Virus record (IMG/VR): IMGVR_UViG_3300035661_000011
Location: 90,506 to 154,505 of that record
From: a virus
Reading direction: 5' to 3' (one strand)
DNA length: 64,000 nt
In this document: piece after piece, positions 1 through 64,000 of the stretch
Position numbering within the stretch: the first letter of the stretch is position 1
How the letters are laid out: each line of letters starts with the position of its first letter
Program-made: the position numbers and the translations under genes
Notes under the pieces: model-generated
The model's input: only the letters and a program-made list of their open reading frames with translations
Told to the model about the DNA's origin: nothing
The model's database searches: none

Positions 1-796
1 ACGTGGTGCTAATTTTATTAAAACGTATTTAAGATGTGGTGGTAAATTCTATAATGAGTTGAAAGCGGTACGTGATAGTGCTAAATGTCAACTTACTATG
101 GAAGAAATAATTGAAAGTGTTACACTGATTCTTCCTAAAGCAGATTATGCTCAACATAAAGCACAAGCCACAGCGTTTACCGATTACACTACATTCATAA
201 CCGATGTGATGGATTCGGTGGTTAGTGATTCTGAATTAGGTAGTTTGTTAAAAGGTGAAAATGTATCTTCTGATATAGCTGGAGTTAAAACCATTCTAAT
301 TAATGAGTTGAGACGTAGATATTTAAAATCACGAAACATATTACCAGAGTTGTTTGAATTGGTGAGTGACCCAGAGAAAACGTTAAAGGGTATTCTTGAA
401 GAACACGTTAAAACTAATGTCTCTATAGTTGGAGATTTAGCAAACATGGTAGCAAAAGAAGAGAAGAAAGTAGATGATAAAATTCAAGAGGCGGCAGATA
501 AACTAAACCCACCAGCACCAGAAGATGATGCTGGAACCGATGGTGCTATAGATGGTGATGCTGGTGACGAGGGTGGTTCTGATGATGGTGATGTTAATGA
601 CATGGCAACAGATGATGCAGATTTAGATGTAGATGGCGGAGATGACGATACATCATTGGATGACACTGCTGTGGATGACGGTACTAGTGCTGACGATACT
701 TCTGATGATACAGAAGATGATTCGGATACCGAAGATGACGATACTGCTAGTAGTGACGATGATACAACTGAAGATAAGGATACAAAAGACAAGTAA
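1..796 (+). CDS. 3' part of a large virion protein with a very acidic tail, possibly the portal (phiKZ gp129-like); 5' end outside the window
   Basis: The frame is open from base 2 to the TAA at 794-796. The C-terminal ~100 aa is D/E-rich and low-complexity. It sits next to the tail-fibre paralogue cluster. Portal identity is by recalled synteny only. Confidence 0.4.
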   Translation, partial: RGANFIKTYLRCGGKFYNELKAVRDSAKCQLTMEEIIESVTLILPKADYAQHKAQATAFTDYTTFITDVMDSVVSDSELGSLLKGENVSSDIAGVKTILINELRRRYLKSRNILPELFELVSDPEKTLKGILEEHVKTNVSIVGDLANMVAKEEKKVDDKIQEAADKLNPPAPEDDAGTDGAIDGDAGDEGGSDDGDVNDMATDDADLDVDGGDDDTSLDDTAVDDGTSADDTSDDTEDDSDTEDDDTASSDDDTTEDKDTKDK

Positions 797-815
797 CCGA
801 ATACAAACTTAAACA

Positions 816-825
816 TATATTATCT
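816..825 (+). promoter_or_regulatory. Putative early (virion-RNAP) promoter motif TATATTATCT
   Basis: One of 9 intergenic copies, each upstream of + strand accessory genes; followed by a 16-bp hairpin (825-860). Confidence 0.7.
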
Positions 826-848
826 GATAGAGTCATGTAAGAAATTAC

Positions 849-1313
849 ATGACTCTATCATTTAAAATTACAATGGAGACACACGTGGCAGAAAACGAAT
901 TCAAATTTAAAAAGCTAGTAGTTGGCTCAGATATAACACGACAGTTAAACTTAAAAACAAATCCTACAAATGGACACAGTCTACCAATTGTTATAAACCA
1001 GTTGTCAATGTATCATAAAGACGTGGCGTATCCAACTCGTATGTTTGCATCAGAGGAAGACGTATGTGGGTTAGTATCTGGGGACATTGGTAACTACATA
1101 GTCATTTGGTCAACTGGCACTGTGAAGTGTGTAGCGCAGCGCAAACACATTTCTAGTGCACACGGCACGTATCGATACGTTCGGACTAGTCAGTTAGATA
1201 AAGAAAGCGTTATAAGACTTAATAACTATCTACAACAAGTCGAAATAATTATGACCGAACGTTTACAAGAATTAACTTCAACTGACACAATAGTTTACAC
1301 CAACGAATTATAA
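849..1313 (+). CDS. Hypothetical protein (real start probably GTG at 885)
   Basis: ORF track. ATG849 lies inside a hairpin; GGAG precedes GTG885. Confidence 0.6.
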   Translation: MTLSFKITMETHVAENEFKFKKLVVGSDITRQLNLKTNPTNGHSLPIVINQLSMYHKDVAYPTRMFASEEDVCGLVSGDIGNYIVIWSTGTVKCVAQRKHISSAHGTYRYVRTSQLDKESVIRLNNYLQQVEIIMTERLQELTSTDTIVYTNEL

Positions 1314-1333
1314 ACTTTTAAAAGGATATTTTC

Positions 1334-1933
1334 ATGAAAACTACTTTATTAATTATATTTACTATTTTGATTAATTGTGAGTGCCACATCGGTTATAGCA
1401 AATCTATTAAACCGCCTTTAACTGAAACTTACAAAGCTGTTATTACAAACACGCAATATGATATTGATTTTAAGAAACATGGAAACAATAAACATTATGC
1501 GGATGCAAAGTTGTTAAAGTCGGTATGTGGAGTGGAATCAAAATTTGATGTAAAAGCAAAATCTAAGAAGGGAGCCAGTGGTATCTGTCAGATTATGCCC
1601 AAGACATGGAAATACATAGCGAGTAAAAATAAAACTTTACCAGCACATGACACAAAAGTTCCGAGTCAATCTATTGAAGTGGCATCGTTAGTAATTGATG
1701 ATGCAGCAAATACTTGGAAAAAATTACCAAAGGGAAGAAATAAAACCGCTGTAGTTTTAGCATCCTATAACGCAGGGCCAACTAATATCAAGAAAGCATC
1801 TAAGCGATGTAATAGTACCAACTTTGCAGTGTTACAAAAGTGTTTACCTAAGATAACTTCTAAGTCACACGCAAAAGAAACAATTAACTATGTAGCTTCT
1901 GTACAAGAGCTATATAAAAAACTACCTTTATAA
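1334..1933 (+). CDS. SLT-family lytic transglycosylase with N-terminal hydrophobic signal/anchor
   Basis: Motifs VES-F...A.S.KGA.GI.QIMP.T, ASYNAGP and ETINYV. Confidence 0.9.
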   Translation: MKTTLLIIFTILINCECHIGYSKSIKPPLTETYKAVITNTQYDIDFKKHGNNKHYADAKLLKSVCGVESKFDVKAKSKKGASGICQIMPKTWKYIASKNKTLPAHDTKVPSQSIEVASLVIDDAANTWKKLPKGRNKTAVVLASYNAGPTNIKKASKRCNSTNFAVLQKCLPKITSKSHAKETINYVASVQELYKKLPL

Positions 1934-1946
1934 TTAGGAGAACGAC

Positions 1947-2372
1947 ATGGAAAAGATAAATGGTGGTGGGCTGGATAATTTAATCGGTAGATTAGTGCGG
2001 TATAAAGATGCAGCCAATTACTGGAAATTAACCGAACCGATGTGGGTGTTAGGCTGGTACATCGACAAATGTGTAACGTTGGTGTTAGTTGATGTGGATA
2101 ACAAAACACATGAACAAGACCTATCGGTGTGTATATTCGAAGCACCACTTGTGACCGATAAACCTAGTAATAACATTGTGCACCACGCTGGGTTAAATTC
2201 GTTAATAGGTAAACGAGTTTCACACACTAGCCCAGCAGGCCCAACCGTTATTTCAGTTGTGTTTGACTGGTATAGGGATAGCAATGGTGAAGTTAGATTA
2301 ATACTCACGGATGAGCACGGGTTTTTAAAATATAATATTTGTGTTGAAAACAGTAAAGTGTTAGACGAATAG
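1947..2372 (+). CDS. Hypothetical protein made of two ~65-aa repeats
   Basis: GLDNLIGRLV..VLGWY..VTLVLVD vs GLNSLIGKRV..VFDWY..VRLILTD; GGAG RBS. Confidence 0.7.
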   Translation: MEKINGGGLDNLIGRLVRYKDAANYWKLTEPMWVLGWYIDKCVTLVLVDVDNKTHEQDLSVCIFEAPLVTDKPSNNIVHHAGLNSLIGKRVSHTSPAGPTVISVVFDWYRDSNGEVRLILTDEHGFLKYNICVENSKVLDE

Positions 2373-2378
2373 AACCTA

Positions 2379-2408
2379 GTAATAGGGAGCATTAATGCTC
2401 CCTATTAC
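2379..2408. terminator. Perfect 30-bp palindrome, probable bidirectional terminator
   Basis: GTAATAGGGAGCATTAATGCTCCCTATTAC between convergent genes; T-tract from 2416. Confidence 0.75.
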
Positions 2409-2430
2409 ATAAGTCTTTTTTTTTTACATT

Positions 2431-2904
2431 TTAAATTATTGGAATTGGTAAGTCAGCTAACGCAGTGATAATATCTGGATATGACAACTCTTTCTCTTTA
2501 ATTTTATAAGCGCGTATTTGACAATCAATTACCCACTTGTTTAATATAACCGCTTCATCCTGATACTCATTACTAAACAGTGCAAGTTTACTAACCTCGT
2601 CTACATCTTTAAACTTGAATGTATCATTCGTGACAGTCTTTACAATGAACGTTTCTATTTCCATAGCCAACTTTAAATGACTACGATCGTTTTCATTTGT
2701 TATAGGTTTACCGTCAGCAGAAACCCCAAGTGTTCTCCCAGCTATCAACCCGTTTCGCACAGTTAGATACTCGACTAATGTAACAGGTACTACGTCATCT
2801 GGATAAGACTTATGTATCTTTGAACTATAAAATCCAAATGTAGACTTAGAGAAGAATAACTCCTCTCCAATTTCTTTAACTAATTTAGTGTTTTCATCAG
2901 TCAT
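2431..2904 (-). CDS. Hypothetical protein, possible fibre-associated/chaperone protein
   Basis: ATG at 2904 overlaps the stop of the upstream fibre gene (GGAGGG RBS); ORF track 2431..2931. Confidence 0.55.
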   Translation of the reverse strand: MTDENTKLVKEIGEELFFSKSTFGFYSSKIHKSYPDDVVPVTLVEYLTVRNGLIAGRTLGVSADGKPITNENDRSHLKLAMEIETFIVKTVTNDTFKFKDVDEVSKLALFSNEYQDEAVILNKWVIDCQIRAYKIKEKELSYPDIITALADLPIPII

Positions 2905-4220
2905 GACACCCTCCCTAATAAGAATACCCACCCTTCAAGGCTATGGTTACCAGTAGTGGCTATATATATACCGGAGTTTGGATATGGAAAGTATTCTTGA
3001 TCCAACCCAAGACTAGCATCTACATTGCTAATGACACCACCAGTGCACCACGCTAATGGCGGCGATATAAATGCTAAATTAAACCATATGGTCACCTGTC
3101 CATCAAGGTACGTTATGTACGGGGTTTGAATCCACTGTAAACACCATCCACCGTATAAATACTTTATTCCTCCAGCAGGGTAACCTACAGCTGCAAACGA
3201 GTTATATATCTCAGTTCTAATAGCGTTATCACGAGAAACCAAATCGTTATACAGTGTAGCGTCTCTATCAAATAACGTTTGATACAAACTGGTAGCTCTA
3301 TCGTACGTCGTATTGTAGTTATTCGTTATAGTGGTGTTTAATGTAGCTACAGCGTTATCTATTTTAGAGTTTAATGTAGCTACAGCTGTATTGATTTTAG
3401 CATCTAATACAGCTCGATTAGTTTCTATAAGTGCATTAACTGCGACTATAAGTTTGTTAAATACAGCGGTCGCATTTTGTGCTACACCTAACGATGACCA
3501 AGCCCTAGGCGTTGTGTCAGTACCAGCTTCTGCTACAGCTTGTGTAGGGATACTAGATTTTAACACATATCCGCTGAGGTCAGGTGGAACATAACTAGCA
3601 TTTAAAGAATCGACTTTACTTTGAACAAACCCTAAATCGTTAGCTACAGAATCCACTCTATCCATTAAATCATTAAATATCACTGCTGGAGAAAGTGTAG
3701 TTCGTGATATACTTCCAAGTAATCTACTCAGTAGAAATATAGTTCTTCCGTTATTAAATATATCTGGACGAACAGTATCTGCACTTACGACATAATCCCC
3801 TTCAAGCGATTTCCACGAATTAAGATCTAGTCTATCAAAACTTCCTAAGTCAACAATTTGTTGCAATAGAATAGCGTCATTTTCGCACCCTACGGCTTGA
3901 TAATTAATTGTAGCACTAGACCATAGGCTAACGTCTTTTAAAAGGATGTAGCTATATACAATCGCTCCAATGACATCAATTTGTTTACTGTAAGGTGGTG
4001 ACCATTCGAAATCTACATTTGGAACCAATGGAACAGTTACATTGTCTGATAAACGTATGGCGGTTACAGTGAATCCATTTTGATAAAATGCACCTTGTTT
4101 TGGAAAGATAGCACATTGGGTGATTGGAAACACTACTTCATTTTTTATGTTGTTACCCACTAATGTACCACTAGGGTCATAGACCACAGTAATCGCATTG
4201 GGTGTTGGTGGTGTAGGCAT
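2901..4220 (-). CDS. Tail fibre / baseplate-attached protein, phiKZ gp131-135-like paralogue family
   Basis: N-terminal YDPSGT..N.I.NE motif shared with 3 other ORFs, then a coiled-coil middle and a C-terminal GG..LQW...F..AF fibre-tip-like domain. Confidence 0.75.
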   Translation of the reverse strand: MPTPPTPNAITVVYDPSGTLVGNNIKNEVVFPITQCAIFPKQGAFYQNGFTVTAIRLSDNVTVPLVPNVDFEWSPPYSKQIDVIGAIVYSYILLKDVSLWSSATINYQAVGCENDAILLQQIVDLGSFDRLDLNSWKSLEGDYVVSADTVRPDIFNNGRTIFLLSRLLGSISRTTLSPAVIFNDLMDRVDSVANDLGFVQSKVDSLNASYVPPDLSGYVLKSSIPTQAVAEAGTDTTPRAWSSLGVAQNATAVFNKLIVAVNALIETNRAVLDAKINTAVATLNSKIDNAVATLNTTITNNYNTTYDRATSLYQTLFDRDATLYNDLVSRDNAIRTEIYNSFAAVGYPAGGIKYLYGGWCLQWIQTPYITYLDGQVTIWFNLAFISPPLAWCTGGVISNVDASLGLDQEYFPYPNSGIYIATTGNHSLEGWVFLLGRVS

Positions 4221-4288
4221 CTAAGACTCCTAAGGTTAAGTTATGCAACACATGATAACCTTGTGATAACTCAATAAATACTTATTTA

Positions 4289-4298
4289 TATATCATCT
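4289..4298 (+). promoter_or_regulatory. Putative early promoter motif (TATATCATCT)
   Basis: Variant copy of the repeated motif upstream of the 4372-5394 island. Confidence 0.6.
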
Positions 4299-4371
4299 AG
4301 TAGAGTAAACAATAATGTTTTCTTTTGTTGCTATTACAATTTAATAGTTAATTATATTTTGGAGATTTACC

Positions 4372-4626
4372 GTGAAACACTTATTTACATTAAAAGATAT
4401 GCCAACAACACCTTTAAACGATTTATACATTAAATCGTTTAAAGGGTATATTGAAATGATAAATAGCTTTCTTACATTGTATAAAGATGTTGGGTTTATT
4501 GCAACCCCAGAATACATCTCTATCGATGAGACGTTGTTGTCAAACCCCAATTATGCGCAGGTGGTTGCCGCTATGGCGTTAATGCCATATTCGTTAGTAG
4601 TTGACCACACTTTAGTTGGAGAATGA
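4372..4626 (+). CDS. Hypothetical protein
   Basis: GGAG RBS with GTG start; ORF track. Confidence 0.6.
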   Translation: MKHLFTLKDMPTTPLNDLYIKSFKGYIEMINSFLTLYKDVGFIATPEYISIDETLLSNPNYAQVVAAMALMPYSLVVDHTLVGE

Positions 4627-4864
4627 AATGAACAAAGATCAACTGATGTTAGGCGCGTTAGAAATTGCCACTCGTGTTGACGGGTGGAACAATGAAGTGT
4701 ACTGTGCAATAAAATCAGTACAGCCAAAAACCCACACCATAGTGGTAGCTGGTGATAGTAATTTTGGATGGGACAGTAAATGGTCCGAGATTCTAAAACT
4801 CGGGTTCACGTGTTCAAGAAGCTATCCAAACCTTTATACCTTTGTTTTGGAGGAAAAGAAATGA
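4616..4864 (+). CDS. Hypothetical protein
   Basis: ORF track; coupled to its neighbours (likely ATG near 4628). Confidence 0.55.
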   Translation: MENEMNKDQLMLGALEIATRVDGWNNEVYCAIKSVQPKTHTIVVAGDSNFGWDSKWSEILKLGFTCSRSYPNLYTFVLEEKK

Positions 4865-5394
4865 ACTACTTTAAGTTATTAAAAGAGTCGTTTGTTGTAG
4901 GTTTAAACACCTACCGTTGGATGGTGGATATTCAAGTGAATAGATTTATGACTTTTAAATCATTCACTGACTGGAATGGAATTCCAGTAATTAAAAGTAC
5001 ACACCTGATGCGATTACGATTAGGTGATTACCACTCGCCTATGAACAACGCCTGTGCATCAGCAGGTGAAAATATCATAATTATCCCAGACCACTGGGAT
5101 GAATTACCAGAAGGGTTTAAACTCTTCATGTTATATCATGAGGAAGGACATATTCGAGGTAAACATTTCTTGACTACACCAACTGAAAACGCTGGTAAGG
5201 CGCGTTCAAAGTTTATTAAATGTGGGTTAGTTATGCCAGAGGAATTAGAAGCTGACAAATTCGCTTTTGATAACTTAGGTTTAGACATTAGTGTATCAGC
5301 ATTACAAGTTTGTAAAACTCTAGTAGCAAATGATGCACGTGGTAGAACCCATAGTGAAATTGATATGCGTATTGAAAAACTACGCAGCTACTAA
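4861..5394 (+). CDS. Zincin-type (HExxH) metallopeptidase-like protein
   Basis: LYHEEGHI plus downstream EELEADKFA (M48/ImmA-like spacing); GGAGG RBS before ATG4861. Confidence 0.65.
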   Translation: MNYFKLLKESFVVGLNTYRWMVDIQVNRFMTFKSFTDWNGIPVIKSTHLMRLRLGDYHSPMNNACASAGENIIIIPDHWDELPEGFKLFMLYHEEGHIRGKHFLTTPTENAGKARSKFIKCGLVMPEELEADKFAFDNLGLDISVSALQVCKTLVANDARGRTHSEIDMRIEKLRSY

Positions 5395-5405
5395 AACGTT
5401 AAGTT

Positions 5406-5437
5406 ATCTAATTCCCCCGAATTCGGGGGAATTAGAT
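5406..5437. terminator. Perfect 32-bp palindrome, probable bidirectional terminator
   Basis: ATCTAATTCCCCCGAATTCGGGGGAATTAGAT between convergent genes. Confidence 0.75.
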
Positions 5438-5459
5438 TTCTCTTCCAATCGTTTTTTTT

Positions 5460-5669
5460 TTATTCAATTACCAGTTTACCATTTGGACATTCGACTTTAA
5501 AGTCTTCAATCTTTATTACCAGTGTTCGTTTCTCAACCACATTCATTGTATCTGTTGCTTCTTTAGGTGGTATTGTCATCCCACGAGAACAGTCAATTGT
5601 TTCGCAACCGCTCAAGATCAATATCAAGATCATAATTAGACATAGTGGATATTGTTTTATTAATCTCAT
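5460..5669 (-). CDS. Small predicted lipoprotein
   Basis: Hydrophobic stretch followed by the lipobox LSGC. Confidence 0.5.
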   Translation of the reverse strand: MRLIKQYPLCLIMILILILSGCETIDCSRGMTIPPKEATDTMNVVEKRTLVIKIEDFKVECPNGKLVIE

Positions 5670-5886
5670 CTAGTTTACCTTTGGTTGTAAGTGTAGTGTT
5701 AATTAGCTGTACTAATTCAGCTAATGCTTCAGTGGCATCTATTATACCACCAACAGTATTACCAGAACTAACCCGACTGTAACAAGCTAACGCATGAATT
5801 GCAATTTGTTTAATTTTAGCTGTAGACGATTCAGTATCAGTAGAGCTACTATCCGTTACAGATTCTATTGTATCAATTATATTCAT
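5593..5886 (-). CDS. Hypothetical protein
   Basis: ORF track; helical composition. Confidence 0.5.
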   Translation of the reverse strand: MNIIDTIESVTDSSSTDTESSTAKIKQIAIHALACYSRVSSGNTVGGIIDATEALAELVQLINTTLTTKGKLDEINKTISTMSNYDLDIDLERLRNN

Positions 5887-5903
5887 TAGCGCCTCATTAA
5901 TAA

Positions 5904-6476
5904 TTAAAGTTTTGGAAATTTATACAAATGAAAGTTTACATTTGTATCTGGAAATAAAACATGGCTACTTGATGAAACCAATTTTATCAATTTACTAAAG
6001 CCCCACTTTGTAAAGTTTGGCGTGTCGAATAACACCAGTGTCACATCTGTTTTAAGGTCAGCTGAAATACACCCGAGGAAATCTACATCAATCGCTAATA
6101 AGCACGATACCCAGCAGCCAATCCCGCTGGAGTATGTGATTACAGCTGCAAAGTCATCTTGTCGCATTTCTTTCAGTACACTGTATAAATTTGTTTCTTT
6201 TACAGAACTGTAAATGTTATACGCATCTAAATGCGTATAAATATCACTGTCTGAAATATCTAATTTTCTAAGTGTTGAGTAGTTGTGTTTGGTTAACAAC
6301 TGAAGTTTTTCGACGTGTGGGTGTGTTTGGTCTAGATGTATAGATATGACAATTGTTTTATCAACGACATATACTTTAACTGAACACTCAGTTCGTTCTA
6401 GTGCTTCATTGCATTCGCACTGAACAACCGAGGCGTATGTATAAATTGCCGTTAAATCATTTACGGAGTCTAACAT
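5904..6476 (-). CDS. Hypothetical protein with weak resemblance to a class-3 lipase fold
   Basis: VITYSSGIGCWVSCLLA and LVLFDTPNF resemble the GHSLGGA.A.L.A and TFG.PR segments, but there is no intact GxSxG. Confidence 0.35.
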   Translation of the reverse strand: MLDSVNDLTAIYTYASVVQCECNEALERTECSVKVYVVDKTIVISIHLDQTHPHVEKLQLLTKHNYSTLRKLDISDSDIYTHLDAYNIYSSVKETNLYSVLKEMRQDDFAAVITYSSGIGCWVSCLLAIDVDFLGCISADLKTDVTLVLFDTPNFTKWGFSKLIKLVSSSSHVLFPDTNVNFHLYKFPKL

Positions 6477-6494
6477 ACGCTAACCCATTATAAT

Positions 6495-6929
6495 TTACAT
6501 AAACATATCGTCAGACATAACTGTGTCTAAATTAAGAGTGGTATGTAACAACTCTTGTACGTTTGGATCTGAGTACGATATAGCCCCGTTACACTCCCAG
6601 GTTAAACGAAATAGGTTAGACCTTGGTAGTGTGTCGATGTAAGCAAATGCGATGTCTAGTAAGCGATATTTGTCTAGGTTTAAACAAAATTGTAATTTGG
6701 GTATACTAAGTAAATTTCGTAATTGGTCTTTAGTTAACAAGTCTGTTTTTTTTGCTAATGGGATACCGTTTTCATCAGGTTCTATAACGTGTCCAATTTT
6801 CTGTAAATCGCGTAGTTCAATAAACTCAATTTCACCAATATCTATTAAGTCGTCTGGTAAATCGCTATAGTTTTCGGTGTATGGATAAAACCCATTCTTC
6901 GAAGGACTGTATCTAGTAAACTTATTCAT
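6495..6929 (-). CDS. Tail-fibre assembly chaperone-like protein
   Basis: N-terminal YSPSKNGFYP...LPDDLIDI...GHVI.PDENG.P is typical of Tfa-like proteins; directly downstream of a fibre gene. Confidence 0.7.
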   Translation of the reverse strand: MNKFTRYSPSKNGFYPYTENYSDLPDDLIDIGEIEFIELRDLQKIGHVIEPDENGIPLAKKTDLLTKDQLRNLLSIPKLQFCLNLDKYRLLDIAFAYIDTLPRSNLFRLTWECNGAISYSDPNVQELLHTTLNLDTVMSDDMFM

Positions 6930-6932
6930 TTT

Positions 6933-8387
6933 TTAATTTCCTATTGCAAATACACTATACCCAACTGCACCACCACCGTATGCGGTTGGATTACCATTGC
7001 CATTACCGGCAACTACTCTTCCTCCACTCAATGTATAATCGCCCATTGTTAATTGGCATTGTGCCATAAATGTGTTGTTTAAAAGTTGTGCCCCAATGTG
7101 TAGTATGTTGTTCGGAAAGGTTGCAGAAAACACAAACTGCCCTATGCCATTAGTGGTAGTCCCACGTACACATTGTATTAAGGTGTTTCCAATTCTAAGA
7201 CTACCGCCATTAAACACACAGCTGTAAGATTGTGAGAATTGTAGTTGCATAGATCCACCAACGATATACCACGTGTTGACACCATCACATTCCAGTATAA
7301 CGGATTCACCACCACCTAAAAACAACGTCCCAACAGTACCGCTATTACCCTTGAATACATTTAGTGCACCAGGATTTAATCTAATTAAATTGCTGTCACC
7401 CACATTAACCAATTCTACTCTTCCAATACCAAATGCACCAGCTTCTGGTAGAGTAATAGTTGAGTTGGCATATGTGTAATTAGCCATCTTAATTATTAAA
7501 CTTGCATCCTTAATACTTACTGGTAACACACCACCATCTGTAACGATAACCATTCTGAATGTAGTTGAGAAGTCCAACACAGCTTGTTTTATTAAAGCTG
7601 GACTCCACGATTTAGCTAGGGGTAATGTCCCATCGGAAACCTCCTGTGTAGTTGGAAGATCGCTTTTTAGAAGATACGGCGATAGGTCTACATTGGATAT
7701 AGAGTTTATCGTTTGTGCTATTGTGGCATTTAAAGAATCTATCTTAGATTGAAACCCGCTTACAGCGGTTGTCATCACATCAAACTCTTGTTTAATATAC
7801 TCTAACCATTCTGCTGGAGCATCTAAATTCTTACTGATTAATTCTAACTCTCTCGAGAGTATATATACGTTTGATGTCTGACTAAGTAAATCGTTAATCT
7901 TTAACTTATTAAAAGCCTGAGAGTCGCCAATCAGACTAGACCATATAGTTAAGTCGTTCTGGTCGAATGTTCCAAGACTACCTATTTCAGACATTAATAT
8001 CTGGTCAACTACTGCACCTACGGCATGGTACGATAGATGGATAGATGACCATTTAGTTTTATCTATTAAGACTACATAACTAAATGCGTCAAGTCCTAAT
8101 AGCTGTTTAATTAAATTAAACTGTGGGGAGTAAATATAATCTACCCCTAGTTGTAATGTAACTAGTGTACGGAGTGTATGTGTTTCAGTTATAAGTATAC
8201 CTTTAACCAATAGCCCGTCACTATAAAACGGACCATTCTTTGAAAACACTACAGGTGATGATACTGGGTCGGTTACTTCATTTGGAAAATAATTACCTAC
8301 TCGTAGCCCAGTGGGATCAAATGTAACTCCTGGGTCAGCACCAATTCCATCCTCATCAAAATCACCATCGAATAATTGTGTGGACAT
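6933..8387 (-). CDS. Tail fibre, phiKZ gp131-like paralogue
   Basis: FDPTG..N.FPNE N-domain; ITLP.A...V.L.N beta-rich module; C-terminal LIQC..F..TFPN...FAIGN. Confidence 0.75.
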   Translation of the reverse strand: MSTQLFDGDFDEDGIGADPGVTFDPTGLRVGNYFPNEVTDPVSSPVVFSKNGPFYSDGLLVKGILITETHTLRTLVTLQLGVDYIYSPQFNLIKQLLGLDAFSYVVLIDKTKWSSIHLSYHAVGAVVDQILMSEIGSLGTFDQNDLTIWSSLIGDSQAFNKLKINDLLSQTSNVYILSRELELISKNLDAPAEWLEYIKQEFDVMTTAVSGFQSKIDSLNATIAQTINSISNVDLSPYLLKSDLPTTQEVSDGTLPLAKSWSPALIKQAVLDFSTTFRMVIVTDGGVLPVSIKDASLIIKMANYTYANSTITLPEAGAFGIGRVELVNVGDSNLIRLNPGALNVFKGNSGTVGTLFLGGGESVILECDGVNTWYIVGGSMQLQFSQSYSCVFNGGSLRIGNTLIQCVRGTTTNGIGQFVFSATFPNNILHIGAQLLNNTFMAQCQLTMGDYTLSGGRVVAGNGNGNPTAYGGGAVGYSVFAIGN

Positions 8388-8427
8388 TCTATATTCCTTA
8401 GTTAGTAAAATAAACGTGTTTAATGAA

Positions 8428-8461
8428 TGTGGTAGTCAGTGGATATCCACTGACTACCACA
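8428..8461. terminator. Perfect 34-bp palindrome
   Basis: TGTGGTAGTCAGTGGATATCCACTGACTACCACA, intergenic. Confidence 0.7.
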
Positions 8462-8486
8462 CCATATACGGTACTAATGTAAAACG

Positions 8487-9200
8487 TTAAACCGTTTGTG
8501 CATCTGCAGCCAAAAATGCTGAAGAGATCGCAAATCTTGGGTTGGTAGCAAGGTTAGTACCAGAAACATTACGGTTTACCGCCTGCGAACTATTAGTGTC
8601 AACTGGGTACAACCAGTAGTGGTCAGTTGGATGCCATCTTGCACCACCTAACGCCAACGCATTTGATACACCGGTGAATTGAATTTGGTCAAACGCTACT
8701 GTTTTACCGTATTCAATTACGATAACGTCATATGTGTCACCTAATACGCCGTCGCTAGGGTTTCCAGCTCTAGATTCCTGAACTACGAATGGTACCGTGG
8801 CTTGAACTACACCGTTTAGAAGTAGGTCTACAGTATTTGTAGTTAGACCGTATTCAACGCTGTATGGGTTGTAGTTGCCATCGTAATAATTGGCAGTTCC
8901 AGATAAAGTACCATTACCTATCCAAATACCAGACTGCCACTTAGCCGCACTAACTGTAGAAATTGCATCTTGTGCTTCAGAGATAGCGATTTCAAGTATA
9001 CCTGAGTTTGCAGTTAATGTTTCTACTGCCGACACTAGACTGTCGGTTACAGGAGTTGTAGTGAATATAGCGTTAACCGTATCTAACACGGTGTATGGGA
9101 ACGATGTTGCTGCGACTTTATTTACCACGGCACCAGCGCCGGATAGACCTACTGCTAACGCATCAGCGCGAGATTTAATTTGAGGATTTGTAGAAGACAT
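8487..9200 (-). CDS. Putative virion fibre/decoration protein
   Basis: Shares the N-terminus MSSTNPQIKSRADAL and an SE.QDAI helix with ORF 9323-9571; has an extra beta-rich C-domain. Confidence 0.55.
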   Translation of the reverse strand: MSSTNPQIKSRADALAVGLSGAGAVVNKVAATSFPYTVLDTVNAIFTTTPVTDSLVSAVETLTANSGILEIAISEAQDAISTVSAAKWQSGIWIGNGTLSGTANYYDGNYNPYSVEYGLTTNTVDLLLNGVVQATVPFVVQESRAGNPSDGVLGDTYDVIVIEYGKTVAFDQIQFTGVSNALALGGARWHPTDHYWLYPVDTNSSQAVNRNVSGTNLATNPRFAISSAFLAADAQTV

Positions 9201-9578
9201 TTTTTATTTACCAAATGTAATGTAAAAATTGGTTTCAAAAAACATACTGTCGAGGTGTGCAGGGTAACCCAACACACCCCTAGGTACATTTCTTGCGTGA
9301 GGTTTGACCGTTACACTAACAATTAGATTGTAGCGATTGCGTCTTGCACTTCAGATACAGCTTGAGACAAAACACCATCAGTGGCAACTAAGTTTTCGAT
9401 AGCTGAAACCAAACCATTAGTCACTGTAACTTCTGTAAAGGTACCATGCATGAAGTTTGAAACACCACCAACTGAACGACCAGCAACCGATGTTACAGCG
9501 GCACTATGTGAATCCATATCTGCAATTAACGCATCAGCGCGAGATTTAATTTGAGGATTTGTAGAAGACATTTTTTAT
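9156..9578. repeat. 52-bp identical direct repeat (9156-9207 and 9527-9578)
   Basis: TAACGCATCAGCGCGAGATTTAATTTGAGGATTTGTAGAAGACATTTTTTAT occurs twice and covers the starts of two tandem genes. Confidence 0.9.
9323..9571 (-). CDS. Short paralogue of 8487-9200 (N-module only)
   Basis: Identical first 15 aa; AAGG RBS. Confidence 0.7.
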   Translation of the reverse strand: MSSTNPQIKSRADALIADMDSHSAAVTSVAGRSVGGVSNFMHGTFTEVTVTNGLVSAIENLVATDGVLSQAVSEVQDAIATI

Positions 9579-9651
9579 CCTTTGAATAAAAGTATTTAAA
9601 ATAAGTTTATAGATGGCACTAAAGTGTGCCACCGTTTAAATCCGAGTGATA

Positions 9652-10911
9652 TTAGATACCGGCCAACGCGTCTTGTAGTGCGCTTACTTGTGTAACAAGT
9701 GTCAAGATAATGGCGTTTTGTGCTTCTAATGCAGCCATCATACTGTCAGCAGTCGCTAATGTTGCATAGTTAGCTGTACCGAAGTCAACAATAGCTTTGT
9801 TAGATGGGAATACAGTTTCTGATGCAATGTTAGTGCCGTCGATAACTGAAGTGCGGTCAGCAATGCTAACAGGAACATATGACAGCGGAGTATTTAAACC
9901 ATCCCAATCTGCATCAGTTTGACCAGGAGCATCAGTAAGTGCAAACATGATGTCGCCGACGGTGTACAGTTTACCGTTAACAGTAATGTCTTCACCAACG
10001 AACCAGAAATCAGATTCTTTAACTGCACCAGCTGCACCAGAACCACCCATACCAGAAGTATCAGTTGGGTAGTTAGTACCTTCAGAAACAGGTAAGAACA
10101 CACCACGATTTTTCAACAAGCCAGCAACGCGAGTGTTAGCATACGCTTCGGCAGCAGCGATTGCAGCAGCAACGCCAGTGTTAGTGTAAGCTTCAGAAGC
10201 AGCTAATACAGAAGTAGCAGAAGTAGCAACTGCATCAGTAGCAAATGCTTGAGCAGCAGCTTGAGCAGCGAGTGCATTAGAAGCAGAAGTGCTGTTAGCA
10301 GAAGTTAAAGTCAGAGCATCTTTCGCGTCAGCATATGTTTGTGCAGCAGTTTGTGCAGCAGAAGCCGCGCTATCAGCGTATGTATTTGCGGCACTTGTAG
10401 CGTTAGCTACAGCTGAATTTGTGTTGTTGTTAGCAGCAGTTAATGTAGCTGCATCGCCAGCAGCCAACTGTGTGTCAGCGTAAGATTTTGCAACGACAAC
10501 ACCGGCAGCAACAGCGTCGTTCGCATAAGTTTGTAATGCAGTTGTTGCATTTTGTACGGTCAGGTTTGTATACGCCTCAGCGTCTAGCAGCACTTGTGCA
10601 CCACCGTCACCGACCAATGCAGTCAGTAAAGTGATTTTGCCATCAGTGTAACTGTTAGCAGAACCTAAAGTGGTGGTATCGTTTGCATCTGAGTGTGAAT
10701 TAGCAGAAGCTAAAGCGGCAGCGATTGCAGCAGCTTGTGGAGTAGAAACAATCTTCACTGCATCAGCAGTGTTATCAACGTCAGTCAAACCAACAGTTTG
10801 TTTGACGATATGTGCTGGGTGTTTACCGCCTACTGTTGAAACCAAAGCTGCTTGTGCTGCTAATGTAGCTAAAATTGCTGTTGCACGGGTTTGTGAATCT
10901 ACGTTTGACAT
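9652..10911 (-). CDS. Ala-rich coiled-coil fibre protein
   Basis: VGLTDVDNTADAVK.VSTPQAAA fibre motif; repeated A..YAD/YTN heptad-like units; strongly biased codon use. Confidence 0.75.
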   Translation of the reverse strand: MSNVDSQTRATAILATLAAQAALVSTVGGKHPAHIVKQTVGLTDVDNTADAVKIVSTPQAAAIAAALASANSHSDANDTTTLGSANSYTDGKITLLTALVGDGGAQVLLDAEAYTNLTVQNATTALQTYANDAVAAGVVVAKSYADTQLAAGDAATLTAANNNTNSAVANATSAANTYADSAASAAQTAAQTYADAKDALTLTSANSTSASNALAAQAAAQAFATDAVATSATSVLAASEAYTNTGVAAAIAAAEAYANTRVAGLLKNRGVFLPVSEGTNYPTDTSGMGGSGAAGAVKESDFWFVGEDITVNGKLYTVGDIMFALTDAPGQTDADWDGLNTPLSYVPVSIADRTSVIDGTNIASETVFPSNKAIVDFGTANYATLATADSMMAALEAQNAIILTLVTQVSALQDALAGI

Positions 10912-11013
10912 TTGTGATACCTCTAAGGATGTAATTACAAGTTTAGGTTATATTTAACCCACATAATAGACAAATACAGAAATGTAGTTTTTTTATATTT
11001 AACTCATCTACAT

Positions 11014-11439
11014 TTACACTGGTGGCCTGCCAGTTATAGCATTTTGAATAATTAATACTTCTTGTGCTAAGATTTTAAAATCGGAACTTTGTTGCTCTAA
11101 TATAGAGAGTATTGTATCTACTACCTCACCAGAAGCGTAATGTGTATCTACAAATGACACCACAGCTTCTTCTGTTGGATACTGTACATTGGATGGTGGG
11201 GTTAATGTAGAAATTCCAGTTATTTTATTTGCTACGTTTTCGGGAGTATAAGATAACGGGTTATTTTGGTCACCCCAATTTATATCGTTTTGTGATAAAG
11301 AAAATGCATCCACCTTAGCTTGTAATATCGACATCTGTGCCAACATACCAGTTAACAAAGTAACCACATCTACGTTTAATCCACCTACCCCACACTTAGC
11401 TATAATCTCATTAAGTTTATCATTAAGTTGAGAATCCAT
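11014..11439 (-). CDS. Short paralogue of the C-terminus of 9652-10911
   Basis: W..QNNPLSYTPE...YPTEEAVVSF..T.YA vs W..LNTPLSYVPV...FPSNKAIVDF..A.YA. Confidence 0.65.
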   Translation of the reverse strand: MDSQLNDKLNEIIAKCGVGGLNVDVVTLLTGMLAQMSILQAKVDAFSLSQNDINWGDQNNPLSYTPENVANKITGISTLTPPSNVQYPTEEAVVSFVDTHYASGEVVDTILSILEQQSSDFKILAQEVLIIQNAITGRPPV

Positions 11440-11450
11440 TTATCCACCCA

Positions 11451-12428
11451 CTAATTGCCAATTGCAAAATAACTAATTCTTCTGTCACCAGTGTAGCTAT
11501 TGTCTAATGTCACACTCACTTTAATTCTATCTGTGAGTGGAGCCGATGTAACCACCTGGTCATTTGTAGGTGCAACTAGTGGGTCATCTGGTGACACCCA
11601 ACAATGCGCTAATGTGCAAGCGTTAAGAAATGGGTCTCCTACAAACTTGACTTCACTAGGTCTAAACGTAGATGTAAATACATGGAAACCAAACTTTACA
11701 GTAAATGAACCTAATGTGATAGTGTAATGGTGTAAACCAATTGGTTTAACTAATTTATTTTTATCTCTGGTTAACGCTATATACGTGTCAACAAATGCGT
11801 TATTGTTTTTGTTCATAGATATCGCTAACTCTAATAACGGCACTAGTGTAGAGTTAGCCCAAACTCCAACAAAACCATCAATTTCGTTGACACTTACGTT
11901 ATCACGTTTATGTCTAACTGCTGATGCTAGTTGCATTATAGTTTCACAAATCAAAGGGTATTGTGCTACAGCATTTGTATTTAGTGAATGTGGAGTCGGT
12001 GGAAAACTAGTTGGGGCTGTAGCCCAATCAACTGAAAGATATGTAGTGGCTAATTCCATATACCCATCGGCAATCGCATTGGCTTTATTAACCACATACT
12101 CGCCACCGATAGTGTGATAGTTAATATGGTATCTACCAACTGGGTTTCTACCTAGCATAGTAATGCTACCGTATACCGGTAAACCTATAGCCGTATCACT
12201 TGATGCCTGAGACCAATAATGGCTTAAATAGTAATCTACATTTTCAGTTAGGGTAATTCCATCGGAGTTGACTATAGAAAGTCCAGCTGAATAAAATGGG
12301 GTTGCCTCTGGAACAAATAAAAAAGCGTTAGTTGGACCGATGTTAGAAATATTGTGTTGTTCATTAGAAACAAAATTGTCTGGTAATGTACCAGTCCCAT
12401 CAAATGGGTAAATTATTGGATTAGACAT
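11451..12428 (-). CDS. Virion protein, phiKZ gp131-like paralogue
   Basis: YPFDGTGT..N.V.NE.H, PFY, YHT.GG and P..FPP.PH motifs; ends in YFAIGN. Confidence 0.75.
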   Translation of the reverse strand: MSNPIIYPFDGTGTLPDNFVSNEQHNISNIGPTNAFLFVPEATPFYSAGLSIVNSDGITLTENVDYYLSHYWSQASSDTAIGLPVYGSITMLGRNPVGRYHINYHTIGGEYVVNKANAIADGYMELATTYLSVDWATAPTSFPPTPHSLNTNAVAQYPLICETIMQLASAVRHKRDNVSVNEIDGFVGVWANSTLVPLLELAISMNKNNNAFVDTYIALTRDKNKLVKPIGLHHYTITLGSFTVKFGFHVFTSTFRPSEVKFVGDPFLNACTLAHCWVSPDDPLVAPTNDQVVTSAPLTDRIKVSVTLDNSYTGDRRISYFAIGN

Positions 12429-12478
12429 AATGGTTTACTTTTAATGTAGTAAAAAGATAACTCGTGAGGAATTAAGTT

Positions 12479-13690
12479 ATGTTAAGAGCAATTAGTATAG
12501 TACAAAGAGTAAAATACGACTGGGTAGAACTCCCAGTCACCACACTATTATCCAATTTAGATTGGACGTGGAGAACGCTTATAACTGTGATTGACGAGAA
12601 TACAGGTGTTGAAACACAGCATGATTTTAGTATGATACCAAACATACACAAGCTAGTGTCACACTTTCCAGCTGCAACTTTCAGTGATGTATTTGCCACG
12701 TACACTGGCCCGTTACCACCAGAAATACTACCAAAGATAGATATAACAAAAAAGAAATATTTATCGTATTACACACTTTGGGATTATCAACTAGATGCGA
12801 CTAGAGTTAATACATCCAATTCAGTTCTGTCATTTAATATAAACGATACCCCAGACTTAGAAATTACACCATCTAAATATTTTACTGATACGATAAACAG
12901 CTTAAAAGATAAAGTGTTATTTGTAATCAATGGTGTAATTGTATTTCCTGAGTACACTAATGGTAGGGTGATAATTCACAATGGTGGGTTAGAATTAGAT
13001 ACAGCCGAAGAACAAAACTTAGGTGTAATTGACTTCTCTAATTTTAATGGATTTACACCGGTTGAATTTACACAACAAAACACAATTGTATTTTTTAGAG
13101 ACACTGAAGTAACTACCTACCACGTTACATTAAAAGACCCCATTGTGAACGATTTTATGGTCGTGGTGAACGGTAAGCTACATATGTGTAACGACGTGTA
13201 CACTCTAGTTAATAAACACACCGTGGCTATTCAGGTGCGACATCAAGATGTATATAAAGAAGCAATGTATGCTGAGCCATCTACACTAAACTGGATAGAT
13301 AGAATATCACCGTATAGTAACGGGTATGATATTTCAACATTTAACCCTATGCGGTACATTACTTCTTTAGCTAATAGACTTCTATTATTATCTGTTAAAG
13401 GCGTAAGTGTTAAAACCTTGCCGTTAGTCACAACTGGATTTCCTTTAACGTTCTTTACCAATCACGATACCACAGATTTAATATTTTCATCGGATGGAAC
13501 ACTAGGATACTACATAGCTAATGAGATGTTATCTGATAAGGCGGTTGTTATATCTGTTGCAAAACCTAGAGTGTATGATGCGATTTATGACACAACAAAT
13601 GTTTTAAACGAGAGTGTAATTGGTACAGGTGCATTATCTTCAGCATACGAGAATCAAACTGCAAAGCTAAAACGGATTTATGTATTGTAA
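12479..13690 (+). CDS. Conserved jumbo-phage hypothetical (probably virion) protein
   Basis: 403-aa ORF divergent from the fibre cluster; two LF/M.V.NG repeats. Confidence 0.55.
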   Translation: MLRAISIVQRVKYDWVELPVTTLLSNLDWTWRTLITVIDENTGVETQHDFSMIPNIHKLVSHFPAATFSDVFATYTGPLPPEILPKIDITKKKYLSYYTLWDYQLDATRVNTSNSVLSFNINDTPDLEITPSKYFTDTINSLKDKVLFVINGVIVFPEYTNGRVIIHNGGLELDTAEEQNLGVIDFSNFNGFTPVEFTQQNTIVFFRDTEVTTYHVTLKDPIVNDFMVVVNGKLHMCNDVYTLVNKHTVAIQVRHQDVYKEAMYAEPSTLNWIDRISPYSNGYDISTFNPMRYITSLANRLLLLSVKGVSVKTLPLVTTGFPLTFFTNHDTTDLIFSSDGTLGYYIANEMLSDKAVVISVAKPRVYDAIYDTTNVLNESVIGTGALSSAYENQTAKLKRIYVL

Positions 13691-13738
13691 AATAAACCAC
13701 ATTAGCGATAGTGTAGGTGGTAAACTATAAAGGATAAA

Positions 13739-15526
13739 TTGATAATGTCTGTTAAAAAAATAAGTTGGTCTAAAGCAAAAGGGTATGAGTGTAGCTCTAA
13801 TGGAGATACTAGGTTTTCTGCCTTTTATGCAATTATGGAAGACGGTAGAACCTTGGAGCAACATTACCAGTGTGATGTTAAAGGTTATGATACTGGTGGA
13901 ACAAATTGGAAGTTAGGTAAAGGTAAACCGCCTTTAGATACAACACAGAAGATGTTTCCTTTATATTTGAATTTATGGAAACGGTGGTGTAACATTGGTG
14001 ATAACTACGCTTCGCTTTTAGAACTTAAAGAGCTAGCTATAAGTAATGAATTTTATTTACGAGATTCATTTGCTACATCGCCAGTTAATCAAGCTCATGC
14101 GTTATCAGTTATACTAAACGATTTAGATAAAGTGTCTAAATCTAAAGTTAGCGTTGAGTTGTATACCGATGGTTCAGCGAGACCAAATCCTGGTTCTGCT
14201 GGATATGGATTTAATGGAACCGATTCACTTGGTAACTCGTACATTGGATGGGGACCTGTTGCTAGTAGGTCTACTAATAACGTAGCTGAGTTATTAGCGG
14301 TTGCATACGGCATTATTAGAATGCGAAGTGTTGTGAACAACTTAGGTAAGATTAAAATATTTGCGGATAGTGAATATGTAATCGAAAACTTAAAATCTGT
14401 ACCTAAATGGATTGGTAACGATTGGACGACTGACACTGGTCGTCCCGTAGCTAATGTGGAAGTGTGGAAGTTTTTAGATTCTACAATTATGGAAGCCAGA
14501 AATGCAGGTGTCGATATTAGCTTGCAGTGGGTCAAAGCACATAACGGCAATGCTGGTAATGAACTAGCTGATTTAAAAGCCAATGAAGGGCGCTTAATCG
14601 CGTTAGAATCACATATTGACTTACACTTTGAACTAACGGATTTACACAAGTTTGAAGTTACTAAATTGTTAAAGGTTAAAACCGTTAATAAAGCGGTTGC
14701 TCCTTTAAATAAATTGCTTTCAGCTAAACGTTGGTTTTTCTTTACAAATGTACCTGAGGAGATTGAGGGTATACCATTTTATTTTGCCTCTGTATACGAA
14801 GATAAAAAGGAGTATAATAATCGTAACTTAGGTAAACGTGCTCCAGACAGTATGTATGTGTTATTGTTAACTGATACCCGTATAACAGTTTTAGATACAA
14901 TCCGAGAATCTTTTAATAAAAAGTTTGAGGGTGAAACTTTACCAATTATAACATATCTCACGAAGATACAAAGTGCTAAAGTGTGGTCTAAGTTAGTTGA
15001 ATCAATCGATGAATATTTGGTGTATAAAGGAAGTAGTGCTATTACTGTTGGTGGCGAATTACTTGGTAAATTACATTTCCCACCAAAGCTAGCGTGTAAA
15101 GTTCCTAAGATAATAACTTTAGGATACAATTGCATTAAGGAATATAAGTCTGGAAAACAAGGTGCACACTACTACGATATAACCAATAAAGTTTATGTAA
15201 CTGACACTAAGGGTAAATTGGCCATTAGTCCAGACTTTACAATGAGCACTAAGTTTCTCGATATACCGATTGTAATACCGTACACATCAGACGATGGTTT
15301 GATTACTCCAGAAACATCAGATGTGATTCGATTAACTGTTAATATCGATATGCCGACTAGAAATACATTTTCTGCATTACTTAAACAAACAAAAAATCCA
15401 GTTAAAATTACACTGATGGTCACAGAAAGTTTAGAGCGTAGTTGTAGAGTCTATGTGATAGTTGAAGTGGATAGTGACATCTGTATTTATTATAACCCAG
15501 ATTCAAATTTTAGAATAAAAAAATGA
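13739..15526 (+). CDS. rnhA: Ribonuclease HI (phiKZ-type, long C-terminal extension) with an extra N-terminal ~125-aa domain
   Basis: LYTDGSARPNPG.AGYG, STNNVAELLA, ADSEYV, WVKAHNG..GNELAD; likely ATG at 13745. Confidence 0.9.
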   Translation: MIMSVKKISWSKAKGYECSSNGDTRFSAFYAIMEDGRTLEQHYQCDVKGYDTGGTNWKLGKGKPPLDTTQKMFPLYLNLWKRWCNIGDNYASLLELKELAISNEFYLRDSFATSPVNQAHALSVILNDLDKVSKSKVSVELYTDGSARPNPGSAGYGFNGTDSLGNSYIGWGPVASRSTNNVAELLAVAYGIIRMRSVVNNLGKIKIFADSEYVIENLKSVPKWIGNDWTTDTGRPVANVEVWKFLDSTIMEARNAGVDISLQWVKAHNGNAGNELADLKANEGRLIALESHIDLHFELTDLHKFEVTKLLKVKTVNKAVAPLNKLLSAKRWFFFTNVPEEIEGIPFYFASVYEDKKEYNNRNLGKRAPDSMYVLLLTDTRITVLDTIRESFNKKFEGETLPIITYLTKIQSAKVWSKLVESIDEYLVYKGSSAITVGGELLGKLHFPPKLACKVPKIITLGYNCIKEYKSGKQGAHYYDITNKVYVTDTKGKLAISPDFTMSTKFLDIPIVIPYTSDDGLITPETSDVIRLTVNIDMPTRNTFSALLKQTKNPVKITLMVTESLERSCRVYVIVEVDSDICIYYNPDSNFRIKK

Positions 15527-15625
15527 AAGCTCAAAAGAAAGATACAAAATACCTTTACACAATTCTAATTGTATTAGCGTTGTGTAAATTATGTTTATTA
15601 ATTTTTTAACACTATAGGTTTACAG

Positions 15626-16063
15626 ATGTTTACAATGCGAGGCGATTTAATTAAGTTAACTAAAGCTGGTGAATTCGATGTAGTGCTACACGGGTGTAAC
15701 TGTTATAACACTATGGGGAAAGGAATTGCTGCTCAATTTAAACAACACTTTCCAGAGGTGTATGCGGCTGATTGCAAAACTGAAAGGGGTGACCCACGAA
15801 AGTTAGGTTCGTATAGCCGAGCAAAATTACCAAATGGCGTAATTGTGCTTAACTGCTACACACAGTTTAGATACGGACCGAATAGTGCAGATTATGCTGC
15901 TATTCGTGAAGTGTTACAAAAGGTTAGAGAAGAATTTGTTGGTAAAAAAGTAGGTATGCCTATGATTGGTGCTGGTTTAGCTGGCGGGGATTGGAAAAAG
16001 ATTTCTAATCTAATCGATAGATATTTACCAAACGCAACCGTTGTGGAGTGGGATAGTAACTAA
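15626..16063 (+). CDS. Macrodomain ADP-ribosyl hydrolase (DarG/TARG1-like class)
   Basis: GDL...HGCNC.NTMGKGIA.QFK..FP.VY and MPMIGAGLAGGDW. Confidence 0.9.
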   Translation: MFTMRGDLIKLTKAGEFDVVLHGCNCYNTMGKGIAAQFKQHFPEVYAADCKTERGDPRKLGSYSRAKLPNGVIVLNCYTQFRYGPNSADYAAIREVLQKVREEFVGKKVGMPMIGAGLAGGDWKKISNLIDRYLPNATVVEWDSN

Positions 16064-16077
16064 CGATAATAACTCAC

Positions 16078-16105
16078 GGTATGGATTTAGATCTAAATCC
16101 ATACC
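16078..16105. terminator. Perfect 28-bp palindrome
   Basis: GGTATGGATTTAGATCTAAATCCATACC just after the macrodomain stop codon. Confidence 0.7.
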
Positions 16106-16180
16106 ACTAAATTGTAACTACGTGTACAGGTTTAATGAAACCAAAGGTTACACAACTGACTGTTTCAGTGAGGAAATAAA

Positions 16181-17446
16181 ATGACAAACCCAATATACGG
16201 TTTCTTAAACATTAACCGATTCTTTAATGGACAAGCTGGAATAAACCCAGTTGGACAAATAAGCCCAAAAGGTATGACTTTTGGAACCAGCTCCGAATAT
16301 TCAGCTGATAATTCTAATTCACAATTAATTATCTTTCGTCCAAATATATTACCAGTTATCGCAACTGTGGAATGGATGACTGGTTTAGCAACACAATTGA
16401 GTAATGTTGTAAACTATACAACAACACAAGTCTCTTTGTTAAATAACATTATTACTGCATTAGGTCAACGGTTTACTAACGTCACAATTGGTGATGTGGT
16501 TATGAATCCAGTTGATGGTAAAGGTTATCCAGCATTTATACAATTCACATACACCACTACTATTGGCTCTGCTACATTTAAAATTTGGTTAACTAATACC
16601 AACTTTATGAATGAGTACCCAGATGGGGATATTACAGTAGTAACACCAATTGTAAATGTTAGTGATTTATTTAACAACTTTGCAGCGTGTAAAGCCGTAG
16701 TTGATAAACTTACACCAATGTCCATAATTAACGAGGTTGCTACATTAAGTTTACCAATTCCTGAAACTGGGATCTACACTAACGTATTCCGAGTAAACAA
16801 CAGAGCTAATGTGGCCTTATGGTTTGATTTACCAGTTGCCTTTGTTTATCATGGTGGAACAGTGCATAATAACCCAACTTCGTTTTTACAAGCGTTTGTT
16901 GATTACTTAGTTAAGAACAGCACAATCACGCTAGCACAGTGGGAAACCGTTATACCATCTCTACTACCCACTGATAAGTTTTACGTGATACCAGCGTGGA
17001 ATAACGTAGCTGTTTCCTCAGGTGTTAACATAGGTAGTCCTACCATTAAGTTGTTTGATAACCCAGGTGTGGTTATTGCCGAAACATACTTTCCAGAACT
17101 ATTACCAGAAGCTGTAAATAACTTTTTAGATTACACAATTTTACAATTTGGTTCGTATGGTGTTTATATTGTTCCTGACATCAGTAATGCAGACGGTCGT
17201 ATTCCATTCAGAGAAAAGTTTAACGATTACTTCCTAGTTCCAACAAACGATGTATTAATCAATAGACAATCTGTAGAGACTCAAAATGCAGTTGTCTTAT
17301 TAACAAACTTAGTTCGTTACGCTAGCGACCCAACAGTTAAAAGCGTTGTTCCAGTTGGATACGAGTTAGAGATTAAGAATGGTAAATCGTATTTATTGGG
17401 TACTGTAAATAGAATTACATTTGCTGTATTAGTTTCTGGAGAATAA
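16181..17446 (+). CDS. Putative virion structural protein (phiKZ-like core)
   Basis: 421 aa; YGF..I..F...INPVGQIS N-terminus recalled from phiKZ-like structural proteins; GAGG RBS. Confidence 0.55.
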   Translation: MTNPIYGFLNINRFFNGQAGINPVGQISPKGMTFGTSSEYSADNSNSQLIIFRPNILPVIATVEWMTGLATQLSNVVNYTTTQVSLLNNIITALGQRFTNVTIGDVVMNPVDGKGYPAFIQFTYTTTIGSATFKIWLTNTNFMNEYPDGDITVVTPIVNVSDLFNNFAACKAVVDKLTPMSIINEVATLSLPIPETGIYTNVFRVNNRANVALWFDLPVAFVYHGGTVHNNPTSFLQAFVDYLVKNSTITLAQWETVIPSLLPTDKFYVIPAWNNVAVSSGVNIGSPTIKLFDNPGVVIAETYFPELLPEAVNNFLDYTILQFGSYGVYIVPDISNADGRIPFREKFNDYFLVPTNDVLINRQSVETQNAVVLLTNLVRYASDPTVKSVVPVGYELEIKNGKSYLLGTVNRITFAVLVSGE

Positions 17447-17447
17447 G

Positions 17448-18074
17448 ATGGCGTTATCAATTTTAATTGGTACAGTTGGGATATTTACTTTATCACCACC
17501 ATTTACGATAGGTAAGGTAAATTACACCATTACTAAACTCAATCTAATTAAGCCGTTGTTAAATTCTGGTGTGGATGTTTACAATGCGTATTATGCACCA
17601 GCTGGTATAACTTTAACTAAGTTTAATGAAGACTCATTTAATGGTCACGCTATAGTGACCTTAGAGTCTGATGACGGTCCAACGATTAATGTACCTAGTG
17701 GGTATATAGCCTTAGCTCCAATTGAGCCAGCAGTGTTATATTCTCACGTTATTTTATCTGTGGATTTAGGTGACTTACCAGATGAAATCAATTTGTCTCA
17801 AATGAAAGATGATATAAAGTCTATCACTGATGGAGCAATTGGTTCTGATACATTGGTTAACTTACACACTCTACCAGCTTCAAAGGTATATAGCCACGAA
17901 GATTATGTAGCTTCTGAAATGGAGCGTAATGCTAAAATTACAGAGTATGTGTCGTTTTACACTAGTAAAGTATCTGCCGATGAAGAACTAGCTATAGCTA
18001 AAACCACAATAAATAAATATTCTAAAATTATCATATCTTTAAAAGAACAACTCAAAGTAGCACAATCCACATAA
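17448..18074 (+). CDS. Conserved hypothetical protein with C-terminal coiled coil
   Basis: ORF track; coupled to the previous gene. Confidence 0.65.
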   Translation: MALSILIGTVGIFTLSPPFTIGKVNYTITKLNLIKPLLNSGVDVYNAYYAPAGITLTKFNEDSFNGHAIVTLESDDGPTINVPSGYIALAPIEPAVLYSHVILSVDLGDLPDEINLSQMKDDIKSITDGAIGSDTLVNLHTLPASKVYSHEDYVASEMERNAKITEYVSFYTSKVSADEELAIAKTTINKYSKIIISLKEQLKVAQST

Positions 18075-18086
18075 GCTACATTAACT

Positions 18087-18142
18087 TGATGAGTATCACA
18101 GGAATCTGTGATACTCATCATTAAAACAAATATATATTATCT
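18087..18142 (+). promoter_or_regulatory. Terminator-like hairpin (18087-18120) followed by an early promoter motif (18133-18142)
   Basis: 15-bp stem TGATGAGTATCACAG/CTGTGATACTCATCA, then TATATTATCT. Confidence 0.7.
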
Positions 18143-18191
18143 AAGTGGTAATCTTAATAAATTACTTAACCATTTCTTAAAAGGAGTTCCC

Positions 18192-18761
18192 ATGTTTAAA
18201 TCTATTCGTACAATCGCCTTACTGTATACGTTAGTCGTACTATGTTACTGGCAATCTAGTATATTGAATGCCGGTGGTTTACAAGGAATATCACACAGTT
18301 GGTATTTCATTTTTGGTCACATAGTGGCTAGTCTGTTTATCATTTTATCATTATCAGTTTTATGGGATTTTAAAACCACAACAGCTGTTCCACTTCAATA
18401 CCACGATACACTTTATAAAAGTTTTGGTTTAATGTTTCCCTCTGTTGAAAGAGGACACTGTGTAATTAGTGAACAGTATTTCTCTTCTGATAAATGGACT
18501 GTTACATTAGAACATCAATTTTATCATATTTACAATGGTGCATTTAGTGTACGTGTTACGATTGCATACACTGGTGCAATTGATATACAGTGTGAATTAA
18601 CTGTCAATGAATGTATGTTACCCGAAGCGTCAATTAACACACTAGGTCGTAGCGTGTACATGTACGTAGTACAGTGTCCATTTCGTACACGTGAAGAGTT
18701 TGATGTATTATTGCGTGAAAAATGTATAGAGTATTCTCTACCACCAACAAAACTTAAATAA
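18192..18761 (+). CDS. Membrane protein (2 predicted TM helices)
   Basis: AGGAG RBS before ATG18192; two hydrophobic segments. Confidence 0.65.
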   Translation: MFKSIRTIALLYTLVVLCYWQSSILNAGGLQGISHSWYFIFGHIVASLFIILSLSVLWDFKTTTAVPLQYHDTLYKSFGLMFPSVERGHCVISEQYFSSDKWTVTLEHQFYHIYNGAFSVRVTIAYTGAIDIQCELTVNECMLPEASINTLGRSVYMYVVQCPFRTREEFDVLLREKCIEYSLPPTKLK

Positions 18762-18784
18762 AACATTTATAATAAGAGGTTATT

Positions 18785-20470
18785 ATGCCACAAAAAACAG
18801 TTACATTAGGGTTGAACAAAGAAAACATGATTGGCGCATTGAAAAATTCATTTACTAATAAGGAAACGTTCCTTGGTGAATTGATGCAAAATGCACGTCG
18901 TGCCGGTGCAACAAAAATCAAATTTAAGTACGACGAAGAACATAACGCACTAACTATTGAAGATGATGGTTGTGGGTTGGATAACTTTGAAACGCTTTTA
19001 ACAGTTGCAGAAAGTGGTTGGTCAAAAGAAGTAGTAGAAGCGGAAAGTCCATTTGGTATTGGGTTTCTGTCTGCTATATTTTCTTGTGAAGAGGTACAGA
19101 TTGTTTCAAAGTGTGGAGTGTTACATTGTCTTACCGAAGATTTGTTGCAATTTAAACCATGTACAGTTATCCCCGAAGGTGGTATTCGCCAACCTATAGG
19201 CACTTCAATTTTAATGGTCGGATGCACAGCACTTAAAGGCGACACTACGATTAAGAAAAGTGCTACTACGGTATTATTAAAGGCACTTCAACATCTTGCG
19301 TTGGGGTTTCCGATTCCAGTGTCGTTTAATGGGACAGAACTACCTCGTCCCAACGCAGTGGGGTCTAATTTTGTCAAAACGGAAATTGGGGATGTTCATG
19401 TCCCGTTAAATTATATTGGTGCGGAATATATGTACTACCGCCGATACCATAACTTTGTAGTTTATCTACAGGGGCTTCCTGTTGATACCCCTAATTTAGA
19501 TTACTACACGAGATCTGAATACGATAGTAAACTTAACATCGTTGTACATTTAGACTCTGCGAAGTTTATAGCTAGACTTCCGGACCGAGATAAGTTAATT
19601 AACGAACAGGAAAATATGGCGATCATACGGGCCGGTGTTCGTGAAGCTGTTCGTGAAACAGCCTTATCTTTAATAGCTGCTGGCGATTACGAAAGTGTAT
19701 GCAAAAGTTTCTCAACAATTAACCACTACGACTTACTGGAACTTTATAATGAAGTTCCAATTCTTCCATGTGGAGTATTAAGTCATTTCATTAATGGCGA
19801 GGGTGTAAATTGCGACAGTGAGAGTTTTGGCGATTGCAAAATACCAGTCTCTGAATATCTAACTCGTGAGAAAGTAAGCGGTAACACTGTTACATCTGAG
19901 TGTGACTTTGATAAGTACGGTATGGTACACTTAGTGTATGCAAAGATGAAAAAGAAGTATATCTACACTTCGTGGTATGCTAATAAATTAGATTCCAAAC
20001 ACTGGTTATTCGAAGAAGCTGTAAATTTAGATAAAGAAGAGTATTCCATTAAATTAAACGGTGAAGTGTATAACACTGAATTTACTGGTGGGTGGTTGTA
20101 TTGTGGTGTAACATTTTGTGATTCTTACGAGCTAACTATTGCAGGGGATACAATCGTTGTAAGTGACCTTGCATTATATTCTGGTGATGGGAGCAACTTA
20201 ATAGTCCCATCTGGTGTTACAACTGGTGACTGTATATCACAGGTCAGTAGTTTTAAAGATTATGACTCATTTCAAGACACTTCGTATTGTAACGATGTTG
20301 CAAAATTTGAACAGTTCATGGTCACATCACGATTACGCCATGACCCAGAGAAAGCGTTTCTGGCCAACCTGAGAGAAATCGATGCAATGGCTTGCTTAAG
20401 TAACAAAACATTTACTGTGGACATTGGTGAGACAGGTAAAGTGGTCTCAGTTGTTGAAGTAAAGAAATAA
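18785..20470 (+). CDS. GHKL (HATPase_c, Hsp90/MutL/MORC-like) ATPase with uncharacterised C-terminus
   Basis: ELMQNARRAGA (N box), IEDDGCG (G1), FGIGFLSA (G2), GTSI. Confidence 0.85.
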   Translation: MPQKTVTLGLNKENMIGALKNSFTNKETFLGELMQNARRAGATKIKFKYDEEHNALTIEDDGCGLDNFETLLTVAESGWSKEVVEAESPFGIGFLSAIFSCEEVQIVSKCGVLHCLTEDLLQFKPCTVIPEGGIRQPIGTSILMVGCTALKGDTTIKKSATTVLLKALQHLALGFPIPVSFNGTELPRPNAVGSNFVKTEIGDVHVPLNYIGAEYMYYRRYHNFVVYLQGLPVDTPNLDYYTRSEYDSKLNIVVHLDSAKFIARLPDRDKLINEQENMAIIRAGVREAVRETALSLIAAGDYESVCKSFSTINHYDLLELYNEVPILPCGVLSHFINGEGVNCDSESFGDCKIPVSEYLTREKVSGNTVTSECDFDKYGMVHLVYAKMKKKYIYTSWYANKLDSKHWLFEEAVNLDKEEYSIKLNGEVYNTEFTGGWLYCGVTFCDSYELTIAGDTIVVSDLALYSGDGSNLIVPSGVTTGDCISQVSSFKDYDSFQDTSYCNDVAKFEQFMVTSRLRHDPEKAFLANLREIDAMACLSNKTFTVDIGETGKVVSVVEVKK

Positions 20471-20478
20471 CGGTATTT

Positions 20479-20512
20479 GGTATAGTGGAGACAGCAATGT
20501 CCCCACTATACC
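20479..20512 (+). terminator. Intrinsic terminator-like hairpin with GCAA loop
   Basis: GGTATAGTGGAGACA-GCAA-TGTCCCCACTATACC, followed by a T-run. Confidence 0.65.
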
Positions 20513-20737
20513 GGTGTCTTTTTTAGGAGAGTGCAAATGAAAGAAGAATATATAAAACTAGTAAATCTTCTAACGGAATGGAATCAACATTACCATATCC
20601 AGGTGTAGACTTCGTAGAAATGTACACTGGTTTATGTAGTGGTGTAGTTACTTTGAAAAAAAGTAACCTACGTAAAAGATAAAGTATTACGTAAACAAAA
20701 TAACAAACTTGAATAACAACATTTAAAGAGGTAACCG

Positions 20738-21388
20738 ATGTCAAAAAATGATATAGAGCTAGTCTGTTTTGTTAAAAGAATGCGTGTAATGAAAGATAAC
20801 AAAAGTGTAGTGCATTATTCACTCGATATATCGGTGTGTTCAACAATGAACATAAGTTCCATTTATTTACCAGCTTGCCAACTAATGTTAGAGTTAGAGT
20901 CATTGGATGAAGTAAATGAATATGTAACTCGTATTACTAATTTCTATAACAAGTTTGGAAAGATTATTGAACTTGAAGAAATCGAAGACGAAGTTGGGTT
21001 TACAGTACGTGAGAAAACACGACTACTTAACAGATCCATTGCTAGTTACAAAAGTAATGTTAAAAAGCTTTTAGACGGCACTTATATTTCTGATAAAGAC
21101 TATGACTTGTTTCGTGGTTTAGTGTACACGTGGCAGATGGATGTAATTGCAGCAGCCCGTGAATCAATTGTAACACCGAATGATAAAGTCGGGATACACG
21201 TTCACATTGAAACCTCAGGGTTAATAAACTACCAGTTAGTAGCGACAGTGTATTCACTATTTGATGAAACAGAAAAAGCTATACGATCTGGAACAGAAGT
21301 GAATCCTGAAATCGTGTGGCATGATTTAAACAACTTCATTGAAAACGTGTATTCGTTTTATGAAGAAGACAACCGTAAAGTAGGTTAA
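20738..21388 (+). CDS. Hypothetical protein
   Basis: GAGG RBS; ORF track. Confidence 0.7.
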   Translation: MSKNDIELVCFVKRMRVMKDNKSVVHYSLDISVCSTMNISSIYLPACQLMLELESLDEVNEYVTRITNFYNKFGKIIELEEIEDEVGFTVREKTRLLNRSIASYKSNVKKLLDGTYISDKDYDLFRGLVYTWQMDVIAAARESIVTPNDKVGIHVHIETSGLINYQLVATVYSLFDETEKAIRSGTEVNPEIVWHDLNNFIENVYSFYEEDNRKVG

Positions 21389-21391
21389 TAT

Positions 21392-21997
21392 ATGTCATTA
21401 ATAAACTCTATACAAGCCAGACCAGATATGTATGTCGGTCCAACAACATCATATGAATCTGTTGGAAACGTTATCATGGGAGTAGTTGAACATTCAGTTT
21501 TAAGAAACCATGATATGGACGATCTGAAAATTACAATTACGTTAAACCATGACGGCATACACATACATGACAACGGGTGCACGTTACCTGTGAAGTTAGA
21601 TGAATCAGTTGGTTTGTCTATGGCGGAGTTAATGCTTACCACCAATAGATTCAGTAGCCCAAAAGATGAAATTTATTGTTTACAAGCAGCTGTCGCTTTG
21701 TCGAGTACGCTTTCCATTAAGGTACACATTGGAAAGTACACATACTGTCAATCGTACGCCAAAGGTTATCCAAATGCACCACTTGAATATCAAACTGGTT
21801 CTTTAGGAAGTAGCAACGTTAAAACTGCTACAGACATTACATTTGTCCCCTGTAAAAACTATTTCGGCTGTGAATGGCACTGTACCGCTTTACTTGACTA
21901 TTTAAGTTCTGAGATTGACATCTTAATTGGTCCACTTAAGAGTGTAACTGTAGATGTGTGTCTGGTAACCAAATCAACAATTAAATCTGGTCGTTAA
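21392..21997 (+). CDS. Degenerate stand-alone GyrB/ParE N-terminal ATPase-like domain
   Basis: IQARPDMYVG, I.I.DNG..LPV, AELMLT, AAVALS..L.I.VH, Y.QSY..G.P..PL and T.ITFVP match the GyrB layout. The catalytic E/N box and the Gly-rich lid are missing. Confidence 0.75.
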   Translation: MSLINSIQARPDMYVGPTTSYESVGNVIMGVVEHSVLRNHDMDDLKITITLNHDGIHIHDNGCTLPVKLDESVGLSMAELMLTTNRFSSPKDEIYCLQAAVALSSTLSIKVHIGKYTYCQSYAKGYPNAPLEYQTGSLGSSNVKTATDITFVPCKNYFGCEWHCTALLDYLSSEIDILIGPLKSVTVDVCLVTKSTIKSGR

Positions 21998-22090
21998 CAA
22001 CTGAGTGACATACACGCCTGTGTATGTCACTCATCGTAATCGTGTGGACTAAACACTTCTTTTTTTTTTACACACGACAAGGATACAGAT

Positions 22091-23284
22091 ATGCCTCTCC
22101 TTAAATACGACCGTACAGGAATAGCTTCTACTAATTTTGTACCAAACGAATCACATCCTGTTAATCTAACACCAGGTTTTATAATAGCCACAGAACAAGG
22201 GTTCTTCTATACACAGTCGTTAAAAGTGGTATCGATGCCAACTAACACTATGTTAATTCGTGGAAAGGATTATATTCTAATTGGATTCTCTGCTACAGTT
22301 ACAGAAACCACTGGACTCGAAGTACACGCTGGTATACAGTTAATTAATGAAACCTTGAGTGGTACAGTAGAACTTACTTATCAAGCCGTAGGTGGACTTA
22401 TAGGTGCTTCCAATTCACTAATTTACGATTTAGTAGAACAGCTAAAACATAAACCAACCGAATTGGAATATAGTCAGATTACTAATCTACCAGATATGTT
22501 TCCTCCAGCTGACCATCTACATGACATAATGGATTTAGATGGAGTCACTGCAATCGTCCATTATGCGAGAGATATAGTTGAAGCTTTGTCAGGTAGACGT
22601 GCTCCAATTCAATCTGGGTTAAATGCTTTAACTATGATTAATAATCAGAATAAAGTGATAGCTGAGTTACTAAAGCGTCTAAATGACATGGAGGTTGTCC
22701 AGTCTACACTGGTGCAAAGTGGTGGAACTGTGATTGGTGTACAAGGTCCTATTGGTCCTAAAGGAGACCCTGGTGTCGGTACGCAAGGTCCAGCTGGGCC
22801 TAAGGGTGATCCAGGGGTTGGTATACGCGGTCCAATTGGACCACCAGGAATAGTTGACAACTACCATTTAGCAGATGCACTTAATGTACAGTTAATAGAC
22901 TTAATTCCAAATGGTGGGATTACAGCTAACGACACACTGTTTACCGCTATCCAAAAGTTAGTATCACACCTTACACCTACAACAAATATATTCACTATAG
23001 TACCACCAAGCTTTGGGTTCCCAGTTAATATTGGTGACACTATGACAAACCCAAATATATTATTATCTGGTGTAACTAACACATTGAATTTACCACAAAG
23101 CGTAAATGTAACACCTGTAACAAACGTTTCGTATGGAACACTAACACTTACCGCCAGTGGCGGATTTACGTATATTAATAACCCGTCTATTAGCACACCT
23201 CATATAGACGATACATTTACATACGAAATACGAGACTCTATTGGAAATATAACACATCGCACCGTAAACATAAACCTTTTATAA
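22091..23284 (+). CDS. Virion fibre with gp131-like N-domain, collagen repeats and a C-terminal Ig/cadherin-like domain
   Basis: KYDRTG..TN.V.NESH; FPPADHLH; GPIGPKGDPG repeats; YGTLTL..SGGFTY...DTFTYEIRD..G. Confidence 0.75.
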   Translation: MPLLKYDRTGIASTNFVPNESHPVNLTPGFIIATEQGFFYTQSLKVVSMPTNTMLIRGKDYILIGFSATVTETTGLEVHAGIQLINETLSGTVELTYQAVGGLIGASNSLIYDLVEQLKHKPTELEYSQITNLPDMFPPADHLHDIMDLDGVTAIVHYARDIVEALSGRRAPIQSGLNALTMINNQNKVIAELLKRLNDMEVVQSTLVQSGGTVIGVQGPIGPKGDPGVGTQGPAGPKGDPGVGIRGPIGPPGIVDNYHLADALNVQLIDLIPNGGITANDTLFTAIQKLVSHLTPTTNIFTIVPPSFGFPVNIGDTMTNPNILLSGVTNTLNLPQSVNVTPVTNVSYGTLTLTASGGFTYINNPSISTPHIDDTFTYEIRDSIGNITHRTVNINLL

Positions 23285-23288
23285 ATAG

Positions 23289-23324
23289 ACAATGACACTG
23301 CCAGTTAACTGGCAGTGTCATTGT
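23289..23324. terminator. Perfect 36-bp palindrome
   Basis: ACAATGACACTGCCAGTTAACTGGCAGTGTCATTGT. Confidence 0.7.
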
Positions 23325-23339
23325 AGTTTTTATTTATAG

Positions 23340-25850
23340 GTGTCAACGATAGTGTATACTACAAAAATAGGAACTGATATGTCACACTCAATGGTAATTG
23401 ATTCAATCTACTTAAAAGGTTATAAACCTTTAGTGTTGAATAATGTAAACTCTATACAAATTGCTTTTAAATCAGTGTTAACTTTAATCTTAGGAACTAA
23501 CGGTTGTGGTAAATCTTTTTTACTGAAAGAGTTAACGCCTCTACCAGCAACGCCAGTTATGTTTATGGATAAAGGTGAAAAACATATACACATTAGTTAC
23601 GGCGGAAATAGTTATGTTTTATCATCATACGTTGGTAAAAGTGCTAAGCACACATTTGTAAAAAATGGAGAAGTGTTACATTCTTTAGCTACTACACGTG
23701 TACATACTCAACGGGTAATTGAAGAATTTAACTACACCAATAACATTCATAAATTGTTAATTGGAGATATGATGTTTACGCAGATGTCTCCACAGGAACG
23801 TAAAGATATATTAACGTTGATAAACCCATTATCGTTAAACTACGCCTTAGCGTTCCACGATGATTTAAAAGAACAAATTAGGGATACCAAAGTGATACTG
23901 AAACATATCACTATCAAAAACGCAAGTGCTAAAACTAAATTAAAAGAATTAGATTTACCAGATAATTTAACAGAAGTGAAATCTGATATTGAATCAGAAA
24001 TTAGCGATATGTTACCATTCTCAGTAATTGATGTTAAACGAGAAGGCGGTATGCCATTATCTGAAATGCTATATCAAGCAGACCAATATAGAAAACAGTT
24101 TGCTAAAAAATACGACAATAGAAGAGTGCCAGTTGAAAACATTAATTCAATTGAAGACTTACGTGACTATATCGATTCTTTAGATAAAGATTTAGCCGTT
24201 ACACAATCTGAAATAAACACTTTAGCGAATGAACTATATTCTTTAAATGAAGTAAGTGCTGAGTTAGCAAACAGTGAAATGTCGAAAGTTGAGTTAGAAA
24301 CTAAAGTTAAACATTTTACATTCGAATTAAAACACGACTACCAAATTGCTGCTCTACACTTCAATGACCATCTAAGGCTCATCAGTGGGTTAGAACACAT
24401 AGAAACCTCCTTAAACGAGATGTACGGATGGATACCAGATGAATATATCAGTGTGGAAGACCGTCCGACTATCCGTACGAGACACACCAATGTAATTTCT
24501 AACAATTCACATCTGTTAAAAAAACTAGATGGGTTAACTGAAAAGCTAGGACATTACAATGACCCAGACTTAATGGTAGGTTGCCCTAAATGTGATTTTG
24601 TATTTAGTAAATCAGGTGAAGATGTAGAGGTGATTAAATCTCGTCTTAAAAGACAAATACAGGAGACAGAATTTAAGTTAAAGGAATTTCCTGAATTAAT
24701 AGAAACGTACAGTGTGTTGGTTGAACGTATTTCAATTATAGAAAACGCTGAACAACTGTTACTTAAGTTAAAGCGTAGTACCCATGAATGTTTCAATTTT
24801 TGGACTATGTTTAATGACGATAGCGATATCTTATTTAAGCGTGACATTACCATTGGTAAACTACACGGCTATATCTTAGATGTAAAATACTCGTATGAAA
24901 AATCATGTATAGAGACTGAGTTAGAGCAGTGTAATAAAGTGTTGAAGTTGTACGACTTACATGGAAATAAAGCTAGTATACGTATATGTGCATTAACTAA
25001 CACACTCGAAGTAAAACGTAAACATCTTTCTAAAATACAAAATCAATTACACGAGTGTAAAAGTTTACACAAATACATTGGGTATTTTCAAAACATTTCT
25101 AAATCATACGACGAATTACAAGTCGCTATTAAAGCTAACGTATTAGACACAATAGACCGTTCTATTAAGAATAAATCATCAAGGAGATTAAGTTCGCTAT
25201 ACGGTAAACTAGGTGAGTTAAATGAATCTGCAAATATGTTAAATCATTTAACATCAGCTATTGAAGAATTGGATGTAGAACAACATCAGTTAAGTGAAAA
25301 ACTTAAAAGTTTACTCACGGCAGAAGAACTAATCTCTCCAAATAAAGGTTTTATTGCATCTCAGATGAAAGGTTTTATTACCAATTATATTTCCAGAATC
25401 AATAAAGTATCGAATCAGGTGTGGACGTATCAGTTAGAGTTATCCCCTTGTTCTTTAAATAATGGTGTTTTAAACTATGTTTTTCCATTAAGTGTTAAAG
25501 GTACTATAGTGCCAGATATTGTAGAGACTTCTAAGAGTCAGGAGGAAATGGTTAACCTATCGTTCACTATGGTAATGCGAGATTTCTTAAACCTTGGTCA
25601 GTATCCATTGTACTTTGATGAAACCGGAGCTAAATTCGATGACACCCATAGACACAACCTTATAAACTATATGAAATCACTTATTGCTTCGGGTAAGTGT
25701 AGTCAAATGTTTTTTATTAACCATTACGATAGTGTTTTCAGCGCATTCAGAAACACTAATACGGTTGTATTAGATGCTGCTAATGTAACAGTGTCACAAC
25801 CATATAACCAGAATGTAACATTTAATGAGGAGTACAACCCTCAGTATTAG
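23340..25850 (+). CDS. sbcC: SbcC/Rad50-like SMC ATPase (phiKZ gp165-like)
   Basis: Walker A GTNGCGKS, long coiled coil with a CPKC zinc hook, signature-like SKSQEE, Walker B LYFDE, H-loop INH. Start probably ATG ~23379. Confidence 0.85.
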   Translation: MSTIVYTTKIGTDMSHSMVIDSIYLKGYKPLVLNNVNSIQIAFKSVLTLILGTNGCGKSFLLKELTPLPATPVMFMDKGEKHIHISYGGNSYVLSSYVGKSAKHTFVKNGEVLHSLATTRVHTQRVIEEFNYTNNIHKLLIGDMMFTQMSPQERKDILTLINPLSLNYALAFHDDLKEQIRDTKVILKHITIKNASAKTKLKELDLPDNLTEVKSDIESEISDMLPFSVIDVKREGGMPLSEMLYQADQYRKQFAKKYDNRRVPVENINSIEDLRDYIDSLDKDLAVTQSEINTLANELYSLNEVSAELANSEMSKVELETKVKHFTFELKHDYQIAALHFNDHLRLISGLEHIETSLNEMYGWIPDEYISVEDRPTIRTRHTNVISNNSHLLKKLDGLTEKLGHYNDPDLMVGCPKCDFVFSKSGEDVEVIKSRLKRQIQETEFKLKEFPELIETYSVLVERISIIENAEQLLLKLKRSTHECFNFWTMFNDDSDILFKRDITIGKLHGYILDVKYSYEKSCIETELEQCNKVLKLYDLHGNKASIRICALTNTLEVKRKHLSKIQNQLHECKSLHKYIGYFQNISKSYDELQVAIKANVLDTIDRSIKNKSSRRLSSLYGKLGELNESANMLNHLTSAIEELDVEQHQLSEKLKSLLTAEELISPNKGFIASQMKGFITNYISRINKVSNQVWTYQLELSPCSLNNGVLNYVFPLSVKGTIVPDIVETSKSQEEMVNLSFTMVMRDFLNLGQYPLYFDETGAKFDDTHRHNLINYMKSLIASGKCSQMFFINHYDSVFSAFRNTNTVVLDAANVTVSQPYNQNVTFNEEYNPQY

Positions 25851-25860
25851 GAGAGAGTTT

Positions 25861-26112
25861 ATGTCAGATACACAAGACAAAATACCACTTAGTTCGTGGC
25901 TTAAAGTAGCAGTTAACGTAGTTATTTCTAGTGTATACATAGTGGTGTTATTAGCACTAGTGTGGATTTGTGGTGAATACTTTTACTATAAACTCACATC
26001 GTATCAGATTACACTGAGTCCAGTTACTTTAGTGCTACTCTGTGTACTGTGCTATGTGTACGGTTATTTACACCATAAAGCTAAAGTAGCAGCTTTACAG
26101 GAGGATGCATGA
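25861..26112 (+). CDS. Small 2-TM membrane protein
   Basis: GGAG RBS before ATG25861; two hydrophobic helices. Confidence 0.6.
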   Translation: MSDTQDKIPLSSWLKVAVNVVISSVYIVVLLALVWICGEYFYYKLTSYQITLSPVTLVLLCVLCYVYGYLHHKAKVAALQEDA

Positions 26113-27005
26113 ATGTAGAAGATGAGCTAGAGATGCTAAAAAGAGCAGTTGGGAAACTGACGGAACAATTAGCATCTCACCATGATAGATTAGAAGCTCA
26201 AGAAAACCCATCTACCGCATTAAAGTTTATAGGTGTGGGTACAGTTGTAAGTGATAAAAACGATGGGTCTAAAAACCTCATGGTACATTTACAAGAAGAC
26301 TTTCCAACTGTGGAGGGGGAAATTTCTCCTCTACATCAATCTACAGAATATGTCGGTAAAGATTTACATGGAAACGAATATAAACACACTCTACAACATA
26401 ACACGTCAGTTAAGTGTATTTGGAAAGAAGTACCTAATAGATTAACTGCACCGGACATTCGTCAAGGTGAACAAGTTGAAGTTTATCAGGCTGGTGATGG
26501 CGATAAGTTTTATTGGTCTGAGATGGGTAGACAGAAAGGTTTACGTAGAGCAGAAAGAGTGTGCTATGCATTTAATGCTAGTGGTGCCGATACTAGTAAA
26601 GATGAACCTATAATCCCACATAACCAGTATACAGTTGATGTAAACCCAAAAGGTGGAAACATAACGGTTTCCACCTCAAAAGACAACGGTGAACACTGTA
26701 AGTATACTACGCAAATGGATGGTAAGGAAGGACATTGGTTAATTGAAGATGATTTAGGTAACCATTTCAGTATTGATAGTAAGTTAGCCAATATACTTTT
26801 TCAGACGGCTAAGGGCGGTTTGATATCTGCTGTTGGAAAAGACGTAGTTTTAAAAGGGGGGACTTTACATTTAGATTTTGAAAGGATTGTGTTAAATGGT
26901 GTAACTGAAGTCACAAAAGAGCTTACGACAAAAGGCGTTAAAAATAGTGGAGATATTAAAACTGATACACTTGGTAGTATACCTCTAGGTAATTATAAAC
27001 ATTAA
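26109..27005 (+). CDS. Putative baseplate central spike/tip protein (phiKZ gp164-like)
   Basis: NRLTAPDIR.GEQV.VY..GD.DKFYW motif; beta-strand-rich C-half; adjacent to SbcC as in phiKZ-like phages. Confidence 0.55.
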   Translation: MNVEDELEMLKRAVGKLTEQLASHHDRLEAQENPSTALKFIGVGTVVSDKNDGSKNLMVHLQEDFPTVEGEISPLHQSTEYVGKDLHGNEYKHTLQHNTSVKCIWKEVPNRLTAPDIRQGEQVEVYQAGDGDKFYWSEMGRQKGLRRAERVCYAFNASGADTSKDEPIIPHNQYTVDVNPKGGNITVSTSKDNGEHCKYTTQMDGKEGHWLIEDDLGNHFSIDSKLANILFQTAKGGLISAVGKDVVLKGGTLHLDFERIVLNGVTEVTKELTTKGVKNSGDIKTDTLGSIPLGNYKH

Positions 27006-27007
27006 CT

Positions 27008-27045
27008 GTATGTCCACTGTGTAGTTAACTACACAGTGGACATAC
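27008..27045. terminator. Perfect 38-bp palindrome
   Basis: GTATGTCCACTGTGTAGTTAACTACACAGTGGACATAC. Confidence 0.7.
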
Positions 27046-27116
27046 TAGCCGCTATCATTTGTGGCAGAATTATCATTCTGCCGTCTATTTACGTATAACG
27101 TCATTGGGGTAAATTC

Positions 27117-27632
27117 ATGACAACAAAAGAAGACCAAATACATCGTGTAGAAGATTTACAAAATAACCTATTGGCGGCTAATCCAGAATTAAGTAAAATT
27201 TCTAACTTTAAATACACAGCAAAATCTGCTCCACCACCTGGGTTTAATGGAACTAAAATATTTGTAGGTGGCACTGTGTCAGCTATAGATTGGCATACGC
27301 ATATCTTAGACGGTATAGCTGTACCATATTTTGATTCGTTATCATCAACTGATATCACCGAGATAACTAGACAGAAGGACATATTGTGTAATATACACCT
27401 TTACTGTATAACTTGTGAGGTAACTTGGATTAATGTATTAGATATGATATCTAGTGCATACACTAAAGGTAAAATAACAATTATTCAGGTAGTTCCAGAT
27501 GGGTTTACACCTCTGGAGTTAATTGAGATTAAAGCCGTGTTAGATAGGTTAGCGATAGTGGGCGGAATTGGTTACGTTGATAGTGATTTATCGCGTGCTG
27601 TTCAGGTGGTCAATCTGTGCTTTAAGAAATAG
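27117..27632 (+). CDS. Hypothetical protein
   Basis: ORF track. Confidence 0.6.
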   Translation: MTTKEDQIHRVEDLQNNLLAANPELSKISNFKYTAKSAPPPGFNGTKIFVGGTVSAIDWHTHILDGIAVPYFDSLSSTDITEITRQKDILCNIHLYCITCEVTWINVLDMISSAYTKGKITIIQVVPDGFTPLELIEIKAVLDRLAIVGGIGYVDSDLSRAVQVVNLCFKK

Positions 27633-27655
27633 GATATTCATTAAAATTTAAGACT

Positions 27656-27665
27656 TATATCATCT
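27656..27665 (+). promoter_or_regulatory. Putative early promoter motif
   Basis: TATATCATCT followed by a hairpin at 27670-27690. Confidence 0.6.
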
Positions 27666-27717
27666 TTATGGTAAAGTATTTCACTTTACTAATTTCAATA
27701 ACCCTAGAGGTAACTAT

Positions 27718-28509
27718 ATGCCAAACGTTTTCACTATCCCTAACTCAGCTGATGAAATTCAAACACTTCGTACTGAAAGCAACGTGTATGTTAAACTGGA
27801 TGTTTCCTTTCGTGAACAGGTAAAGTTGTTTAGCACTGCAAACGATATTGTTTTGACTGATGCCGATATTGGATTCAGTTTTATTCTATTAGATTGGGCT
27901 TTAACGTGTCGTGTTGTAGGTCGTCATCAGCGGGGTGTGTTCTCAGATGTAAGTGGTTACGTTACAGATTCTGGTGTAAAGGTGGCAGTGCTTCCAGAAC
28001 ATAAACTCAACGAAGATGACATACAACGACTCAGAGAGTATGCTTCTAACCTATCAGTAACATTACCCGAACCCCCTCCAGTTTCAAAATTATTAAACAC
28101 CGCTGTGTTAGACGCAACGTATAACGCTTCTAAGAAGTTTTATACTGAATGCGCCATAGTAGCTGCACAGTTGGTTGACGAACTAAATACAATGTCTGAA
28201 TTTAATGACCTGGTGTACATTAATGACGAAGGTGAAATTGTGCCCACTGGGTATTCTTGTGATTCTGAGTTCTCACCACTAGTAACAATTTCTCGCCAGT
28301 GGATGGCGGGTAACAAAGTTTTAGTGTGCGCTCAGGAGTTAGATATTGAGTTGTTTAACAACACCGTTGACTTACGCGAATGGTTAGTTGGTTTAAATGA
28401 AAACGTACAATATGCGGAATGGATTCACACTGCCATCGCAACTCGTCTTAAAAAGGTTGAGAAGCAGCGTTTAATTGATTCTGGTCTTGAACCAGATGAT
28501 TTCTTTTAG
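27718..28509 (+). CDS. Hypothetical early protein sharing a domain with 29091-30767
   Basis: KLFSTANDIVLTDADIGFSFILL vs KVFETAADINLTDADNNHDFIIL. Confidence 0.75.
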   Translation: MPNVFTIPNSADEIQTLRTESNVYVKLDVSFREQVKLFSTANDIVLTDADIGFSFILLDWALTCRVVGRHQRGVFSDVSGYVTDSGVKVAVLPEHKLNEDDIQRLREYASNLSVTLPEPPPVSKLLNTAVLDATYNASKKFYTECAIVAAQLVDELNTMSEFNDLVYINDEGEIVPTGYSCDSEFSPLVTISRQWMAGNKVLVCAQELDIELFNNTVDLREWLVGLNENVQYAEWIHTAIATRLKKVEKQRLIDSGLEPDDFF

Positions 28510-28522
28510 GTCTATGTAATAG

Positions 28523-28556
28523 GTAGGTACGAGACACATATGTGTCTCGTACCTAC
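28523..28556. terminator. Perfect 34-bp palindrome
   Basis: GTAGGTACGAGACACATATGTGTCTCGTACCTAC; T-tract ~11 nt downstream. Confidence 0.7.
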
Positions 28557-28616
28557 ATTTACTAATGTTTTTTTTTCATTGCCGTTTGCAATTTATATAT
28601 GTAACGGAGGTGTGTA

Positions 28617-29009
28617 GTGAAAGTTATAATTGCAGGCGGTAGAAACTTTACAGATTATAGGACACTTTGTATAGCCGTTAAACTAAGTGGTTTTGATAAC
28701 GACTATAACATCACCGAAGTGGTATCTGGTAAAGCAAGAGGGGCTGATACAATTGGTGAAATTTATGCCACTCTATTCGATATACACATAGAGCCATTTC
28801 CAGCAGATTGGGGTGGGCCAAATAAGAAAGCGGCTGGGTTTATTCGTAATCAGCAAATGGCAGACTATTGTGAACCAGAGGTAGATGGTTTAATAGCTAT
28901 GTGGGACGGTGAATCTCGAGGTACACTAGATATGATAACTAGAGCAAAGAAACGCAAGTTAAAAGTTTTCATATACAATTACGTAGAACGTAAACCCATA
29001 ACTCTTTAA
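28617..29009 (+). CDS. YspA/SLOG-family (DUF2493-like) nucleotide-binding protein
   Basis: KVIIAGGRNF.DY, VVSG.ARGAD..GE, FPADW, AGFIRN..MA, WDGESRGT..MI. Confidence 0.85.
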   Translation: MKVIIAGGRNFTDYRTLCIAVKLSGFDNDYNITEVVSGKARGADTIGEIYATLFDIHIEPFPADWGGPNKKAAGFIRNQQMADYCEPEVDGLIAMWDGESRGTLDMITRAKKRKLKVFIYNYVERKPITL

Positions 29010-29020
29010 ACAAACAGACG

Positions 29021-29030
29021 TATATTATCT
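29021..29030 (+). promoter_or_regulatory. Putative early promoter motif
   Basis: TATATTATCT followed by a hairpin at 29035-29055. Confidence 0.7.
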
Positions 29031-29090
29031 ATGTGGTAAAGTGAATCACTTTGCTAACATTTAATAAATTAAAACAATTAGAGAATTATC

Positions 29091-30767
29091 ATGGCAAACG
29101 TTGTTAAATTACACCCTGAAGAAATAGTGTCTTTAAAGCTAAGATTTGAAGGTATAGCTGAAACCCTTAATCTTGGGGATATCGTTGTTTTTGTCAAAGA
29201 AGAAGATGTACGTGTTGAGTTAGTTGGCCCCGGTAATCCGTTTATCATTTTAGAAAATCGGAAACTCGGGTTCATTGTACCAATGTTTTTCGATCATTCA
29301 AACTGTGATACGTTTGAAACTGTAAGATTATCCAACACTTACAGCTGGATATCAGAGTGTAGAATCGATGAACAGAGCGCAGTAATGTTAACCGCCTACA
29401 TAGGTAGACGATCTACCCGGTCATTCAATGTGGAATTTTATACAGGTGACGATTTGTATGAGGATATGGTCACATTTGTAAACACGTTACGGTGGCTACA
29501 CGAAAGTGATTTTTACAAAAGTCAAAATATTCACCACTGTTACCATCGGGATGAGGCAATGCCTCTACTGGATAAAAATAAACCCATTGATATAAAAGGG
29601 GTTTTACTTAAACAAAAAGCAAAGCGGGACAAATTTAAACACGCAACTACGTTAAACGATAAAACAATTGTCATTCCAAAACACTGGGTGATGGAATTGC
29701 GATTAATGCTAGTACAGGACATTAACTTAGATGATATAGATATCCACTACATCGGTGGACCTAGTAAACAAAAACCTGTATTGGAAAACAATTTATGTAT
29801 TCCAGACTGGCATGACCTTAAAGTGTTTGAAACTGCCGCTGATATAAACTTAACTGACGCAGATAATAACCACGATTTTATTATTTTAGAAAGCGGATGT
29901 GTTGGGTTTGCATTTCTTAACGGTGCAGGTGTTATTAGCTATGTGGTTGGCGATGGGGACATAGATACCGTTCTATGTGACATTAGTGTAGGACGTCTGA
30001 AATGTTTTTTAGAGCTGTACAAATATATGAATGGTGCTAACGGTGCCGAAAACAACTCATTTCATTTAGACCCAGATTTGTTACGTAAGTTACAACTCAG
30101 AACCGTTGGGTTACCAAACTGTGATATTGGAGAACTTTATTTATACGATACATACTGCCAAGTTGATGTATTTTGGGACATAAATAGCATATCTTATACA
30201 ACTAAGTCTATTCCAGACGTATTTATCACAATGTGCGATATGGTTGTTTGGGAAAGAAAAGGTCTATTTTCTGCACACCGTACAACAACCAGTAGAATTG
30301 TCACTGTTAACACACTTGAACAAATCAAAAGTTATGCTACCACCGCAGGTAAGTCTCTGGATCCCGAATCACAAAGTAAACTGTACGGTTGTATTTATTC
30401 TATCGCGGTATGTAGCGAACCTAGACATTATGTTCTTTCAGAAGAAGTGTTAGATGAACTTAAGCTCCAAGTTTTAGATCCGCAATATATACACTCTGTA
30501 GGCGGTTCTGTTAAAGTGTATCCTAATTTAGGTGACGTAACGGAAGCCGAGTTACACAAACCGTTTATCAGCCTAGATTCATGTAGTGTTAATGTAGCGT
30601 TAACCGATGAGGAAAATTCTGAGTTAAAAGAGGTGATGGGAGATAGAGTGGTGGTGTACCCATTGGACAAAGGAAGTTTTACATCTAGTCCAGACTGGGT
30701 ATTGGATGAAGAAAGTAAATTGCGACTGAACGAATATCTGGCGCGACCAGACGTAAAGTTAGTTTAA
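29091..30767 (+). CDS. Hypothetical early protein with repeated domain
   Basis: 558 aa; several copies of a ..L.L......V...(D)..F(I)IL unit. Confidence 0.7.
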   Translation: MANVVKLHPEEIVSLKLRFEGIAETLNLGDIVVFVKEEDVRVELVGPGNPFIILENRKLGFIVPMFFDHSNCDTFETVRLSNTYSWISECRIDEQSAVMLTAYIGRRSTRSFNVEFYTGDDLYEDMVTFVNTLRWLHESDFYKSQNIHHCYHRDEAMPLLDKNKPIDIKGVLLKQKAKRDKFKHATTLNDKTIVIPKHWVMELRLMLVQDINLDDIDIHYIGGPSKQKPVLENNLCIPDWHDLKVFETAADINLTDADNNHDFIILESGCVGFAFLNGAGVISYVVGDGDIDTVLCDISVGRLKCFLELYKYMNGANGAENNSFHLDPDLLRKLQLRTVGLPNCDIGELYLYDTYCQVDVFWDINSISYTTKSIPDVFITMCDMVVWERKGLFSAHRTTTSRIVTVNTLEQIKSYATTAGKSLDPESQSKLYGCIYSIAVCSEPRHYVLSEEVLDELKLQVLDPQYIHSVGGSVKVYPNLGDVTEAELHKPFISLDSCSVNVALTDEENSELKEVMGDRVVVYPLDKGSFTSSPDWVLDEESKLRLNEYLARPDVKLV

Positions 30768-30776
30768 TGATGTTAC

Positions 30777-30806
30777 AGTGGAGTTACACCTAGGTGTAAC
30801 TCCACT
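30777..30806. terminator. Perfect 30-bp palindrome
   Basis: AGTGGAGTTACACCTAGGTGTAACTCCACT. Confidence 0.7.
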
Positions 30807-30822
30807 TATTAAGTGAGGTAAT

Positions 30823-31065
30823 ATGAAATCTTTAAATCATAAATGGCGAATTAGTAACAGTTTTAAAAGAAAGTTGGATAGGAGTAGAGTTTCCAAATTG
30901 TACATCCGACATCCTAAATTAGAACGGTTTAGAAACAACGACAATCCACATAAACGAATACCTTTTAGATTTGGTAAAGGCTCATACCTGAGGCTGCCAA
31001 TTTCTACAAATGTAAAGTTTGTCGGTTGGTGCCTATTAAATTTAACACTAACTCGGAAGGAATAA
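30823..31065 (+). CDS. Small basic hypothetical protein
   Basis: GAGG RBS; K/R-rich. Confidence 0.55.
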   Translation: MKSLNHKWRISNSFKRKLDRSRVSKLYIRHPKLERFRNNDNPHKRIPFRFGKGSYLRLPISTNVKFVGWCLLNLTLTRKE

Positions 31066-31069
31066 TAAC

Positions 31070-31255
31070 GTGCAATACAAAAGTATTAAACGTCGGGTTA
31101 AGAAACAATGGTTTGACATTATTAAAGGATGTGTTCCAAAGATTCAATTTAATAAACGCGCTGGATTTAAAAAGATTGTTTACACTGAATTTGCTAAAAT
31201 TTACGGCACGGCGGAAGAAATTAACGACCGATTTAAATTGGTAATATCTGGGTAA
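31070..31255 (+). CDS. Small basic hypothetical protein
   Basis: AAGGA RBS with GTG start. Confidence 0.45.
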   Translation: MQYKSIKRRVKKQWFDIIKGCVPKIQFNKRAGFKKIVYTEFAKIYGTAEEINDRFKLVISG

Positions 31256-31297
31256 ATATAGTATAGTTTTATATAAAACTCATCATTTAGTTAAACA

Positions 31298-31307
31298 TAT
31301 ATTATCT
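31298..31307 (+). promoter_or_regulatory. Putative early promoter motif
   Basis: AAACA-TATATTATCT followed by a hairpin at 31312-31331. Confidence 0.7.
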
Positions 31308-31357
31308 AGGGGATGTAGCGCGTTCTACATCTTTTATTTAAACAAGAGGAACTTACC

Positions 31358-31567
31358 GTGGAATTAAATTCAAAAGTAGTACCAATGAATACCGTAGTAT
31401 CTGAATTGCGTAAACTAGCAAAAGCTGGTGTACTAACCACCACAATTACATTACACCCTGAAAATATCAATGTTGTAACTTTACACACTGTATCTGATGA
31501 CACCGGCTCAGGTTCTATTTCAGACAAACCAGATAGGAGTTTAGTAGGGTTATTACACGACATGTAA
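31358..31567 (+). CDS. Hypothetical protein
   Basis: GAGGA RBS with GTG start. Confidence 0.6.
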   Translation: MELNSKVVPMNTVVSELRKLAKAGVLTTTITLHPENINVVTLHTVSDDTGSGSISDKPDRSLVGLLHDM

Positions 31568-31643
31568 TCTATAGTTTTACACTGTGTCAATTATGGCAAA
31601 GTGTCTTAATAAACAACAACTTTATTTCAATTGGAGAAACATT

Positions 31644-32513
31644 ATGCAAAATCAAAATCAAAATACCCAACCTATGAATAATGATGAGTATAAGATTGCT
31701 TCTGAGTCAGGTAAGACTATGACTAGTCGTATTCTTGGAACTAAACACTCAACTAACAGTTTGTTTGGGAGAGTTCAAAATGAACATATTCTGGCTACAC
31801 AAAGTGCACCATGTGGACCACTATCACCTAGACAAGAATTCGGTGAAAGTCTTCATAGACACGCTGTTTTAAAACACTTCTACAATCACCCATCATCAGT
31901 GCTACTTAACGGTCAATCCAAAAACTCAGTTCTGGATTGGGCACTAAATGTCGTCGGTGATTACAACGAACGTTACATACTTGATCGTGCTAACGATGTG
32001 CTATTTAATACCCTTAAATCCCCAGCACAAAAACGATATTACACCACTATGTGTACTTTGCGTGAGTCTATTTTGATTGACGAAAATTTACGCGGCAGTG
32101 TACCTGAATGGGCAGAATATGTGTACTCTATGGCAATGCAAATACGCGGGCATTATTTACCAGCCGCCCTCATAACCCACATTTGTGACCTATACCGTTT
32201 ATCGTTCGTTATTTATGCCGACGGTAGCCATTATTATAATGCTTCTCGTACTGTGGCGTTAGGCGACAAACTATCATATTCAGATCGTGTATCGTGGAGA
32301 ATGTATCGAAAGGCATTAAAACAAATTGTACACTTGTTGGGAACACGTCCCTTTTGTAGTTCATCCATTGACCAAAATAAAGTGTTCCACGTGTTACGTC
32401 ATCATCCATATAAAATTCTCAAACTACTAACTGTTCCAATTCGCAATGTAAATGAGTTAAATAAACGCACGCAAAATATTAACACCCTTTTATTAGCGTT
32501 ACAGAAAGTGTAA
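31644..32513 (+). CDS. Hypothetical protein
   Basis: GGAG RBS before ATG31644; ORF track 31584..32513. Confidence 0.7.
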   Translation: MQNQNQNTQPMNNDEYKIASESGKTMTSRILGTKHSTNSLFGRVQNEHILATQSAPCGPLSPRQEFGESLHRHAVLKHFYNHPSSVLLNGQSKNSVLDWALNVVGDYNERYILDRANDVLFNTLKSPAQKRYYTTMCTLRESILIDENLRGSVPEWAEYVYSMAMQIRGHYLPAALITHICDLYRLSFVIYADGSHYYNASRTVALGDKLSYSDRVSWRMYRKALKQIVHLLGTRPFCSSSIDQNKVFHVLRHHPYKILKLLTVPIRNVNELNKRTQNINTLLLALQKV

Positions 32514-32530
32514 ATCTTACACCATCGTTT

Positions 32531-32562
32531 GTGTACACCCAGGATTAATCCTGGGTGTACAC
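32531..32562. terminator. Perfect 32-bp palindrome between convergent genes
   Basis: GTGTACACCCAGGATTAATCCTGGGTGTACAC plus T-tract. Confidence 0.75.
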
Positions 32563-32574
32563 TATTATTTTTTT

Positions 32575-33399
32575 TTACCCTAACTGTTTTTTTATTTTCT
32601 TTAACGTTTCATCTTGTGCATTCTCTGCCACTTTAACTAAATGTATAGTTGTAGCTAACAACTCAAGTTCCTTAGCAGCTTGCCAAGTTAAAGCAGAGAT
32701 TAACTCTGTCTTTTCTACAGGTAGTGAATCCATGTGATTTTCAATTCCTTTAAACTCAGTTAAGCGTTTAATGTTCTTAGCTAAGTCTGTAGATTTCTGA
32801 TACAAGTTTCCTTCTAATAGCTTGTAACACATTCCAGTTAAATCTTCTATCAGATTATTTACTTTCTTTAATGTAGTAACATCTCTAAATATATCTTCAT
32901 AACGTCTTTCTGCAAGACCTGTACCTGGTGAACTATTAAAAAATACTTTTAACGATTTGTTGTTATCCTCAACAGTTTTATTAAAAGCTGGAAGTATCCA
33001 AACTTTCTCACCATACCCAGGTGTGGTGGCCATATTTAAAGCCCATACATTTAATGGCGTAAGTAATCGAACATCTATATCTTTTAATGAAGTTAAGATA
33101 TAGTGTAGGTGCTCCAGGTACTTAACGTAATCTTTACTTATGTACTCTGGCGTATAGATTGTGAAGTGTTCTAACTCAGTGCGTTTTAAGGTCGATAATA
33201 TCTTAACCGCTACATCTGTATCGGATTTTAATAATCCAACCGGTAGCACCTTTGTGCTAAGCATACTGGCTAAGTTAGAAACATATCCACTAAGGTAATT
33301 AGACATACCCTGTATATTAAGTCCTTCCAAACCTATCTCTTCTGGAAGTTCAAATTGTTGTGGGACTGGTGGAAAAAAATTAATTGTTGGCGTGTCCAT
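32575..33399 (-). CDS. Putative internal head protein (phiKZ gp153-like)
   Basis: Divergent from UvsX; N-terminal IGLE motif like prohead-protease propeptide sites. Confidence 0.55.
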   Translation of the reverse strand: MDTPTINFFPPVPQQFELPEEIGLEGLNIQGMSNYLSGYVSNLASMLSTKVLPVGLLKSDTDVAVKILSTLKRTELEHFTIYTPEYISKDYVKYLEHLHYILTSLKDIDVRLLTPLNVWALNMATTPGYGEKVWILPAFNKTVEDNNKSLKVFFNSSPGTGLAERRYEDIFRDVTTLKKVNNLIEDLTGMCYKLLEGNLYQKSTDLAKNIKRLTEFKGIENHMDSLPVEKTELISALTWQAAKELELLATTIHLVKVAENAQDETLKKIKKQLG

Positions 33400-33456
33400 T
33401 GTGTGCTCTCATGCAAGTGGTAATGAATTTAGTAACATAATAATAAAGGCGGAAAT

Positions 33457-34962
33457 ATGAGATTTGGAGATAAAATTACACCAATCCCAACAGTAGCACC
33501 AGCATTTAATGTTGGCGGAATGTTAGATATACCAACTGGAACATATTACATTGGTAAATACGGACAAAGTGTTCTCAATGGTGGTTTCGGTGATAGCGCA
33601 TCTATAGTGGGCGTTGGTAATAGTTATAAGTCTACACTCGTGGCGGCAATTCATTTAATCGTAGTAGAGCGTATTGCTCAAGCTGAGAATATAAACTACG
33701 ATACGGAAAATGTTCACACATATATGCGCACTATGGCGTTATGTAAACGTTTACCAAATCTAAGTCAAATTGATTTTTGTAATCCAGCTGATGAAAGACG
33801 TAATCGCGTAATGACTACATCGTCTAGTACGATTGATGGAAATGGTAAGATTTTATACGGTGATAGATTCCATGAGCAAGTAGCTAAGTATGCACGAGAA
33901 GTGTATGCTCAGAAGAAACCGGTCTGGTACACCACTCCATTCAGAGAAGGACTTAAACCTATTATGATGCGTGCACCAACCACTGTGTCATACGATTCTT
34001 TTTCAAAGATGAAGTTTTCAGGAATTGAAGAGGGTAAAAAAGATGACCATAAAATCGGTGATAGTGAACGTAACACTGTGTCATTAGATGAGGGTAGATT
34101 AAAGACTCAGATGAACAATGAAATGCCAGGTTTAAGTAGACTTGGTGAACTTAGAATTACCATGACCGCACACACTGACAAAAGTGTTAACATGGAAGGG
34201 AAATACGCCACAGAGAAACCAAAATTAACACACGGTAAAAAAGATTACCAGATTAAAGGTGTTGGTACTGCATTTATGCAAATTAACGAATGGATTTTAG
34301 ATATACAAAGTTCAGTGAAGTTAGAAGATAAAGATAAGTGTCCAGAGTACCCATTAGATGATTCTGAAAGAAATGACCGTTGTAAAGATTTAAATCTAAT
34401 CACCGCTGTAATTACCCGTAACAAAAAAGGTGCTAGTGGCACTGTATTAAAATTGGTAGTATCACAAAGTGAAGGGTATTTACCACACGTCAGTATGTTT
34501 CGTTTACTTAAAGAAGATGATTATGGTCTAATTAAAAAAGGTCATCATTATTCATCTATGTTACTACCAGATGTTTCATTGCAAAGGACTACTTTACGGA
34601 AGCAAATAAATGAAAATTATGCTTTACGTAGAGCGTTAGAAATTACATCTGAAATGTTACAAATGCAGTATTTGTTTTCTCCTGCTGGAAAGCAATATTT
34701 ATGTACCCCTGAAGACCTCTACAACGATTTAATAGCTATGGGTTACGATTGGGATACACTACTTAATAAAACCAGAGGATACTGGATTTTTGAGGAAGAA
34801 GATAACAATAACTTACCGTTCCTTTCCACTATGGATTTACTCCGTATGAGAGGTGGTGTGTATACACCATACTGGTTAAAACAACCATACATTAAACAAG
34901 CTAGCGGATACTTAAAAGAAATTTTAAGTACAATTCCTGAATCCCAATTAAGAGATAAATAA
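33457..34962 (+). CDS. uvsX: UvsX/RecA-like recombinase (phiKZ gp152-like)
   Basis: NVG..LDIPTG, Walker A GVGNSYKST, YDTE, Walker B SYDSFS, RNK.G.SG. Confidence 0.85.
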   Translation: MRFGDKITPIPTVAPAFNVGGMLDIPTGTYYIGKYGQSVLNGGFGDSASIVGVGNSYKSTLVAAIHLIVVERIAQAENINYDTENVHTYMRTMALCKRLPNLSQIDFCNPADERRNRVMTTSSSTIDGNGKILYGDRFHEQVAKYAREVYAQKKPVWYTTPFREGLKPIMMRAPTTVSYDSFSKMKFSGIEEGKKDDHKIGDSERNTVSLDEGRLKTQMNNEMPGLSRLGELRITMTAHTDKSVNMEGKYATEKPKLTHGKKDYQIKGVGTAFMQINEWILDIQSSVKLEDKDKCPEYPLDDSERNDRCKDLNLITAVITRNKKGASGTVLKLVVSQSEGYLPHVSMFRLLKEDDYGLIKKGHHYSSMLLPDVSLQRTTLRKQINENYALRRALEITSEMLQMQYLFSPAGKQYLCTPEDLYNDLIAMGYDWDTLLNKTRGYWIFEEEDNNNLPFLSTMDLLRMRGGVYTPYWLKQPYIKQASGYLKEILSTIPESQLRDK

Positions 34963-34963
34963 A

Positions 34964-35275
34964 ATGAAACAAGAATACATCAATAGCGTATTGTGTCTTA
35001 TTGAAAAAGACATTGAAGAAACATACGGAAGTCGCAGTGTAAATAAATTACGGGCTGTAATAAACGCTACGTCTAATGGAGAAACCCTTAGAGTGGCTAA
35101 TGGTGGAAGTCATCAAATTAGTTGGTTAAATTCTACATTAACTGACATCTTGTGTCAATTTGACAATACTACAGAAACCAGACTTTGGTTAGAGGATACA
35201 GCTGATGTCCCAGCGTATGTATCAATGTTTAAAGAAAATGTAACCCCTACACTCCGTGAATTAAAAATCATCTAA
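34964..35275 (+). CDS. Hypothetical protein
   Basis: ORF track; in operon. Confidence 0.65.
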   Translation: MKQEYINSVLCLIEKDIEETYGSRSVNKLRAVINATSNGETLRVANGGSHQISWLNSTLTDILCQFDNTTETRLWLEDTADVPAYVSMFKENVTPTLRELKII

Positions 35276-35284
35276 GGTACACTT

Positions 35285-35953
35285 ATGTCTAAAAGAAAAG
35301 AAGCCACAGCGTACTGGTTAGCTCTAATGAAAGAGTGTAAACCAGGAAATAGAAATATTGCTGTATACGATAAATACCTCAATGGGTTATCTGATAAAGA
35401 GTTCAGTAATTTAATGTTAGAAACTTGTGAAAAGGGTGGTGTAACACTACCTTATACTTGTCCTAATATTGAAGACCCGGATGTAGAGATTGAGACTTGT
35501 TTCAAGATTGCAAAACGTTTAAAGATAAACTTCTTTCAGCGTATAATTGAAACAAGCCCTGTAACTGGGGTTAAAAAGATGTCACCTGTAGCATACCCTG
35601 TATTACGTGCCCAAGTGCGTAGACAGTCACAACATGTTACTAAAGGTAAGTCTGTAGCTGAAAACACACGGTTTACGGATAACTTATCAGGTCAAGCAAT
35701 CGGCATATCTAAAACGGCTAAGATATCACAACCTGAATTAGGTGTATTAAAAGACCAAGGTCAAGTCCACGCTATATACGAATTCACAGGAGTTCGTGGT
35801 GGTAACACTAAAGGTTTACGTGAAGCTAAACGCACACTTATAAACAATGGGTCGTATAGTTTAGAAGATATTAAAAAACTAGGTACTCGTTCCGAATCAC
35901 TAGCCACAGCTAATATGATTTTTCGTGGGATGATGTATAAGTCAAATCTATAA
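35285..35953 (+). CDS. Virion RNA polymerase beta C-terminal subunit (phiKZ gp149-like)
   Basis: VRRQ.QHV.K..SV......DNLSGQ..G.SK..KIS.PE...L.....E....RGG parallels the RpoB C-terminal region; synteny with UvsX. Confidence 0.75.
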   Translation: MSKRKEATAYWLALMKECKPGNRNIAVYDKYLNGLSDKEFSNLMLETCEKGGVTLPYTCPNIEDPDVEIETCFKIAKRLKINFFQRIIETSPVTGVKKMSPVAYPVLRAQVRRQSQHVTKGKSVAENTRFTDNLSGQAIGISKTAKISQPELGVLKDQGQVHAIYEFTGVRGGNTKGLREAKRTLINNGSYSLEDIKKLGTRSESLATANMIFRGMMYKSNL

Positions 35954-35965
35954 CAAGGTGTACAA

Positions 35966-36721
35966 ATGCGTCCATTAAAAATATTAGTTGGGTTAGATAG
36001 TCTACTCGATACACGCTTGGTTTGTGTTGGTATGATAAATCCAGACCACGTAATACCATTGTTAAAACGCGGATATAGAGAACGGATGCATAACAAGTTA
36101 TCATTGATTTTACCTGAGATTAACGATGAAGCTGTAGAAGCATTGTTTGCTGAACGCGATATGCCTATGGTGAAACTATCTCGTAGTACAAATATTGTGC
36201 ACCTGTTAGCTGAACGTATAGTCGAATCTCAAATATCTGGTGATACAAGACCCGATAGCAGAGAGATTACGATTATATTAAACACGTATCCGTACTCTAT
36301 ATCAAAACAAGAAGTGTTAGCTTTTGCAAATGGTTTATCAGAAGTGTTTAAAACAAAAAAGATAACTCGGGTACATTTACCTACCGAAGAACTAACACCG
36401 AAATATTTACGTGAAAACTATAGTCGTTATATAACACACGACTTAAACGAATGGCTAGGTGTACATCAGGTAAACTTAATAGAAGACCCAATGCCACTGT
36501 TTACAATTATCTCACCGAAGTGTATACTAGACCCCGTAAAGTTTACTGACATTATAGATGCAGATAATAAAGGTGATAAAGACCATTACAACAAATGCTT
36601 CGATGTTGTTTTTGAGTCGTTAAAAAGAAATACTTCGAAGTATGTAGAACTAGAATTCTGTCCACTAGCAGATTTCTCAATGACAATCCCACATTCAGCT
36701 GTAAGTAAAGAAAAGGAATAG
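35966..36721 (+). CDS. Conserved phiKZ-like hypothetical protein
   Basis: LV.LDSLLDTRL N-terminus; LNTYPY. Confidence 0.65.
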   Translation: MRPLKILVGLDSLLDTRLVCVGMINPDHVIPLLKRGYRERMHNKLSLILPEINDEAVEALFAERDMPMVKLSRSTNIVHLLAERIVESQISGDTRPDSREITIILNTYPYSISKQEVLAFANGLSEVFKTKKITRVHLPTEELTPKYLRENYSRYITHDLNEWLGVHQVNLIEDPMPLFTIISPKCILDPVKFTDIIDADNKGDKDHYNKCFDVVFESLKRNTSKYVELEFCPLADFSMTIPHSAVSKEKE

Positions 36722-36724
36722 TTT

Positions 36725-37030
36725 ATGTTGTCCGATGAAGAGATTCAATCCTTGTTAGAAACGCATAGTGGTTTAACACTACTATACTTTATGCACGATA
36801 ACTGTGCTCCATGTAAAGTATTTAAACCAATTGTTAATAAAGTAATTGACTCGTACAATGGTCGTATTACACTTGCGGTGGTTGATGTTACACAAAGTGT
36901 GATTGCTAGAAATTACAGTGTGCGAAGTGTTCCAACTGTTATGTTATTTAAAGATGGGGTTTTAGTTGAAACTCACTCCGGTACTATGTCTGAAGTAGAA
37001 TTTAGTACGATGCTAAAAGTTAATTTGTAA
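36725..37030 (+). CDS. trxA: Thioredoxin
   Basis: CAPC active site; Y.VRSVPT.MLFKDG. Confidence 0.85.
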   Translation: MLSDEEIQSLLETHSGLTLLYFMHDNCAPCKVFKPIVNKVIDSYNGRITLAVVDVTQSVIARNYSVRSVPTVMLFKDGVLVETHSGTMSEVEFSTMLKVNL

Positions 37031-37040
37031 ATTAAATTGT

Positions 37041-37107
37041 CATGTACAGTGCCTACGTTAACGTAGGCACTGTACATGTTCATTTTCTTTAAAGACATAT
37101 ATTATCT
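37041..37107 (+). promoter_or_regulatory. Perfect 38-bp palindrome (37041-37078) followed by an early promoter motif (37098-37107)
   Basis: CATGTACAGTGCCTACGTTAACGTAGGCACTGTACATG, then TATATTATCT. Confidence 0.7.
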
Positions 37108-37243
37108 AGTTGTATAAACAATTTACTAAAGTAACTATGTGTTATTAACGTAACATTTTATCATCTTTTTATATTTAATACAGTTATTGTTTATACAGGT
37201 AACATACATTGTATCAATATTTTTTCACCTAATGGAGTCAACT

Positions 37244-37753
37244 ATGTCACGAATTTCAAACTCTGGGTTTAATTACCTACTAAATATACTTAGCACTATC
37301 GTTAGACAAGATGTACGCTATCTAAGCTGTGCGTTCCAAATGTACCAGCTGAAACATGAAACACAATCTGTATTATTAGCCGTAAATCCTCCCAATTTCG
37401 AATACGACTTAATCACTTCGGAATCACAGTGGCAAGCGATTAAAGATAAAATGCACACTATGCCGATTGTCACACAAGTGCATCCAAGACTACTGACTGA
37501 TATACAAAAGTCCAATGTGTTTTCTGAATTAGAAAAAATAACAATGGATTTCTTTACATTGTCATGTATGACGCCAGAAATGTTTGCTCATCTATGGGAA
37601 AATGTAATTTACTCTGTCACTGGTAAAGAGGTTGACATGACTGCGGTTGGTGGTTACGTTGAAGATATCTTTTTACAAGAACGTTGGATTTTAACTGTAG
37701 TGTTACTCGAACTTCTTCCACCTGGCACATTTGGTATAGCTGAAGAACAGTAA
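37244..37753 (+). CDS. Hypothetical protein
   Basis: GGAG RBS before ATG37244; ORF track 37187..37753. Confidence 0.65.
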   Translation: MSRISNSGFNYLLNILSTIVRQDVRYLSCAFQMYQLKHETQSVLLAVNPPNFEYDLITSESQWQAIKDKMHTMPIVTQVHPRLLTDIQKSNVFSELEKITMDFFTLSCMTPEMFAHLWENVIYSVTGKEVDMTAVGGYVEDIFLQERWILTVVLLELLPPGTFGIAEEQ

Positions 37754-37754
37754 C

Positions 37755-38159
37755 TCAATCAGTATACTCTCCCATAATCTCAGCGTAAGTAAATTCTTCC
37801 TGCATGGTACTTGTCTCACCAGGAAGAATTTGTATATCTGGTAATACAACTGTAAACCCTAGTGCTCTACCGTTAGTTACAGGGGCATCAATATAATCAT
37901 GATGTACACTTGGCATTTGGTTAGCAAAAGCCTGTAGTACACCTCTAGCAATTTCATTTTGTATAGTTGCATTGGAGTTATCTTGGTTAAGTCTTTTCTG
38001 TGTAAGTGCTGTTCTAGCCAAGACTGTTGTAGCTGCAATTCTATCTTTAGTCGGAGTATTATTATCGTTAGCAAATCCGCAAAGGATATTTTGTGTAAAC
38101 GATAGTACATCGTCTGGGTTACTAACGTTCGGTAAACTTAATTCTAGAGTGTCTGTCAT
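37755..38159 (-). CDS. Hypothetical protein
   Basis: ORF track; AAGGA RBS on the minus strand. Confidence 0.65.
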   Translation of the reverse strand: MTDTLELSLPNVSNPDDVLSFTQNILCGFANDNNTPTKDRIAATTVLARTALTQKRLNQDNSNATIQNEIARGVLQAFANQMPSVHHDYIDAPVTNGRALGFTVVLPDIQILPGETSTMQEEFTYAEIMGEYTD

Positions 38160-38697
38160 GGTAAAATTCCTTGTACTAGTTATAAATTGGTTAAACGGAT
38201 ATGGTTTTAAACTGTATCCAAAGTGTAAAAAAGAATTATATTTTTCACATTTAGATAACGATATGTTGAATTTAGATAAAGCGTTGGCTATGTCTGGTTT
38301 ATTAGTGGGGGAACTTCGCTACACATCATTAAGTTATAAGGGGTTGAGTAAGTTTAAGTACGAGTTTCATATAAGTAGTTTATCTGATTTACTAACGTCT
38401 TTAAATACTCAGTTACATTGGATGTTTGACAACGATGGAGTGTGTAACAATACAAATCGCGTTATGCAAGAGGCTACAACGTACAGGTTAGACACATGGT
38501 GTTTATCTGGTATGGAAAACCACAATTACATCAGTCTGATTGTGGCATGGAAAAGAGCATTAGTTTACATTCAAGAAATAAATAAGTTAACTAAAAGTGG
38601 GGTCCATAGAAATTACGTTAATAGAACCTTATTTTTTGAATTAGACACTTTTCTAAAACTGACTGAATTCATTTTGGAGGAAGAACTACATGAGTAA
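38158..38697 (+). CDS. Hypothetical protein (start uncertain)
   Basis: 3' part of ORF 37972..38697. Confidence 0.55.
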   Translation: MVKFLVLVINWLNGYGFKLYPKCKKELYFSHLDNDMLNLDKALAMSGLLVGELRYTSLSYKGLSKFKYEFHISSLSDLLTSLNTQLHWMFDNDGVCNNTNRVMQEATTYRLDTWCLSGMENHNYISLIVAWKRALVYIQEINKLTKSGVHRNYVNRTLFFELDTFLKLTEFILEEELHE

Positions 38698-39301
38698 ATC
38701 TGTAAACCCTATGGCTAGTTTACTAGCATCTGGTAGCTATGGCATTCTAGCAGCTTCGTTATCTTTAACGAAGGCTTATAGACAATTAACATTTCAAGTA
38801 GTAAATGGTAAATCCCACGAGTTTCAAACACGAATGAACTTGTGGATAGATAGAACCTATACAAACATTACACCAAGAAAAAAATGTAGTATCAATGGAA
38901 ACGTCACTAGAGCTTTAGCTAAGGATAGGTTATCATGGGGGATGTTTATGAAAGGTATAGACATATTGGGGTATACCAAAGTTTATATAAAAATGGTGTT
39001 TCTTAAAAAGAACTCAGTGCACACAGGTGTGTATACTGTTAATAAAACATATAAAGCGTTACTCAATGGAGAAGGTTATAGTAGGGGAGAAATACTCATA
39101 TATTCTGTAACCTGTGATTTTGAAGATAATAGCGTTGTGTATGAGTTGTGGTTTAATAGAACTACTAACAAGATGATAACAAACTTATCTACACTAAACG
39201 GATTGCGTGAACTTAATGATACTCAGGAAATAGATATCCTTATTCCAGATGTAGGAATAGAGTATAGTAAAACTGACGATTTATCTGACATAGAAGAGTA
39301 A
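38690..39301 (+). CDS. Conserved phiKZ-like hypothetical protein
   Basis: GGAGG RBS; GN..RALAKD.LSW..FMKG..IL motif. Confidence 0.65.
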   Translation: MSKSVNPMASLLASGSYGILAASLSLTKAYRQLTFQVVNGKSHEFQTRMNLWIDRTYTNITPRKKCSINGNVTRALAKDRLSWGMFMKGIDILGYTKVYIKMVFLKKNSVHTGVYTVNKTYKALLNGEGYSRGEILIYSVTCDFEDNSVVYELWFNRTTNKMITNLSTLNGLRELNDTQEIDILIPDVGIEYSKTDDLSDIEE

Positions 39302-39362
39302 CTATATACGTTGATAGCACACTGCCATCAACGTATTTTTTTTTTAATTTAAAGAGGCGCTA

Positions 39363-41453
39363 ATGTTAAATAAACTAAGTCCACTTGGAGGAATAACACT
39401 CCCTAAGCCACCACAGATAGGTAATTTGTTAAGTGGTATAAAGATACCTAAAATTCCATTTCTTGGTGACATAACCAAACCGTATCCAACTCCGCCTAAA
39501 GCTAAACAACCAACTAAAACTAAATTTGATAAAACTCCATTTTCAGAAATAAATTTGATAGACCCATTTAAAACATCGGAGCTAGCTATTCTTACTGAGG
39601 ACTTATTAGCAGTTGATAAAATTGGAGATGTGTTAGGTAAGTTTTTACCACCTGAATTAGTTGAGGAGTTATCGTCGTTACAAGATTTTGCTACACATCT
39701 GTTAGACCAAGGTAAAGATATGGTAGGTACAGTTATGGAGTTGGCTGATAAAATACCAAATGGGTTAAATTTATCAGAGCTACTTCGTGATACGCCGATT
39801 ATGTCAGTCATCGAAAACATAGACTCTATTAATGACATAGCCGGTAAACTGGGTATCGATTTATCATCGTTTAGTCAAGATGGTTTAAAGTCAATATTTT
39901 CATTCTTAGATGGCTTTAAAAGTAGTGGTGATTCTACTGCTGGTAATAACGATTCAAATGCAACAACTATATTGTCTAGCTTAGGTTTTACTGTACCTAA
40001 TATAGGCGACATAGCTATGAAGACTGCGGTGGTATCAGGGGCTATTAGTTCCATTGTAGGATATAAGGTAAATATGAATAACACTTATAAAAACTTAGGT
40101 GTTAGTTCTGTGTCCTCAGTAACTGGTGTGACTAATTTACTTTCTTCTAATGGGTTTACACAGTTAGTGAATAACCTTAATGTTATTGGAAAACGTGACA
40201 TTAATAAACTTGCATATATAACTCCACGTTTAAACTTTGTAGGTAATTCCGATTACATTAGGTCTGCCCTTAAGTTACCAGTCGACACCGTAAATTTATT
40301 AACTGGGTTGAATCCAACTAAACTTGACAGTGTGCGCACGTACGCTTCACTCACGCAACAATATGGTGCCACCGCTGTATCTGTATCAACTAAGAACTTA
40401 TCGTGCTACACAGAGGCTAAATTAGCTATTATTCGTGACATATACACTTTAGACCCTACGTTTTCGTTAAACGAAACTATATCCCAATTTGCTACACACA
40501 CAACTTCTGAAATACAACAGTTTCAAACTGAAGTGGCACAAAAAGGTGTTACGCAATATGCGTTAGATAACCCAAATAAATTTACAGCAGAGATAGCGTT
40601 AGTAACGAAATATGGAAATGTAATAGTTGATATTTCATTAACAGCTATAACTAACATAAATCGGGTTGATGGTACACAAAGACTTACTGATTCAGGAATA
40701 GTAATTTTACTCGGAGTAATGGTTAGCGTTGGTGTTCCTACTGCGGTTAAACTATCCAATACATCAGACATTTCACTTAGTCTGACTTTATCTGCGATTG
40801 ACACTTACGGCCCTACACTTTTAACGACTACTCTATCTGAGTTAATTTCCATTGTTACAAATAACACTGATTTAGAAGCCACTATTACAGCCATTGTTAC
40901 AGTGGTGGGTTTAACTGGGAGTTTTTCAGGTTCTCAATTAGAACAAACGTTTACTTCGTTATTAGAAATTACACCAAAGAATCTATCCATTATACAGAAC
41001 AAGCTATCCGTTACTGAGGTTTCAACGATAATTACTATGTACGAGATAGATGGTTTGTCTCTTCAACACTTATTAAAAGAAACTACAAAACAAGCAGCTA
41101 TAGTAGGTGACAAGAAAACTATATTAAATTTAATAGGAACGTATCCAGATATTTTAACCAATGATTATTTAAGGTATCTAGTTGAAACTTTACTTGAACA
41201 TTACACTCTAACTAAAGATGACATCTGTATGGGTACAAAGTTAGCGTCAATAAACTTTGTAAACAGTATAGGTGCAATCTTACCAAATTGGTGGCTTACG
41301 ACTAGAGGATCTGAAATAGTATATAACCACAAACCTTTTATCAATGCTAGCATTGACTCTTTACTTCTATTGCAAGCGGATACGACTTTAGGTGTGGATG
41401 CAATACTCCAATCAGATAACTCTTATGTAATTCCGCCGTACTTATTACATTAA
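39363..41453 (+). CDS. Large hypothetical, probably virion/baseplate protein
   Basis: 696 aa; S/T/L/I-rich; GAGG RBS. Confidence 0.55.
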   Translation: MLNKLSPLGGITLPKPPQIGNLLSGIKIPKIPFLGDITKPYPTPPKAKQPTKTKFDKTPFSEINLIDPFKTSELAILTEDLLAVDKIGDVLGKFLPPELVEELSSLQDFATHLLDQGKDMVGTVMELADKIPNGLNLSELLRDTPIMSVIENIDSINDIAGKLGIDLSSFSQDGLKSIFSFLDGFKSSGDSTAGNNDSNATTILSSLGFTVPNIGDIAMKTAVVSGAISSIVGYKVNMNNTYKNLGVSSVSSVTGVTNLLSSNGFTQLVNNLNVIGKRDINKLAYITPRLNFVGNSDYIRSALKLPVDTVNLLTGLNPTKLDSVRTYASLTQQYGATAVSVSTKNLSCYTEAKLAIIRDIYTLDPTFSLNETISQFATHTTSEIQQFQTEVAQKGVTQYALDNPNKFTAEIALVTKYGNVIVDISLTAITNINRVDGTQRLTDSGIVILLGVMVSVGVPTAVKLSNTSDISLSLTLSAIDTYGPTLLTTTLSELISIVTNNTDLEATITAIVTVVGLTGSFSGSQLEQTFTSLLEITPKNLSIIQNKLSVTEVSTIITMYEIDGLSLQHLLKETTKQAAIVGDKKTILNLIGTYPDILTNDYLRYLVETLLEHYTLTKDDICMGTKLASINFVNSIGAILPNWWLTTRGSEIVYNHKPFINASIDSLLLLQADTTLGVDAILQSDNSYVIPPYLLH

Positions 41454-41463
41454 GGAATTATTT

Positions 41464-42057
41464 ATGTACCCAGAACTTTTTTTATTACTCTTAGCAGGGA
41501 CATTTGTTGTGAATTTATTATTTGGTGGTGGAAACAAAAAAGGTGAGTTTCACGACAACGTCGTGCAGAACTTAGTTAATTTAGTGGAATCGGTTTCACC
41601 AGAAAACAGACCTGGGTTTGTTGCAATTGGTGAGGAGATAATCAAACGCTTTCCAAACTTTACAAAGGCTGTTAACGCTACACTGGTATATCATTCGGTG
41701 TATAGTCGAATTATGACACAATCTTTAGTTGGGATTTCTGAATCTGAAGAAGCTAAGTATTTTATGGGCTTGTATCGCACAGAACCACTTGCACAAACAA
41801 AAGAATTAATATTGTCTATTTTGTATATGAAAGTTCAGATTCAGGTAGCTATGGTTTACTTCTCAATAGGTGAAGATAACTTAGCTATATTTAATGACGT
41901 TTTAGAAACGTATCCTGAAACGCTACCTTTACTACACGTGTATGAGAATGAGCTAATTGATATTTGTAAGTTTTTACATGTGGATGAAGCTACTGATAAA
42001 GTAGTCCCTAAATTAGACCATACGTTTGTACCCCGTCGGGTTGTTATTGTTGAATAG
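41464..42057 (+). CDS. Hypothetical protein with N-terminal TM anchor
   Basis: LFLLLLAGTFVVNLLF. Confidence 0.65.
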   Translation: MYPELFLLLLAGTFVVNLLFGGGNKKGEFHDNVVQNLVNLVESVSPENRPGFVAIGEEIIKRFPNFTKAVNATLVYHSVYSRIMTQSLVGISESEEAKYFMGLYRTEPLAQTKELILSILYMKVQIQVAMVYFSIGEDNLAIFNDVLETYPETLPLLHVYENELIDICKFLHVDEATDKVVPKLDHTFVPRRVVIVE

Positions 42058-42082
42058 TCAAAACTCATTAATTATTCAGGCA

Positions 42083-42092
42083 TACATTATCT
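42083..42092 (+). promoter_or_regulatory. Putative early promoter variant TACATTATCT
   Basis: Followed by the hairpin GATGGTAAA/TTTACCATC (42094-42120). Confidence 0.55.
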
Positions 42093-42145
42093 TGATGGTA
42101 AACTTAAATACTTTACCATCATTTAATTAACTTAGGAGAATAGCT

Positions 42146-42484
42146 ATGGAAAATTTAAACCAATGTATGGCGGCACACGGTAACAAATCTTCACTGAAAA
42201 TAATCGACTCAGTAGTGTCTGGTGGCGGAACCACTACTAAACTCTTAATAGGTAACGTCCCACACGGTAGATCGTGGATAACAGAAGTTCGTAAAGTTGT
42301 CGGCTACGGAAAGTCAACCGTTATAAAAGTCACTAGCAACGGCGCATCTGAATGTATTCTACACGACTCTGTGTTGCACGATATCGGTTTGGAGTGTCGT
42401 TTAATCGATTGGGCTAAAGCTGCACTAGCAGTACAAATGAGAAACAACCCGGATATATCGGAGATTGTAGCAGTGGTTGCATAA
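42146..42484 (+). CDS. Hypothetical early protein
   Basis: AGGAG RBS. Confidence 0.7.
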   Translation: MENLNQCMAAHGNKSSLKIIDSVVSGGGTTTKLLIGNVPHGRSWITEVRKVVGYGKSTVIKVTSNGASECILHDSVLHDIGLECRLIDWAKAALAVQMRNNPDISEIVAVVA

Positions 42485-42581
42485 AAGTTTTATGTGGTAA
42501 ACCTCCGAGGGCGCCTCTGCCTAACAGGGGCTAATTCCTTTAACTGGAATTAATGTACGGAGTTTACACAATTATTTTAGT

Positions 42582-42613
42582 GTACCATATCGAGGTTAAC
42601 CTCGATATGGTAC
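42582..42613. terminator. Perfect 32-bp palindrome
   Basis: GTACCATATCGAGGTTAACCTCGATATGGTAC plus T-tract. Confidence 0.7.
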
Positions 42614-42936
42614 TATATATTTTATTTTTTTTTTACACCTTGGTGCATAATAATATTCGTAGGAGATAGTCATGTTAGACCAGATAGTAAACGATGATAT
42701 TTTGGAAGATGACCTTAAAGAATACCCAAGCGGATTACTTTAAACAAATACAAACTAATCTTGATTGGAATATTGGATACTCACAGTTCGTGTTAATTTG
42801 CAGTTCTATCGAAGCAGCAGAAGTATTTGTTCATCAGTTCCCTGGAGCAATGCTTTATGGTGGAACCGATAACGGTAAATCAACTCACCCTCGTAATACT
42901 TTTAAAGAACGATTTAAAAAAAGAAATTGATAAGTA

Positions 42937-42970
42937 GTGTACAGGTGGAGCAAAGGCTCCACCTGTACAC
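42937..42970. terminator. Terminator hairpin between convergent genes
   Basis: GTGTACAGGTGGAGC-AAAG-GCTCCACCTGTACAC plus T-tract. Confidence 0.7.
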
Positions 42971-42981
42971 ATTATTTTTTT

Positions 42982-45159
42982 TTATAATGAGGCGCTCTGT
43001 TTATAAAATATTGCTGAGTTTAATTGACCTAATTGACTAGAGCTAATTGTTGACAGTAGGTGATTCATTGAAAAGAACGTATTCATATTAGCTTTTGTTT
43101 TAGCTGTTCGTATACGCCATCTATTCGTAGCATAATACTGCTCACTTAAACCAACAGACGCCCACACTGCCATTAAGTCAGTGAATGCTGTATCCTCATC
43201 AAACATAGATATAGGTTTATCAATTAACGCATTTGAAAATACGTCCATTGCAGAAAAATCTGCACCTATGGGAATATGTACCATTTTTGACATATCTGTT
43301 ATGGTGACGTGTAAATCTACAGCTATAGGGTTCCCATAAGCATTCCACCCTACATTACCTGCGCCTCTAGTAATAGACAACGATGTAACCAAACCAGATG
43401 CACACTGTGCATAACCCTTTTGCCAACACTTAACGTAGTATGGACTGGTATATGAGTTTCTACCAGCTGAACGTGGTGCGGCTAATGCTAACCACATAGC
43501 CATTGGAAAATATATATTTTGCAATAGAGCAACTGGATGACCAGACCAAGAACGTAATGGAATCGTATACGACATACTGGGCAATGTTACAGATGACGAA
43601 TCCCAAAATTCAGGAATGTCTACAAATGCTTTACCACCTAACATAGCTAAGCCAGACATACCCACTGCGTTAGCTGCACCAGATATAACTATTGAAGCAA
43701 CACCAAGAAGTGTTTCCACTACACTAGGTAATATGCCGTCACCTAAGTTACCGTTAGCTGTGTTGAATAACATTTCTCTACCGGCTCTAGCTCGAGAGTT
43801 CATCTTAGCAGCTAAATCAGATTCTTTGGGTGTATTACTAAATGACTCCTGAGCATGTCTTTCGTAATCAATTGCAAAATTTACAAACTGCCCACCGTCT
43901 CTTTGTTCTGATTGCCAGAATTCTTTTTTCTCTTGCCAGTAATCAAATACACTGGTTGATAATTTATAACCGTCGCTAGTAACACCGGTGGTAGCTGCCG
44001 CTTGCGAATTTATAGATGTGGAATCTACTGTCACTGTGTCTGCTTTTTTATTTGGAGCAGATTGTGGAGACACTGCGTCCATAAGCTTATCTATCAAATG
44101 TAAATCTGCTGACTTACCACTTTCTCTATACCCATCTATAAGTGATTTTAAAGTAGGGTATGCTAACGCGACTGTTCCGACTGGACCCGCTAACCCAGTT
44201 TTAAAATACTCTACCATATCCGAAGCTACATCTTCCCACTCTGGAGCGTCACCTCTAGTCCTTTCAGTAATACCTTGTAACTTCTTTTGATGTGCTATAG
44301 CTAAACGTTCATATCTGTTTGCAACTACTCTAACATCTATCCCTCCTCCATCTGCTAAGTATATATCTGGTAAAATTCTACCTAGTTCCTTTAGTACATC
44401 GTTTTTTGTTAGTGACTCTTCTACAGTGGTTGGTCCAGTACCCTTTCTTTTTAAATCGCCCTCTGCTACACCACCCTGTAATTTTAGGTTCACCACTAAA
44501 GCATTAATAATGTTTTGAACTGTACTCCAATACATTGTCATTTGTGGACTTATATAGTAAAATTTACTAAGTGGTCTGTTTTGTAAATCCGCAAATGCTT
44601 TTCTACCTGTACTAAATCCAACTGACAATAATGAAAATATAGGGCATAACGCCCACACTGTCACTGAACCTACGGTAGAAAGTAAAGTAACAGCCATCGC
44701 ATCTATTAAAGACCCAGTGTTAGCTAAAATAGCTTGTCCAGGGTCGTAGAATGAACTCATAAAGTTTCCAATAGAGTTAAACTGTGGTATACCTACTTGG
44801 ATTGTAATGTACTGCTGATGTTGATTTATCTTTTCAGCATACCATCTACCCATACCAAATGTCTGTGCAGGGTTTAGTTTATCAGTTGAGCTTCCAGTGA
44901 CAGATAAATCAGTCTTTACGGAAGCTATTAACGATTTCACTTTAGGGTCTGAAAGCCTACACGGTTGTGGTTTTGGGTTCATGAACCTACCACCACCTAA
45001 CGCTGTATCTTCAAACATTAATTGTCCTATGCTAAATCTACCGTCATTATCTCTAGCATTTGCTTGTATATGGGTGCGATGTGGCGTAAATAAAGCTTGC
45101 CGCACCCAGTCATTATCTTTTAATTTATCTAGCGATGAGCCAGAGGTAAGTGTAGCCAT
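42982..45159 (-). CDS. Virion tail/baseplate hub protein (phiKZ gp182-like)
   Basis: FEDT.LGG...MNP.PQ, GMGRWY.E.I, ESFSN, D.PEFW.SS and SITRG.GN.GW motifs; follows the gp181-like gene; likely ATG at 45159. Confidence 0.7.
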   Translation of the reverse strand: MATLTSGSSLDKLKDNDWVRQALFTPHRTHIQANARDNDGRFSIGQLMFEDTALGGGRFMNPKPQPCRLSDPKVKSLIASVKTDLSVTGSSTDKLNPAQTFGMGRWYAEKINQHQQYITIQVGIPQFNSIGNFMSSFYDPGQAILANTGSLIDAMAVTLLSTVGSVTVWALCPIFSLLSVGFSTGRKAFADLQNRPLSKFYYISPQMTMYWSTVQNIINALVVNLKLQGGVAEGDLKRKGTGPTTVEESLTKNDVLKELGRILPDIYLADGGGIDVRVVANRYERLAIAHQKKLQGITERTRGDAPEWEDVASDMVEYFKTGLAGPVGTVALAYPTLKSLIDGYRESGKSADLHLIDKLMDAVSPQSAPNKKADTVTVDSTSINSQAAATTGVTSDGYKLSTSVFDYWQEKKEFWQSEQRDGGQFVNFAIDYERHAQESFSNTPKESDLAAKMNSRARAGREMLFNTANGNLGDGILPSVVETLLGVASIVISGAANAVGMSGLAMLGGKAFVDIPEFWDSSSVTLPSMSYTIPLRSWSGHPVALLQNIYFPMAMWLALAAPRSAGRNSYTSPYYVKCWQKGYAQCASGLVTSLSITRGAGNVGWNAYGNPIAVDLHVTITDMSKMVHIPIGADFSAMDVFSNALIDKPISMFDEDTAFTDLMAVWASVGLSEQYYATNRWRIRTAKTKANMNTFFSMNHLLSTISSSQLGQLNSAIFYKQSASL

Positions 45160-45217
45160 AATAGTGTCCCCTAGGATATAGTGAATGTACACACTATATC
45201 CTAGGGGGAGGTTGGTA

Positions 45218-48200
45218 TTACATTGACATATCCACCATTGGCGTAACTGGTTTAGTTGTCGATTGATAAGGTGATTTTGGTTGAAGTGTATTACGCGCGG
45301 CTTCCGCCATAGCTTCACCAGGGGTAGCTGAATTCTTCACCATTAACTGTAATGTGTTATTAATAGACTCCAGGGTTTGTTGTTGCATAGTACGTTGTTT
45401 CTCAGCGGTAGTTGCTGTGGATTCAACTACAGAAGCTACATCTGGTCCAGATGGTGTAGCTGGTGTCATAATAGGTTGGGTTTTAATACCTAACAAATTA
45501 TTTTCTGCACTAGTTACATCAGAACTTATCATTGGTGATGCAGTTCCACCTATTGCTCCAACGTTACTAACTGGTGTAGTTGCGGCTGTTTCTGTCTGTG
45601 TAGACGGAGTGGTGTTAGCGGTAGATGTTGCAGACATAGCTCCAATCGGCTGTGCTCCACCAGAACTAGAATCATCCATAGAAAAAGATTTCATTGGTGA
45701 CGTTTGTGTTGTAGATGTGGCGGCCTGTTGTGAACTCGATGTGTCCGTTGGAGATTGTACGCTTGTCGTAGACGTTGTATCTGAAATAGATTTTTCATTA
45801 GGGACCACAAACCCGGCTGGTGCACTAGCTCCATTTAAACTAGATAACTGAAAATGCATACCATCTGGTTTTGACCAGTTGCCACCCCAATCGAAGCCTG
45901 AGTCTGTAAAACATGCCACTAACTCATGTGACATAGTGGGAGGTGCACCAAACCCATTAGTAGCTGCATTAATATCAAGTGCAATGCCCCAACTATGTAA
46001 CGACATGGTGTTTCCACCTCTTTTCTTACGAATACATAAGCACCCATCAAATGTCTTTATTTGGTTAGTTAGATTTCTACTAATGATATTTTTAAATGCC
46101 TGAGATAACGGTCCTACTAGGTCCTTATTACACTCTAAGCTATTTGGAAACGGTTTAATACGTAAGTCACTAGGTATATTCCAGTTAATAATATTGTTTT
46201 TAGCATTGGGGTCCCCATACTTTTTATCACAATCACTAGATGTTACACCCTTGCCATTACCACCTTTAACGTAATTACCTAAAGCGCTTACAAAGTTTTT
46301 ACTTCCATTAGCACCGTTATATGAATCGAACAACCCATTAGCTAGCTTTGCCCTATTCCTAGCAGCTTCCTCGATAGCAGCTGGGCGTTCATAAAGTTTC
46401 GATACAACTGCACCAGCGTCACTAGCTGTAGTGGTTTCAGATAATTTATCACCTGCTCCTTTTTCTGTATTCTTCAGTTCCCAGTCTACAAATCGAATTT
46501 GTTCTTCTAATGTAGACCCATGTATATCTTTGCCTATAAATTTCCTAAAGTTTTCTTGTCTGTCACTATGCCATTGTCCTATGCCGTAGGCGTTTCCTCC
46601 ATCACCTTTAGAATCTGGATTAAATTGACTTTCCTCTTTTAAATTTGCAGTAATACCAGCTGCTTGTTCCTTACTCCATCCCAACTTCATAAACGATGAA
46701 ATAACAAAGTCCGACTTCTCAGTATCAGCCCCGCCTCCAAACCCATCACCTACAATGTTTTTAACAGTGTCAATAACAGAACTTCCAGCGTTAGCTACAT
46801 TTTCAATCCCACGACTTGTTTTATCACGAAGCCAATCTATACCACTTCCAACTGAACTGGCGGCGTCAGATATAATACCTTTTGCTTTATCAATGATAGA
46901 TGGGTCTTTTGCTTTATCTTCAATATCTTTTTGTTTAGCCTCCTCAGCTAATTTGGCTGCTTGACCCTGTATATCTTTAGGGTCTTTAATATCTTCAGTA
47001 TTTCCTAATATATCGTATTTGATTTTACTAGGGTCTCTTAGTTGATTAGATAGCGTATCAGCTAACCCAATGTTATCTGTTAACGGAATGTTACTAAATG
47101 GTGATGACTGAACTGAAAATGGATCTAGTCCCATCTTTCGAGCATCTCCATCAAATTGGACTAAGTTAACAAATTCAGACTGTGCTTTAAGGTTGGGTAA
47201 CTCATCCACTTTATCTAATTTGCGTTTCCACTTTCTTGCTGCTAGAGTGTGTTTAACATACACCGGTACAAACCGTTTCATAAACCAGACACTAAAACTC
47301 TTTTTAGCATTAGTGTCAGCTGGGTTGTTATTAAACACTCTCCCATAGTCATTCCAGATGTCATCTATTGACGAACCTATGTTTGGCGGTTTGTTATCTG
47401 GAATCGAGATTATGTCTAACATTTCGCTTTCAAAATAACGCAGTGTTTTAACTGCTTTTTCATTGTCGATAGGTATACCGTATTGTAAATATCGCAATTT
47501 CTCTAATGATGATAATGTCGATTTATACTTAGCATTTACATACTTATCTTTCATGTTGTCGAAAGTGGACGGCATAGCAGACTCACCGATTAACTCAGCT
47601 TCTCTACCCTCAGCTTTCATACGTCTAGCGTGAACGTCATCAAACGCTGATTTCATCAACGCTAAACCTCCACCTAATGCTAACAGTGGGGCGGCTACAG
47701 CCATAGCACCTGCCCCACCAGCGGCACCTACACCTTCCACAGCTAAACCTGTTTCAGCAGCAGTTCCCCCAAACCCTAGGTAACCAAGTGCACCTTTTAT
47801 AGCGGCTAATCCACCAGCGCCATATCCGCCCCACTTAGCCATAGTGTCCATCGTACCACCACTTTCTTTTTCTTCATCCTCAGGTTCATCGTGTCCAGGT
47901 GGCATGACACTAGGTGCACCACCTGCAATTAGACCTGCACCTGCTGCTGAAGCTCCTACTCCAGTGGCAGCAGGTTTACCCTTACTACCACGTTCAGCCG
48001 GCAATATAAGTCCACCACCAGGCTTGTGTCGCATTTGGTCCATAGCTCCACCAGGTCTATTAGCTTCTCTGGTTTCACTATCTTCCACAGGCATAGCTTC
48101 TTTTAAAAAGTCGTAGATTTTAGTAAGTAACTCTTCAACCTTATTATCTTTGTTAGCCATCGTATCAGCTAACTTATCAATTACAGCAGAAGCAATACCC

Positions 48201-51200
48201 TGCACTGGAGTTTTTAATTTAGTTAACTTCTGCCAAACTCCACTACCTGTGATTCCCTTAATGCCCTTTCCAACTAGCCCAGTGATTTTACTCATAGCTA
48301 ACTTAGATAGTCTTTTAAGTTTAATCTTCTTACCAGTAATACAATCGTATAAACCATTCTTAACATCCAGGTCACTAAGTACCTCAATCATATCAGTTCC
48401 AACAATTTCTTTAACTGAACCAATAATTTGATAAATTGAATTAATTACCTTACCTGTATGGCCATCTACATAAAGTCCAAGTTTCATAGTCTCAGCTTTA
48501 ATTATTGGGTCACCACCTACATGTGTAGTTAAGTCTTTCTGAACATGGGTTTTAGTCCACATCTTTTTTAACCTTGCGGCAGGTGAAGAATCAGTTAACC
48601 ATTTTTTAGCTTTCATTGCTCTAGCTAAGTTTTCTTTAGTAAAAACTTTTTTAAGGTTTCCTTTAGTTAAAAGTTTTTTCAGTTTCATCGCTTGGTCTTT
48701 AACACTTTCAGAAAAGGGTTTTCCCTCTTCATCAACAAGACCATCTAAAAACTCCTTAGTGGTAATTACAGTTTCACCATACTTATTAACTACGGCACCT
48801 GTGATATCTTTAGCTGAAGTAATCACCGCCCCAGTAAGCTTATCAATATACTCACCATGCAACAACCCTTCTATCCCTAACGCTGGTACACCACGTTTAC
48901 CTTTAGTGTACACAGCTTTGAGCGATCTAAATAAACCACCTTTTTTATCTTTATTCATGTAGGTGTGTATACCTAAAGCACCTAATGCTAAAGTACCCGC
49001 TCCACCAGCATGCATAGCTAATGCTCCACCAGCTGCCATTAAAGCTAAATGACCATGCTTCTTTAAGAGTTTTTTCCCTCCATCCAAAACACCATGTTCT
49101 CCTAAGTAATCTTTAGCACGAGTAAATACACTAGATACCTTTCCACCAACCCATTTCGCACCAGGTAAAGCACCTTCTATTGCAGCAAACTTACCGCCAC
49201 TTAAAGCTAATCTAACAGCTTTCATTCCGTAGATACCAGCCAACTTAGCAACGCTAAAACCTTTCTTACTAAGGATAACTATTTGCTCACCAACACTTTT
49301 AAGTTGTGGTCCATCTGGAGTATGGTTATAAAGGAATTTACCAAACTTACCAGTTACACTTAAAGCACCCTTTCCTACTGTGAGTACACCTTTAGCACCT
49401 GACAATGCTTTATCAGCACCCCATTTAATAGCACCTTTAGCACTGTCAATTTTATCACGGTGTTTATCATAGAGTGGTTGAATAGGGCCAAATGCACTAC
49501 TATCACCCACACTTTCAATACTTTCCACACCGATAGCTATACGTTCTAAATACTCTTTTACCAAAGTAGTGTTATTCGTAATAGCCTCAATGATTCTATT
49601 CGAATCATCTTTAAAATCCACTTTTATTTCTGTAGGCATACCACCCGACATTCCGAGGGATGGACTATCATCGGAAGAAGAAAGCATACCCATTAACCGT
49701 TGTGTTAGACTATCGGATTCTACAGTTTTCTTTTTCTTACCTTTCTTACCACGATTCATGTTAGCAAGAACTTCTAATATCTCAGCCTTTGTAGGAGCTA
49801 CGTTTTCGTAGTCTTTATAAAAGTCCTCTCGGTTTTTACTTCTGAGTAATTTATCGGTCATTCCCCACTTGTATTCTGAGTTAGCACCTTTATCATTAAC
49901 CACACCTAAATCAAATAGATCTTCTGTTTCACCTAGGTTGTGTTTAGACCCAAGTACAGAATCCATATTAGTAAAACTACGACCTAAATTACCAAACGCA
50001 GTTGCAGCTTTTGTATGTCTATCCGTAGATTCTGGTGAGTCTATCACTTTAAATTTACGTCTACCAAAATCATCTAAATCTTCGGTTTCCTCAATACCAA
50101 ATGCTTTTCGAATCATTGGTGCAACGCGTTCAGCTATTTCAGCAGGTAACTCCATTTCATCGGAATATTTCTTAACAGAAAATGCAGAACTTTTATCTGC
50201 TTCTTTAGCCATAAATAAACCAAGGATATGTTTTTCTTCGTCAGTCAATGTGCCATCGTCTATATGGCCAACTAACTTACTAGTTTCATCTTTAATTGAA
50301 CCTGCATTTAACGTTTGCTTTAACTGGAGCTTTGTACGTTTAATTCTTTCTTTGTGGGTAATAAATCTTTCGGCATCTACACTATAAACAATTCTATCAG
50401 CCCTATCTGGGTTTCCTGTAAGTATGTTGTAAATGCTGTCTTGTGTTTGTAATTGTCTACTCATGTAACCGGGTATGATATCAATCAACGTTCTTCTTGA
50501 TAAAGCATCCCAACTGGTTTGTTCATGTGCTTCGTTGGCTAAGTCGTGTTTAATTATATCTGTTGTACCAGATCCTTCATCATTCATAATTCGATGTCCA
50601 ACACCACGCCACCCCTGACCATTACCCTCACGTAGATAATCCATTATCATAGCCGGCCACTGCTGTTGAATTCTGGCAGCTTTATTACCGAGACTAATAA
50701 CGCCATTATTAAAACCTGGTGCGTGATGGTCAATGGCGTTACGTACTTTTGTACCCCATATATTACCGGCTAATCTACCAGCGCCACCCATTAATTCCTC
50801 GCCTAAACCAGAACTCAACATAGTAGTGGTGTCGCCCATTCCAGAACTCATGCTACCAAATGTCTCAGCTGTATTTAACGCGTTACCCACACCACCTAAA
50901 AAATCTTGTATTTCAGACATTGCACCTTTACGAAATTTGTGCAAGAACGCACTAGCTCCACCGTGAAATTTCTCCTGAACTTTACCAATTAGTAAATGTT
51001 TAGTTCTATTTTGTAAAATTTCAGAGTCAGTTACTTTTACCTCATTTGGTAAACTTGTAAACTTAGCAATGGCACGAAGTTCTTCAATTGAAGCTTTAGC
51101 AGTTTCAACTGTAACATTTAATAATGACTTTAAAGAATAATGTTGTCTATACTGGAGCTCTAATGATTTTTTATGATATGCATTTAAAACGGAGTCTTGA

Positions 51201-51835
51201 TACCCAACTAAACGAGATAACAGTTCAGATTGACTACCTTGGTGTTGAGCTGAATATTCAAATTGTTTTTTACCAATTTCCCTATCGTAATTCGTATGTG
51301 CTAACTGCTCCCTATGTTGTGAGTCGTTTTGTGCAGCCACAGCTCCAAACACCCCAGAAATTGCACTAGCTACCTCTGAGTCTTCTTGGTTATCTGAGGA
51401 ACTTTCACTTCCGTAACCAGGGTCGTATCCGTCGTCACTTAATAATTTACTAGCTAATTTTTTAGGGAGTATAAAATTTGTGATAGGACTGAATGTACCT
51501 GCGACGGACTTTAATGAACGTATAACGGGATCTGCATCTTTCTTAAGTGATGAATAAATACTATCTAATTCACTCTTAACTCTACCGACTTCAGTAAATG
51601 CGTTTTCGTAGGACTTTGGTAGTGTCGCAAATAGTAATCCTTTAGCTAAATTACCACCACCTGCTTTTGAAATTGCACCTTGCCTAAGACCATTTTGTAT
51701 TTTCCAGGTAGCCGAACGATTAGCGTTTAGATTATCATCACCTAAGTCAAAACTATCCATGTCAAAATCGTCATCGTCCCCCCAATCACCACCAGAATCC
51801 ATTAAATCATTTTTATTTTTTGCCATTTTATTCAC
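45218..51835 (-). CDS. Giant tail-associated muralytic protein (phiKZ gp181-like) with phage-tail-lysozyme and M15 peptidase domains
   Basis: ~2200 aa, divergent from the RNAP beta' gene. AAGITANLKEES.FNP...GIGQW...R (tail lysozyme); SLHSWGIALDIN...WGGNW.KPDGMHFQ (M15 Zn peptidase). Confidence 0.85.
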   Translation of the reverse strand: MNKMAKNKNDLMDSGGDWGDDDDFDMDSFDLGDDNLNANRSATWKIQNGLRQGAISKAGGGNLAKGLLFATLPKSYENAFTEVGRVKSELDSIYSSLKKDADPVIRSLKSVAGTFSPITNFILPKKLASKLLSDDGYDPGYGSESSSDNQEDSEVASAISGVFGAVAAQNDSQHREQLAHTNYDREIGKKQFEYSAQHQGSQSELLSRLVGYQDSVLNAYHKKSLELQYRQHYSLKSLLNVTVETAKASIEELRAIAKFTSLPNEVKVTDSEILQNRTKHLLIGKVQEKFHGGASAFLHKFRKGAMSEIQDFLGGVGNALNTAETFGSMSSGMGDTTTMLSSGLGEELMGGAGRLAGNIWGTKVRNAIDHHAPGFNNGVISLGNKAARIQQQWPAMIMDYLREGNGQGWRGVGHRIMNDEGSGTTDIIKHDLANEAHEQTSWDALSRRTLIDIIPGYMSRQLQTQDSIYNILTGNPDRADRIVYSVDAERFITHKERIKRTKLQLKQTLNAGSIKDETSKLVGHIDDGTLTDEEKHILGLFMAKEADKSSAFSVKKYSDEMELPAEIAERVAPMIRKAFGIEETEDLDDFGRRKFKVIDSPESTDRHTKAATAFGNLGRSFTNMDSVLGSKHNLGETEDLFDLGVVNDKGANSEYKWGMTDKLLRSKNREDFYKDYENVAPTKAEILEVLANMNRGKKGKKKKTVESDSLTQRLMGMLSSSDDSPSLGMSGGMPTEIKVDFKDDSNRIIEAITNNTTLVKEYLERIAIGVESIESVGDSSAFGPIQPLYDKHRDKIDSAKGAIKWGADKALSGAKGVLTVGKGALSVTGKFGKFLYNHTPDGPQLKSVGEQIVILSKKGFSVAKLAGIYGMKAVRLALSGGKFAAIEGALPGAKWVGGKVSSVFTRAKDYLGEHGVLDGGKKLLKKHGHLALMAAGGALAMHAGGAGTLALGALGIHTYMNKDKKGGLFRSLKAVYTKGKRGVPALGIEGLLHGEYIDKLTGAVITSAKDITGAVVNKYGETVITTKEFLDGLVDEEGKPFSESVKDQAMKLKKLLTKGNLKKVFTKENLARAMKAKKWLTDSSPAARLKKMWTKTHVQKDLTTHVGGDPIIKAETMKLGLYVDGHTGKVINSIYQIIGSVKEIVGTDMIEVLSDLDVKNGLYDCITGKKIKLKRLSKLAMSKITGLVGKGIKGITGSGVWQKLTKLKTPVQGIASAVIDKLADTMANKDNKVEELLTKIYDFLKEAMPVEDSETREANRPGGAMDQMRHKPGGGLILPAERGSKGKPAATGVGASAAGAGLIAGGAPSVMPPGHDEPEDEEKESGGTMDTMAKWGGYGAGGLAAIKGALGYLGFGGTAAETGLAVEGVGAAGGAGAMAVAAPLLALGGGLALMKSAFDDVHARRMKAEGREAELIGESAMPSTFDNMKDKYVNAKYKSTLSSLEKLRYLQYGIPIDNEKAVKTLRYFESEMLDIISIPDNKPPNIGSSIDDIWNDYGRVFNNNPADTNAKKSFSVWFMKRFVPVYVKHTLAARKWKRKLDKVDELPNLKAQSEFVNLVQFDGDARKMGLDPFSVQSSPFSNIPLTDNIGLADTLSNQLRDPSKIKYDILGNTEDIKDPKDIQGQAAKLAEEAKQKDIEDKAKDPSIIDKAKGIISDAASSVGSGIDWLRDKTSRGIENVANAGSSVIDTVKNIVGDGFGGGADTEKSDFVISSFMKLGWSKEQAAGITANLKEESQFNPDSKGDGGNAYGIGQWHSDRQENFRKFIGKDIHGSTLEEQIRFVDWELKNTEKGAGDKLSETTTASDAGAVVSKLYERPAAIEEAARNRAKLANGLFDSYNGANGSKNFVSALGNYVKGGNGKGVTSSDCDKKYGDPNAKNNIINWNIPSDLRIKPFPNSLECNKDLVGPLSQAFKNIISRNLTNQIKTFDGCLCIRKKRGGNTMSLHSWGIALDINAATNGFGAPPTMSHELVACFTDSGFDWGGNWSKPDGMHFQLSSLNGASAPAGFVVPNEKSISDTTSTTSVQSPTDTSSSQQAATSTTQTSPMKSFSMDDSSSGGAQPIGAMSATSTANTTPSTQTETAATTPVSNVGAIGGTASPMISSDVTSAENNLLGIKTQPIMTPATPSGPDVASVVESTATTAEKQRTMQQQTLESINNTLQLMVKNSATPGEAMAEAARNTLQPKSPYQSTTKPVTPMVDMSM

Positions 51836-51850
51836 CTAATAGGTTAAGTT

Positions 51851-53308
51851 ATGAGTATTGATAAGTTACCATTTAATATATTTTTATTACCGAACGATAG
51901 ATCAGAAATAGCTGGTCAGTTACCAGTTCGTTCACTAGATATTTTCTCTAGCGACAATCAGTTCAATGTAGACGGATTGTATAGCTCAATTGCATTTGGT
52001 GAAGTCGGAACGTACGACCGTCAAAGTAGATGCGGCTATATAGATTTACGTACTGAAATTATGCATCCTAAAATCTTTAAGGAGTTAGTTAAACTAAAAG
52101 GTTTATATGGAGGTATTATCTCTGGTAGGACTTACGTTCTATGGGATGGTAAGTTGAAAGACTTTGTTCCATCCAATGTCATTGATGGTAAAACAGGCTA
52201 TGCGTTCTTTATGAGTCATTTCTTAGAAATGATGCACGCTACAAATGATTCTAACATTAGAGACTTACGAATCAAGCTAATGGAAAAGAGTAAAGACAAA
52301 TGTATGTATCAATTTTATCAAGTGATACCGGCCGCTTTACGTGATATTGAAATGAATTCCCAAGAACGTCCTAAAGAAGATGAAATCAACCAGATGTATA
52401 GGAAGATGATTCGCGCTAGTAATACAATATCTATACATAGTCGTAATGTAAATGACCCTATGTTAGATACAGCTAGATGGACTTTACAACAGGCTGCAAA
52501 CGATATCTACGATTACCTTGAAACTATCATGTCTGGTAAACACGGTTGGTTAATGGATAAGGTAGCATCTAGAAACGTATCTGGCGGTACGAGAAATGTA
52601 ATTACTGCTATGGATGCCGCCCCTAAGAAACTAGGTGCTAAAGATGCAATCACCGTTGACCACACTTTAGTTGGTTTACATCAATACCTTAAGGGCACTA
52701 TTGATTTAACTATCTACGACATCCGTAAAGGCCCTATGGCACCTGTTTTAGAGTTTATGCCCACTATGGCGTATGTAGTGGATGTAAAGTCCTTAAATCG
52801 CAAAACTATTACACCATCTAAATTCACAGTGGATAACTGGGGAACAGAAGAAGGAATTGAAAAATTAATAAATGGGTTTGCTAAAGATACCACTAGACAT
52901 AAACCAATTATGATAGATGGTAACTATGCTGCATTAGTGTATCGAGATGACAAACATGTTAAAGTGTTTTATGATATTTCAGATTTACCACACGGGTTTG
53001 ATAAAAGTAAAGTGTCTCCACTCACTTGGGCTGAAGCATTTTATTTATCAGTTTATAGAAGTGCTGAGGACGTTGGTAACTATGACACTCGATACCCAGT
53101 GGCTGACTTAGGTTCTATTTATGGAGCTAAGACGTATTTGGTCACTACAGTAAAAGCTGATAACTTGATTGAATTAGATGAACACTGGAAACCATTATTG
53201 GGAGATGTGCATCTATTTAGTTTCCCAATTAAATCTGAACCATTTGTTGACAGTTGTAGTATCCACCCTAATAAAGAAAATGGGGCAGGTGCTGACCACG
53301 ATGGAGAT
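51851..53308 (+). CDS. Virion RNA polymerase beta' catalytic subunit (phiKZ gp180-like), exon 1
   Basis: DGLYS..FG.VG...R, VIPAALRD, GK.G...K...R.V..GTRNVIT, RYPV and catalytic GADHDGD, after which homology stops abruptly. Confidence 0.9.
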
Positions 53309-53974
53309 TTTTACTATACATTAAAATGTGCGTAATTCATAGGTTTATAAGGTTGTTGTAATAGTTTGCCCTACGGTTTTAATATAATACGGTACACAAC
53401 GCATGTGCACCTTATTATAATTAACTTTGGGGGAGCGATGTACAAACAAATACCTAAAACAGATGGGTATTAGAACTGATGGAAGAAGACAAGAATTTAA
53501 ATCTATTAGAGATGCGGAAGTAAGAACTTTTTTAAATAGAAAACTTATTTCCAAATGCCTTAAGGGTTTACCAATTTCGTCAAGCTGGAATTTTAAATAC
53601 GCATACAGTGTATAATTGAGTCCTACACACAGGTAACTGTGTGATAGATTCTTCTTGAATTGCTGGAATAACTCGTTAGACTAATCAACTACAATAGCCG
53701 TGAAAACAGGCTATGAATGTCTGAAAATGATTAGGTAGAGTCAACCGTGGGACATAAGTCCCCTTTAGCAGCGAAGCTCCTAAGTCACTATGTGATATGG
53801 AGAACGTTCAACGATCATCCCTTATCCAGGGAGTAGAGCCTCTAGTTATAAAATGAGGAAGAAGTGGGAAGCTCCCTGATATATCAGGGTGAAGATATGA
53901 TCTGCTCCTACACGAGAGTGTAGGCGGGTGTCTTAGCACACCGGGTTAGCTTAACGCACTAACCGGACAGTAGG
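53309..53974 (+). mobile_element. Self-splicing group I intron (IA-like) in vRNAP beta'
   Basis: P AATTGCTGGAA (53658-68), Q TTAGCAGC (53765-72), R GTTCAACGATCA (53806-17) and S AAGATATGATCT (53892-903), with compensatory P7 GATCA/TGATC. P7.1/P7.2/P8/P9 hairpins present. The 5' exon ends in U and the intron ends in G. Splicing restores DHDGD-KMS (cf. DFDGD-QMA). Confidence 0.88.
53427..53615 (+). pseudogene. Remnant of an intron homing endonuclease (NUMOD1-like DNA-binding helix only)
   Basis: EFKSIRDAE...LNRKLISKCLKG.....WNFKY; no HNH, GIY-YIG or LAGLIDADG nuclease domain visible. Confidence 0.6.
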
Positions 53975-55750
53975 AAAATGAGTATTCAGTTTGTTTTATC
54001 TAAAGAAGCTAGAAAAGAAGTCCATGACTTTCATAATAGTAAAGAATCTTTATTAAATCAAACTGGGCAATTGCGATATGGTATTAATAATAAAATTTCT
54101 GAATTAGTAGTTGAGGCTATGACTATTGGATTTTATCCATCTAAAGCTGGCTTAGAGGATTTAAAAGACGATATAGATGAAGCTGCACATGAAGCTGCAA
54201 CGTCACACTTAAACGATTTACCAGAGCCAACGATTCCAATGTATGAAGCCGGTAACTATAAGAAAGGTCATATCGCTTTACAAGGTTTAAGAATATCTAT
54301 TGAAAACCCACAGGGGTCTACTCGAAAGGGGGTTGATAAAGACGGTAAAGAATGGTCTCGTGTAATGTCTCATCATTATGGGTATGTTAAAGGTTCGTTA
54401 GGGGCTGATGGTGACCACGTTGATGTATATGTTGGTGATACACCAGAGTCAGAGGATGTATTTGTTGTGAATCAGATATTTCCAGATACGCTTAAATTTG
54501 ATGAACATAAAGTAATGCTCGGATTTACTACTTTAGACTCTGCTGTTAAAGCGTATAAAAGTAACTTTACTAAAGACTGGAAAGGTTTAGGTTCAGTAAC
54601 TGAAATTACAATGGAGGAATTTAAAGAACATCTAAAGAAAGATAAAGTCACTAAACCTATTTTAAACGACGAAAGTGTTCATTATGGTACAGAAGATCTA
54701 AAGGTGTACAAACCACCAGTTGTACGTTCTGCTACAAAGAAAGATTTACCTAAGTTAATCGAGCTATGGAAAACCTTAGTGTCTGAAACTAACTATCTAC
54801 GAAACGACATTGTTGAATCAAATAAAGTTTCATTTGAAACTAATAAATTTAATGAAATGTCTAAAGAACCAAATAAGTATTTCGTATTGGATTTAGATGG
54901 TCTAATTGTGGGGGCTATACGGTGCACTGTTGTCAAATATAAGAGTGAAGCTAGCTTTGGGTTAGGTGTGCTTGCTAAACACCAAGGTAGAGGCTATGGG
55001 GCGTTATTAATTAACACTCTCATATCTTCATTAAAAGAGGATGGTATTAGTCTACTCTACCTATACGTAAATACAGAAAACGTTAGGGCTATTGGACTTT
55101 ATAACAAACTAGGGTTTAAACCAAATGGTAAACTATTAGAGATTGGTAAAGAAAAACTTTTAGAGATGGATATGCAATTAGGTTCAACTAAACCTAAGTC
55201 ATCTATCTATGCTAAATCACTAAAAGAAATTGATTTTCTATCATTAGTACGAGGTACTTTTAAGTTGGGGTTTGGAAATGAAAATATGATAGACCCATAT
55301 TTGAATGGTAGAAACGTTAACACTTTAGAGTTTAAACACGAACAACGACATCGCGTAGGAAATGTTTTTCAAGACACCTTTGATAACACTATGCGAGAAT
55401 TAGGTTGGTCTGAATCGAAGCCAGTTGATAAGTCTTGGGTGGGTTTTGATTTAGATGGTACATTAGCCGAATACGATGGGTGGAAAGGTATCGAGTTTAT
55501 TGGTAAACCGATTCCATCTATGGTAGATCGAGTTAAACAGTATTTAAGTGATGGTCAAAACGTAAAGATATTTACAGCCAGAGCCTGTGATGATGAAGCA
55601 ATTCCTTTTGTAAAAGAGTGGTTGACTGTTCATGGTCTTGGTGAGTTGGAGATAACCAATGTAAAAGATTTTCACATGGTTAAACTATATGACGATAGAT
55701 GTGTTCAAGTTGTAGAAAACACAGGTGAACTCGTTGGGTTAGGAAAATAA
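53975..55750 (+). CDS. vRNAP beta' exon 2 fused to inorganic-pyrophosphatase-like, GNAT acetyltransferase and HAD phosphatase domains
   Basis: ~55 aa RNAP tail. EAGNYKKGH..ISIENP.GS.R.G...HYGY...GADGDHVDV (InPase). GVL..HQGRGYG..L...NVRAIGLY.KLGF (GNAT). GFDLDGTLA..IFTAR..K..LYDDR (HAD). Confidence 0.85.
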   Translation, partial: KMSIQFVLSKEARKEVHDFHNSKESLLNQTGQLRYGINNKISELVVEAMTIGFYPSKAGLEDLKDDIDEAAHEAATSHLNDLPEPTIPMYEAGNYKKGHIALQGLRISIENPQGSTRKGVDKDGKEWSRVMSHHYGYVKGSLGADGDHVDVYVGDTPESEDVFVVNQIFPDTLKFDEHKVMLGFTTLDSAVKAYKSNFTKDWKGLGSVTEITMEEFKEHLKKDKVTKPILNDESVHYGTEDLKVYKPPVVRSATKKDLPKLIELWKTLVSETNYLRNDIVESNKVSFETNKFNEMSKEPNKYFVLDLDGLIVGAIRCTVVKYKSEASFGLGVLAKHQGRGYGALLINTLISSLKEDGISLLYLYVNTENVRAIGLYNKLGFKPNGKLLEIGKEKLLEMDMQLGSTKPKSSIYAKSLKEIDFLSLVRGTFKLGFGNENMIDPYLNGRNVNTLEFKHEQRHRVGNVFQDTFDNTMRELGWSESKPVDKSWVGFDLDGTLAEYDGWKGIEFIGKPIPSMVDRVKQYLSDGQNVKIFTARACDDEAIPFVKEWLTVHGLGELEITNVKDFHMVKLYDDRCVQVVENTGELVGLGK

Positions 55751-55758
55751 TTAATTAG

Positions 55759-55839
55759 CGTTACAGCCTACACATATGTGTAGGCTGTAACGACATAAAG
55801 TAAACTCTAGCTCACGTTGTAAACAAATATATATTATCT
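55759..55839 (+). promoter_or_regulatory. Perfect 34-bp palindrome (55759-55792) and early promoter motif (55830-55839)
   Basis: CGTTACAGCCTACACATATGTGTAGGCTGTAACG; AAACAAATA-TATATTATCT. Confidence 0.7.
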
Positions 55840-55878
55840 AAGTGGTACAATTCGTACTATATTTTTGGAGGACTTATT

Positions 55879-56577
55879 ATGCAAATTGACATATACAAAG
55901 ATGGGAAATTGCAATTTATTTTTCATGGTACAAATGAAGAGTGGTTGAACTTTTATAAAACACAACCGTTAGATGTGCCAGTCGTAGAAGCAGAATTGCA
56001 ATGTAATATGGTTGACAACGTTACATTTCCATTTAACGAATATCATCGATTTTATAACGCTTGCGTCATGGGGTATGCCCCAGACGTAGATAGTCCTGTT
56101 TGGCAGGCGCTTATATGTGGGCACAACAATGGTAGTTTGAGTAAGTTGCGTAGCTGGTGCAGTTCAAATGAGAGATTGACATTAACTTGCGATGGCGAGT
56201 ATTTTCATGTACAGGATCATGTAAATTTAGAATCTGTAAAGTTCAAATCGAAGGTTGCAGCCAGTGCGTATATACGAACAACTTTAGCCGCCCCATACAC
56301 TCTTGCTACCCAAGAATACTTTATGGGTAATGAGTTTAATGATTTAGTATGCCATAGTGAAAATAGTGCAGGGTGGGTATCTCCATCTGGAAACATTTGG
56401 GTTTGTTACGTAACCCAGTTTGCTGTAAGATATGAATTAGATAACTGGGGAGAAAAATATACTGTGTCGTTAATTGAATTATCCAAACTATTATCTGATT
56501 TAAACTTGGATTTAGGTATTTTTAAAGCAGCATATAAACTTCAGACTGAAAGACTGAATGGTAAAATTAACAATTAA
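55879..56577 (+). CDS. Hypothetical early protein
   Basis: GGAGG RBS. Confidence 0.7.
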   Translation: MQIDIYKDGKLQFIFHGTNEEWLNFYKTQPLDVPVVEAELQCNMVDNVTFPFNEYHRFYNACVMGYAPDVDSPVWQALICGHNNGSLSKLRSWCSSNERLTLTCDGEYFHVQDHVNLESVKFKSKVAASAYIRTTLAAPYTLATQEYFMGNEFNDLVCHSENSAGWVSPSGNIWVCYVTQFAVRYELDNWGEKYTVSLIELSKLLSDLNLDLGIFKAAYKLQTERLNGKINN

Positions 56578-56594
56578 CTAAAAGGTAAAATATC

Positions 56595-57128
56595 ATGGCA
56601 CAAAATGAAAAAAGGTCAGCCGCATTAAATTTAAATAACTTGTATGTTTCTAAAAACCACCCACAGTATGACGCTACTGTAAAGCACATAACGGAAACCT
56701 TACAGGCTGTTATCAATACAAACCTACCATATAAAGAAGCTACATTTTCTACACTGAAGTCAAAGTTGACACAAGGTGATGAAAACGAAGTTAACTTTGC
56801 TGTGGTCGGCGGTGGTGTTTGTTTATTAGATTACATGAACTGCAAACATTTTACCGATAACACTCCAACTGATGACATTCCATTTGCATACGAATATCGC
56901 CTTGGCGGCAGTATCTCACCTACCATTTCAGTGTACAGTTATAGAAAAATCACTGGGGTTATGACACCTGGTATGGACGTGGTTATTTTACTATGCGAAT
57001 ACAAAGATGTTGTTGTCCCGGAGCAAGGCGTGTGTGAAGAAACAAGTGCCCAAATCGATGGCAGATCGTATAACTTTACGTCAAGAAGTGTAACTGTTGA
57101 AGAATTTAAAATCGAATGGCAGGTGTAA
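56595..57128 (+). CDS. Hypothetical early protein
   Basis: AAGG RBS; ORF track. Confidence 0.65.
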   Translation: MAQNEKRSAALNLNNLYVSKNHPQYDATVKHITETLQAVINTNLPYKEATFSTLKSKLTQGDENEVNFAVVGGGVCLLDYMNCKHFTDNTPTDDIPFAYEYRLGGSISPTISVYSYRKITGVMTPGMDVVILLCEYKDVVVPEQGVCEETSAQIDGRSYNFTSRSVTVEEFKIEWQV

Positions 57129-57398
57129 CGTGACAGTGAATCTGCTAACGATAAAGGTTTAGTAAAAGGAACGCTGTATACGGTTCATAAAATCGAAGTG
57201 TGTATGTATAGTTCTAACCTTTATATAGATGGATTTGATGAACACTTTATCTCAGGTGTGTTTGAGGATGTAGTGTGTTCAGAGACACATTACACCTCTG
57301 ACTTTAAAGAACGAATGTCAACTCTAATTGACACATCAAACTTAACTCCATGTTGGACATTCAGATACACAAGTTAATTTAAACATTAAAGACACATT

Positions 57399-57430
57399 TT
57401 CTAATTCTGTCGAATTCGACAGAATTAGAA
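57399..57430. terminator. Perfect 32-bp palindrome
   Basis: TTCTAATTCTGTCGAATTCGACAGAATTAGAA; T-tract ~17 nt downstream. Confidence 0.7.
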
Positions 57431-57508
57431 TTCTTGTAAGCTTTATGTTTTTTTTTTATTTACAGTATTATATAAATCGTTTGTATACATTAAACCTAGG
57501 AGATTACT

Positions 57509-60500
57509 GTGAGTACCCTTATTCAACAAAAAGACTTTGACATTAGATTTGTGTCAAAACCAATTGTTAAAATTGGTAGTAGCTATAAAAAGATTATACC
57601 GAGTGTACTTTTTTTACCAGTGGATTCAGCTATACACTTTATTCCAGAAGTGAGTTCTGAGTTAGGGGTTGATAAAAGTTTCAGCTTACTACGAAACCAC
57701 TACACTGAATCAAAAATATTTCACGTTACCAAATTACACACCCACTTAGGTAACCCTAGTGCGACGACCGTTAATTTAAATACTCTAAAAATAGCCTACC
57801 ATAGAGGACACCTAGAAATAAAAGAAGTGTCTAACTTAGATAGATCATTAACATTGGAGAAATGTCCATTAGTTATAAACTATTCGATGTTAGGTAAGTT
57901 GTTTGAATATAAACAAAGCCCTTTAGCAGAATATAATAGTTGGAGTAACATACGTTCTACAATGTGGGATACAATCAATCAAATTGGAAGTAGACGTTCA
58001 CATTTTATTAAGTTTAGAATGCCAGTTCACCTCCCAACCAAAGCCGAACTAAATAAGTATTTACATGGGTTTACCACCAGTGGAATGTCTGAATTTTACA
58101 CTAAGGATGGGTTTGATTTACTTGAACTTTGGCAGATACTACATCCTTCTGTAGAAACGCCAGTGTCTAAAATAGATGAGTCTGTTCTAGAAAACACATA
58201 TTTAGTTTTCATTGAATCCGGTGTAACAATAATTTTATCACTCGGTGATTTGGTCGAATGGTCGGTTGAAGATTATGAAGCTACAATTACTACATTCCAT
58301 AAGTTCTTAGATAGTTTAATTGGTTTAAGAAATCCAGTTGACTTAAAAGAACTAGAAGAAGAAACCCACACTGATGCAACAGGGTTAGACCCAAATAGCA
58401 CAATTGTAAGATTGATAAATGAACACGGTGAAAACGGTAACTTATCGGCTAAGGAACAAACTGGTTTACTAAAGTTATCACAACGTTATAAATCTATACA
58501 AGACCCACACGGTAGTGGAAAAACACTCGACAAAATGGTGGTTACGGACGAAGATATAACTATCCGTAGAGACGTTTTAATAAACGATTCGGCTGGGTCA
58601 ATTCCAGATAGCATGAAGTATTCTTCATTAGACTCAATGGAAAAAGACTATCTTAAGAACATAATGCCAAAAGACATTGTGCAAATGGTTTTGAAATTAC
58701 AGGACGGTGGAATTATCATTAAGGATATGAAAGCCAAGAAAAAAATAGATGCTGCTTCAAAGACAATTGAATACACTGTATCCTCAGTTCCAATTGCAGG
58801 TGAATCGGCACCATTTAAGCTCACTATGCCGATTGTTGAAGAAGATGGTACATTTACCTTAGGTGGAACTAAATATCGCTTAGATAAGCAAAAAGGAGAG
58901 ATGCCTATAATTAAGACTAAACCAAACGTAGTAGCTTTAGGCACTTACTATGGTAAGCTGTTTATTACTCGCACTGAAGCATCGTCTTTAAATATCTCTA
59001 AATGGATTAATAAAGTCCTTTTGAATAATGATAACCGTAATAACCCAGATGGTAATGTTACAGATATACTACACGGTACTTCTATAATTAAAGACAAAGT
59101 TCCACGTATGTATTCTGCGATTGCAGAATTATATCGGGGGTTTACTGTCTCTAACCAATACGAGTTTACTTTTTCGTATTCAAATATAAGTAAAAGTTTT
59201 ACAGAGTTAGAAATTTCAGCTATGGGTGAATTAAAACTCATACCTTGTGGAAGGGATATTAAATCTAAACAACCATTAGGTATGGATGACATCGGTAAAG
59301 TGTATGTAGTTATTCCCAAAACTGATAAAAATATGTCAGACCACAATGTCATATATCTAGGCACAGTGCCAAATTTGATTAGTGAAGATTTAGGTAACGG
59401 TCCCATTGAATACACTGAAATCGAAATGTTCTCTAAAAGACTTCCAATCATACTTGCGTTTTTTATACAATATGGTATTGAAAAAACATTTAGACTTTTA
59501 CACGTTACTTACAGACAAGAACCAACTAACATCCGTATACCATATGACCAAAATGAATTTCTGTTTAAATGTAAAGACACAGTGTTTGTAATTGATATAA
59601 GTAACCCGTATAGAAAGCTGATAGTTGGTGGTTTGCACTCAATACGCGATATCTCTAATCGCTACAAAAGTGTAGACTATAACCACAAACAAGCATATGC
59701 GTCAATTTTCACATCGTTAGGTTTATCAATCCATCACATTCGTGAGGTTGGGTTAATGTGGGATATGTTCATAGACCCAATCTCAGAAGCTATTTTAAAG
59801 ATTGAAGGACAACCTACTGAATTTAAAGAGCTATTATTACACGCTAGTGACTTACTAATCGACGACCATATGCCAGATACCAAGTCTGTTAGATATAAGG
59901 GGTATGAGCGTATAGCTGGGATGCTTTATAGAGAGTTAGTTTTAGCTATGAGAACCCACCGTGCTAAGGGCTCTAGTTCGGGTACATCATTCACCATTAA
60001 CCCTAGAGCATTATTATTGAGTATTCAACAAGACCAAACAATAATGTTGGTTGAAGAATCTAACCCTATACATAACTTAAAGGAGAAAGAATCATTTACA
60101 CATACTGGTTCTGGTGGTCGTAGTGGTGACACTATGATGAAAGATGACCGAGGGTTTAAACGTGGGGATTTTGGTATAGACTCTATGGACACTAAAGACT
60201 CTGGAAAAGTGGGAGTGTGTGCATCCTTGACAGCAGACCCTTTGTTTGAAAACAACAGAGGTATGACTAAATATACTGAGTTTAATGATGCTAACCCAGT
60301 GAATAGTTTAAGTACATCGTTTTTGATGAGTCCAGGTGCATCACATGACGATGGAAAACGCCAATGTTTTATTTCTATACAAAATAGTCACACTGTGTCG
60401 TGTGACAATTATGAGGCGTTACCATATAGAACTGGGTATGAGGAAATTATAGGTGCTAGAGCTGATGAGTTATTTGCAGTTAGTGCATTGGATGATGGGG

Positions 60501-61474
60501 TGGTGTCTAATATTACCAAAGATGTATTAACCGTAATGTACACTGGTACTAAAAAACACAACTATGAGTTTGGTATTAAACACGGTGTTGTTAGTGGGAC
60601 AATGGTTGCACATAACCGTGTTACAGACATGGTAGTTGGTCAGAAATTTAAAAAGTCTGATATATTAATTTTTGATGCGGGGTTCTTTCAAAGAAGTGAA
60701 TTAAATCCGAACAACGTGGTCTATAAACATGGTGTACTGGCTAATGTAGCTTTAGTAGATAATAGTTTAACCAATGAAGATGGAGCTGTGTTTTCTAGTG
60801 AGTTTGCTAAGAAAATGTACACCACTCAGACTAAAGCACATTACATAGTTGTAGACTTCGATAGCGTTGTTCACAACTTAGTTCAAGTTGGTATGGAGGT
60901 GGAACCTGAAACCATCATGTGTACTCTTGAGGGGTTTGTTAGTGAAGACTTACATACGCGTGACCCTAGTTCAATAAAGGCACTTACTGCCATTGGTGCT
61001 AACAACCCTAAAGCAAAAGTCTATGGTAAAATAACGTTCATGGACGTTGTATACTACGGTAAGCTAGAGGATATGCACGAGAGTTTACAAGTCATTGCTA
61101 CAAAATACGATAACCTACGTGGTAAGAAAGTTACCACGTTAGATTCATCAGATGCAAAGACTGGTAAAATAAATGAATCTATTCGTGTAGGGGGAGTTAA
61201 GTTAGAACCTAACCAAATGGTAATACGCATTTTTATTGATTCTTTATTAGGTATGGAAGGTGGTGACAAATACGTAGTTGGCCATCAGCTTAAGGGCACA
61301 GTTAGTAGTGTAGCAACTGACCCAATGACGTGTGAAGATGGTAGAGTGATTGACCTTAAGTTTGCGCATTTATCTGTAAGTAACCGTATTGTTGAAGCTA
61401 TAAAGATATGTGGTATGATGAATGAAATTCTAAGGGTCGGTACACTTGAAATGATAAAGATTTATAAATCGTAA
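57509..61474 (+). CDS. Virion RNA polymerase beta N-terminal/main subunit (phiKZ gp178-like)
   Basis: P.VEEDGTF.LGG..Y, T.TG.GGRS, T.DSGKVG, HDDGKR..F..IQ.SH, EDG.V.S, GDK.V.GHQLKGTV. Confidence 0.9.
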   Translation: MSTLIQQKDFDIRFVSKPIVKIGSSYKKIIPSVLFLPVDSAIHFIPEVSSELGVDKSFSLLRNHYTESKIFHVTKLHTHLGNPSATTVNLNTLKIAYHRGHLEIKEVSNLDRSLTLEKCPLVINYSMLGKLFEYKQSPLAEYNSWSNIRSTMWDTINQIGSRRSHFIKFRMPVHLPTKAELNKYLHGFTTSGMSEFYTKDGFDLLELWQILHPSVETPVSKIDESVLENTYLVFIESGVTIILSLGDLVEWSVEDYEATITTFHKFLDSLIGLRNPVDLKELEEETHTDATGLDPNSTIVRLINEHGENGNLSAKEQTGLLKLSQRYKSIQDPHGSGKTLDKMVVTDEDITIRRDVLINDSAGSIPDSMKYSSLDSMEKDYLKNIMPKDIVQMVLKLQDGGIIIKDMKAKKKIDAASKTIEYTVSSVPIAGESAPFKLTMPIVEEDGTFTLGGTKYRLDKQKGEMPIIKTKPNVVALGTYYGKLFITRTEASSLNISKWINKVLLNNDNRNNPDGNVTDILHGTSIIKDKVPRMYSAIAELYRGFTVSNQYEFTFSYSNISKSFTELEISAMGELKLIPCGRDIKSKQPLGMDDIGKVYVVIPKTDKNMSDHNVIYLGTVPNLISEDLGNGPIEYTEIEMFSKRLPIILAFFIQYGIEKTFRLLHVTYRQEPTNIRIPYDQNEFLFKCKDTVFVIDISNPYRKLIVGGLHSIRDISNRYKSVDYNHKQAYASIFTSLGLSIHHIREVGLMWDMFIDPISEAILKIEGQPTEFKELLLHASDLLIDDHMPDTKSVRYKGYERIAGMLYRELVLAMRTHRAKGSSSGTSFTINPRALLLSIQQDQTIMLVEESNPIHNLKEKESFTHTGSGGRSGDTMMKDDRGFKRGDFGIDSMDTKDSGKVGVCASLTADPLFENNRGMTKYTEFNDANPVNSLSTSFLMSPGASHDDGKRQCFISIQNSHTVSCDNYEALPYRTGYEEIIGARADELFAVSALDDGVVSNITKDVLTVMYTGTKKHNYEFGIKHGVVSGTMVAHNRVTDMVVGQKFKKSDILIFDAGFFQRSELNPNNVVYKHGVLANVALVDNSLTNEDGAVFSSEFAKKMYTTQTKAHYIVVDFDSVVHNLVQVGMEVEPETIMCTLEGFVSEDLHTRDPSSIKALTAIGANNPKAKVYGKITFMDVVYYGKLEDMHESLQVIATKYDNLRGKKVTTLDSSDAKTGKINESIRVGGVKLEPNQMVIRIFIDSLLGMEGGDKYVVGHQLKGTVSSVATDPMTCEDGRVIDLKFAHLSVSNRIVEAIKICGMMNEILRVGTLEMIKIYKS

Positions 61475-61515
61475 TTAAACTGGGAGTAACCTCCCATAAT
61501 ACAAGAGGAACTATT

Positions 61516-61722
61516 ATGTCACAATCCAATGAAACAACCGTTATATCCAACACTGAAGTTTCAAAAAAAGAGCATACCACTAAATTAGCAATGGCGGTTA
61601 CAATAAGCCTGGCTACAGAAATTATCAATGCGACTATAGGTAAAAGTATGCCTAATCGTATCGATGTTTCAGATGTACCTAAAATTGCAGCTAATGCAAT
61701 TAACTCAAACCTTTTGTCTTAA
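61516..61722 (+). CDS. Small hypothetical protein
   Basis: GAGGA RBS. Confidence 0.55.
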   Translation: MSQSNETTVISNTEVSKKEHTTKLAMAVTISLATEIINATIGKSMPNRIDVSDVPKIAANAINSNLLS

Positions 61723-61732
61723 GGAGACAGGT

Positions 61733-63154
61733 ATGTTAACAGAAGATATTTTAAAGTTAGCTGGAGACATTGCAGCTACAGCCTCGTATTCTAACAAGGG
61801 TTTTGCTGCTAAGCCACAAGGTCCAATAGCCACTTTGTTAGGTACGCTACCGACTGTACTAGAGGCTGGTAGTGATGAAGATATAACGCGTGCTTCACTT
61901 GAACGTTTATCCGTCATTGGTAGCCATGAACAAGTTCAGCGTGGAATTGTCACAGTGTATGCACGAGTAATCTGTAACATTGTGGATGCTGCAAGAAACA
62001 CAGTTAAACCTCTAGTTGATTCAATCTTTCGAGATATTCAAGAGGAACGCACTAGAGCCCTTATGTTCGATACTGGGTTGTATAGAGAAATTGTACAAGT
62101 GATTACTCCACGAATCCTTTACGATGCACAATTCGCCGCTATGGTATCTGAATACAAAGATGTCACGTATCCGAATGTAAATTCATTAAATGAAATACTC
62201 TCAGTTATCTATGATGAACTTGCACCCACTGAGATTATGCAATTGGCTTTAACTGGTAGTTCTGAAATCGATTCTAAGTTAAGAGAAGTTTATGGTGAAG
62301 AAATATCACGCTTAGACTTTAAATATGACACTTCATCATACGCCATACCTTTGCGGGCAGCTATCACAGTGTTTATGTTACTTAACGGCGTTATCAATTA
62401 CAGAACTGATAAACTGGGTATTTTAGTTGATAACCCAGAAGCCTTGAGTAAAGTGTTGATGATGCGTAACACTTTAGGTGCTGCAATCTATCGATTATTA
62501 ACCGTCTACACAAACGACATTGATAACGGGCATATGTTCTGTAACGATAGCCGTTTGTATTCTGAATCAGAAAACGTGCGCACTGACGACTCTAAAGTCT
62601 ATGTATACTCTGAACTATACAGAGACTGGACAGTTAACAAAGGTGGAAGTATTGAAGCCCTACTTGGTTATGTTTGTGCAGCTAAAGAAAAGCACGCAGT
62701 GTTAGACGAGAAAGTGCTATCTAATGACATTGATGGACATCTAGCTTTTTATTCCCGTAAACAACACAGTGTGGACTTATCAAAAGCTTTATCTGATATT
62801 GAAGTAGTTAAGAAAACTGCACATCGGGAACTTGAGCGTTATATCAATGACACGTATTGTAAAAGTGAAGCTGAGTTTACAATGTATCACACTCGGGCTA
62901 AATATGCAGTTGAGCATGATTACCACGGCCCTGCTGATTTAGAAGCCTATCTAATTAAGTTGGTTGCACGTACACTATATCCAGCTAGAGGTAGTGTAGC
63001 CTCTGAAATTAACAAAAGTGATGTTAAAGATATTTTGTTAGAAGTACATTCACAAACTGTAAATGTTGAGAATCCAAATTATGAAGAAGCACTACTGTTA
63101 GCTATGGTAAGGCTCATTTGTAAAACATTAACGCACGACTTAGTGTTGGTATAG
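61733..63154 (+). CDS. Virion-associated protein (phiKZ gp177-like by synteny)
   Basis: AGGAG RBS before ATG61733; lies between the beta and beta'-C subunit genes. Confidence 0.6.
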   Translation: MLTEDILKLAGDIAATASYSNKGFAAKPQGPIATLLGTLPTVLEAGSDEDITRASLERLSVIGSHEQVQRGIVTVYARVICNIVDAARNTVKPLVDSIFRDIQEERTRALMFDTGLYREIVQVITPRILYDAQFAAMVSEYKDVTYPNVNSLNEILSVIYDELAPTEIMQLALTGSSEIDSKLREVYGEEISRLDFKYDTSSYAIPLRAAITVFMLLNGVINYRTDKLGILVDNPEALSKVLMMRNTLGAAIYRLLTVYTNDIDNGHMFCNDSRLYSESENVRTDDSKVYVYSELYRDWTVNKGGSIEALLGYVCAAKEKHAVLDEKVLSNDIDGHLAFYSRKQHSVDLSKALSDIEVVKKTAHRELERYINDTYCKSEAEFTMYHTRAKYAVEHDYHGPADLEAYLIKLVARTLYPARGSVASEINKSDVKDILLEVHSQTVNVENPNYEEALLLAMVRLICKTLTHDLVLV

Positions 63155-63156
63155 CT

Positions 63157-63858
63157 ATGGAATTGGGTCATCTAAAACGTGATGCTAAAGTAGTACATAG
63201 TGCACTTAAAGAAGTGGGTGATAGTCTTGTGGCAGTTAAGCCTTTAAAGATTTATGTACCTGAACACTATTTAAGTTGTGAACTGCTTAACGTATCTGAC
63301 AAAGTGTCTATGGTGGCTATATTTGGAATTGTTGTGGGTGGATATTACTCGGTTAGTATTGCTGATGCGATGTGTATCACAGAACCCACTTCAGTTACAG
63401 TTGTTACTATAGCTGGGAGTAAATATTACGAGTTGACTTATGAGGTTGGTGACAAGGTGATGGTTAATATTAACCTTGTGCAAAAGAACTCTATTTTAAT
63501 CGTTCTATACACTGACTTTTTAGGTAGAGCTAACGTACCGTGGTACTTTGATTACGATGAACTGTCAGCTGTATTTGAAACCTGTAGATTACACGCAGGT
63601 GCAAGTTTACAGACTGACCAAGCTATCATAGAGTTGTTAGTTAGTATTACAGCTAGACAACAGAAAGATAAACGGTTATTCTATAGACACGATAACAAGT
63701 TATATAGGCCAGCGTACATTGGTATTTCAAATGTAGCATTTCAAGCAAATGACACATACACTAAGTTAGCTGGTGGATATTTTAATGATGGTTTAACTAG
63801 TGCGTTAGTTACACCAACCACAACCAATGAAGAATTAGTAACTCTAATTCGACAATAA
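63157..63858 (+). CDS. Probable vRNAP beta' C-terminal subunit (phiKZ gp176-like)
   Basis: LKRD...V, VPWY..Y.EL..F, IELLVS..AR and KLAGGYF.DGL.SAL....E.L..L.R resemble the RpoC C-terminus; synteny. Confidence 0.7.
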   Translation: MELGHLKRDAKVVHSALKEVGDSLVAVKPLKIYVPEHYLSCELLNVSDKVSMVAIFGIVVGGYYSVSIADAMCITEPTSVTVVTIAGSKYYELTYEVGDKVMVNINLVQKNSILIVLYTDFLGRANVPWYFDYDELSAVFETCRLHAGASLQTDQAIIELLVSITARQQKDKRLFYRHDNKLYRPAYIGISNVAFQANDTYTKLAGGYFNDGLTSALVTPTTTNEELVTLIRQ

Positions 63859-63869
63859 TAGGAGCTATT

Positions 63870-64000
63870 ATGGTAAACCCTAAATTAGCAAGACGTCAAC
63901 GTGTGCATGTGGATACAAGAATTCCACTCCCACGAAATCAAACTGGTGCTATGGAACCAGAGTCATTACGGTGGACTAGCTCAAATGAAGGATTAGCTAC
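63870..64000 (+). CDS. 5' end of the next gene (truncated by the window)
   Basis: GGAG RBS with ATG63870; open to the window end. Confidence 0.5.
   Translation, partial: MVNPKLARRQRVHVDTRIPLPRNQTGAMEPESLRWTSSNEGLA

What the first reader, a model, noticed from the sequence alone, without database searches (positions are those of the whole stretch)
51851..55750. Virion RNA polymerase beta' subunit carrying a pyrophosphatase-GNAT-HAD cargo, separated by putative prohead-protease sites
Seen: after removal of the intron, the reading frame is 486+591 = 1077 aa. RNAP-like sequence ends ~55 aa into exon 2, but the frame continues without a stop through an InPase-like domain (YGY...DGDHVDV, cf. family I PPase DGDPLDV), a complete GNAT and a HAD phosphatase (DLDGT/T/K/DD). 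G-x-E motifs lie in all three linkers: KAGLE|DL (54149-57), HYGTE|DL (54686-94) and GFGNE|NM (55274-82). Known: the phiKZ prohead protease cuts after S/A/G-x-E; the vRNAP is packaged and injected; InPase and GNAT domains are typical of phage/plasmid 'polyvalent' proteins. Inference: the polymerase subunit serves as a packaging carrier, and the enzymes are released during head maturation and co-injected. A PPase could remove the PPi made by early transcription in a compartment (early infection vesicle) lacking host PPase, while GNAT and HAD may act on host or defence targets. I am not aware of such an RNAP-effector polyprotein being described.
Basis: partly seen in the sequence, partly recalled or inferred. 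Interest (0 to 1): 0.93.

Follow-up and report, generated by a model that had tools for sequence, protein, structure and literature searches.

The report
Phage RNA polymerase carrying enzyme cargo
A giant bacterial virus has attached three unrelated enzymes to the end of the RNA polymerase subunit it packs into its head, and close relatives carry different enzyme sets joined by the cut motif of the head-maturation protease, so the polymerase probably ferries a swappable enzyme kit into the host; packaging and cutting have not been measured.

Summary
Observation confirmed. The gene is the phiKZ gp180 orthologue (catalytic virion-RNAP subunit) of an uncultured nucleus-forming jumbo phage. A group I intron (53309-53974) follows DxDGD, and splicing gives 1077 aa: RNAP, InPase, GNAT, HAD. 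The fusion is real: intronless relatives of 1000 and 1214 aa carry cargo in frame, whereas 191 of 216 full-length orthologues, and phiKZ, stop at about 540 aa. In a fully supported 8-member clade every known C-terminus has cargo, in shuffled order around a single-origin InPase. The clade's likely protease motif (G-L-E) was inferred from capsid, internal-head and protease propeptides. It marks all four linkers of the 1214-aa relative. Best reading: cargo is packaged and injected with the polymerase and probably cut off at E547 (0.62). Enzyme-fused virion polymerases (N4-type) and the PPi-clearing idea are published (Iyer 2017); this carrier and its cleavable joints were not found in the papers searched. 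This scan already flagged the 1214-aa relative and similar polyproteins on other DNA.

The parts
51851..53308 (+). Exon 1: virion RNAP beta-prime-type subunit (phiKZ gp180 orthologue), aa 1-486, ends with catalytic DxDGD (53294-53308)
   Evidence: PHROG 2986 E 8e-162; 34% identity to phiKZ gp180, E 2e-89; same gene order as phiKZ gp181/gp180/gp178
53309..53974 (+). Group I intron; P1 with U53308 paired to G53620 plus an 8-bp long-range extension (53315-22 with 53607-14) closing a ~285-nt L1 loop; ends in G
   Evidence: Rfam RF00028; relatives' introns over gathering score; P1 read by eye from the sequence
53427..53615 (+). Remnant of a homing-endonuclease ORF (NUMOD-like DNA-binding piece) in loop L1
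   Evidence: PF22083 E 9e-4; a relative (L122) has a full 469-aa HNH/NUMOD1 ORF directly after its exon 1
53975..54130 (+). Exon 2 start: last ~52 aa of the RNAP subunit; orthologues normally stop here
   Evidence: tail HMM from 72 orthologues, E 5e-17; length survey; phiKZ exon 2 ends 7 aa later
54149..54157 (+). Candidate prohead-protease site 1, G-L-E547 followed by D (best site)
   Evidence: rank 1 of 68 Glu with the clade matrix; G-L-E within 20 aa of the RNAP end also in L082, L001, L088 and P0004
54158..54664 (+). InPase (type I pyrophosphatase-like, polyvalent-protein type); acidic metal-binding motif at 54407-54424
   Evidence: PF18823 E 2e-55; high-pLDDT model and Foldseek hits to family I PPases; 30 synonymous vs 7 non-synonymous changed codons against L082
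54686..54694 (+). Candidate site 2, G-T-E726 followed by D (weak)
   Evidence: rank 3 of 68, score 5.7; G replaced by C in the 93% relative L082
54713..55186 (+). GNAT acetyltransferase with acetyl-CoA-binding motif A
   Evidence: PF00583 E 2.5e-15; PDB 3f8k E 9e-11; 26-39% identical to the GNATs of other gp180 fusions
55274..55282 (+). Candidate site 3, G-N-E922 followed by N (weak), inside a ~75-aa low-confidence linker with no homologue among fetched proteins
   Evidence: rank 4 of 68, score 4.1; G-N-E occurs in the relative's protease propeptide aligned to a phiKZ gp175 motif; linker search empty
55409..55750 (+). HAD-family phosphatase (T4 PNK-phosphatase-like), DxD motif at 55448-55462; stop codon ends at 55750
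   Evidence: PHROG 1238/415; Foldseek 2ia5, 1ltq, 2obb; Atlas; co-occurs with InPase in 12+ other fetched proteins

Best explanation
The gene is a self-splicing mRNA for a 1077-aa virion RNA polymerase subunit with C-terminal enzyme cargo. (1) Splicing of the group I intron restores the frame (strongly inferred). (2) The subunit assembles into the vRNAP and is loaded into the prohead, so the cargo enters the head at about the copy number of the polymerase, roughly 10 per virion in phiKZ (inferred from phiKZ and SPN3US, where fusions to gp180 are packaged and injected). (3) The S80 prohead protease cuts after G-L-E547, freeing a normal-length subunit, and perhaps less efficiently at the two weaker sites, giving InPase, GNAT and HAD singly or as a two- or three-domain piece (inferred from motif statistics). 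(4) The pieces are ejected with the DNA into the early-infection vesicle. The most likely job of the InPase, the constant module of this clade, is to hydrolyse PPi from early transcription in a compartment cut off from host enzymes; HAD probably trims phosphate from nucleotide or RNA ends; the GNAT probably acetylates a protein close by (all inferred, untested).
For: Fusion independent of the intron: intronless P0122/L001 (1214 aa) and P0121/L089 (1000 aa). Cargo is lineage-specific and shuffled within a 100%-supported clade whose sisters have none; the six cargo InPases form one clade, 98/94. G-L-E is the only x-x-E trimer shared by all 7 propeptide regions of capsid, probable portal, internal-head protein and protease in this phage and its relative. 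The relative's protease site E201 aligns with a phiKZ gp175 motif at E210 and matches SPN3US E203 (PMC5694885); the capsid site E168/170 matches phiKZ E163 (PMC11297242). In G001, G[LI]E-S occurs 12 times in 55,000 aa: 7 in propeptides, 4 in the four gp180 linkers, 1 elsewhere. Window sites rank 1, 3, 4 of 68 (chance of one top-4 Glu in each linker about 7e-4). Asp and Asn after the cut are tolerated in phiKZ, and both pieces of cut gp162 stay in the virion. 9 of 24 cargo-bearing orthologues have an [SAG]-x-E motif within 25 aa of the RNAP end against 0.9 expected (pattern chosen after seeing the data). The phage has a nuclear-shell gene and a tubulin.
Against: No RNA, virion proteome or enzyme data. 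Window site scores (9.8, 5.7, 4.1) are below the training range 13.6-20.8; the training sites are themselves predictions, not mapped cuts. Site 2 is lost in L082. A conserved G-[IL]-E337 inside the RNAP core scores second, so a motif match alone does not mean cutting (it lies in a confident helix). Eight direct RNAP-GNAT fusions and P0121 have no junction motif. SPN3US gp240, the vRNAP subunit of matching size, is not listed as processed, and propeptides usually leave the head. The protease gene is not on this 54%-complete contig; by synteny with G001 it would lie just past the contig end.
Confidence: 0.62

Rival explanations
1. Tethered accessory domains: the fusion is packaged and injected but, in this phage, stays largely uncut. 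The InPase and HAD work as polymerase-bound PPi/phosphate scavengers, like the HD domain on the RNAP of Bacillus jumbo phages, and the motifs are decaying relics.
For: Off-consensus sites 2 and 3 and loss of site 2; nine fusions with no junction motif; HD phosphohydrolase fused to an RNAP subunit in group 1 Bacillus phages (PMC7824862); tethering would put a PPase next to the source of PPi.
Against: G-L-E is kept within 20 aa of the RNAP end in four lineages of the clade although the flanking linker changes freely; near-consensus motifs at all four linkers of P0122.
Confidence: 0.22
2. The extension acts before or during assembly (late-infection enzymes, or a long C-terminal propeptide): it is cut off and cleared from the head, and nothing is injected.
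For: In SPN3US most pieces removed by the protease are no longer detectable in mature heads (PMC10052503); the protease itself and T4 Alt lose C-terminal propeptides.
Against: The modules are folded 110-170-aa enzymes with intact catalytic motifs, and the InPase shows purifying selection. InPase domains elsewhere sit on portal, minor-head and DarB-like injected proteins. Multiple sites flank the domains rather than shredding them.
Confidence: 0.1
3. No functional fusion in this phage: the cargo is made on its own from the ATG at 53978 on unspliced RNA, or the intron no longer splices.
Against: The spacing is too short for a good ribosome-binding site. Met at this position is common in intronless orthologues and absent in the intron-bearing L083 and L088. 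The 52-aa RNAP tail has 12 synonymous and 0 non-synonymous changes against L082, which implies splicing. Any spliced product must read through into the cargo, and intronless relatives are fused.
Confidence: 0.06

Closest known systems
phiKZ gp180 / SPN3US gp240 (catalytic beta-prime-type subunit of the Chimalliviridae virion RNAP)
   Same: 34% identity over exon 1, same gene order, a break a few codons from the same site (phiKZ gene split after G-A-D, gp179 in between), same 52-aa tail
   Different: phiKZ ends 7 aa after the tail; this protein continues for 539 aa with three enzymes. SPN3US gp240 is not reported as processed.
Polyvalent proteins of phages (Iyer et al. 2017, PMC5512222), including N4-like virion RNAPs fused to metallopeptidase, ART, lysozyme or PBECR domains
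   Same: Variable multi-enzyme architecture, hallmark InPase (PF18823) and GNAT domains, virion-associated carrier, the same PPi-clearing hypothesis
   Different: The carrier is a subunit of a double-psi-barrel multi-subunit vRNAP, not the T7-like N4 enzyme, MuF or portal. Joints marked by the head-protease motif were not found in the passages read.
Substrates of S80 prohead proteases (phiKZ gp175, SPN3US gp245), e.g. phiKZ gp162 and the 201phi2-1 vRNAP beta subunit
   Same: Cut after small-x-Glu; gp162 is cut into pieces that both stay in the virion; a vRNAP subunit can be a substrate
   Different: Known cuts remove propeptides or split structural proteins; none is known to release unrelated enzymes from a polymerase.
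HD phosphohydrolase fused to an RNAP beta piece in group 1 Bacillus jumbo phages (PMC7824862)
   Same: A phosphohydrolase attached to a jumbo-phage RNAP subunit
   Different: Different subunit, single fixed domain, no reported cut sites or module shuffling.

Membership tests
gp180-type vRNAP subunit | Homology to gp180 over the full length with catalytic DxDGD | tested here: met
gp180-type vRNAP subunit | Late head/tail region between tape-measure/lysozyme (gp181) and vRNAP beta (gp178); distinct from the nvRNAP paralogue | tested here: met
   separate gp55-like paralogue beside the nuclear-shell gene
gp180-type vRNAP subunit | Present in the virion and injected | not testable with these tools
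   inferred from phiKZ
Polyvalent proteins | Two or more unrelated enzymatic domains from the polyvalent repertoire in one chain | tested here: met
   InPase, GNAT, HAD
Polyvalent proteins | Architecture varies among relatives | tested here: met
   InP; InP-GNAT; InP-HAD-GNAT; InP-GNAT-HAD; GNAT-InP-GNAT-x; InP-x-x
Polyvalent proteins | Linked to a virion-delivery module | tested here: met
   fused to a virion RNAP subunit; delivery itself not shown
S80 prohead-protease substrate | Phage encodes an S80 protease | tested here: inconclusive
   absent from the 54%-complete own contig; present in relative G001, E 6e-50, just beyond the point where the own contig ends
S80 prohead-protease substrate | Motif matching the phage's own propeptide sites, in linkers | tested here: inconclusive
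   met for site 1 and for all linkers of P0122; weak for sites 2 and 3
S80 prohead-protease substrate | Cleavage shown by mass spectrometry or in vitro | not testable with these tools
   no data
Group I intron | Catalytic core, U-G pair at the 5' splice site, terminal G, frame restored on removal | tested here: met
   P10 weak
Type I pyrophosphatase (InPase) | OB-type PPase fold and conserved acidic/Tyr/Lys catalytic residues | tested here: met
   D144, D149, D175, E176, K178, Y134, R116, Y193 of the exon-2 ORF conserved in alignment A2; fold hits
Type I pyrophosphatase (InPase) | PPi hydrolysis measured | not testable with these tools
   no assay found for this subfamily in the papers read

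The most novel reading that the evidence does not exclude
Nucleus-forming jumbo phages use the essential catalytic subunit of their injected RNA polymerase as an address tag for a fast-changing cassette of enzymes; the head protease cuts the cassette into free enzymes, which equip the early-infection vesicle with its own metabolism (PPi and phosphate removal for transcription, protein acetylation) before any phage gene is translated.
Probability: 0.45. Interest if true: 0.82.

Novelty: new variant of a known kind. Interest (0 to 1): 0.68.

Why it matters
How the membrane-bound early-infection vesicle supports transcription without host enzymes is an open question (PMC12908238). This locus points to specific enzymes delivered with the polymerase, and makes the question testable in phiKZ, where gp180 fusions are already known to be packaged and injected. 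It would also show a natural design in which an essential virion protein carries interchangeable, protease-releasable cargo. Standard annotation hides such loci, because the intron splits the gene into an apparently truncated polymerase and a separate acetyltransferase/pyrophosphatase ORF.

Tried and rejected
Generic [SAG]-x-E count: 16 observed vs 12.7 expected, uninformative. Assembly error or frameshift after the RNAP tail: not seen in four DNA runs. RNA evidence: no RNA holder listed, so splicing could not be tested. Cultured phage with the same architecture: no INPHARED record covers 80% of the exon-2 ORF. Prohead protease in the own contig: not found, contig incomplete. InPase in four cargo-less relatives: no match, but the control did not ring either. 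The structure model of exon 2 was poor for the GNAT and linker 3 because the alignment was thin there, so linker accessibility was not settled. Linker 3 (about 75 aa) has no homologue among fetched proteins. Promoter and terminator scan was at chance level. Automated P1 search missed the helix, which was read by eye. The primary papers on phiKZ and 201phi2-1 cleavage (Thomas 2010, 2012, 2013) were not held, so cut positions are cited from later papers. Literature searches for a protease-cut jumbo-phage polyprotein or an InPase-fused vRNAP returned only Iyer's surveys and unrelated papers. Long orthologues that are inteins (P0123-P0125, P0378) or a fusion of two RNAP pieces (P0337, by inspection) were not counted as cargo.
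Full report
Observation. The window has a 494-aa ORF at 51851-53335 and a 590-aa ORF at 53978-55750. Rfam places a group I intron core at 53604-53924 (E 2e-9, 43 bits, under the cut-off of 50); the corresponding introns of three relatives pass the cut-off. Removing 53309-53974 (U before, G last) gives an open frame of 1077 aa. By eye, P1 forms with U53308 opposite G53620, and an 8-bp extension closes a large L1 loop that holds a homing-endonuclease remnant (PF22083). PHROG 2986 is matched at 3-489 by exon 1 and at 490-538 by the start of exon 2. InPase, GNAT and HAD follow. Contigs of four DNA runs from microbial mats and sediments show no indel in exon 2.

What it is. Exon 1 is 34% identical to phiKZ gp180 and sits in the same gene order. 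phiKZ gene 180 is itself split a few codons upstream, and its second part ends 7 aa after the conserved tail. The genome (154 kb, 54% complete) encodes a phiKZ-type capsid protein, a nuclear-shell protein, a tubulin and a separate non-virion RNAP paralogue, so it is a nucleus-forming jumbo phage.

Is the extension standard? No. Of 216 orthologues with a complete C-terminus, 191 end 40-80 aa after DxDGD. Of the 25 longer ones, 4 are inteins, 1 is a subunit fusion, 2 have short tails and 18 carry extra domains. The fusion does not depend on the intron: L001/P0122 is an intronless 1214-aa protein (RNAP, GNAT, InPase, GNAT, unknown 134-aa domain) and P0121 an intronless 1000-aa one (RNAP, InPase, two unknown regions). 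Intron-bearing relatives have exon 2 products RNAP tail-InPase (L083), tail-InPase-GNAT (L088) and, in P0128, InPase-HAD-GNAT (no DNA available). On a tree of the RNAP core these form a 100%-supported 8-row clade in which every known C-terminus has cargo, while the sister rows P0005, P0006, P0007 and P0017 have none. The six cargo InPases form one clade (98/94): one acquisition, then shuffling of the other modules. Elsewhere in the tree are direct RNAP-GNAT fusions of about 700 aa, ParB-like cargoes and other tails, so this C-terminus has accepted cargo several times. Against the 93% relative L082, the RNAP tail shows 12 synonymous and 0 replacement codons, the InPase 30 and 7, and the GNAT 13 and 9.

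Are the linkers protease sites? I therefore inferred the clade's motif from likely substrates. In the regions homologous to known propeptides (capsid, probable portal, internal-head protein in both genomes, protease C-terminus in G001), G-L-E is the only x-x-E trimer found in all seven. The positions fit mapped cuts: capsid E168/E170 vs phiKZ E163; protease E201 vs SPN3US E203, and it aligns with the motif at E210 of phiKZ gp175. In G001, G[LI]E-S occurs 12 times in 55,000 residues: seven in those propeptides, four in the four gp180 linkers, one in the tape measure. Rank 2 is a conserved site inside the RNAP core, in a confident helix. However, the window scores (9.8, 5.7, 4.1) are below the training range (13.6-20.8), site 2 has Cys for Gly in L082, and only site 1 has the full core. 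Asp and Asn after the cut are accepted by the phiKZ enzyme (gp162 E137/D138, capsid E163/N164). In the model, the cut after E547 falls at the start of the helix that begins the InPase module. Across all cargo carriers, 9 of 24 have a small-x-Glu motif within 25 aa of the RNAP end against 0.9 expected, with a pattern chosen after the fact; the eight direct GNAT fusions and P0121 have none.

How it most likely works. Shown here: gene anatomy, fusion, domain identity, lineage-specific shuffling and motif placement. From the literature: the vRNAP assembles before entering the prohead (PMC5694885); fluorescent fusions at either end of gp180 are packaged, at about 7 copies per virion for the N-terminal one, and injected into the early vesicle (PMC10612078; bioRxiv 2024.03.24.586471). 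Inferred: the cargo rides in with the subunit, is cut off at E547 during head maturation, perhaps further at the weaker sites, and is ejected with the DNA. The InPase is the constant module, and PPi removal beside a polymerase sealed in a lipid vesicle is the most economical function. HAD accompanies InPase in at least a dozen other fetched proteins, which suggests a shared phosphate- or nucleotide-clearing role. The GNAT target is unknown. Confidence 0.62; rivals are permanent tethering (0.22), a disposable or late-acting extension (0.10) and no functional fusion (0.06).

Comparison with what is known. It works like the polyvalent virion proteins of Iyer et al. 2017, who list InPase and GNAT as typical domains, describe N4-type virion RNAPs fused to ART, lysozyme and nuclease domains, and already propose PPi clearance; it meets the testable features of that class. 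An HD domain on a Bacillus jumbo-phage RNAP piece is also published. I found no paper describing cargo on gp180 or release of enzymes from a polymerase by an S80 protease. Within this scan the idea is not unique: first readers flagged the 1214-aa relative (I had found and tested it before looking), and follow-ups describe protease-jointed polyproteins on other vRNAP subunits and carriers (not checked here).

Verdict. Real, well supported by comparative data, unproven experimentally; a new variant of a known kind. Interest 0.68. The intronless 1214-aa relative is the better object for the cleavage test.

Noticed in passing
L001:6001-9645 (P0122; genome G001, 181 kb, direct terminal repeats): Intronless 1214-aa version with near-consensus G[LI]E-S at all four linkers. 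The last 134-aa domain begins with a Y-H-G-S-P motif, ART-like by eye; Atlas clusters are unnamed, with DUF6886 on 12% of one cluster.
   Followed up: partly
window 53309-53974 and L082-L088, L105, L122, phiKZ L123: The DxDGD-coding region is an insertion hotspot: introns at two or more neighbouring positions (after A-D, after D-F-D, after D-G-D) and inteins right after DFDGD in P0123-P0125 and P0378.
   Followed up: partly
L088:1719-2097 and phiKZ gene 180 (L123): The frame-restoring 3' splice site of the L088 intron appears to end in A rather than G; the phiKZ exon 2 also resumes at F-D-G-D. Not resolved.
   Followed up: no
P0015, P0019, P0026, P0027, P0031, P0035, P0036, P0044: Direct RNAP-GNAT fusions of about 700 aa without a protease motif, in several separate branches of the wider clade: a tethered acetyltransferase on the vRNAP.
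   Followed up: partly
P0055, P0093, P0111, P0260, P0279: Distant gp180 orthologues with a ~120-aa ParB-like C-terminal domain (two copies in P0279), apparently gained more than once, some behind an A-x-E motif.
   Followed up: partly
P0277 residues 1-172: N-terminal cargo domain ending in S-L-E followed by S directly before the RNAP start.
   Followed up: no
P0337: gp180 apparently fused to the next beta-prime piece (Cys-rich), i.e. two vRNAP subunits in one chain.
   Followed up: no
G000:C1:57305-59551 (L092:2806-5052): 748-aa protein with no Pfam or PHROG match and several protease-like motifs clustered at aa 214-330: candidate processed head protein.
   Followed up: no
window 53658-53969 in runs X1-X4: Other contigs in the same samples share the intron core and diverge at its ends, so related group I introns occur at other loci in these communities.
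   Followed up: no
L084:9237-9953: Autoinducer-synthase/FeeM-like acyltransferase gene two genes downstream of a cargo-less gp180 in a relative.
   Followed up: no

What the first reader, a model, noticed from the sequence alone, without database searches (positions are those of the whole stretch)
53309..53974. Group I intron inserted immediately after the catalytic DxDGD of the virion RNAP
Seen: intact P/Q/R/S core with covarying P7 (GATCA/TGATC instead of GACTA/TAGTC). The U|...G boundaries restore GADHDGD-KMSIQF. Unspliced RNA stops 8 codons after the motif (TAA ending at 53335), so both an active vRNAP and the fused cargo depend on splicing. An AGGA-AA-ATG at the 3' splice site might also allow independent exon-2 translation. 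Introns in jumbo-phage RNAP genes have precedent, so the novelty is in the site and its coupling to the cargo. I could not identify a clean P1/IGS pairing, so the exact 5' site is inferred from protein homology.
Basis: partly seen in the sequence, partly recalled or inferred. Interest (0 to 1): 0.7.

Follow-up and report, generated by a model that had tools for sequence, protein, structure and literature searches.

The report
Group I intron in phage virion-RNAP gene
A giant phiKZ-like phage has a real self-splicing-type (group I) intron cutting its virion RNA polymerase gene right after the catalytic aspartates; this is a new example of something known in phiKZ itself, at a spot many related phages also use.

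Summary
Confirmed. Window 53309-53974 (666 nt) is a group I intron in the phiKZ gp180-type virion RNAP beta'-N gene.

- **Rfam:** RF00028 matches 53604-53924 at 43.1 bits, E=1.6e-9. This is below the gathering score of 50 and appears only in a local search.
- **Core:** about 60% identical to the phiKZ gp179 intron. All core helices are intact, and P7 is the compensated GAUCA/UGAUC.
- **Junction:** uninterrupted relatives read ...DxDGD-K-(V/L)xxxFV.SKEAV.EV..., exactly what joining U53308 to A53975 gives. The unspliced frame stops after 8 codons.
a short guide, G53620-U-C, lies 310 nt downstream, 2 nt before P2. A decayed endonuclease gene fills the P1 loop. The position is supported by comparison with relatives; the pairing itself is weak.

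The novelty claim does not hold.
- phiKZ's known gp180 intron sits 12 nt upstream.
- Metagenomic relatives have introns, and two have an intein, at this exact site. Some carry two introns separated by 6- or 12-nt micro-exons.
- The same genome has a near-identical paralogous intron in its DNA polymerase gene.
- The coupling to the cargo follows simply from a C-terminal fusion that intron-less relatives also have (with GNAT only).
- The AGGA-N2-ATG is a poor ribosome-binding site for this phage.

Splicing itself is untested. Verdict: new member of a known kind.

The parts
51851..53308 (+). Exon 1: virion RNAP beta'-N-like subunit (phiKZ gp180 homolog), 486 codons ending …GADHDGD
   Evidence: phrog_2986 E=8e-162, profile positions 3-489. 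35% identical to the intron-less KTN4 gp180 homolog up to its DGD, E=4e-93. Synteny with a gp181-like 2205-aa ORF and a gp178-like 1321-aa ORF.
53309..53974 (+). Group I intron, 666 nt. U53308 is the last exon base and G53974 is omega-G.
   Evidence: Rfam RF00028 43.1 bits, E=1.6e-9. Homology to the phiKZ gp179 intron and others. Junction fixed by uninterrupted homologs.
53309..53335 (+). Read-through tail FYYTLKCA plus TAA. It stops ribosomes 8 codons into the intron.
   Evidence: Translation.
53427..53615 (+). 62-codon ORF in the P1 loop, probably the remnant of an HNH homing endonuclease (only a NUMOD-like DNA-binding tail). A short ATG frame at 53438-53473 lies upstream in another frame.
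   Evidence: PF22083 I-HmuI_NUMOD-like E=9e-4, 19 bits, below the cut-off of 27. phrog_20162 HNH endonuclease E=0.004. Full-length HNH ORFs occupy the same position in phiKZ (gp179) and L093. No BLAST similarity to those ORFs.
53618..53623 (+). Internal guide sequence. G53620·U53308, U53621-A53307, C53622-G53306, plus A53619-U53309 and G53618·U53310. C53623 faces A53305 as a mismatch.
   Evidence: Direct reading plus script. GUCC lies 0-2 nt before P2 in most family members. Weak on its own: 13 of 449 exon-1 U positions pair as well.
53626..53643 (+). P2 hairpin CACACAG-GUAA-CUGUGUG
   Evidence: A 6-8 bp stem with different sequence occupies this place in every relative, with a GUAA loop in four of the seven (compensatory changes).
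53651..53871 (+). P3 (53651-56 with 53866-71), enclosing P4 (53661-65/53766-70), P5, P6, the 5' strand of P7 and P7.1/P7.2
   Evidence: P3 is CUUCUU/GGGAAG here, CUCUUU/GGAGAG in phiKZ, UCACCU/AGGUGA in L093 and UGUACU/AGUACA in the DNA-polymerase paralog.
53813..53902 (+). P7 (G53813-A53817 with U53898-C53902), which includes the conserved G-C and A-U pairs. P8 (53874-79/53884-89) lies between the strands.
53907..53974 (+). P9 (GAGA loop), P9.1, P9.2 and the tail GGACAGUAGG ending in omega-G
   Evidence: Several family members have a similar 10-nt tail after P9.2 ending in G. The phiKZ 3' site is fixed by the intron-less KTN4 allele.
53975..55750 (+). Exon 2. The first ~55 codons finish the RNAP subunit (KMSIQFVLSKEARKEV…). 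Then come InPase (PF18823), GNAT and a HAD-like phosphatase.
   Evidence: phrog_2986 positions 490-538. 40% identical to P0124 residues 490-542, E=3e-12. Pfam and PHROG domains.

Best explanation
A genuine group I intron, IA2-like with extra hairpins between P7 and P3', interrupts the gene for the beta'-N-like subunit of the virion-packaged RNA polymerase. It sits between the last Asp codon of the Mg-binding DxDGD motif (GAU, ending at 53308) and the next codon (AAA, starting at 53975).

**Inferred mechanism (standard group I chemistry):**
- The 5' exon end GAU pairs with the guide G53620-U-C, with U53308·G53620 as the wobble pair. This closes a P1 whose loop holds about 310 nt of decayed homing-endonuclease gene.
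- An external guanosine cleaves after U53308.
- Omega-G53974 then docks in P7, and the exons are ligated to GGAGAU|AAAAUG.
- The product is one 1077-codon frame: the RNAP subunit followed by InPase-GNAT-HAD.
- The in-frame TAA 8 codons into the intron keeps ribosomes out of the ribozyme core.

**Inferred origin:**
- The endonuclease gene is degenerate, so the intron is probably no longer mobile.
- It belongs to one intron family. In related jumbo phages this family occupies three adjacent positions, each after a GAU Asp codon of the same motif.
- In this genome the family also sits in the DNA polymerase gene.

**Status of the evidence:**
- Shown: the ribozyme core, the boundaries by homology, and the family relations.
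- Inferred: the P1 assignment, actual splicing, and loss of mobility.
For: **Core**
- Rfam Intron_gpI matches the full model (1-253) at 53604-53924, E=1.6e-9.
- A seven-intron alignment gives P2, P4-P9.1 with 36 of 59 pairs showing compensatory changes. P7 is GAUCA/UGAUC here.
- The core is 60% identical to the phiKZ gp179 intron, which itself scores 92 bits.
- A same-genome paralog is 82% identical, E=1e-93.

**Junction**
- phrog_2986 runs 3-489 on exon 1 and 490-538 on exon 2.
- P0123, P0124 and L089 are uninterrupted and read DGD-K-LSLTFV / K-VNAVFVLSKEAVDEV.
- Exon 2 aligns from its first residue to P0124 K490, E=3e-12.
- With U at -1, G at the 3' end and the frame as constraints, this is the only junction that leaves one residue between DGD and M.

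**3' site**
- Several family members share a similar 10-nt tail after P9.2 that ends in G.
- The phiKZ site is fixed by the intron-less KTN4 allele GGGGCGGAT|TTCGAC.

**IGS**
- GUCC lies 0-2 nt before P2 in ours, phiKZ, L093, L136, L138-1, L125, L126, L153, L166 and the DNA-polymerase paralog.
- Guides that match their own exons: GUCG with exon CGAU in L138-2, GUUUC with GAAAU in the KTN4 gp72 intron, and GGUCC with UGGAU|C in the DNA-polymerase paralog.

**Endonuclease layout:**
Against: - There is no RNA or protein evidence of splicing.
- The Rfam score (43.1) is below the curated cut-off (50). There is no hit at gathering threshold or in the whole-window E-value search.
- P1 has only 3 exon-side and 2 intron-side pairs, with an A·C mismatch at -4. 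Thirteen of 449 U positions in exon 1 pair equally well with the guide. The guide therefore does not by itself specify the site.
- No convincing P10 with the 3' exon was found.
- The endonuclease-remnant calls are sub-threshold, and the remnant shows no BLAST similarity to gp179, gp72 or the L093 ORF.
Confidence: 0.85

Rival explanations
1. The ribozyme is decayed and no longer splices efficiently. The gene is then effectively split. A truncated beta'-N ends DGD-FYYTLKCA, and a separate 590-aa protein starts at ATG 53978 and carries the last ~55 residues of the RNAP fold plus the cargo. The two associate non-covalently or not at all.
For: - The endonuclease gene has decayed.
- P1 is minimal with a mismatch.
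- The Rfam score is sub-threshold.
- An ATG lies 3 nt after the 3' splice site with AGGA upstream.
- Gene callers in public data do call the 590-aa ORF on its own (P0003).
- phiKZ-type RNAPs are naturally made of split subunits.
Against: - All core helices are intact and keep pairing through compensatory changes. The G-C and A-U pairs of P7, U-1 and omega-G are all kept.
- The exon frames match exactly.
- AGGA is only 2 nt from the ATG, whereas this phage's genes have it 7-9 nt away.
- A break directly after the Mg-binding aspartates, with 8 junk residues, has no counterpart among 150 cluster representatives other than the intron- or intein-bearing ones.
Confidence: 0.08
2. The intron splices, but at other boundaries. 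One example is a 5' site after U53311, giving DGD-F-KMSIQF. Another is a cryptic site.
For: - A run of five U's (53308-53312) follows the motif.
- The guide pairing is too short to discriminate between them.
Against: - Uninterrupted homologs have exactly one residue between DGD and the hydrophobic stretch, and in the closest relatives it is K.
- The profile positions are contiguous, 489 to 490.
- The conserved guide pairs GAU, not UUU.
- Other site-2 introns (L093, L136) also cut directly after GAU.
Confidence: 0.04
3. This is not an intron but an intergenic spacer that resembles group I motifs by chance, lying between two independent genes.
For: No Rfam hit at the gathering threshold.
Against: - E=1.6e-9 to RF00028.
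- E=1e-93 to a paralog that splits the DNA polymerase gene.
- Clear homology to the phiKZ intron.
- One protein family runs continuously across the gap.
Confidence: 0.01

Closest known systems
phiKZ gp180 intron carrying gp179 (HNH). Introns in phiKZ RNAP subunit genes gp55 and gp180 and endonucleases gp56, gp72 and gp179 are cited in PMC11512511 from Mesyanzhinov 2002 and Ceyssens 2014.
   Same: - Same gene, the virion RNAP beta'-N.
- Same catalytic motif.
- Same intron family: about 60% core identity.
- Same layout: 5' site, endonuclease ORF in the P1 loop, GUCC guide, P2, then the core.
   Different: - The phiKZ intron lies 12 nt (4 codons) upstream, at GAD|FDGD. This is fixed by the intron-less KTN4 allele.
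- It has an intact 357-aa HNH ORF.
- Its P7 is the canonical GACUA/UAGUC.
- It scores 92 bits in Rfam against 43 here.
- phiKZ exon 2 encodes only ~55 residues and no cargo.
PhiPA3 gp210 intron in gp211/209 (Birkholz et al., Science 2024, PMC11620839)
   Same: A group I intron with an HNH endonuclease in a Chimalliviridae virion RNAP gene, inserted directly after conserved catalytic aspartates.
   Different: - It is in the other subunit, the gp178-type RpoB-like one.
- Its endonuclease is active, nicks DNA, and gives a competitive advantage.
- Here the endonuclease gene is decayed.
Site-2 introns in uncultivated jumbo phages (IMG/VR loci L093/L094 and L136)
   Same: - Exactly the same insertion point, DGD|.
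- Same intron family, with Rfam scores of 60.6-61.6 bits.
- L093 has a 414-aa HNH ORF in the P1 loop.
   Different: - Only 49-52% core identity to ours.
- They have a large P5 extension. They are therefore a separate sub-lineage, and the site was probably colonised independently.
- They carry no cargo in exon 2.
T4 td / nrdB / sunY and SPO1 DNA-polymerase introns (phage subgroup IA2; recalled from the literature, not tested here)
   Same: Phage protein-coding host gene. P7.1/P7.2-type insert between P7 and P3'. An in-frame stop soon after the 5' splice site. Endonuclease ORFs looped out of the core.
   Different: - In T4 the ORFs sit in P6 or P9 loops, and P1 is 5-6 bp.
- Here the ORF remnant is in the P1 loop, and the exon side of P1 is only 3 bp.
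LAGLIDADG inteins in gp180 homologs (P0257, P0267)
   Same: Same insertion point, immediately after DGD.
   Different: A protein-splicing element, not an RNA-splicing one.

Membership tests
Group I intron (Rfam RF00028) | Conserved P3-P8 core with P/Q/R/S elements, scored by the family covariance model | tested here: inconclusive
   Full-length model match at 43.1 bits, E=1.6e-9. This is below the curated gathering score of 50, and there is no hit at gathering threshold. Homologs in the same alignment pass: phiKZ 92 bits and L093 61.6 bits.
Group I intron (Rfam RF00028) | Helices supported by covariation (P2, P3, P4, P6, P7, P8, P9) | tested here: met
   RNAalifold on 7 family members: 36 of 59 pairs show double changes that keep the pair. 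P7 columns 264/360 and 265/359 covary. P3 variants were read directly.
Group I intron (Rfam RF00028) | U at the last exon position forming a G·U wobble with an internal guide (P1) | tested here: inconclusive
   U53308·G53620 with 2 more exon-side and 2 intron-side pairs. The position of the guide is conserved in the family. The pairing is not distinctive: 13 of 449 U positions do as well.
Group I intron (Rfam RF00028) | Terminal guanosine (omega-G) and a guanosine-binding G-C pair in P7 | tested here: met
   G53974 ends the intron. G53813-C53902 and A53814-U53901 are invariant in all 7 aligned introns.
Group I intron (Rfam RF00028) | GTP-dependent self-splicing that ligates the exons | not testable with these tools
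   Needs in vitro transcription and splicing, or RT-PCR.
Mobile (homing) group I intron | An intact intron-encoded homing endonuclease | tested here: not met
   Only a 62-codon ORF with sub-threshold NUMOD-like and HNH-family hits. No HNH catalytic domain. Relatives have ORFs of 273-414 aa.
phiKZ gp180-type virion RNAP beta'-N subunit (phrog_2986) | Full-length match to the family profile, including DxDGD and the ~50-residue tail | tested here: met
   Exon 1 covers profile positions 3-489 (E=8e-162) and exon 2 covers 490-538. Synteny with gp181-like and gp178-like genes.
Subgroup IA2 | P7.1/P7.2 between P7 and P3', and other subgroup signatures | tested here: inconclusive
   A 45-nt insert with two possible hairpins (53818-32 and 53839-59) lies between P7 and P3'. 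No subgroup-specific model was available.

The most novel reading that the evidence does not exclude
This intron belongs to a family whose guide is reduced to about three bases (GUC). It can therefore accept any …GAU| exon end. That would let family members settle after each of the three GAU-encoded aspartates of the RNAP DxDGD motif. Sites 1, 3 and 2 lie 6 and 12 nt apart, and are sometimes occupied two at a time, leaving 6- or 12-nt micro-exons. It would also let members jump between genes of one genome: the DNA polymerase site …GGAU| matches the guide perfectly, while the virion RNAP site …AGAU| matches imperfectly. The copy studied here would then be a recent intragenomic transposition or recombinant, not a product of classical homing.
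Probability: 0.3. Interest if true: 0.6.

Novelty: new member of a known kind. Interest (0 to 1): 0.4.

Why it matters
**For annotation**
- The two ORFs 51851-53335 and 53978-55750 should be joined into one 1077-codon gene.
- phiKZ gp180 itself has an unannotated ~55-codon second exon.
- Truncated 'RNA polymerase beta subunit' calls of about 485-495 aa in jumbo phages usually mark an intron at one of three adjacent positions.

**For biology**
- The catalytic DxDGD of the virion RNAP is a crowded landing pad for selfish elements. Three intron sites and one intein site fall within 12 nt.
- An intron endonuclease at a similar spot in the other subunit has been shown to mediate phage-phage competition (PMC11620839).
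- The case studied here is an end stage of that cycle: the endonuclease is lost, the ribozyme is retained, and an essential late gene plus its injected cargo depend on RNA self-splicing.

Tried and rejected
- **Rfam:** no hit at gathering threshold or in the whole-window E-value search. The intron appears only in a local search. The genome search with RF00028 on the phage's own genome found the DNA-polymerase paralog but not this copy.
- **MFE folding** of the whole intron was uninformative for P1.
- **Megablast of the locus** against phage genomes found nothing.
- **Single-protein scans of viral contigs** with exon 1 or P0004 found nothing.
- **The one metagenome scan,** run for the contig of P0005, found only an unrelated InPase protein.
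The genomic context of P0004, P0005, P0123, P0124 and the site-2 truncated clusters could therefore not be seen.
- **Endonuclease remnant:** tblastn of the exon-2 N-terminus and of the remnant against phages found nothing. The remnant shows no similarity to gp179, gp72, the L093 HNH ORF or the 126-aa ORF of the paralog.
- **Uninterrupted RNAP+InPase fusion:** a search among proteins longer than 1035 aa gave only ordinary polyvalent proteins.
- **P10:** no convincing pairing with the 3' exon was found.
- **Family-specific covariance model:** not built, because a model of about 350 positions exceeds the calibration limit.
- **Coordinate correction:** an early hand count placed the guide G at 53619. 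The script check corrected it to 53620.

Full report
**Setting**

The window is bases 90506-154505 of a 154.5-kb IMG/VR viral contig, estimated 54% complete. Its gene content is that of a phiKZ-like jumbo phage.
- A 2205-aa ORF on the minus strand (45218-51835) corresponds to phiKZ gp181.
- It is followed on the plus strand by ORF 51851-53335, then ORF 53978-55750, then two small ORFs.
- Next comes a 1321-aa ORF (57509-61474) that matches the gp178-type RNAP subunit, phrog_3148, E=0.
- Exon 1 is 35% identical (E=4e-93) to the intron-less gp180 homolog of phage KTN4. It matches phrog_2986 at E=8e-162.

**Observation**

- The frame from 51851 ends …GGT GCT GAC CAC GAT GGA GAT (GADHDGD) at 53308.
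- It then reads FYYTLKCA and stops at TAA 53333-35.
- G53974 precedes AAA ATG AGT ATT CAG…, which stays open to 55750.
- Rfam's group I model aligns end to end (model positions 1-253) to 53604-53924 at 43.1 bits, E=1.6e-9, when 901 nt are searched.
- That score is below the curated threshold of 50. Nothing is reported at gathering threshold or when the whole window is searched with the tighter filters.

Helices verified by script:

| Helix | Coordinates | Note |
|---|---|---|
| P2 | 53626-32 / 53637-43 | GUAA loop |
| P3 | 53651-56 / 53866-71 | |
| P4 | 53661-65 / 53766-70 | |
| P7 | 53813-17 / 53898-902 | GAUCA/UGAUC |
| P8 | 53874-79 / 53884-89 | |
| P9 | 53907-13 / 53918-24 | GAGA loop |
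| P9.1 | 53927-31 / 53938-42 | |
| P9.2 | 53944-49 / 53959-64 | |
| tail | 53965-74 | GGACAGUAGG, ending in omega-G53974 |

**Homology of the ribozyme**

- blastn finds the phiKZ-group introns at E=2e-13.
- In phiKZ the match lies between gp180 and gp178, just after gp179, an HNH protein. That intron scores 92 bits in Rfam.
- I aligned seven introns: ours, phiKZ gp179, the gp72 intron of the non-virion RNAP (from KTN4), L093, L136 and the two introns of L138.
- RNAalifold recovers P2, P4, P5, P6, P7, P8, P9 and P9.1. In 36 of 59 pairs, at least one sequence keeps the pair through changes on both sides.
- P7 is GACUA/UAGUC in four introns, GACCA/UGGUC in two and GAUCA/UGAUC in ours. The G-C and A-U pairs at its start never vary.
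- P3, which forms a pseudoknot with P7, also covaries: CUUCUU/GGGAAG in ours, CUCUUU/GGAGAG in phiKZ, UCACCU/AGGUGA in L093.

**Exon junction**

- The PHROG profile of the subunit is matched at positions 3-489 by exon 1 and at 490-538 by residues 2-50 of exon 2.
- A full HMMER search of 1.8 billion representatives found uninterrupted relatives.
- The two closest, P0123 and P0124 (51-52% identity), read …GADVDGD-K-LSLTFVTYEEAVKEV… and …NADYDGD-K-VNAVFVLSKEAVDEVKKYHHTK…LRYG.
- Exon 2 (K-MSIQFVLSKEARKEVHDFHNSK…LRYG) aligns from its very first residue to K490 of P0124, E=3e-12.
- The constraints are a U before the 5' site, a G before the 3' site, and the reading frame. Under these, 53308|53975 is the only junction that leaves the single residue seen in homologs.
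- Several relatives have a similar 10-nt tail after P9.2 ending in G. For phiKZ the site is fixed by the intron-less KTN4 allele GGGGCGGAT|TTCGACGGGGACAC.

**P1 and the internal guide**

- In phiKZ, L093 and the KTN4 gp72 intron, an HNH ORF of 273-414 aa lies between the 5' splice site and a short guide that sits 0-3 nt before P2.
- The motif GUCC-(0-2 nt)-P2 recurs in ours (G53620), phiKZ, L093, L136, L138 intron 1, L125, L126, L153 and L166.
- Three guides match their own exons better:
  - GUCG with exon …CGAU in L138 intron 2.
  - GUUUC with …GAAAU in the gp72 intron.
  - GGUCC with …UGGAU|C in the DNA-polymerase paralog.
- In ours, P1 would be G53306-C53622, A53307-U53621, U53308·G53620, U53309-A53619 and U53310·G53618, with A53305 opposite C53623.
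- This is short. A script shows that 13 of 449 U positions in exon 1 pair at least as well with this guide.
- The assignment therefore rests on conserved position, not on the strength of pairing.
- I found no convincing P10 with the 3' exon.
- GUCC is also complementary to GGAC (53965-68), 7 nt before omega-G. The same holds in several relatives. I cannot say whether this helps dock the 3' site or competes with P1.

**Endonuclease remnant**

The ~310-nt P1 loop contains a 62-codon ORF (53427-53615).
- It hits PF22083 (I-HmuI NUMOD-like, E=9e-4) and phrog_20162 (HNH endonuclease, E=0.004). Both hits are weak.
- Upstream, in another frame, is a short ATG-YKQIPKTDGY-stop. It resembles the N-termini of phage HNH endonucleases. 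This is my own reading and was not tested.
- There is no HNH catalytic domain.
- There is no BLAST similarity to gp179, gp72 or the L093 ORF.
- An internally deleted homing endonuclease gene is the likeliest reading, but the evidence is thin.

**How unusual is the site?**

It is not unusual.

| Dataset | Site 1 (GxD\|xDGD, phiKZ type) | Site 2 (DGD\|, ours) | Site 3 (GADFD\|GD) |
|---|---|---|---|
| 150 cluster representatives | 14 end here | 4 besides ours end here (P0167, P0172, P0195, P0252); 2 carry a LAGLIDADG intein here (P0257, P0267) | – |
| 80 IMG/VR loci | about 15 interrupted | L093/L094, L136 | L135, L138 intron 2 |

- Rfam confirms group I introns at gathering threshold in L093, L136, L138 (two), L090 (two), L134, L125, L153 and L166.
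- L090 has introns at both site 1 and site 2. They are separated by a 12-nt micro-exon, TACGACGGCGAT, encoding YDGD.
- L138 has introns at sites 1 and 3, with a 6-nt micro-exon TTCGAT.
- Every occupied site follows a GAU Asp codon, which fits the shared GUC guide.
- By core identity, ours is nearer to L138 intron 2 (61%), phiKZ (60%) and the gp72 intron (60%) than to the other site-2 introns (49-52%). Site 2 was therefore probably colonised more than once.

The literature already records introns in phiKZ gp55 and gp180 and in 201phi2-1 gp273/274 (PMC11512511). It also records the PhiPA3 gp210 intron in the other virion RNAP subunit (PMC11620839). I found no paper describing the after-DGD site.

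**A paralog in the same genome**

- RF00028 also hits G000:C1:52870-53180 on the minus strand, at 45.4 bits.
- That intron splits the DNA polymerase gene, phrog_3011: profile positions 85-462 and 486-569.
- Its core is 82% identical to ours over 321 nt, E=1e-93. Long blocks are 100% identical, covering P4-P6, J6/7, P7 with the same GAUCA/UGAUC, P7.1/7.2, P9 and P9.1.
- P2, P3 (UGUACU/AGUACA) and P8 are completely different but internally compensated. The P1-loop inserts are unrelated.
- Its guide matches its exon perfectly, whereas ours does not.
- This mosaic pattern suggests recombination or gene conversion between intron copies. It may mean that the RNAP copy derives from an intron adapted to a …GGAU| site.

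**The cargo and the 'coupling'**

- After the ~55 residues that finish the RNAP subunit, exon 2 encodes three domains:
  - InPase (PF18823, E=2e-55).
  - GNAT (E=2.5e-15).
  - A HAD-like phosphatase (DLDGT motif; PHROG hits at about 1e-9).
- The nearest intron-less relatives already have C-terminal extensions. P0123 carries a Pfam-confirmed GNAT. P0124 and L089 carry an extension of about 200 residues that aligns with it. L097 carries a 175-residue extension that was not characterised.
- P0004 and P0005, which are InPase(+HAD)+GNAT proteins, begin inside the RNAP tail.
- The fusion is thus a trait of this clade, independent of the intron. The cargo depends on splicing only because it lies downstream.
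- No uninterrupted RNAP+InPase protein was found among longer proteins. This is weak negative evidence.
- This cargo is the subject of a separate note of the scan (e1-5880658).

**Independent translation of exon 2**

- Genes of this phage have AGGA/GAGG/GGAG about 7-9 nt before the ATG. At 53978 the AGGA is 2 nt away.
- In the spliced mRNA, the junction happens to create GGAG-AUAAA-AUG, a better geometry. Internal initiation on spliced RNA therefore cannot be excluded. In relatives the corresponding codons are GGC GAU, so this looks accidental.

**Verdict**

It is a new member of a known kind: a degenerate-endonuclease copy of the phiKZ-type RNAP intron family, at one of three neighbouring hot-spot positions. 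Splicing itself remains to be shown.

Noticed in passing
G000:C1:~52830-53560, minus strand (outside the window; L169 ~1451-2186, minus strand): A second group I intron in the same phage splits the DNA polymerase gene. Its core is a near-identical paralog of the RNAP intron, with long 100%-identical blocks and the same GAUCA/UGAUC P7. Its P2, P3 and P8 are wholly different but compensated. Its P1-loop ORF (126 aa, no family hit) is unrelated. Its guide GGUCC matches its exon UGGAU|C perfectly.
   Followed up: partly
L090 6930-6941; L138 5973-5978: Related jumbo phages carry two group I introns in the same DxDGD motif. L090 has them at sites 1 and 2, with a 12-nt micro-exon TACGACGGCGAT (YDGD). 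L138 has them at sites 1 and 3, with a 6-nt micro-exon TTCGAT (FD).
   Followed up: partly
Proteins P0257 (1039 aa) and P0267 (1033 aa): gp180 homologs with a LAGLIDADG intein inserted at exactly the same point as this intron (…DGD|intein|TVSF…). RNA-level and protein-level selfish elements therefore share one site.
   Followed up: partly
window 53620-53623 and 53965-53968: The conserved guide GUCC is perfectly complementary to GGAC, 7 nt before omega-G. The same holds in the DNA-polymerase paralog (GUCCC/GGGAC), L138 intron 1 and L090 intron 1. The CC of GUCC is conserved whatever the exon base at -4. It could be a P10 surrogate or a competitor of P1. Unexplained.
   Followed up: no
window 53975-55750; P0123, P0124, L089, L097, P0004, P0005: C-terminal extensions on the virion RNAP beta'-N subunit recur in this clade. 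P0123 adds a GNAT domain; P0124 and L089 add a similar ~200-residue extension. L097 adds an uncharacterised 175-residue extension. The phage studied here adds InPase+GNAT+HAD. P0004 has the same three domains in a different order and starts inside the RNAP tail.
   Followed up: partly
L001 4301-4486 (phiKZ NC_004629, reverse complement): phiKZ gp180 has an unannotated second exon of ~61 codons (FDGDTVSFNAVYSEEA…). It lies between the gp179 intron and gp178. The intron-less KTN4 allele encodes the full 550-aa protein.
   Followed up: yes
window 53303-53308 + 53975-53980: Splicing would create GGAG-AUAAA-AUG, a better Shine-Dalgarno geometry for Met-488 than exists in the unspliced RNA. Also, exon 1 and the exon-2 ORF both begin ATGAGTATT. 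Both are probably coincidences.
   Followed up: no
window 55879-56577 and 56595-57128: Two ORFs (232 and 177 aa) with no PHROG hit lie between the gp180-like and gp178-like genes. These genes are adjacent in phiKZ, KTN4 and Vibrio phage sm033.
   Followed up: no
window 53290-53308; L093, L136: In phages with only site 2 occupied (ours, L093, L136), the first Asp of the motif is GAC, not GAU. This removes the U needed for a site-1 intron. Site-1-occupied alleles all have GAU.
   Followed up: no
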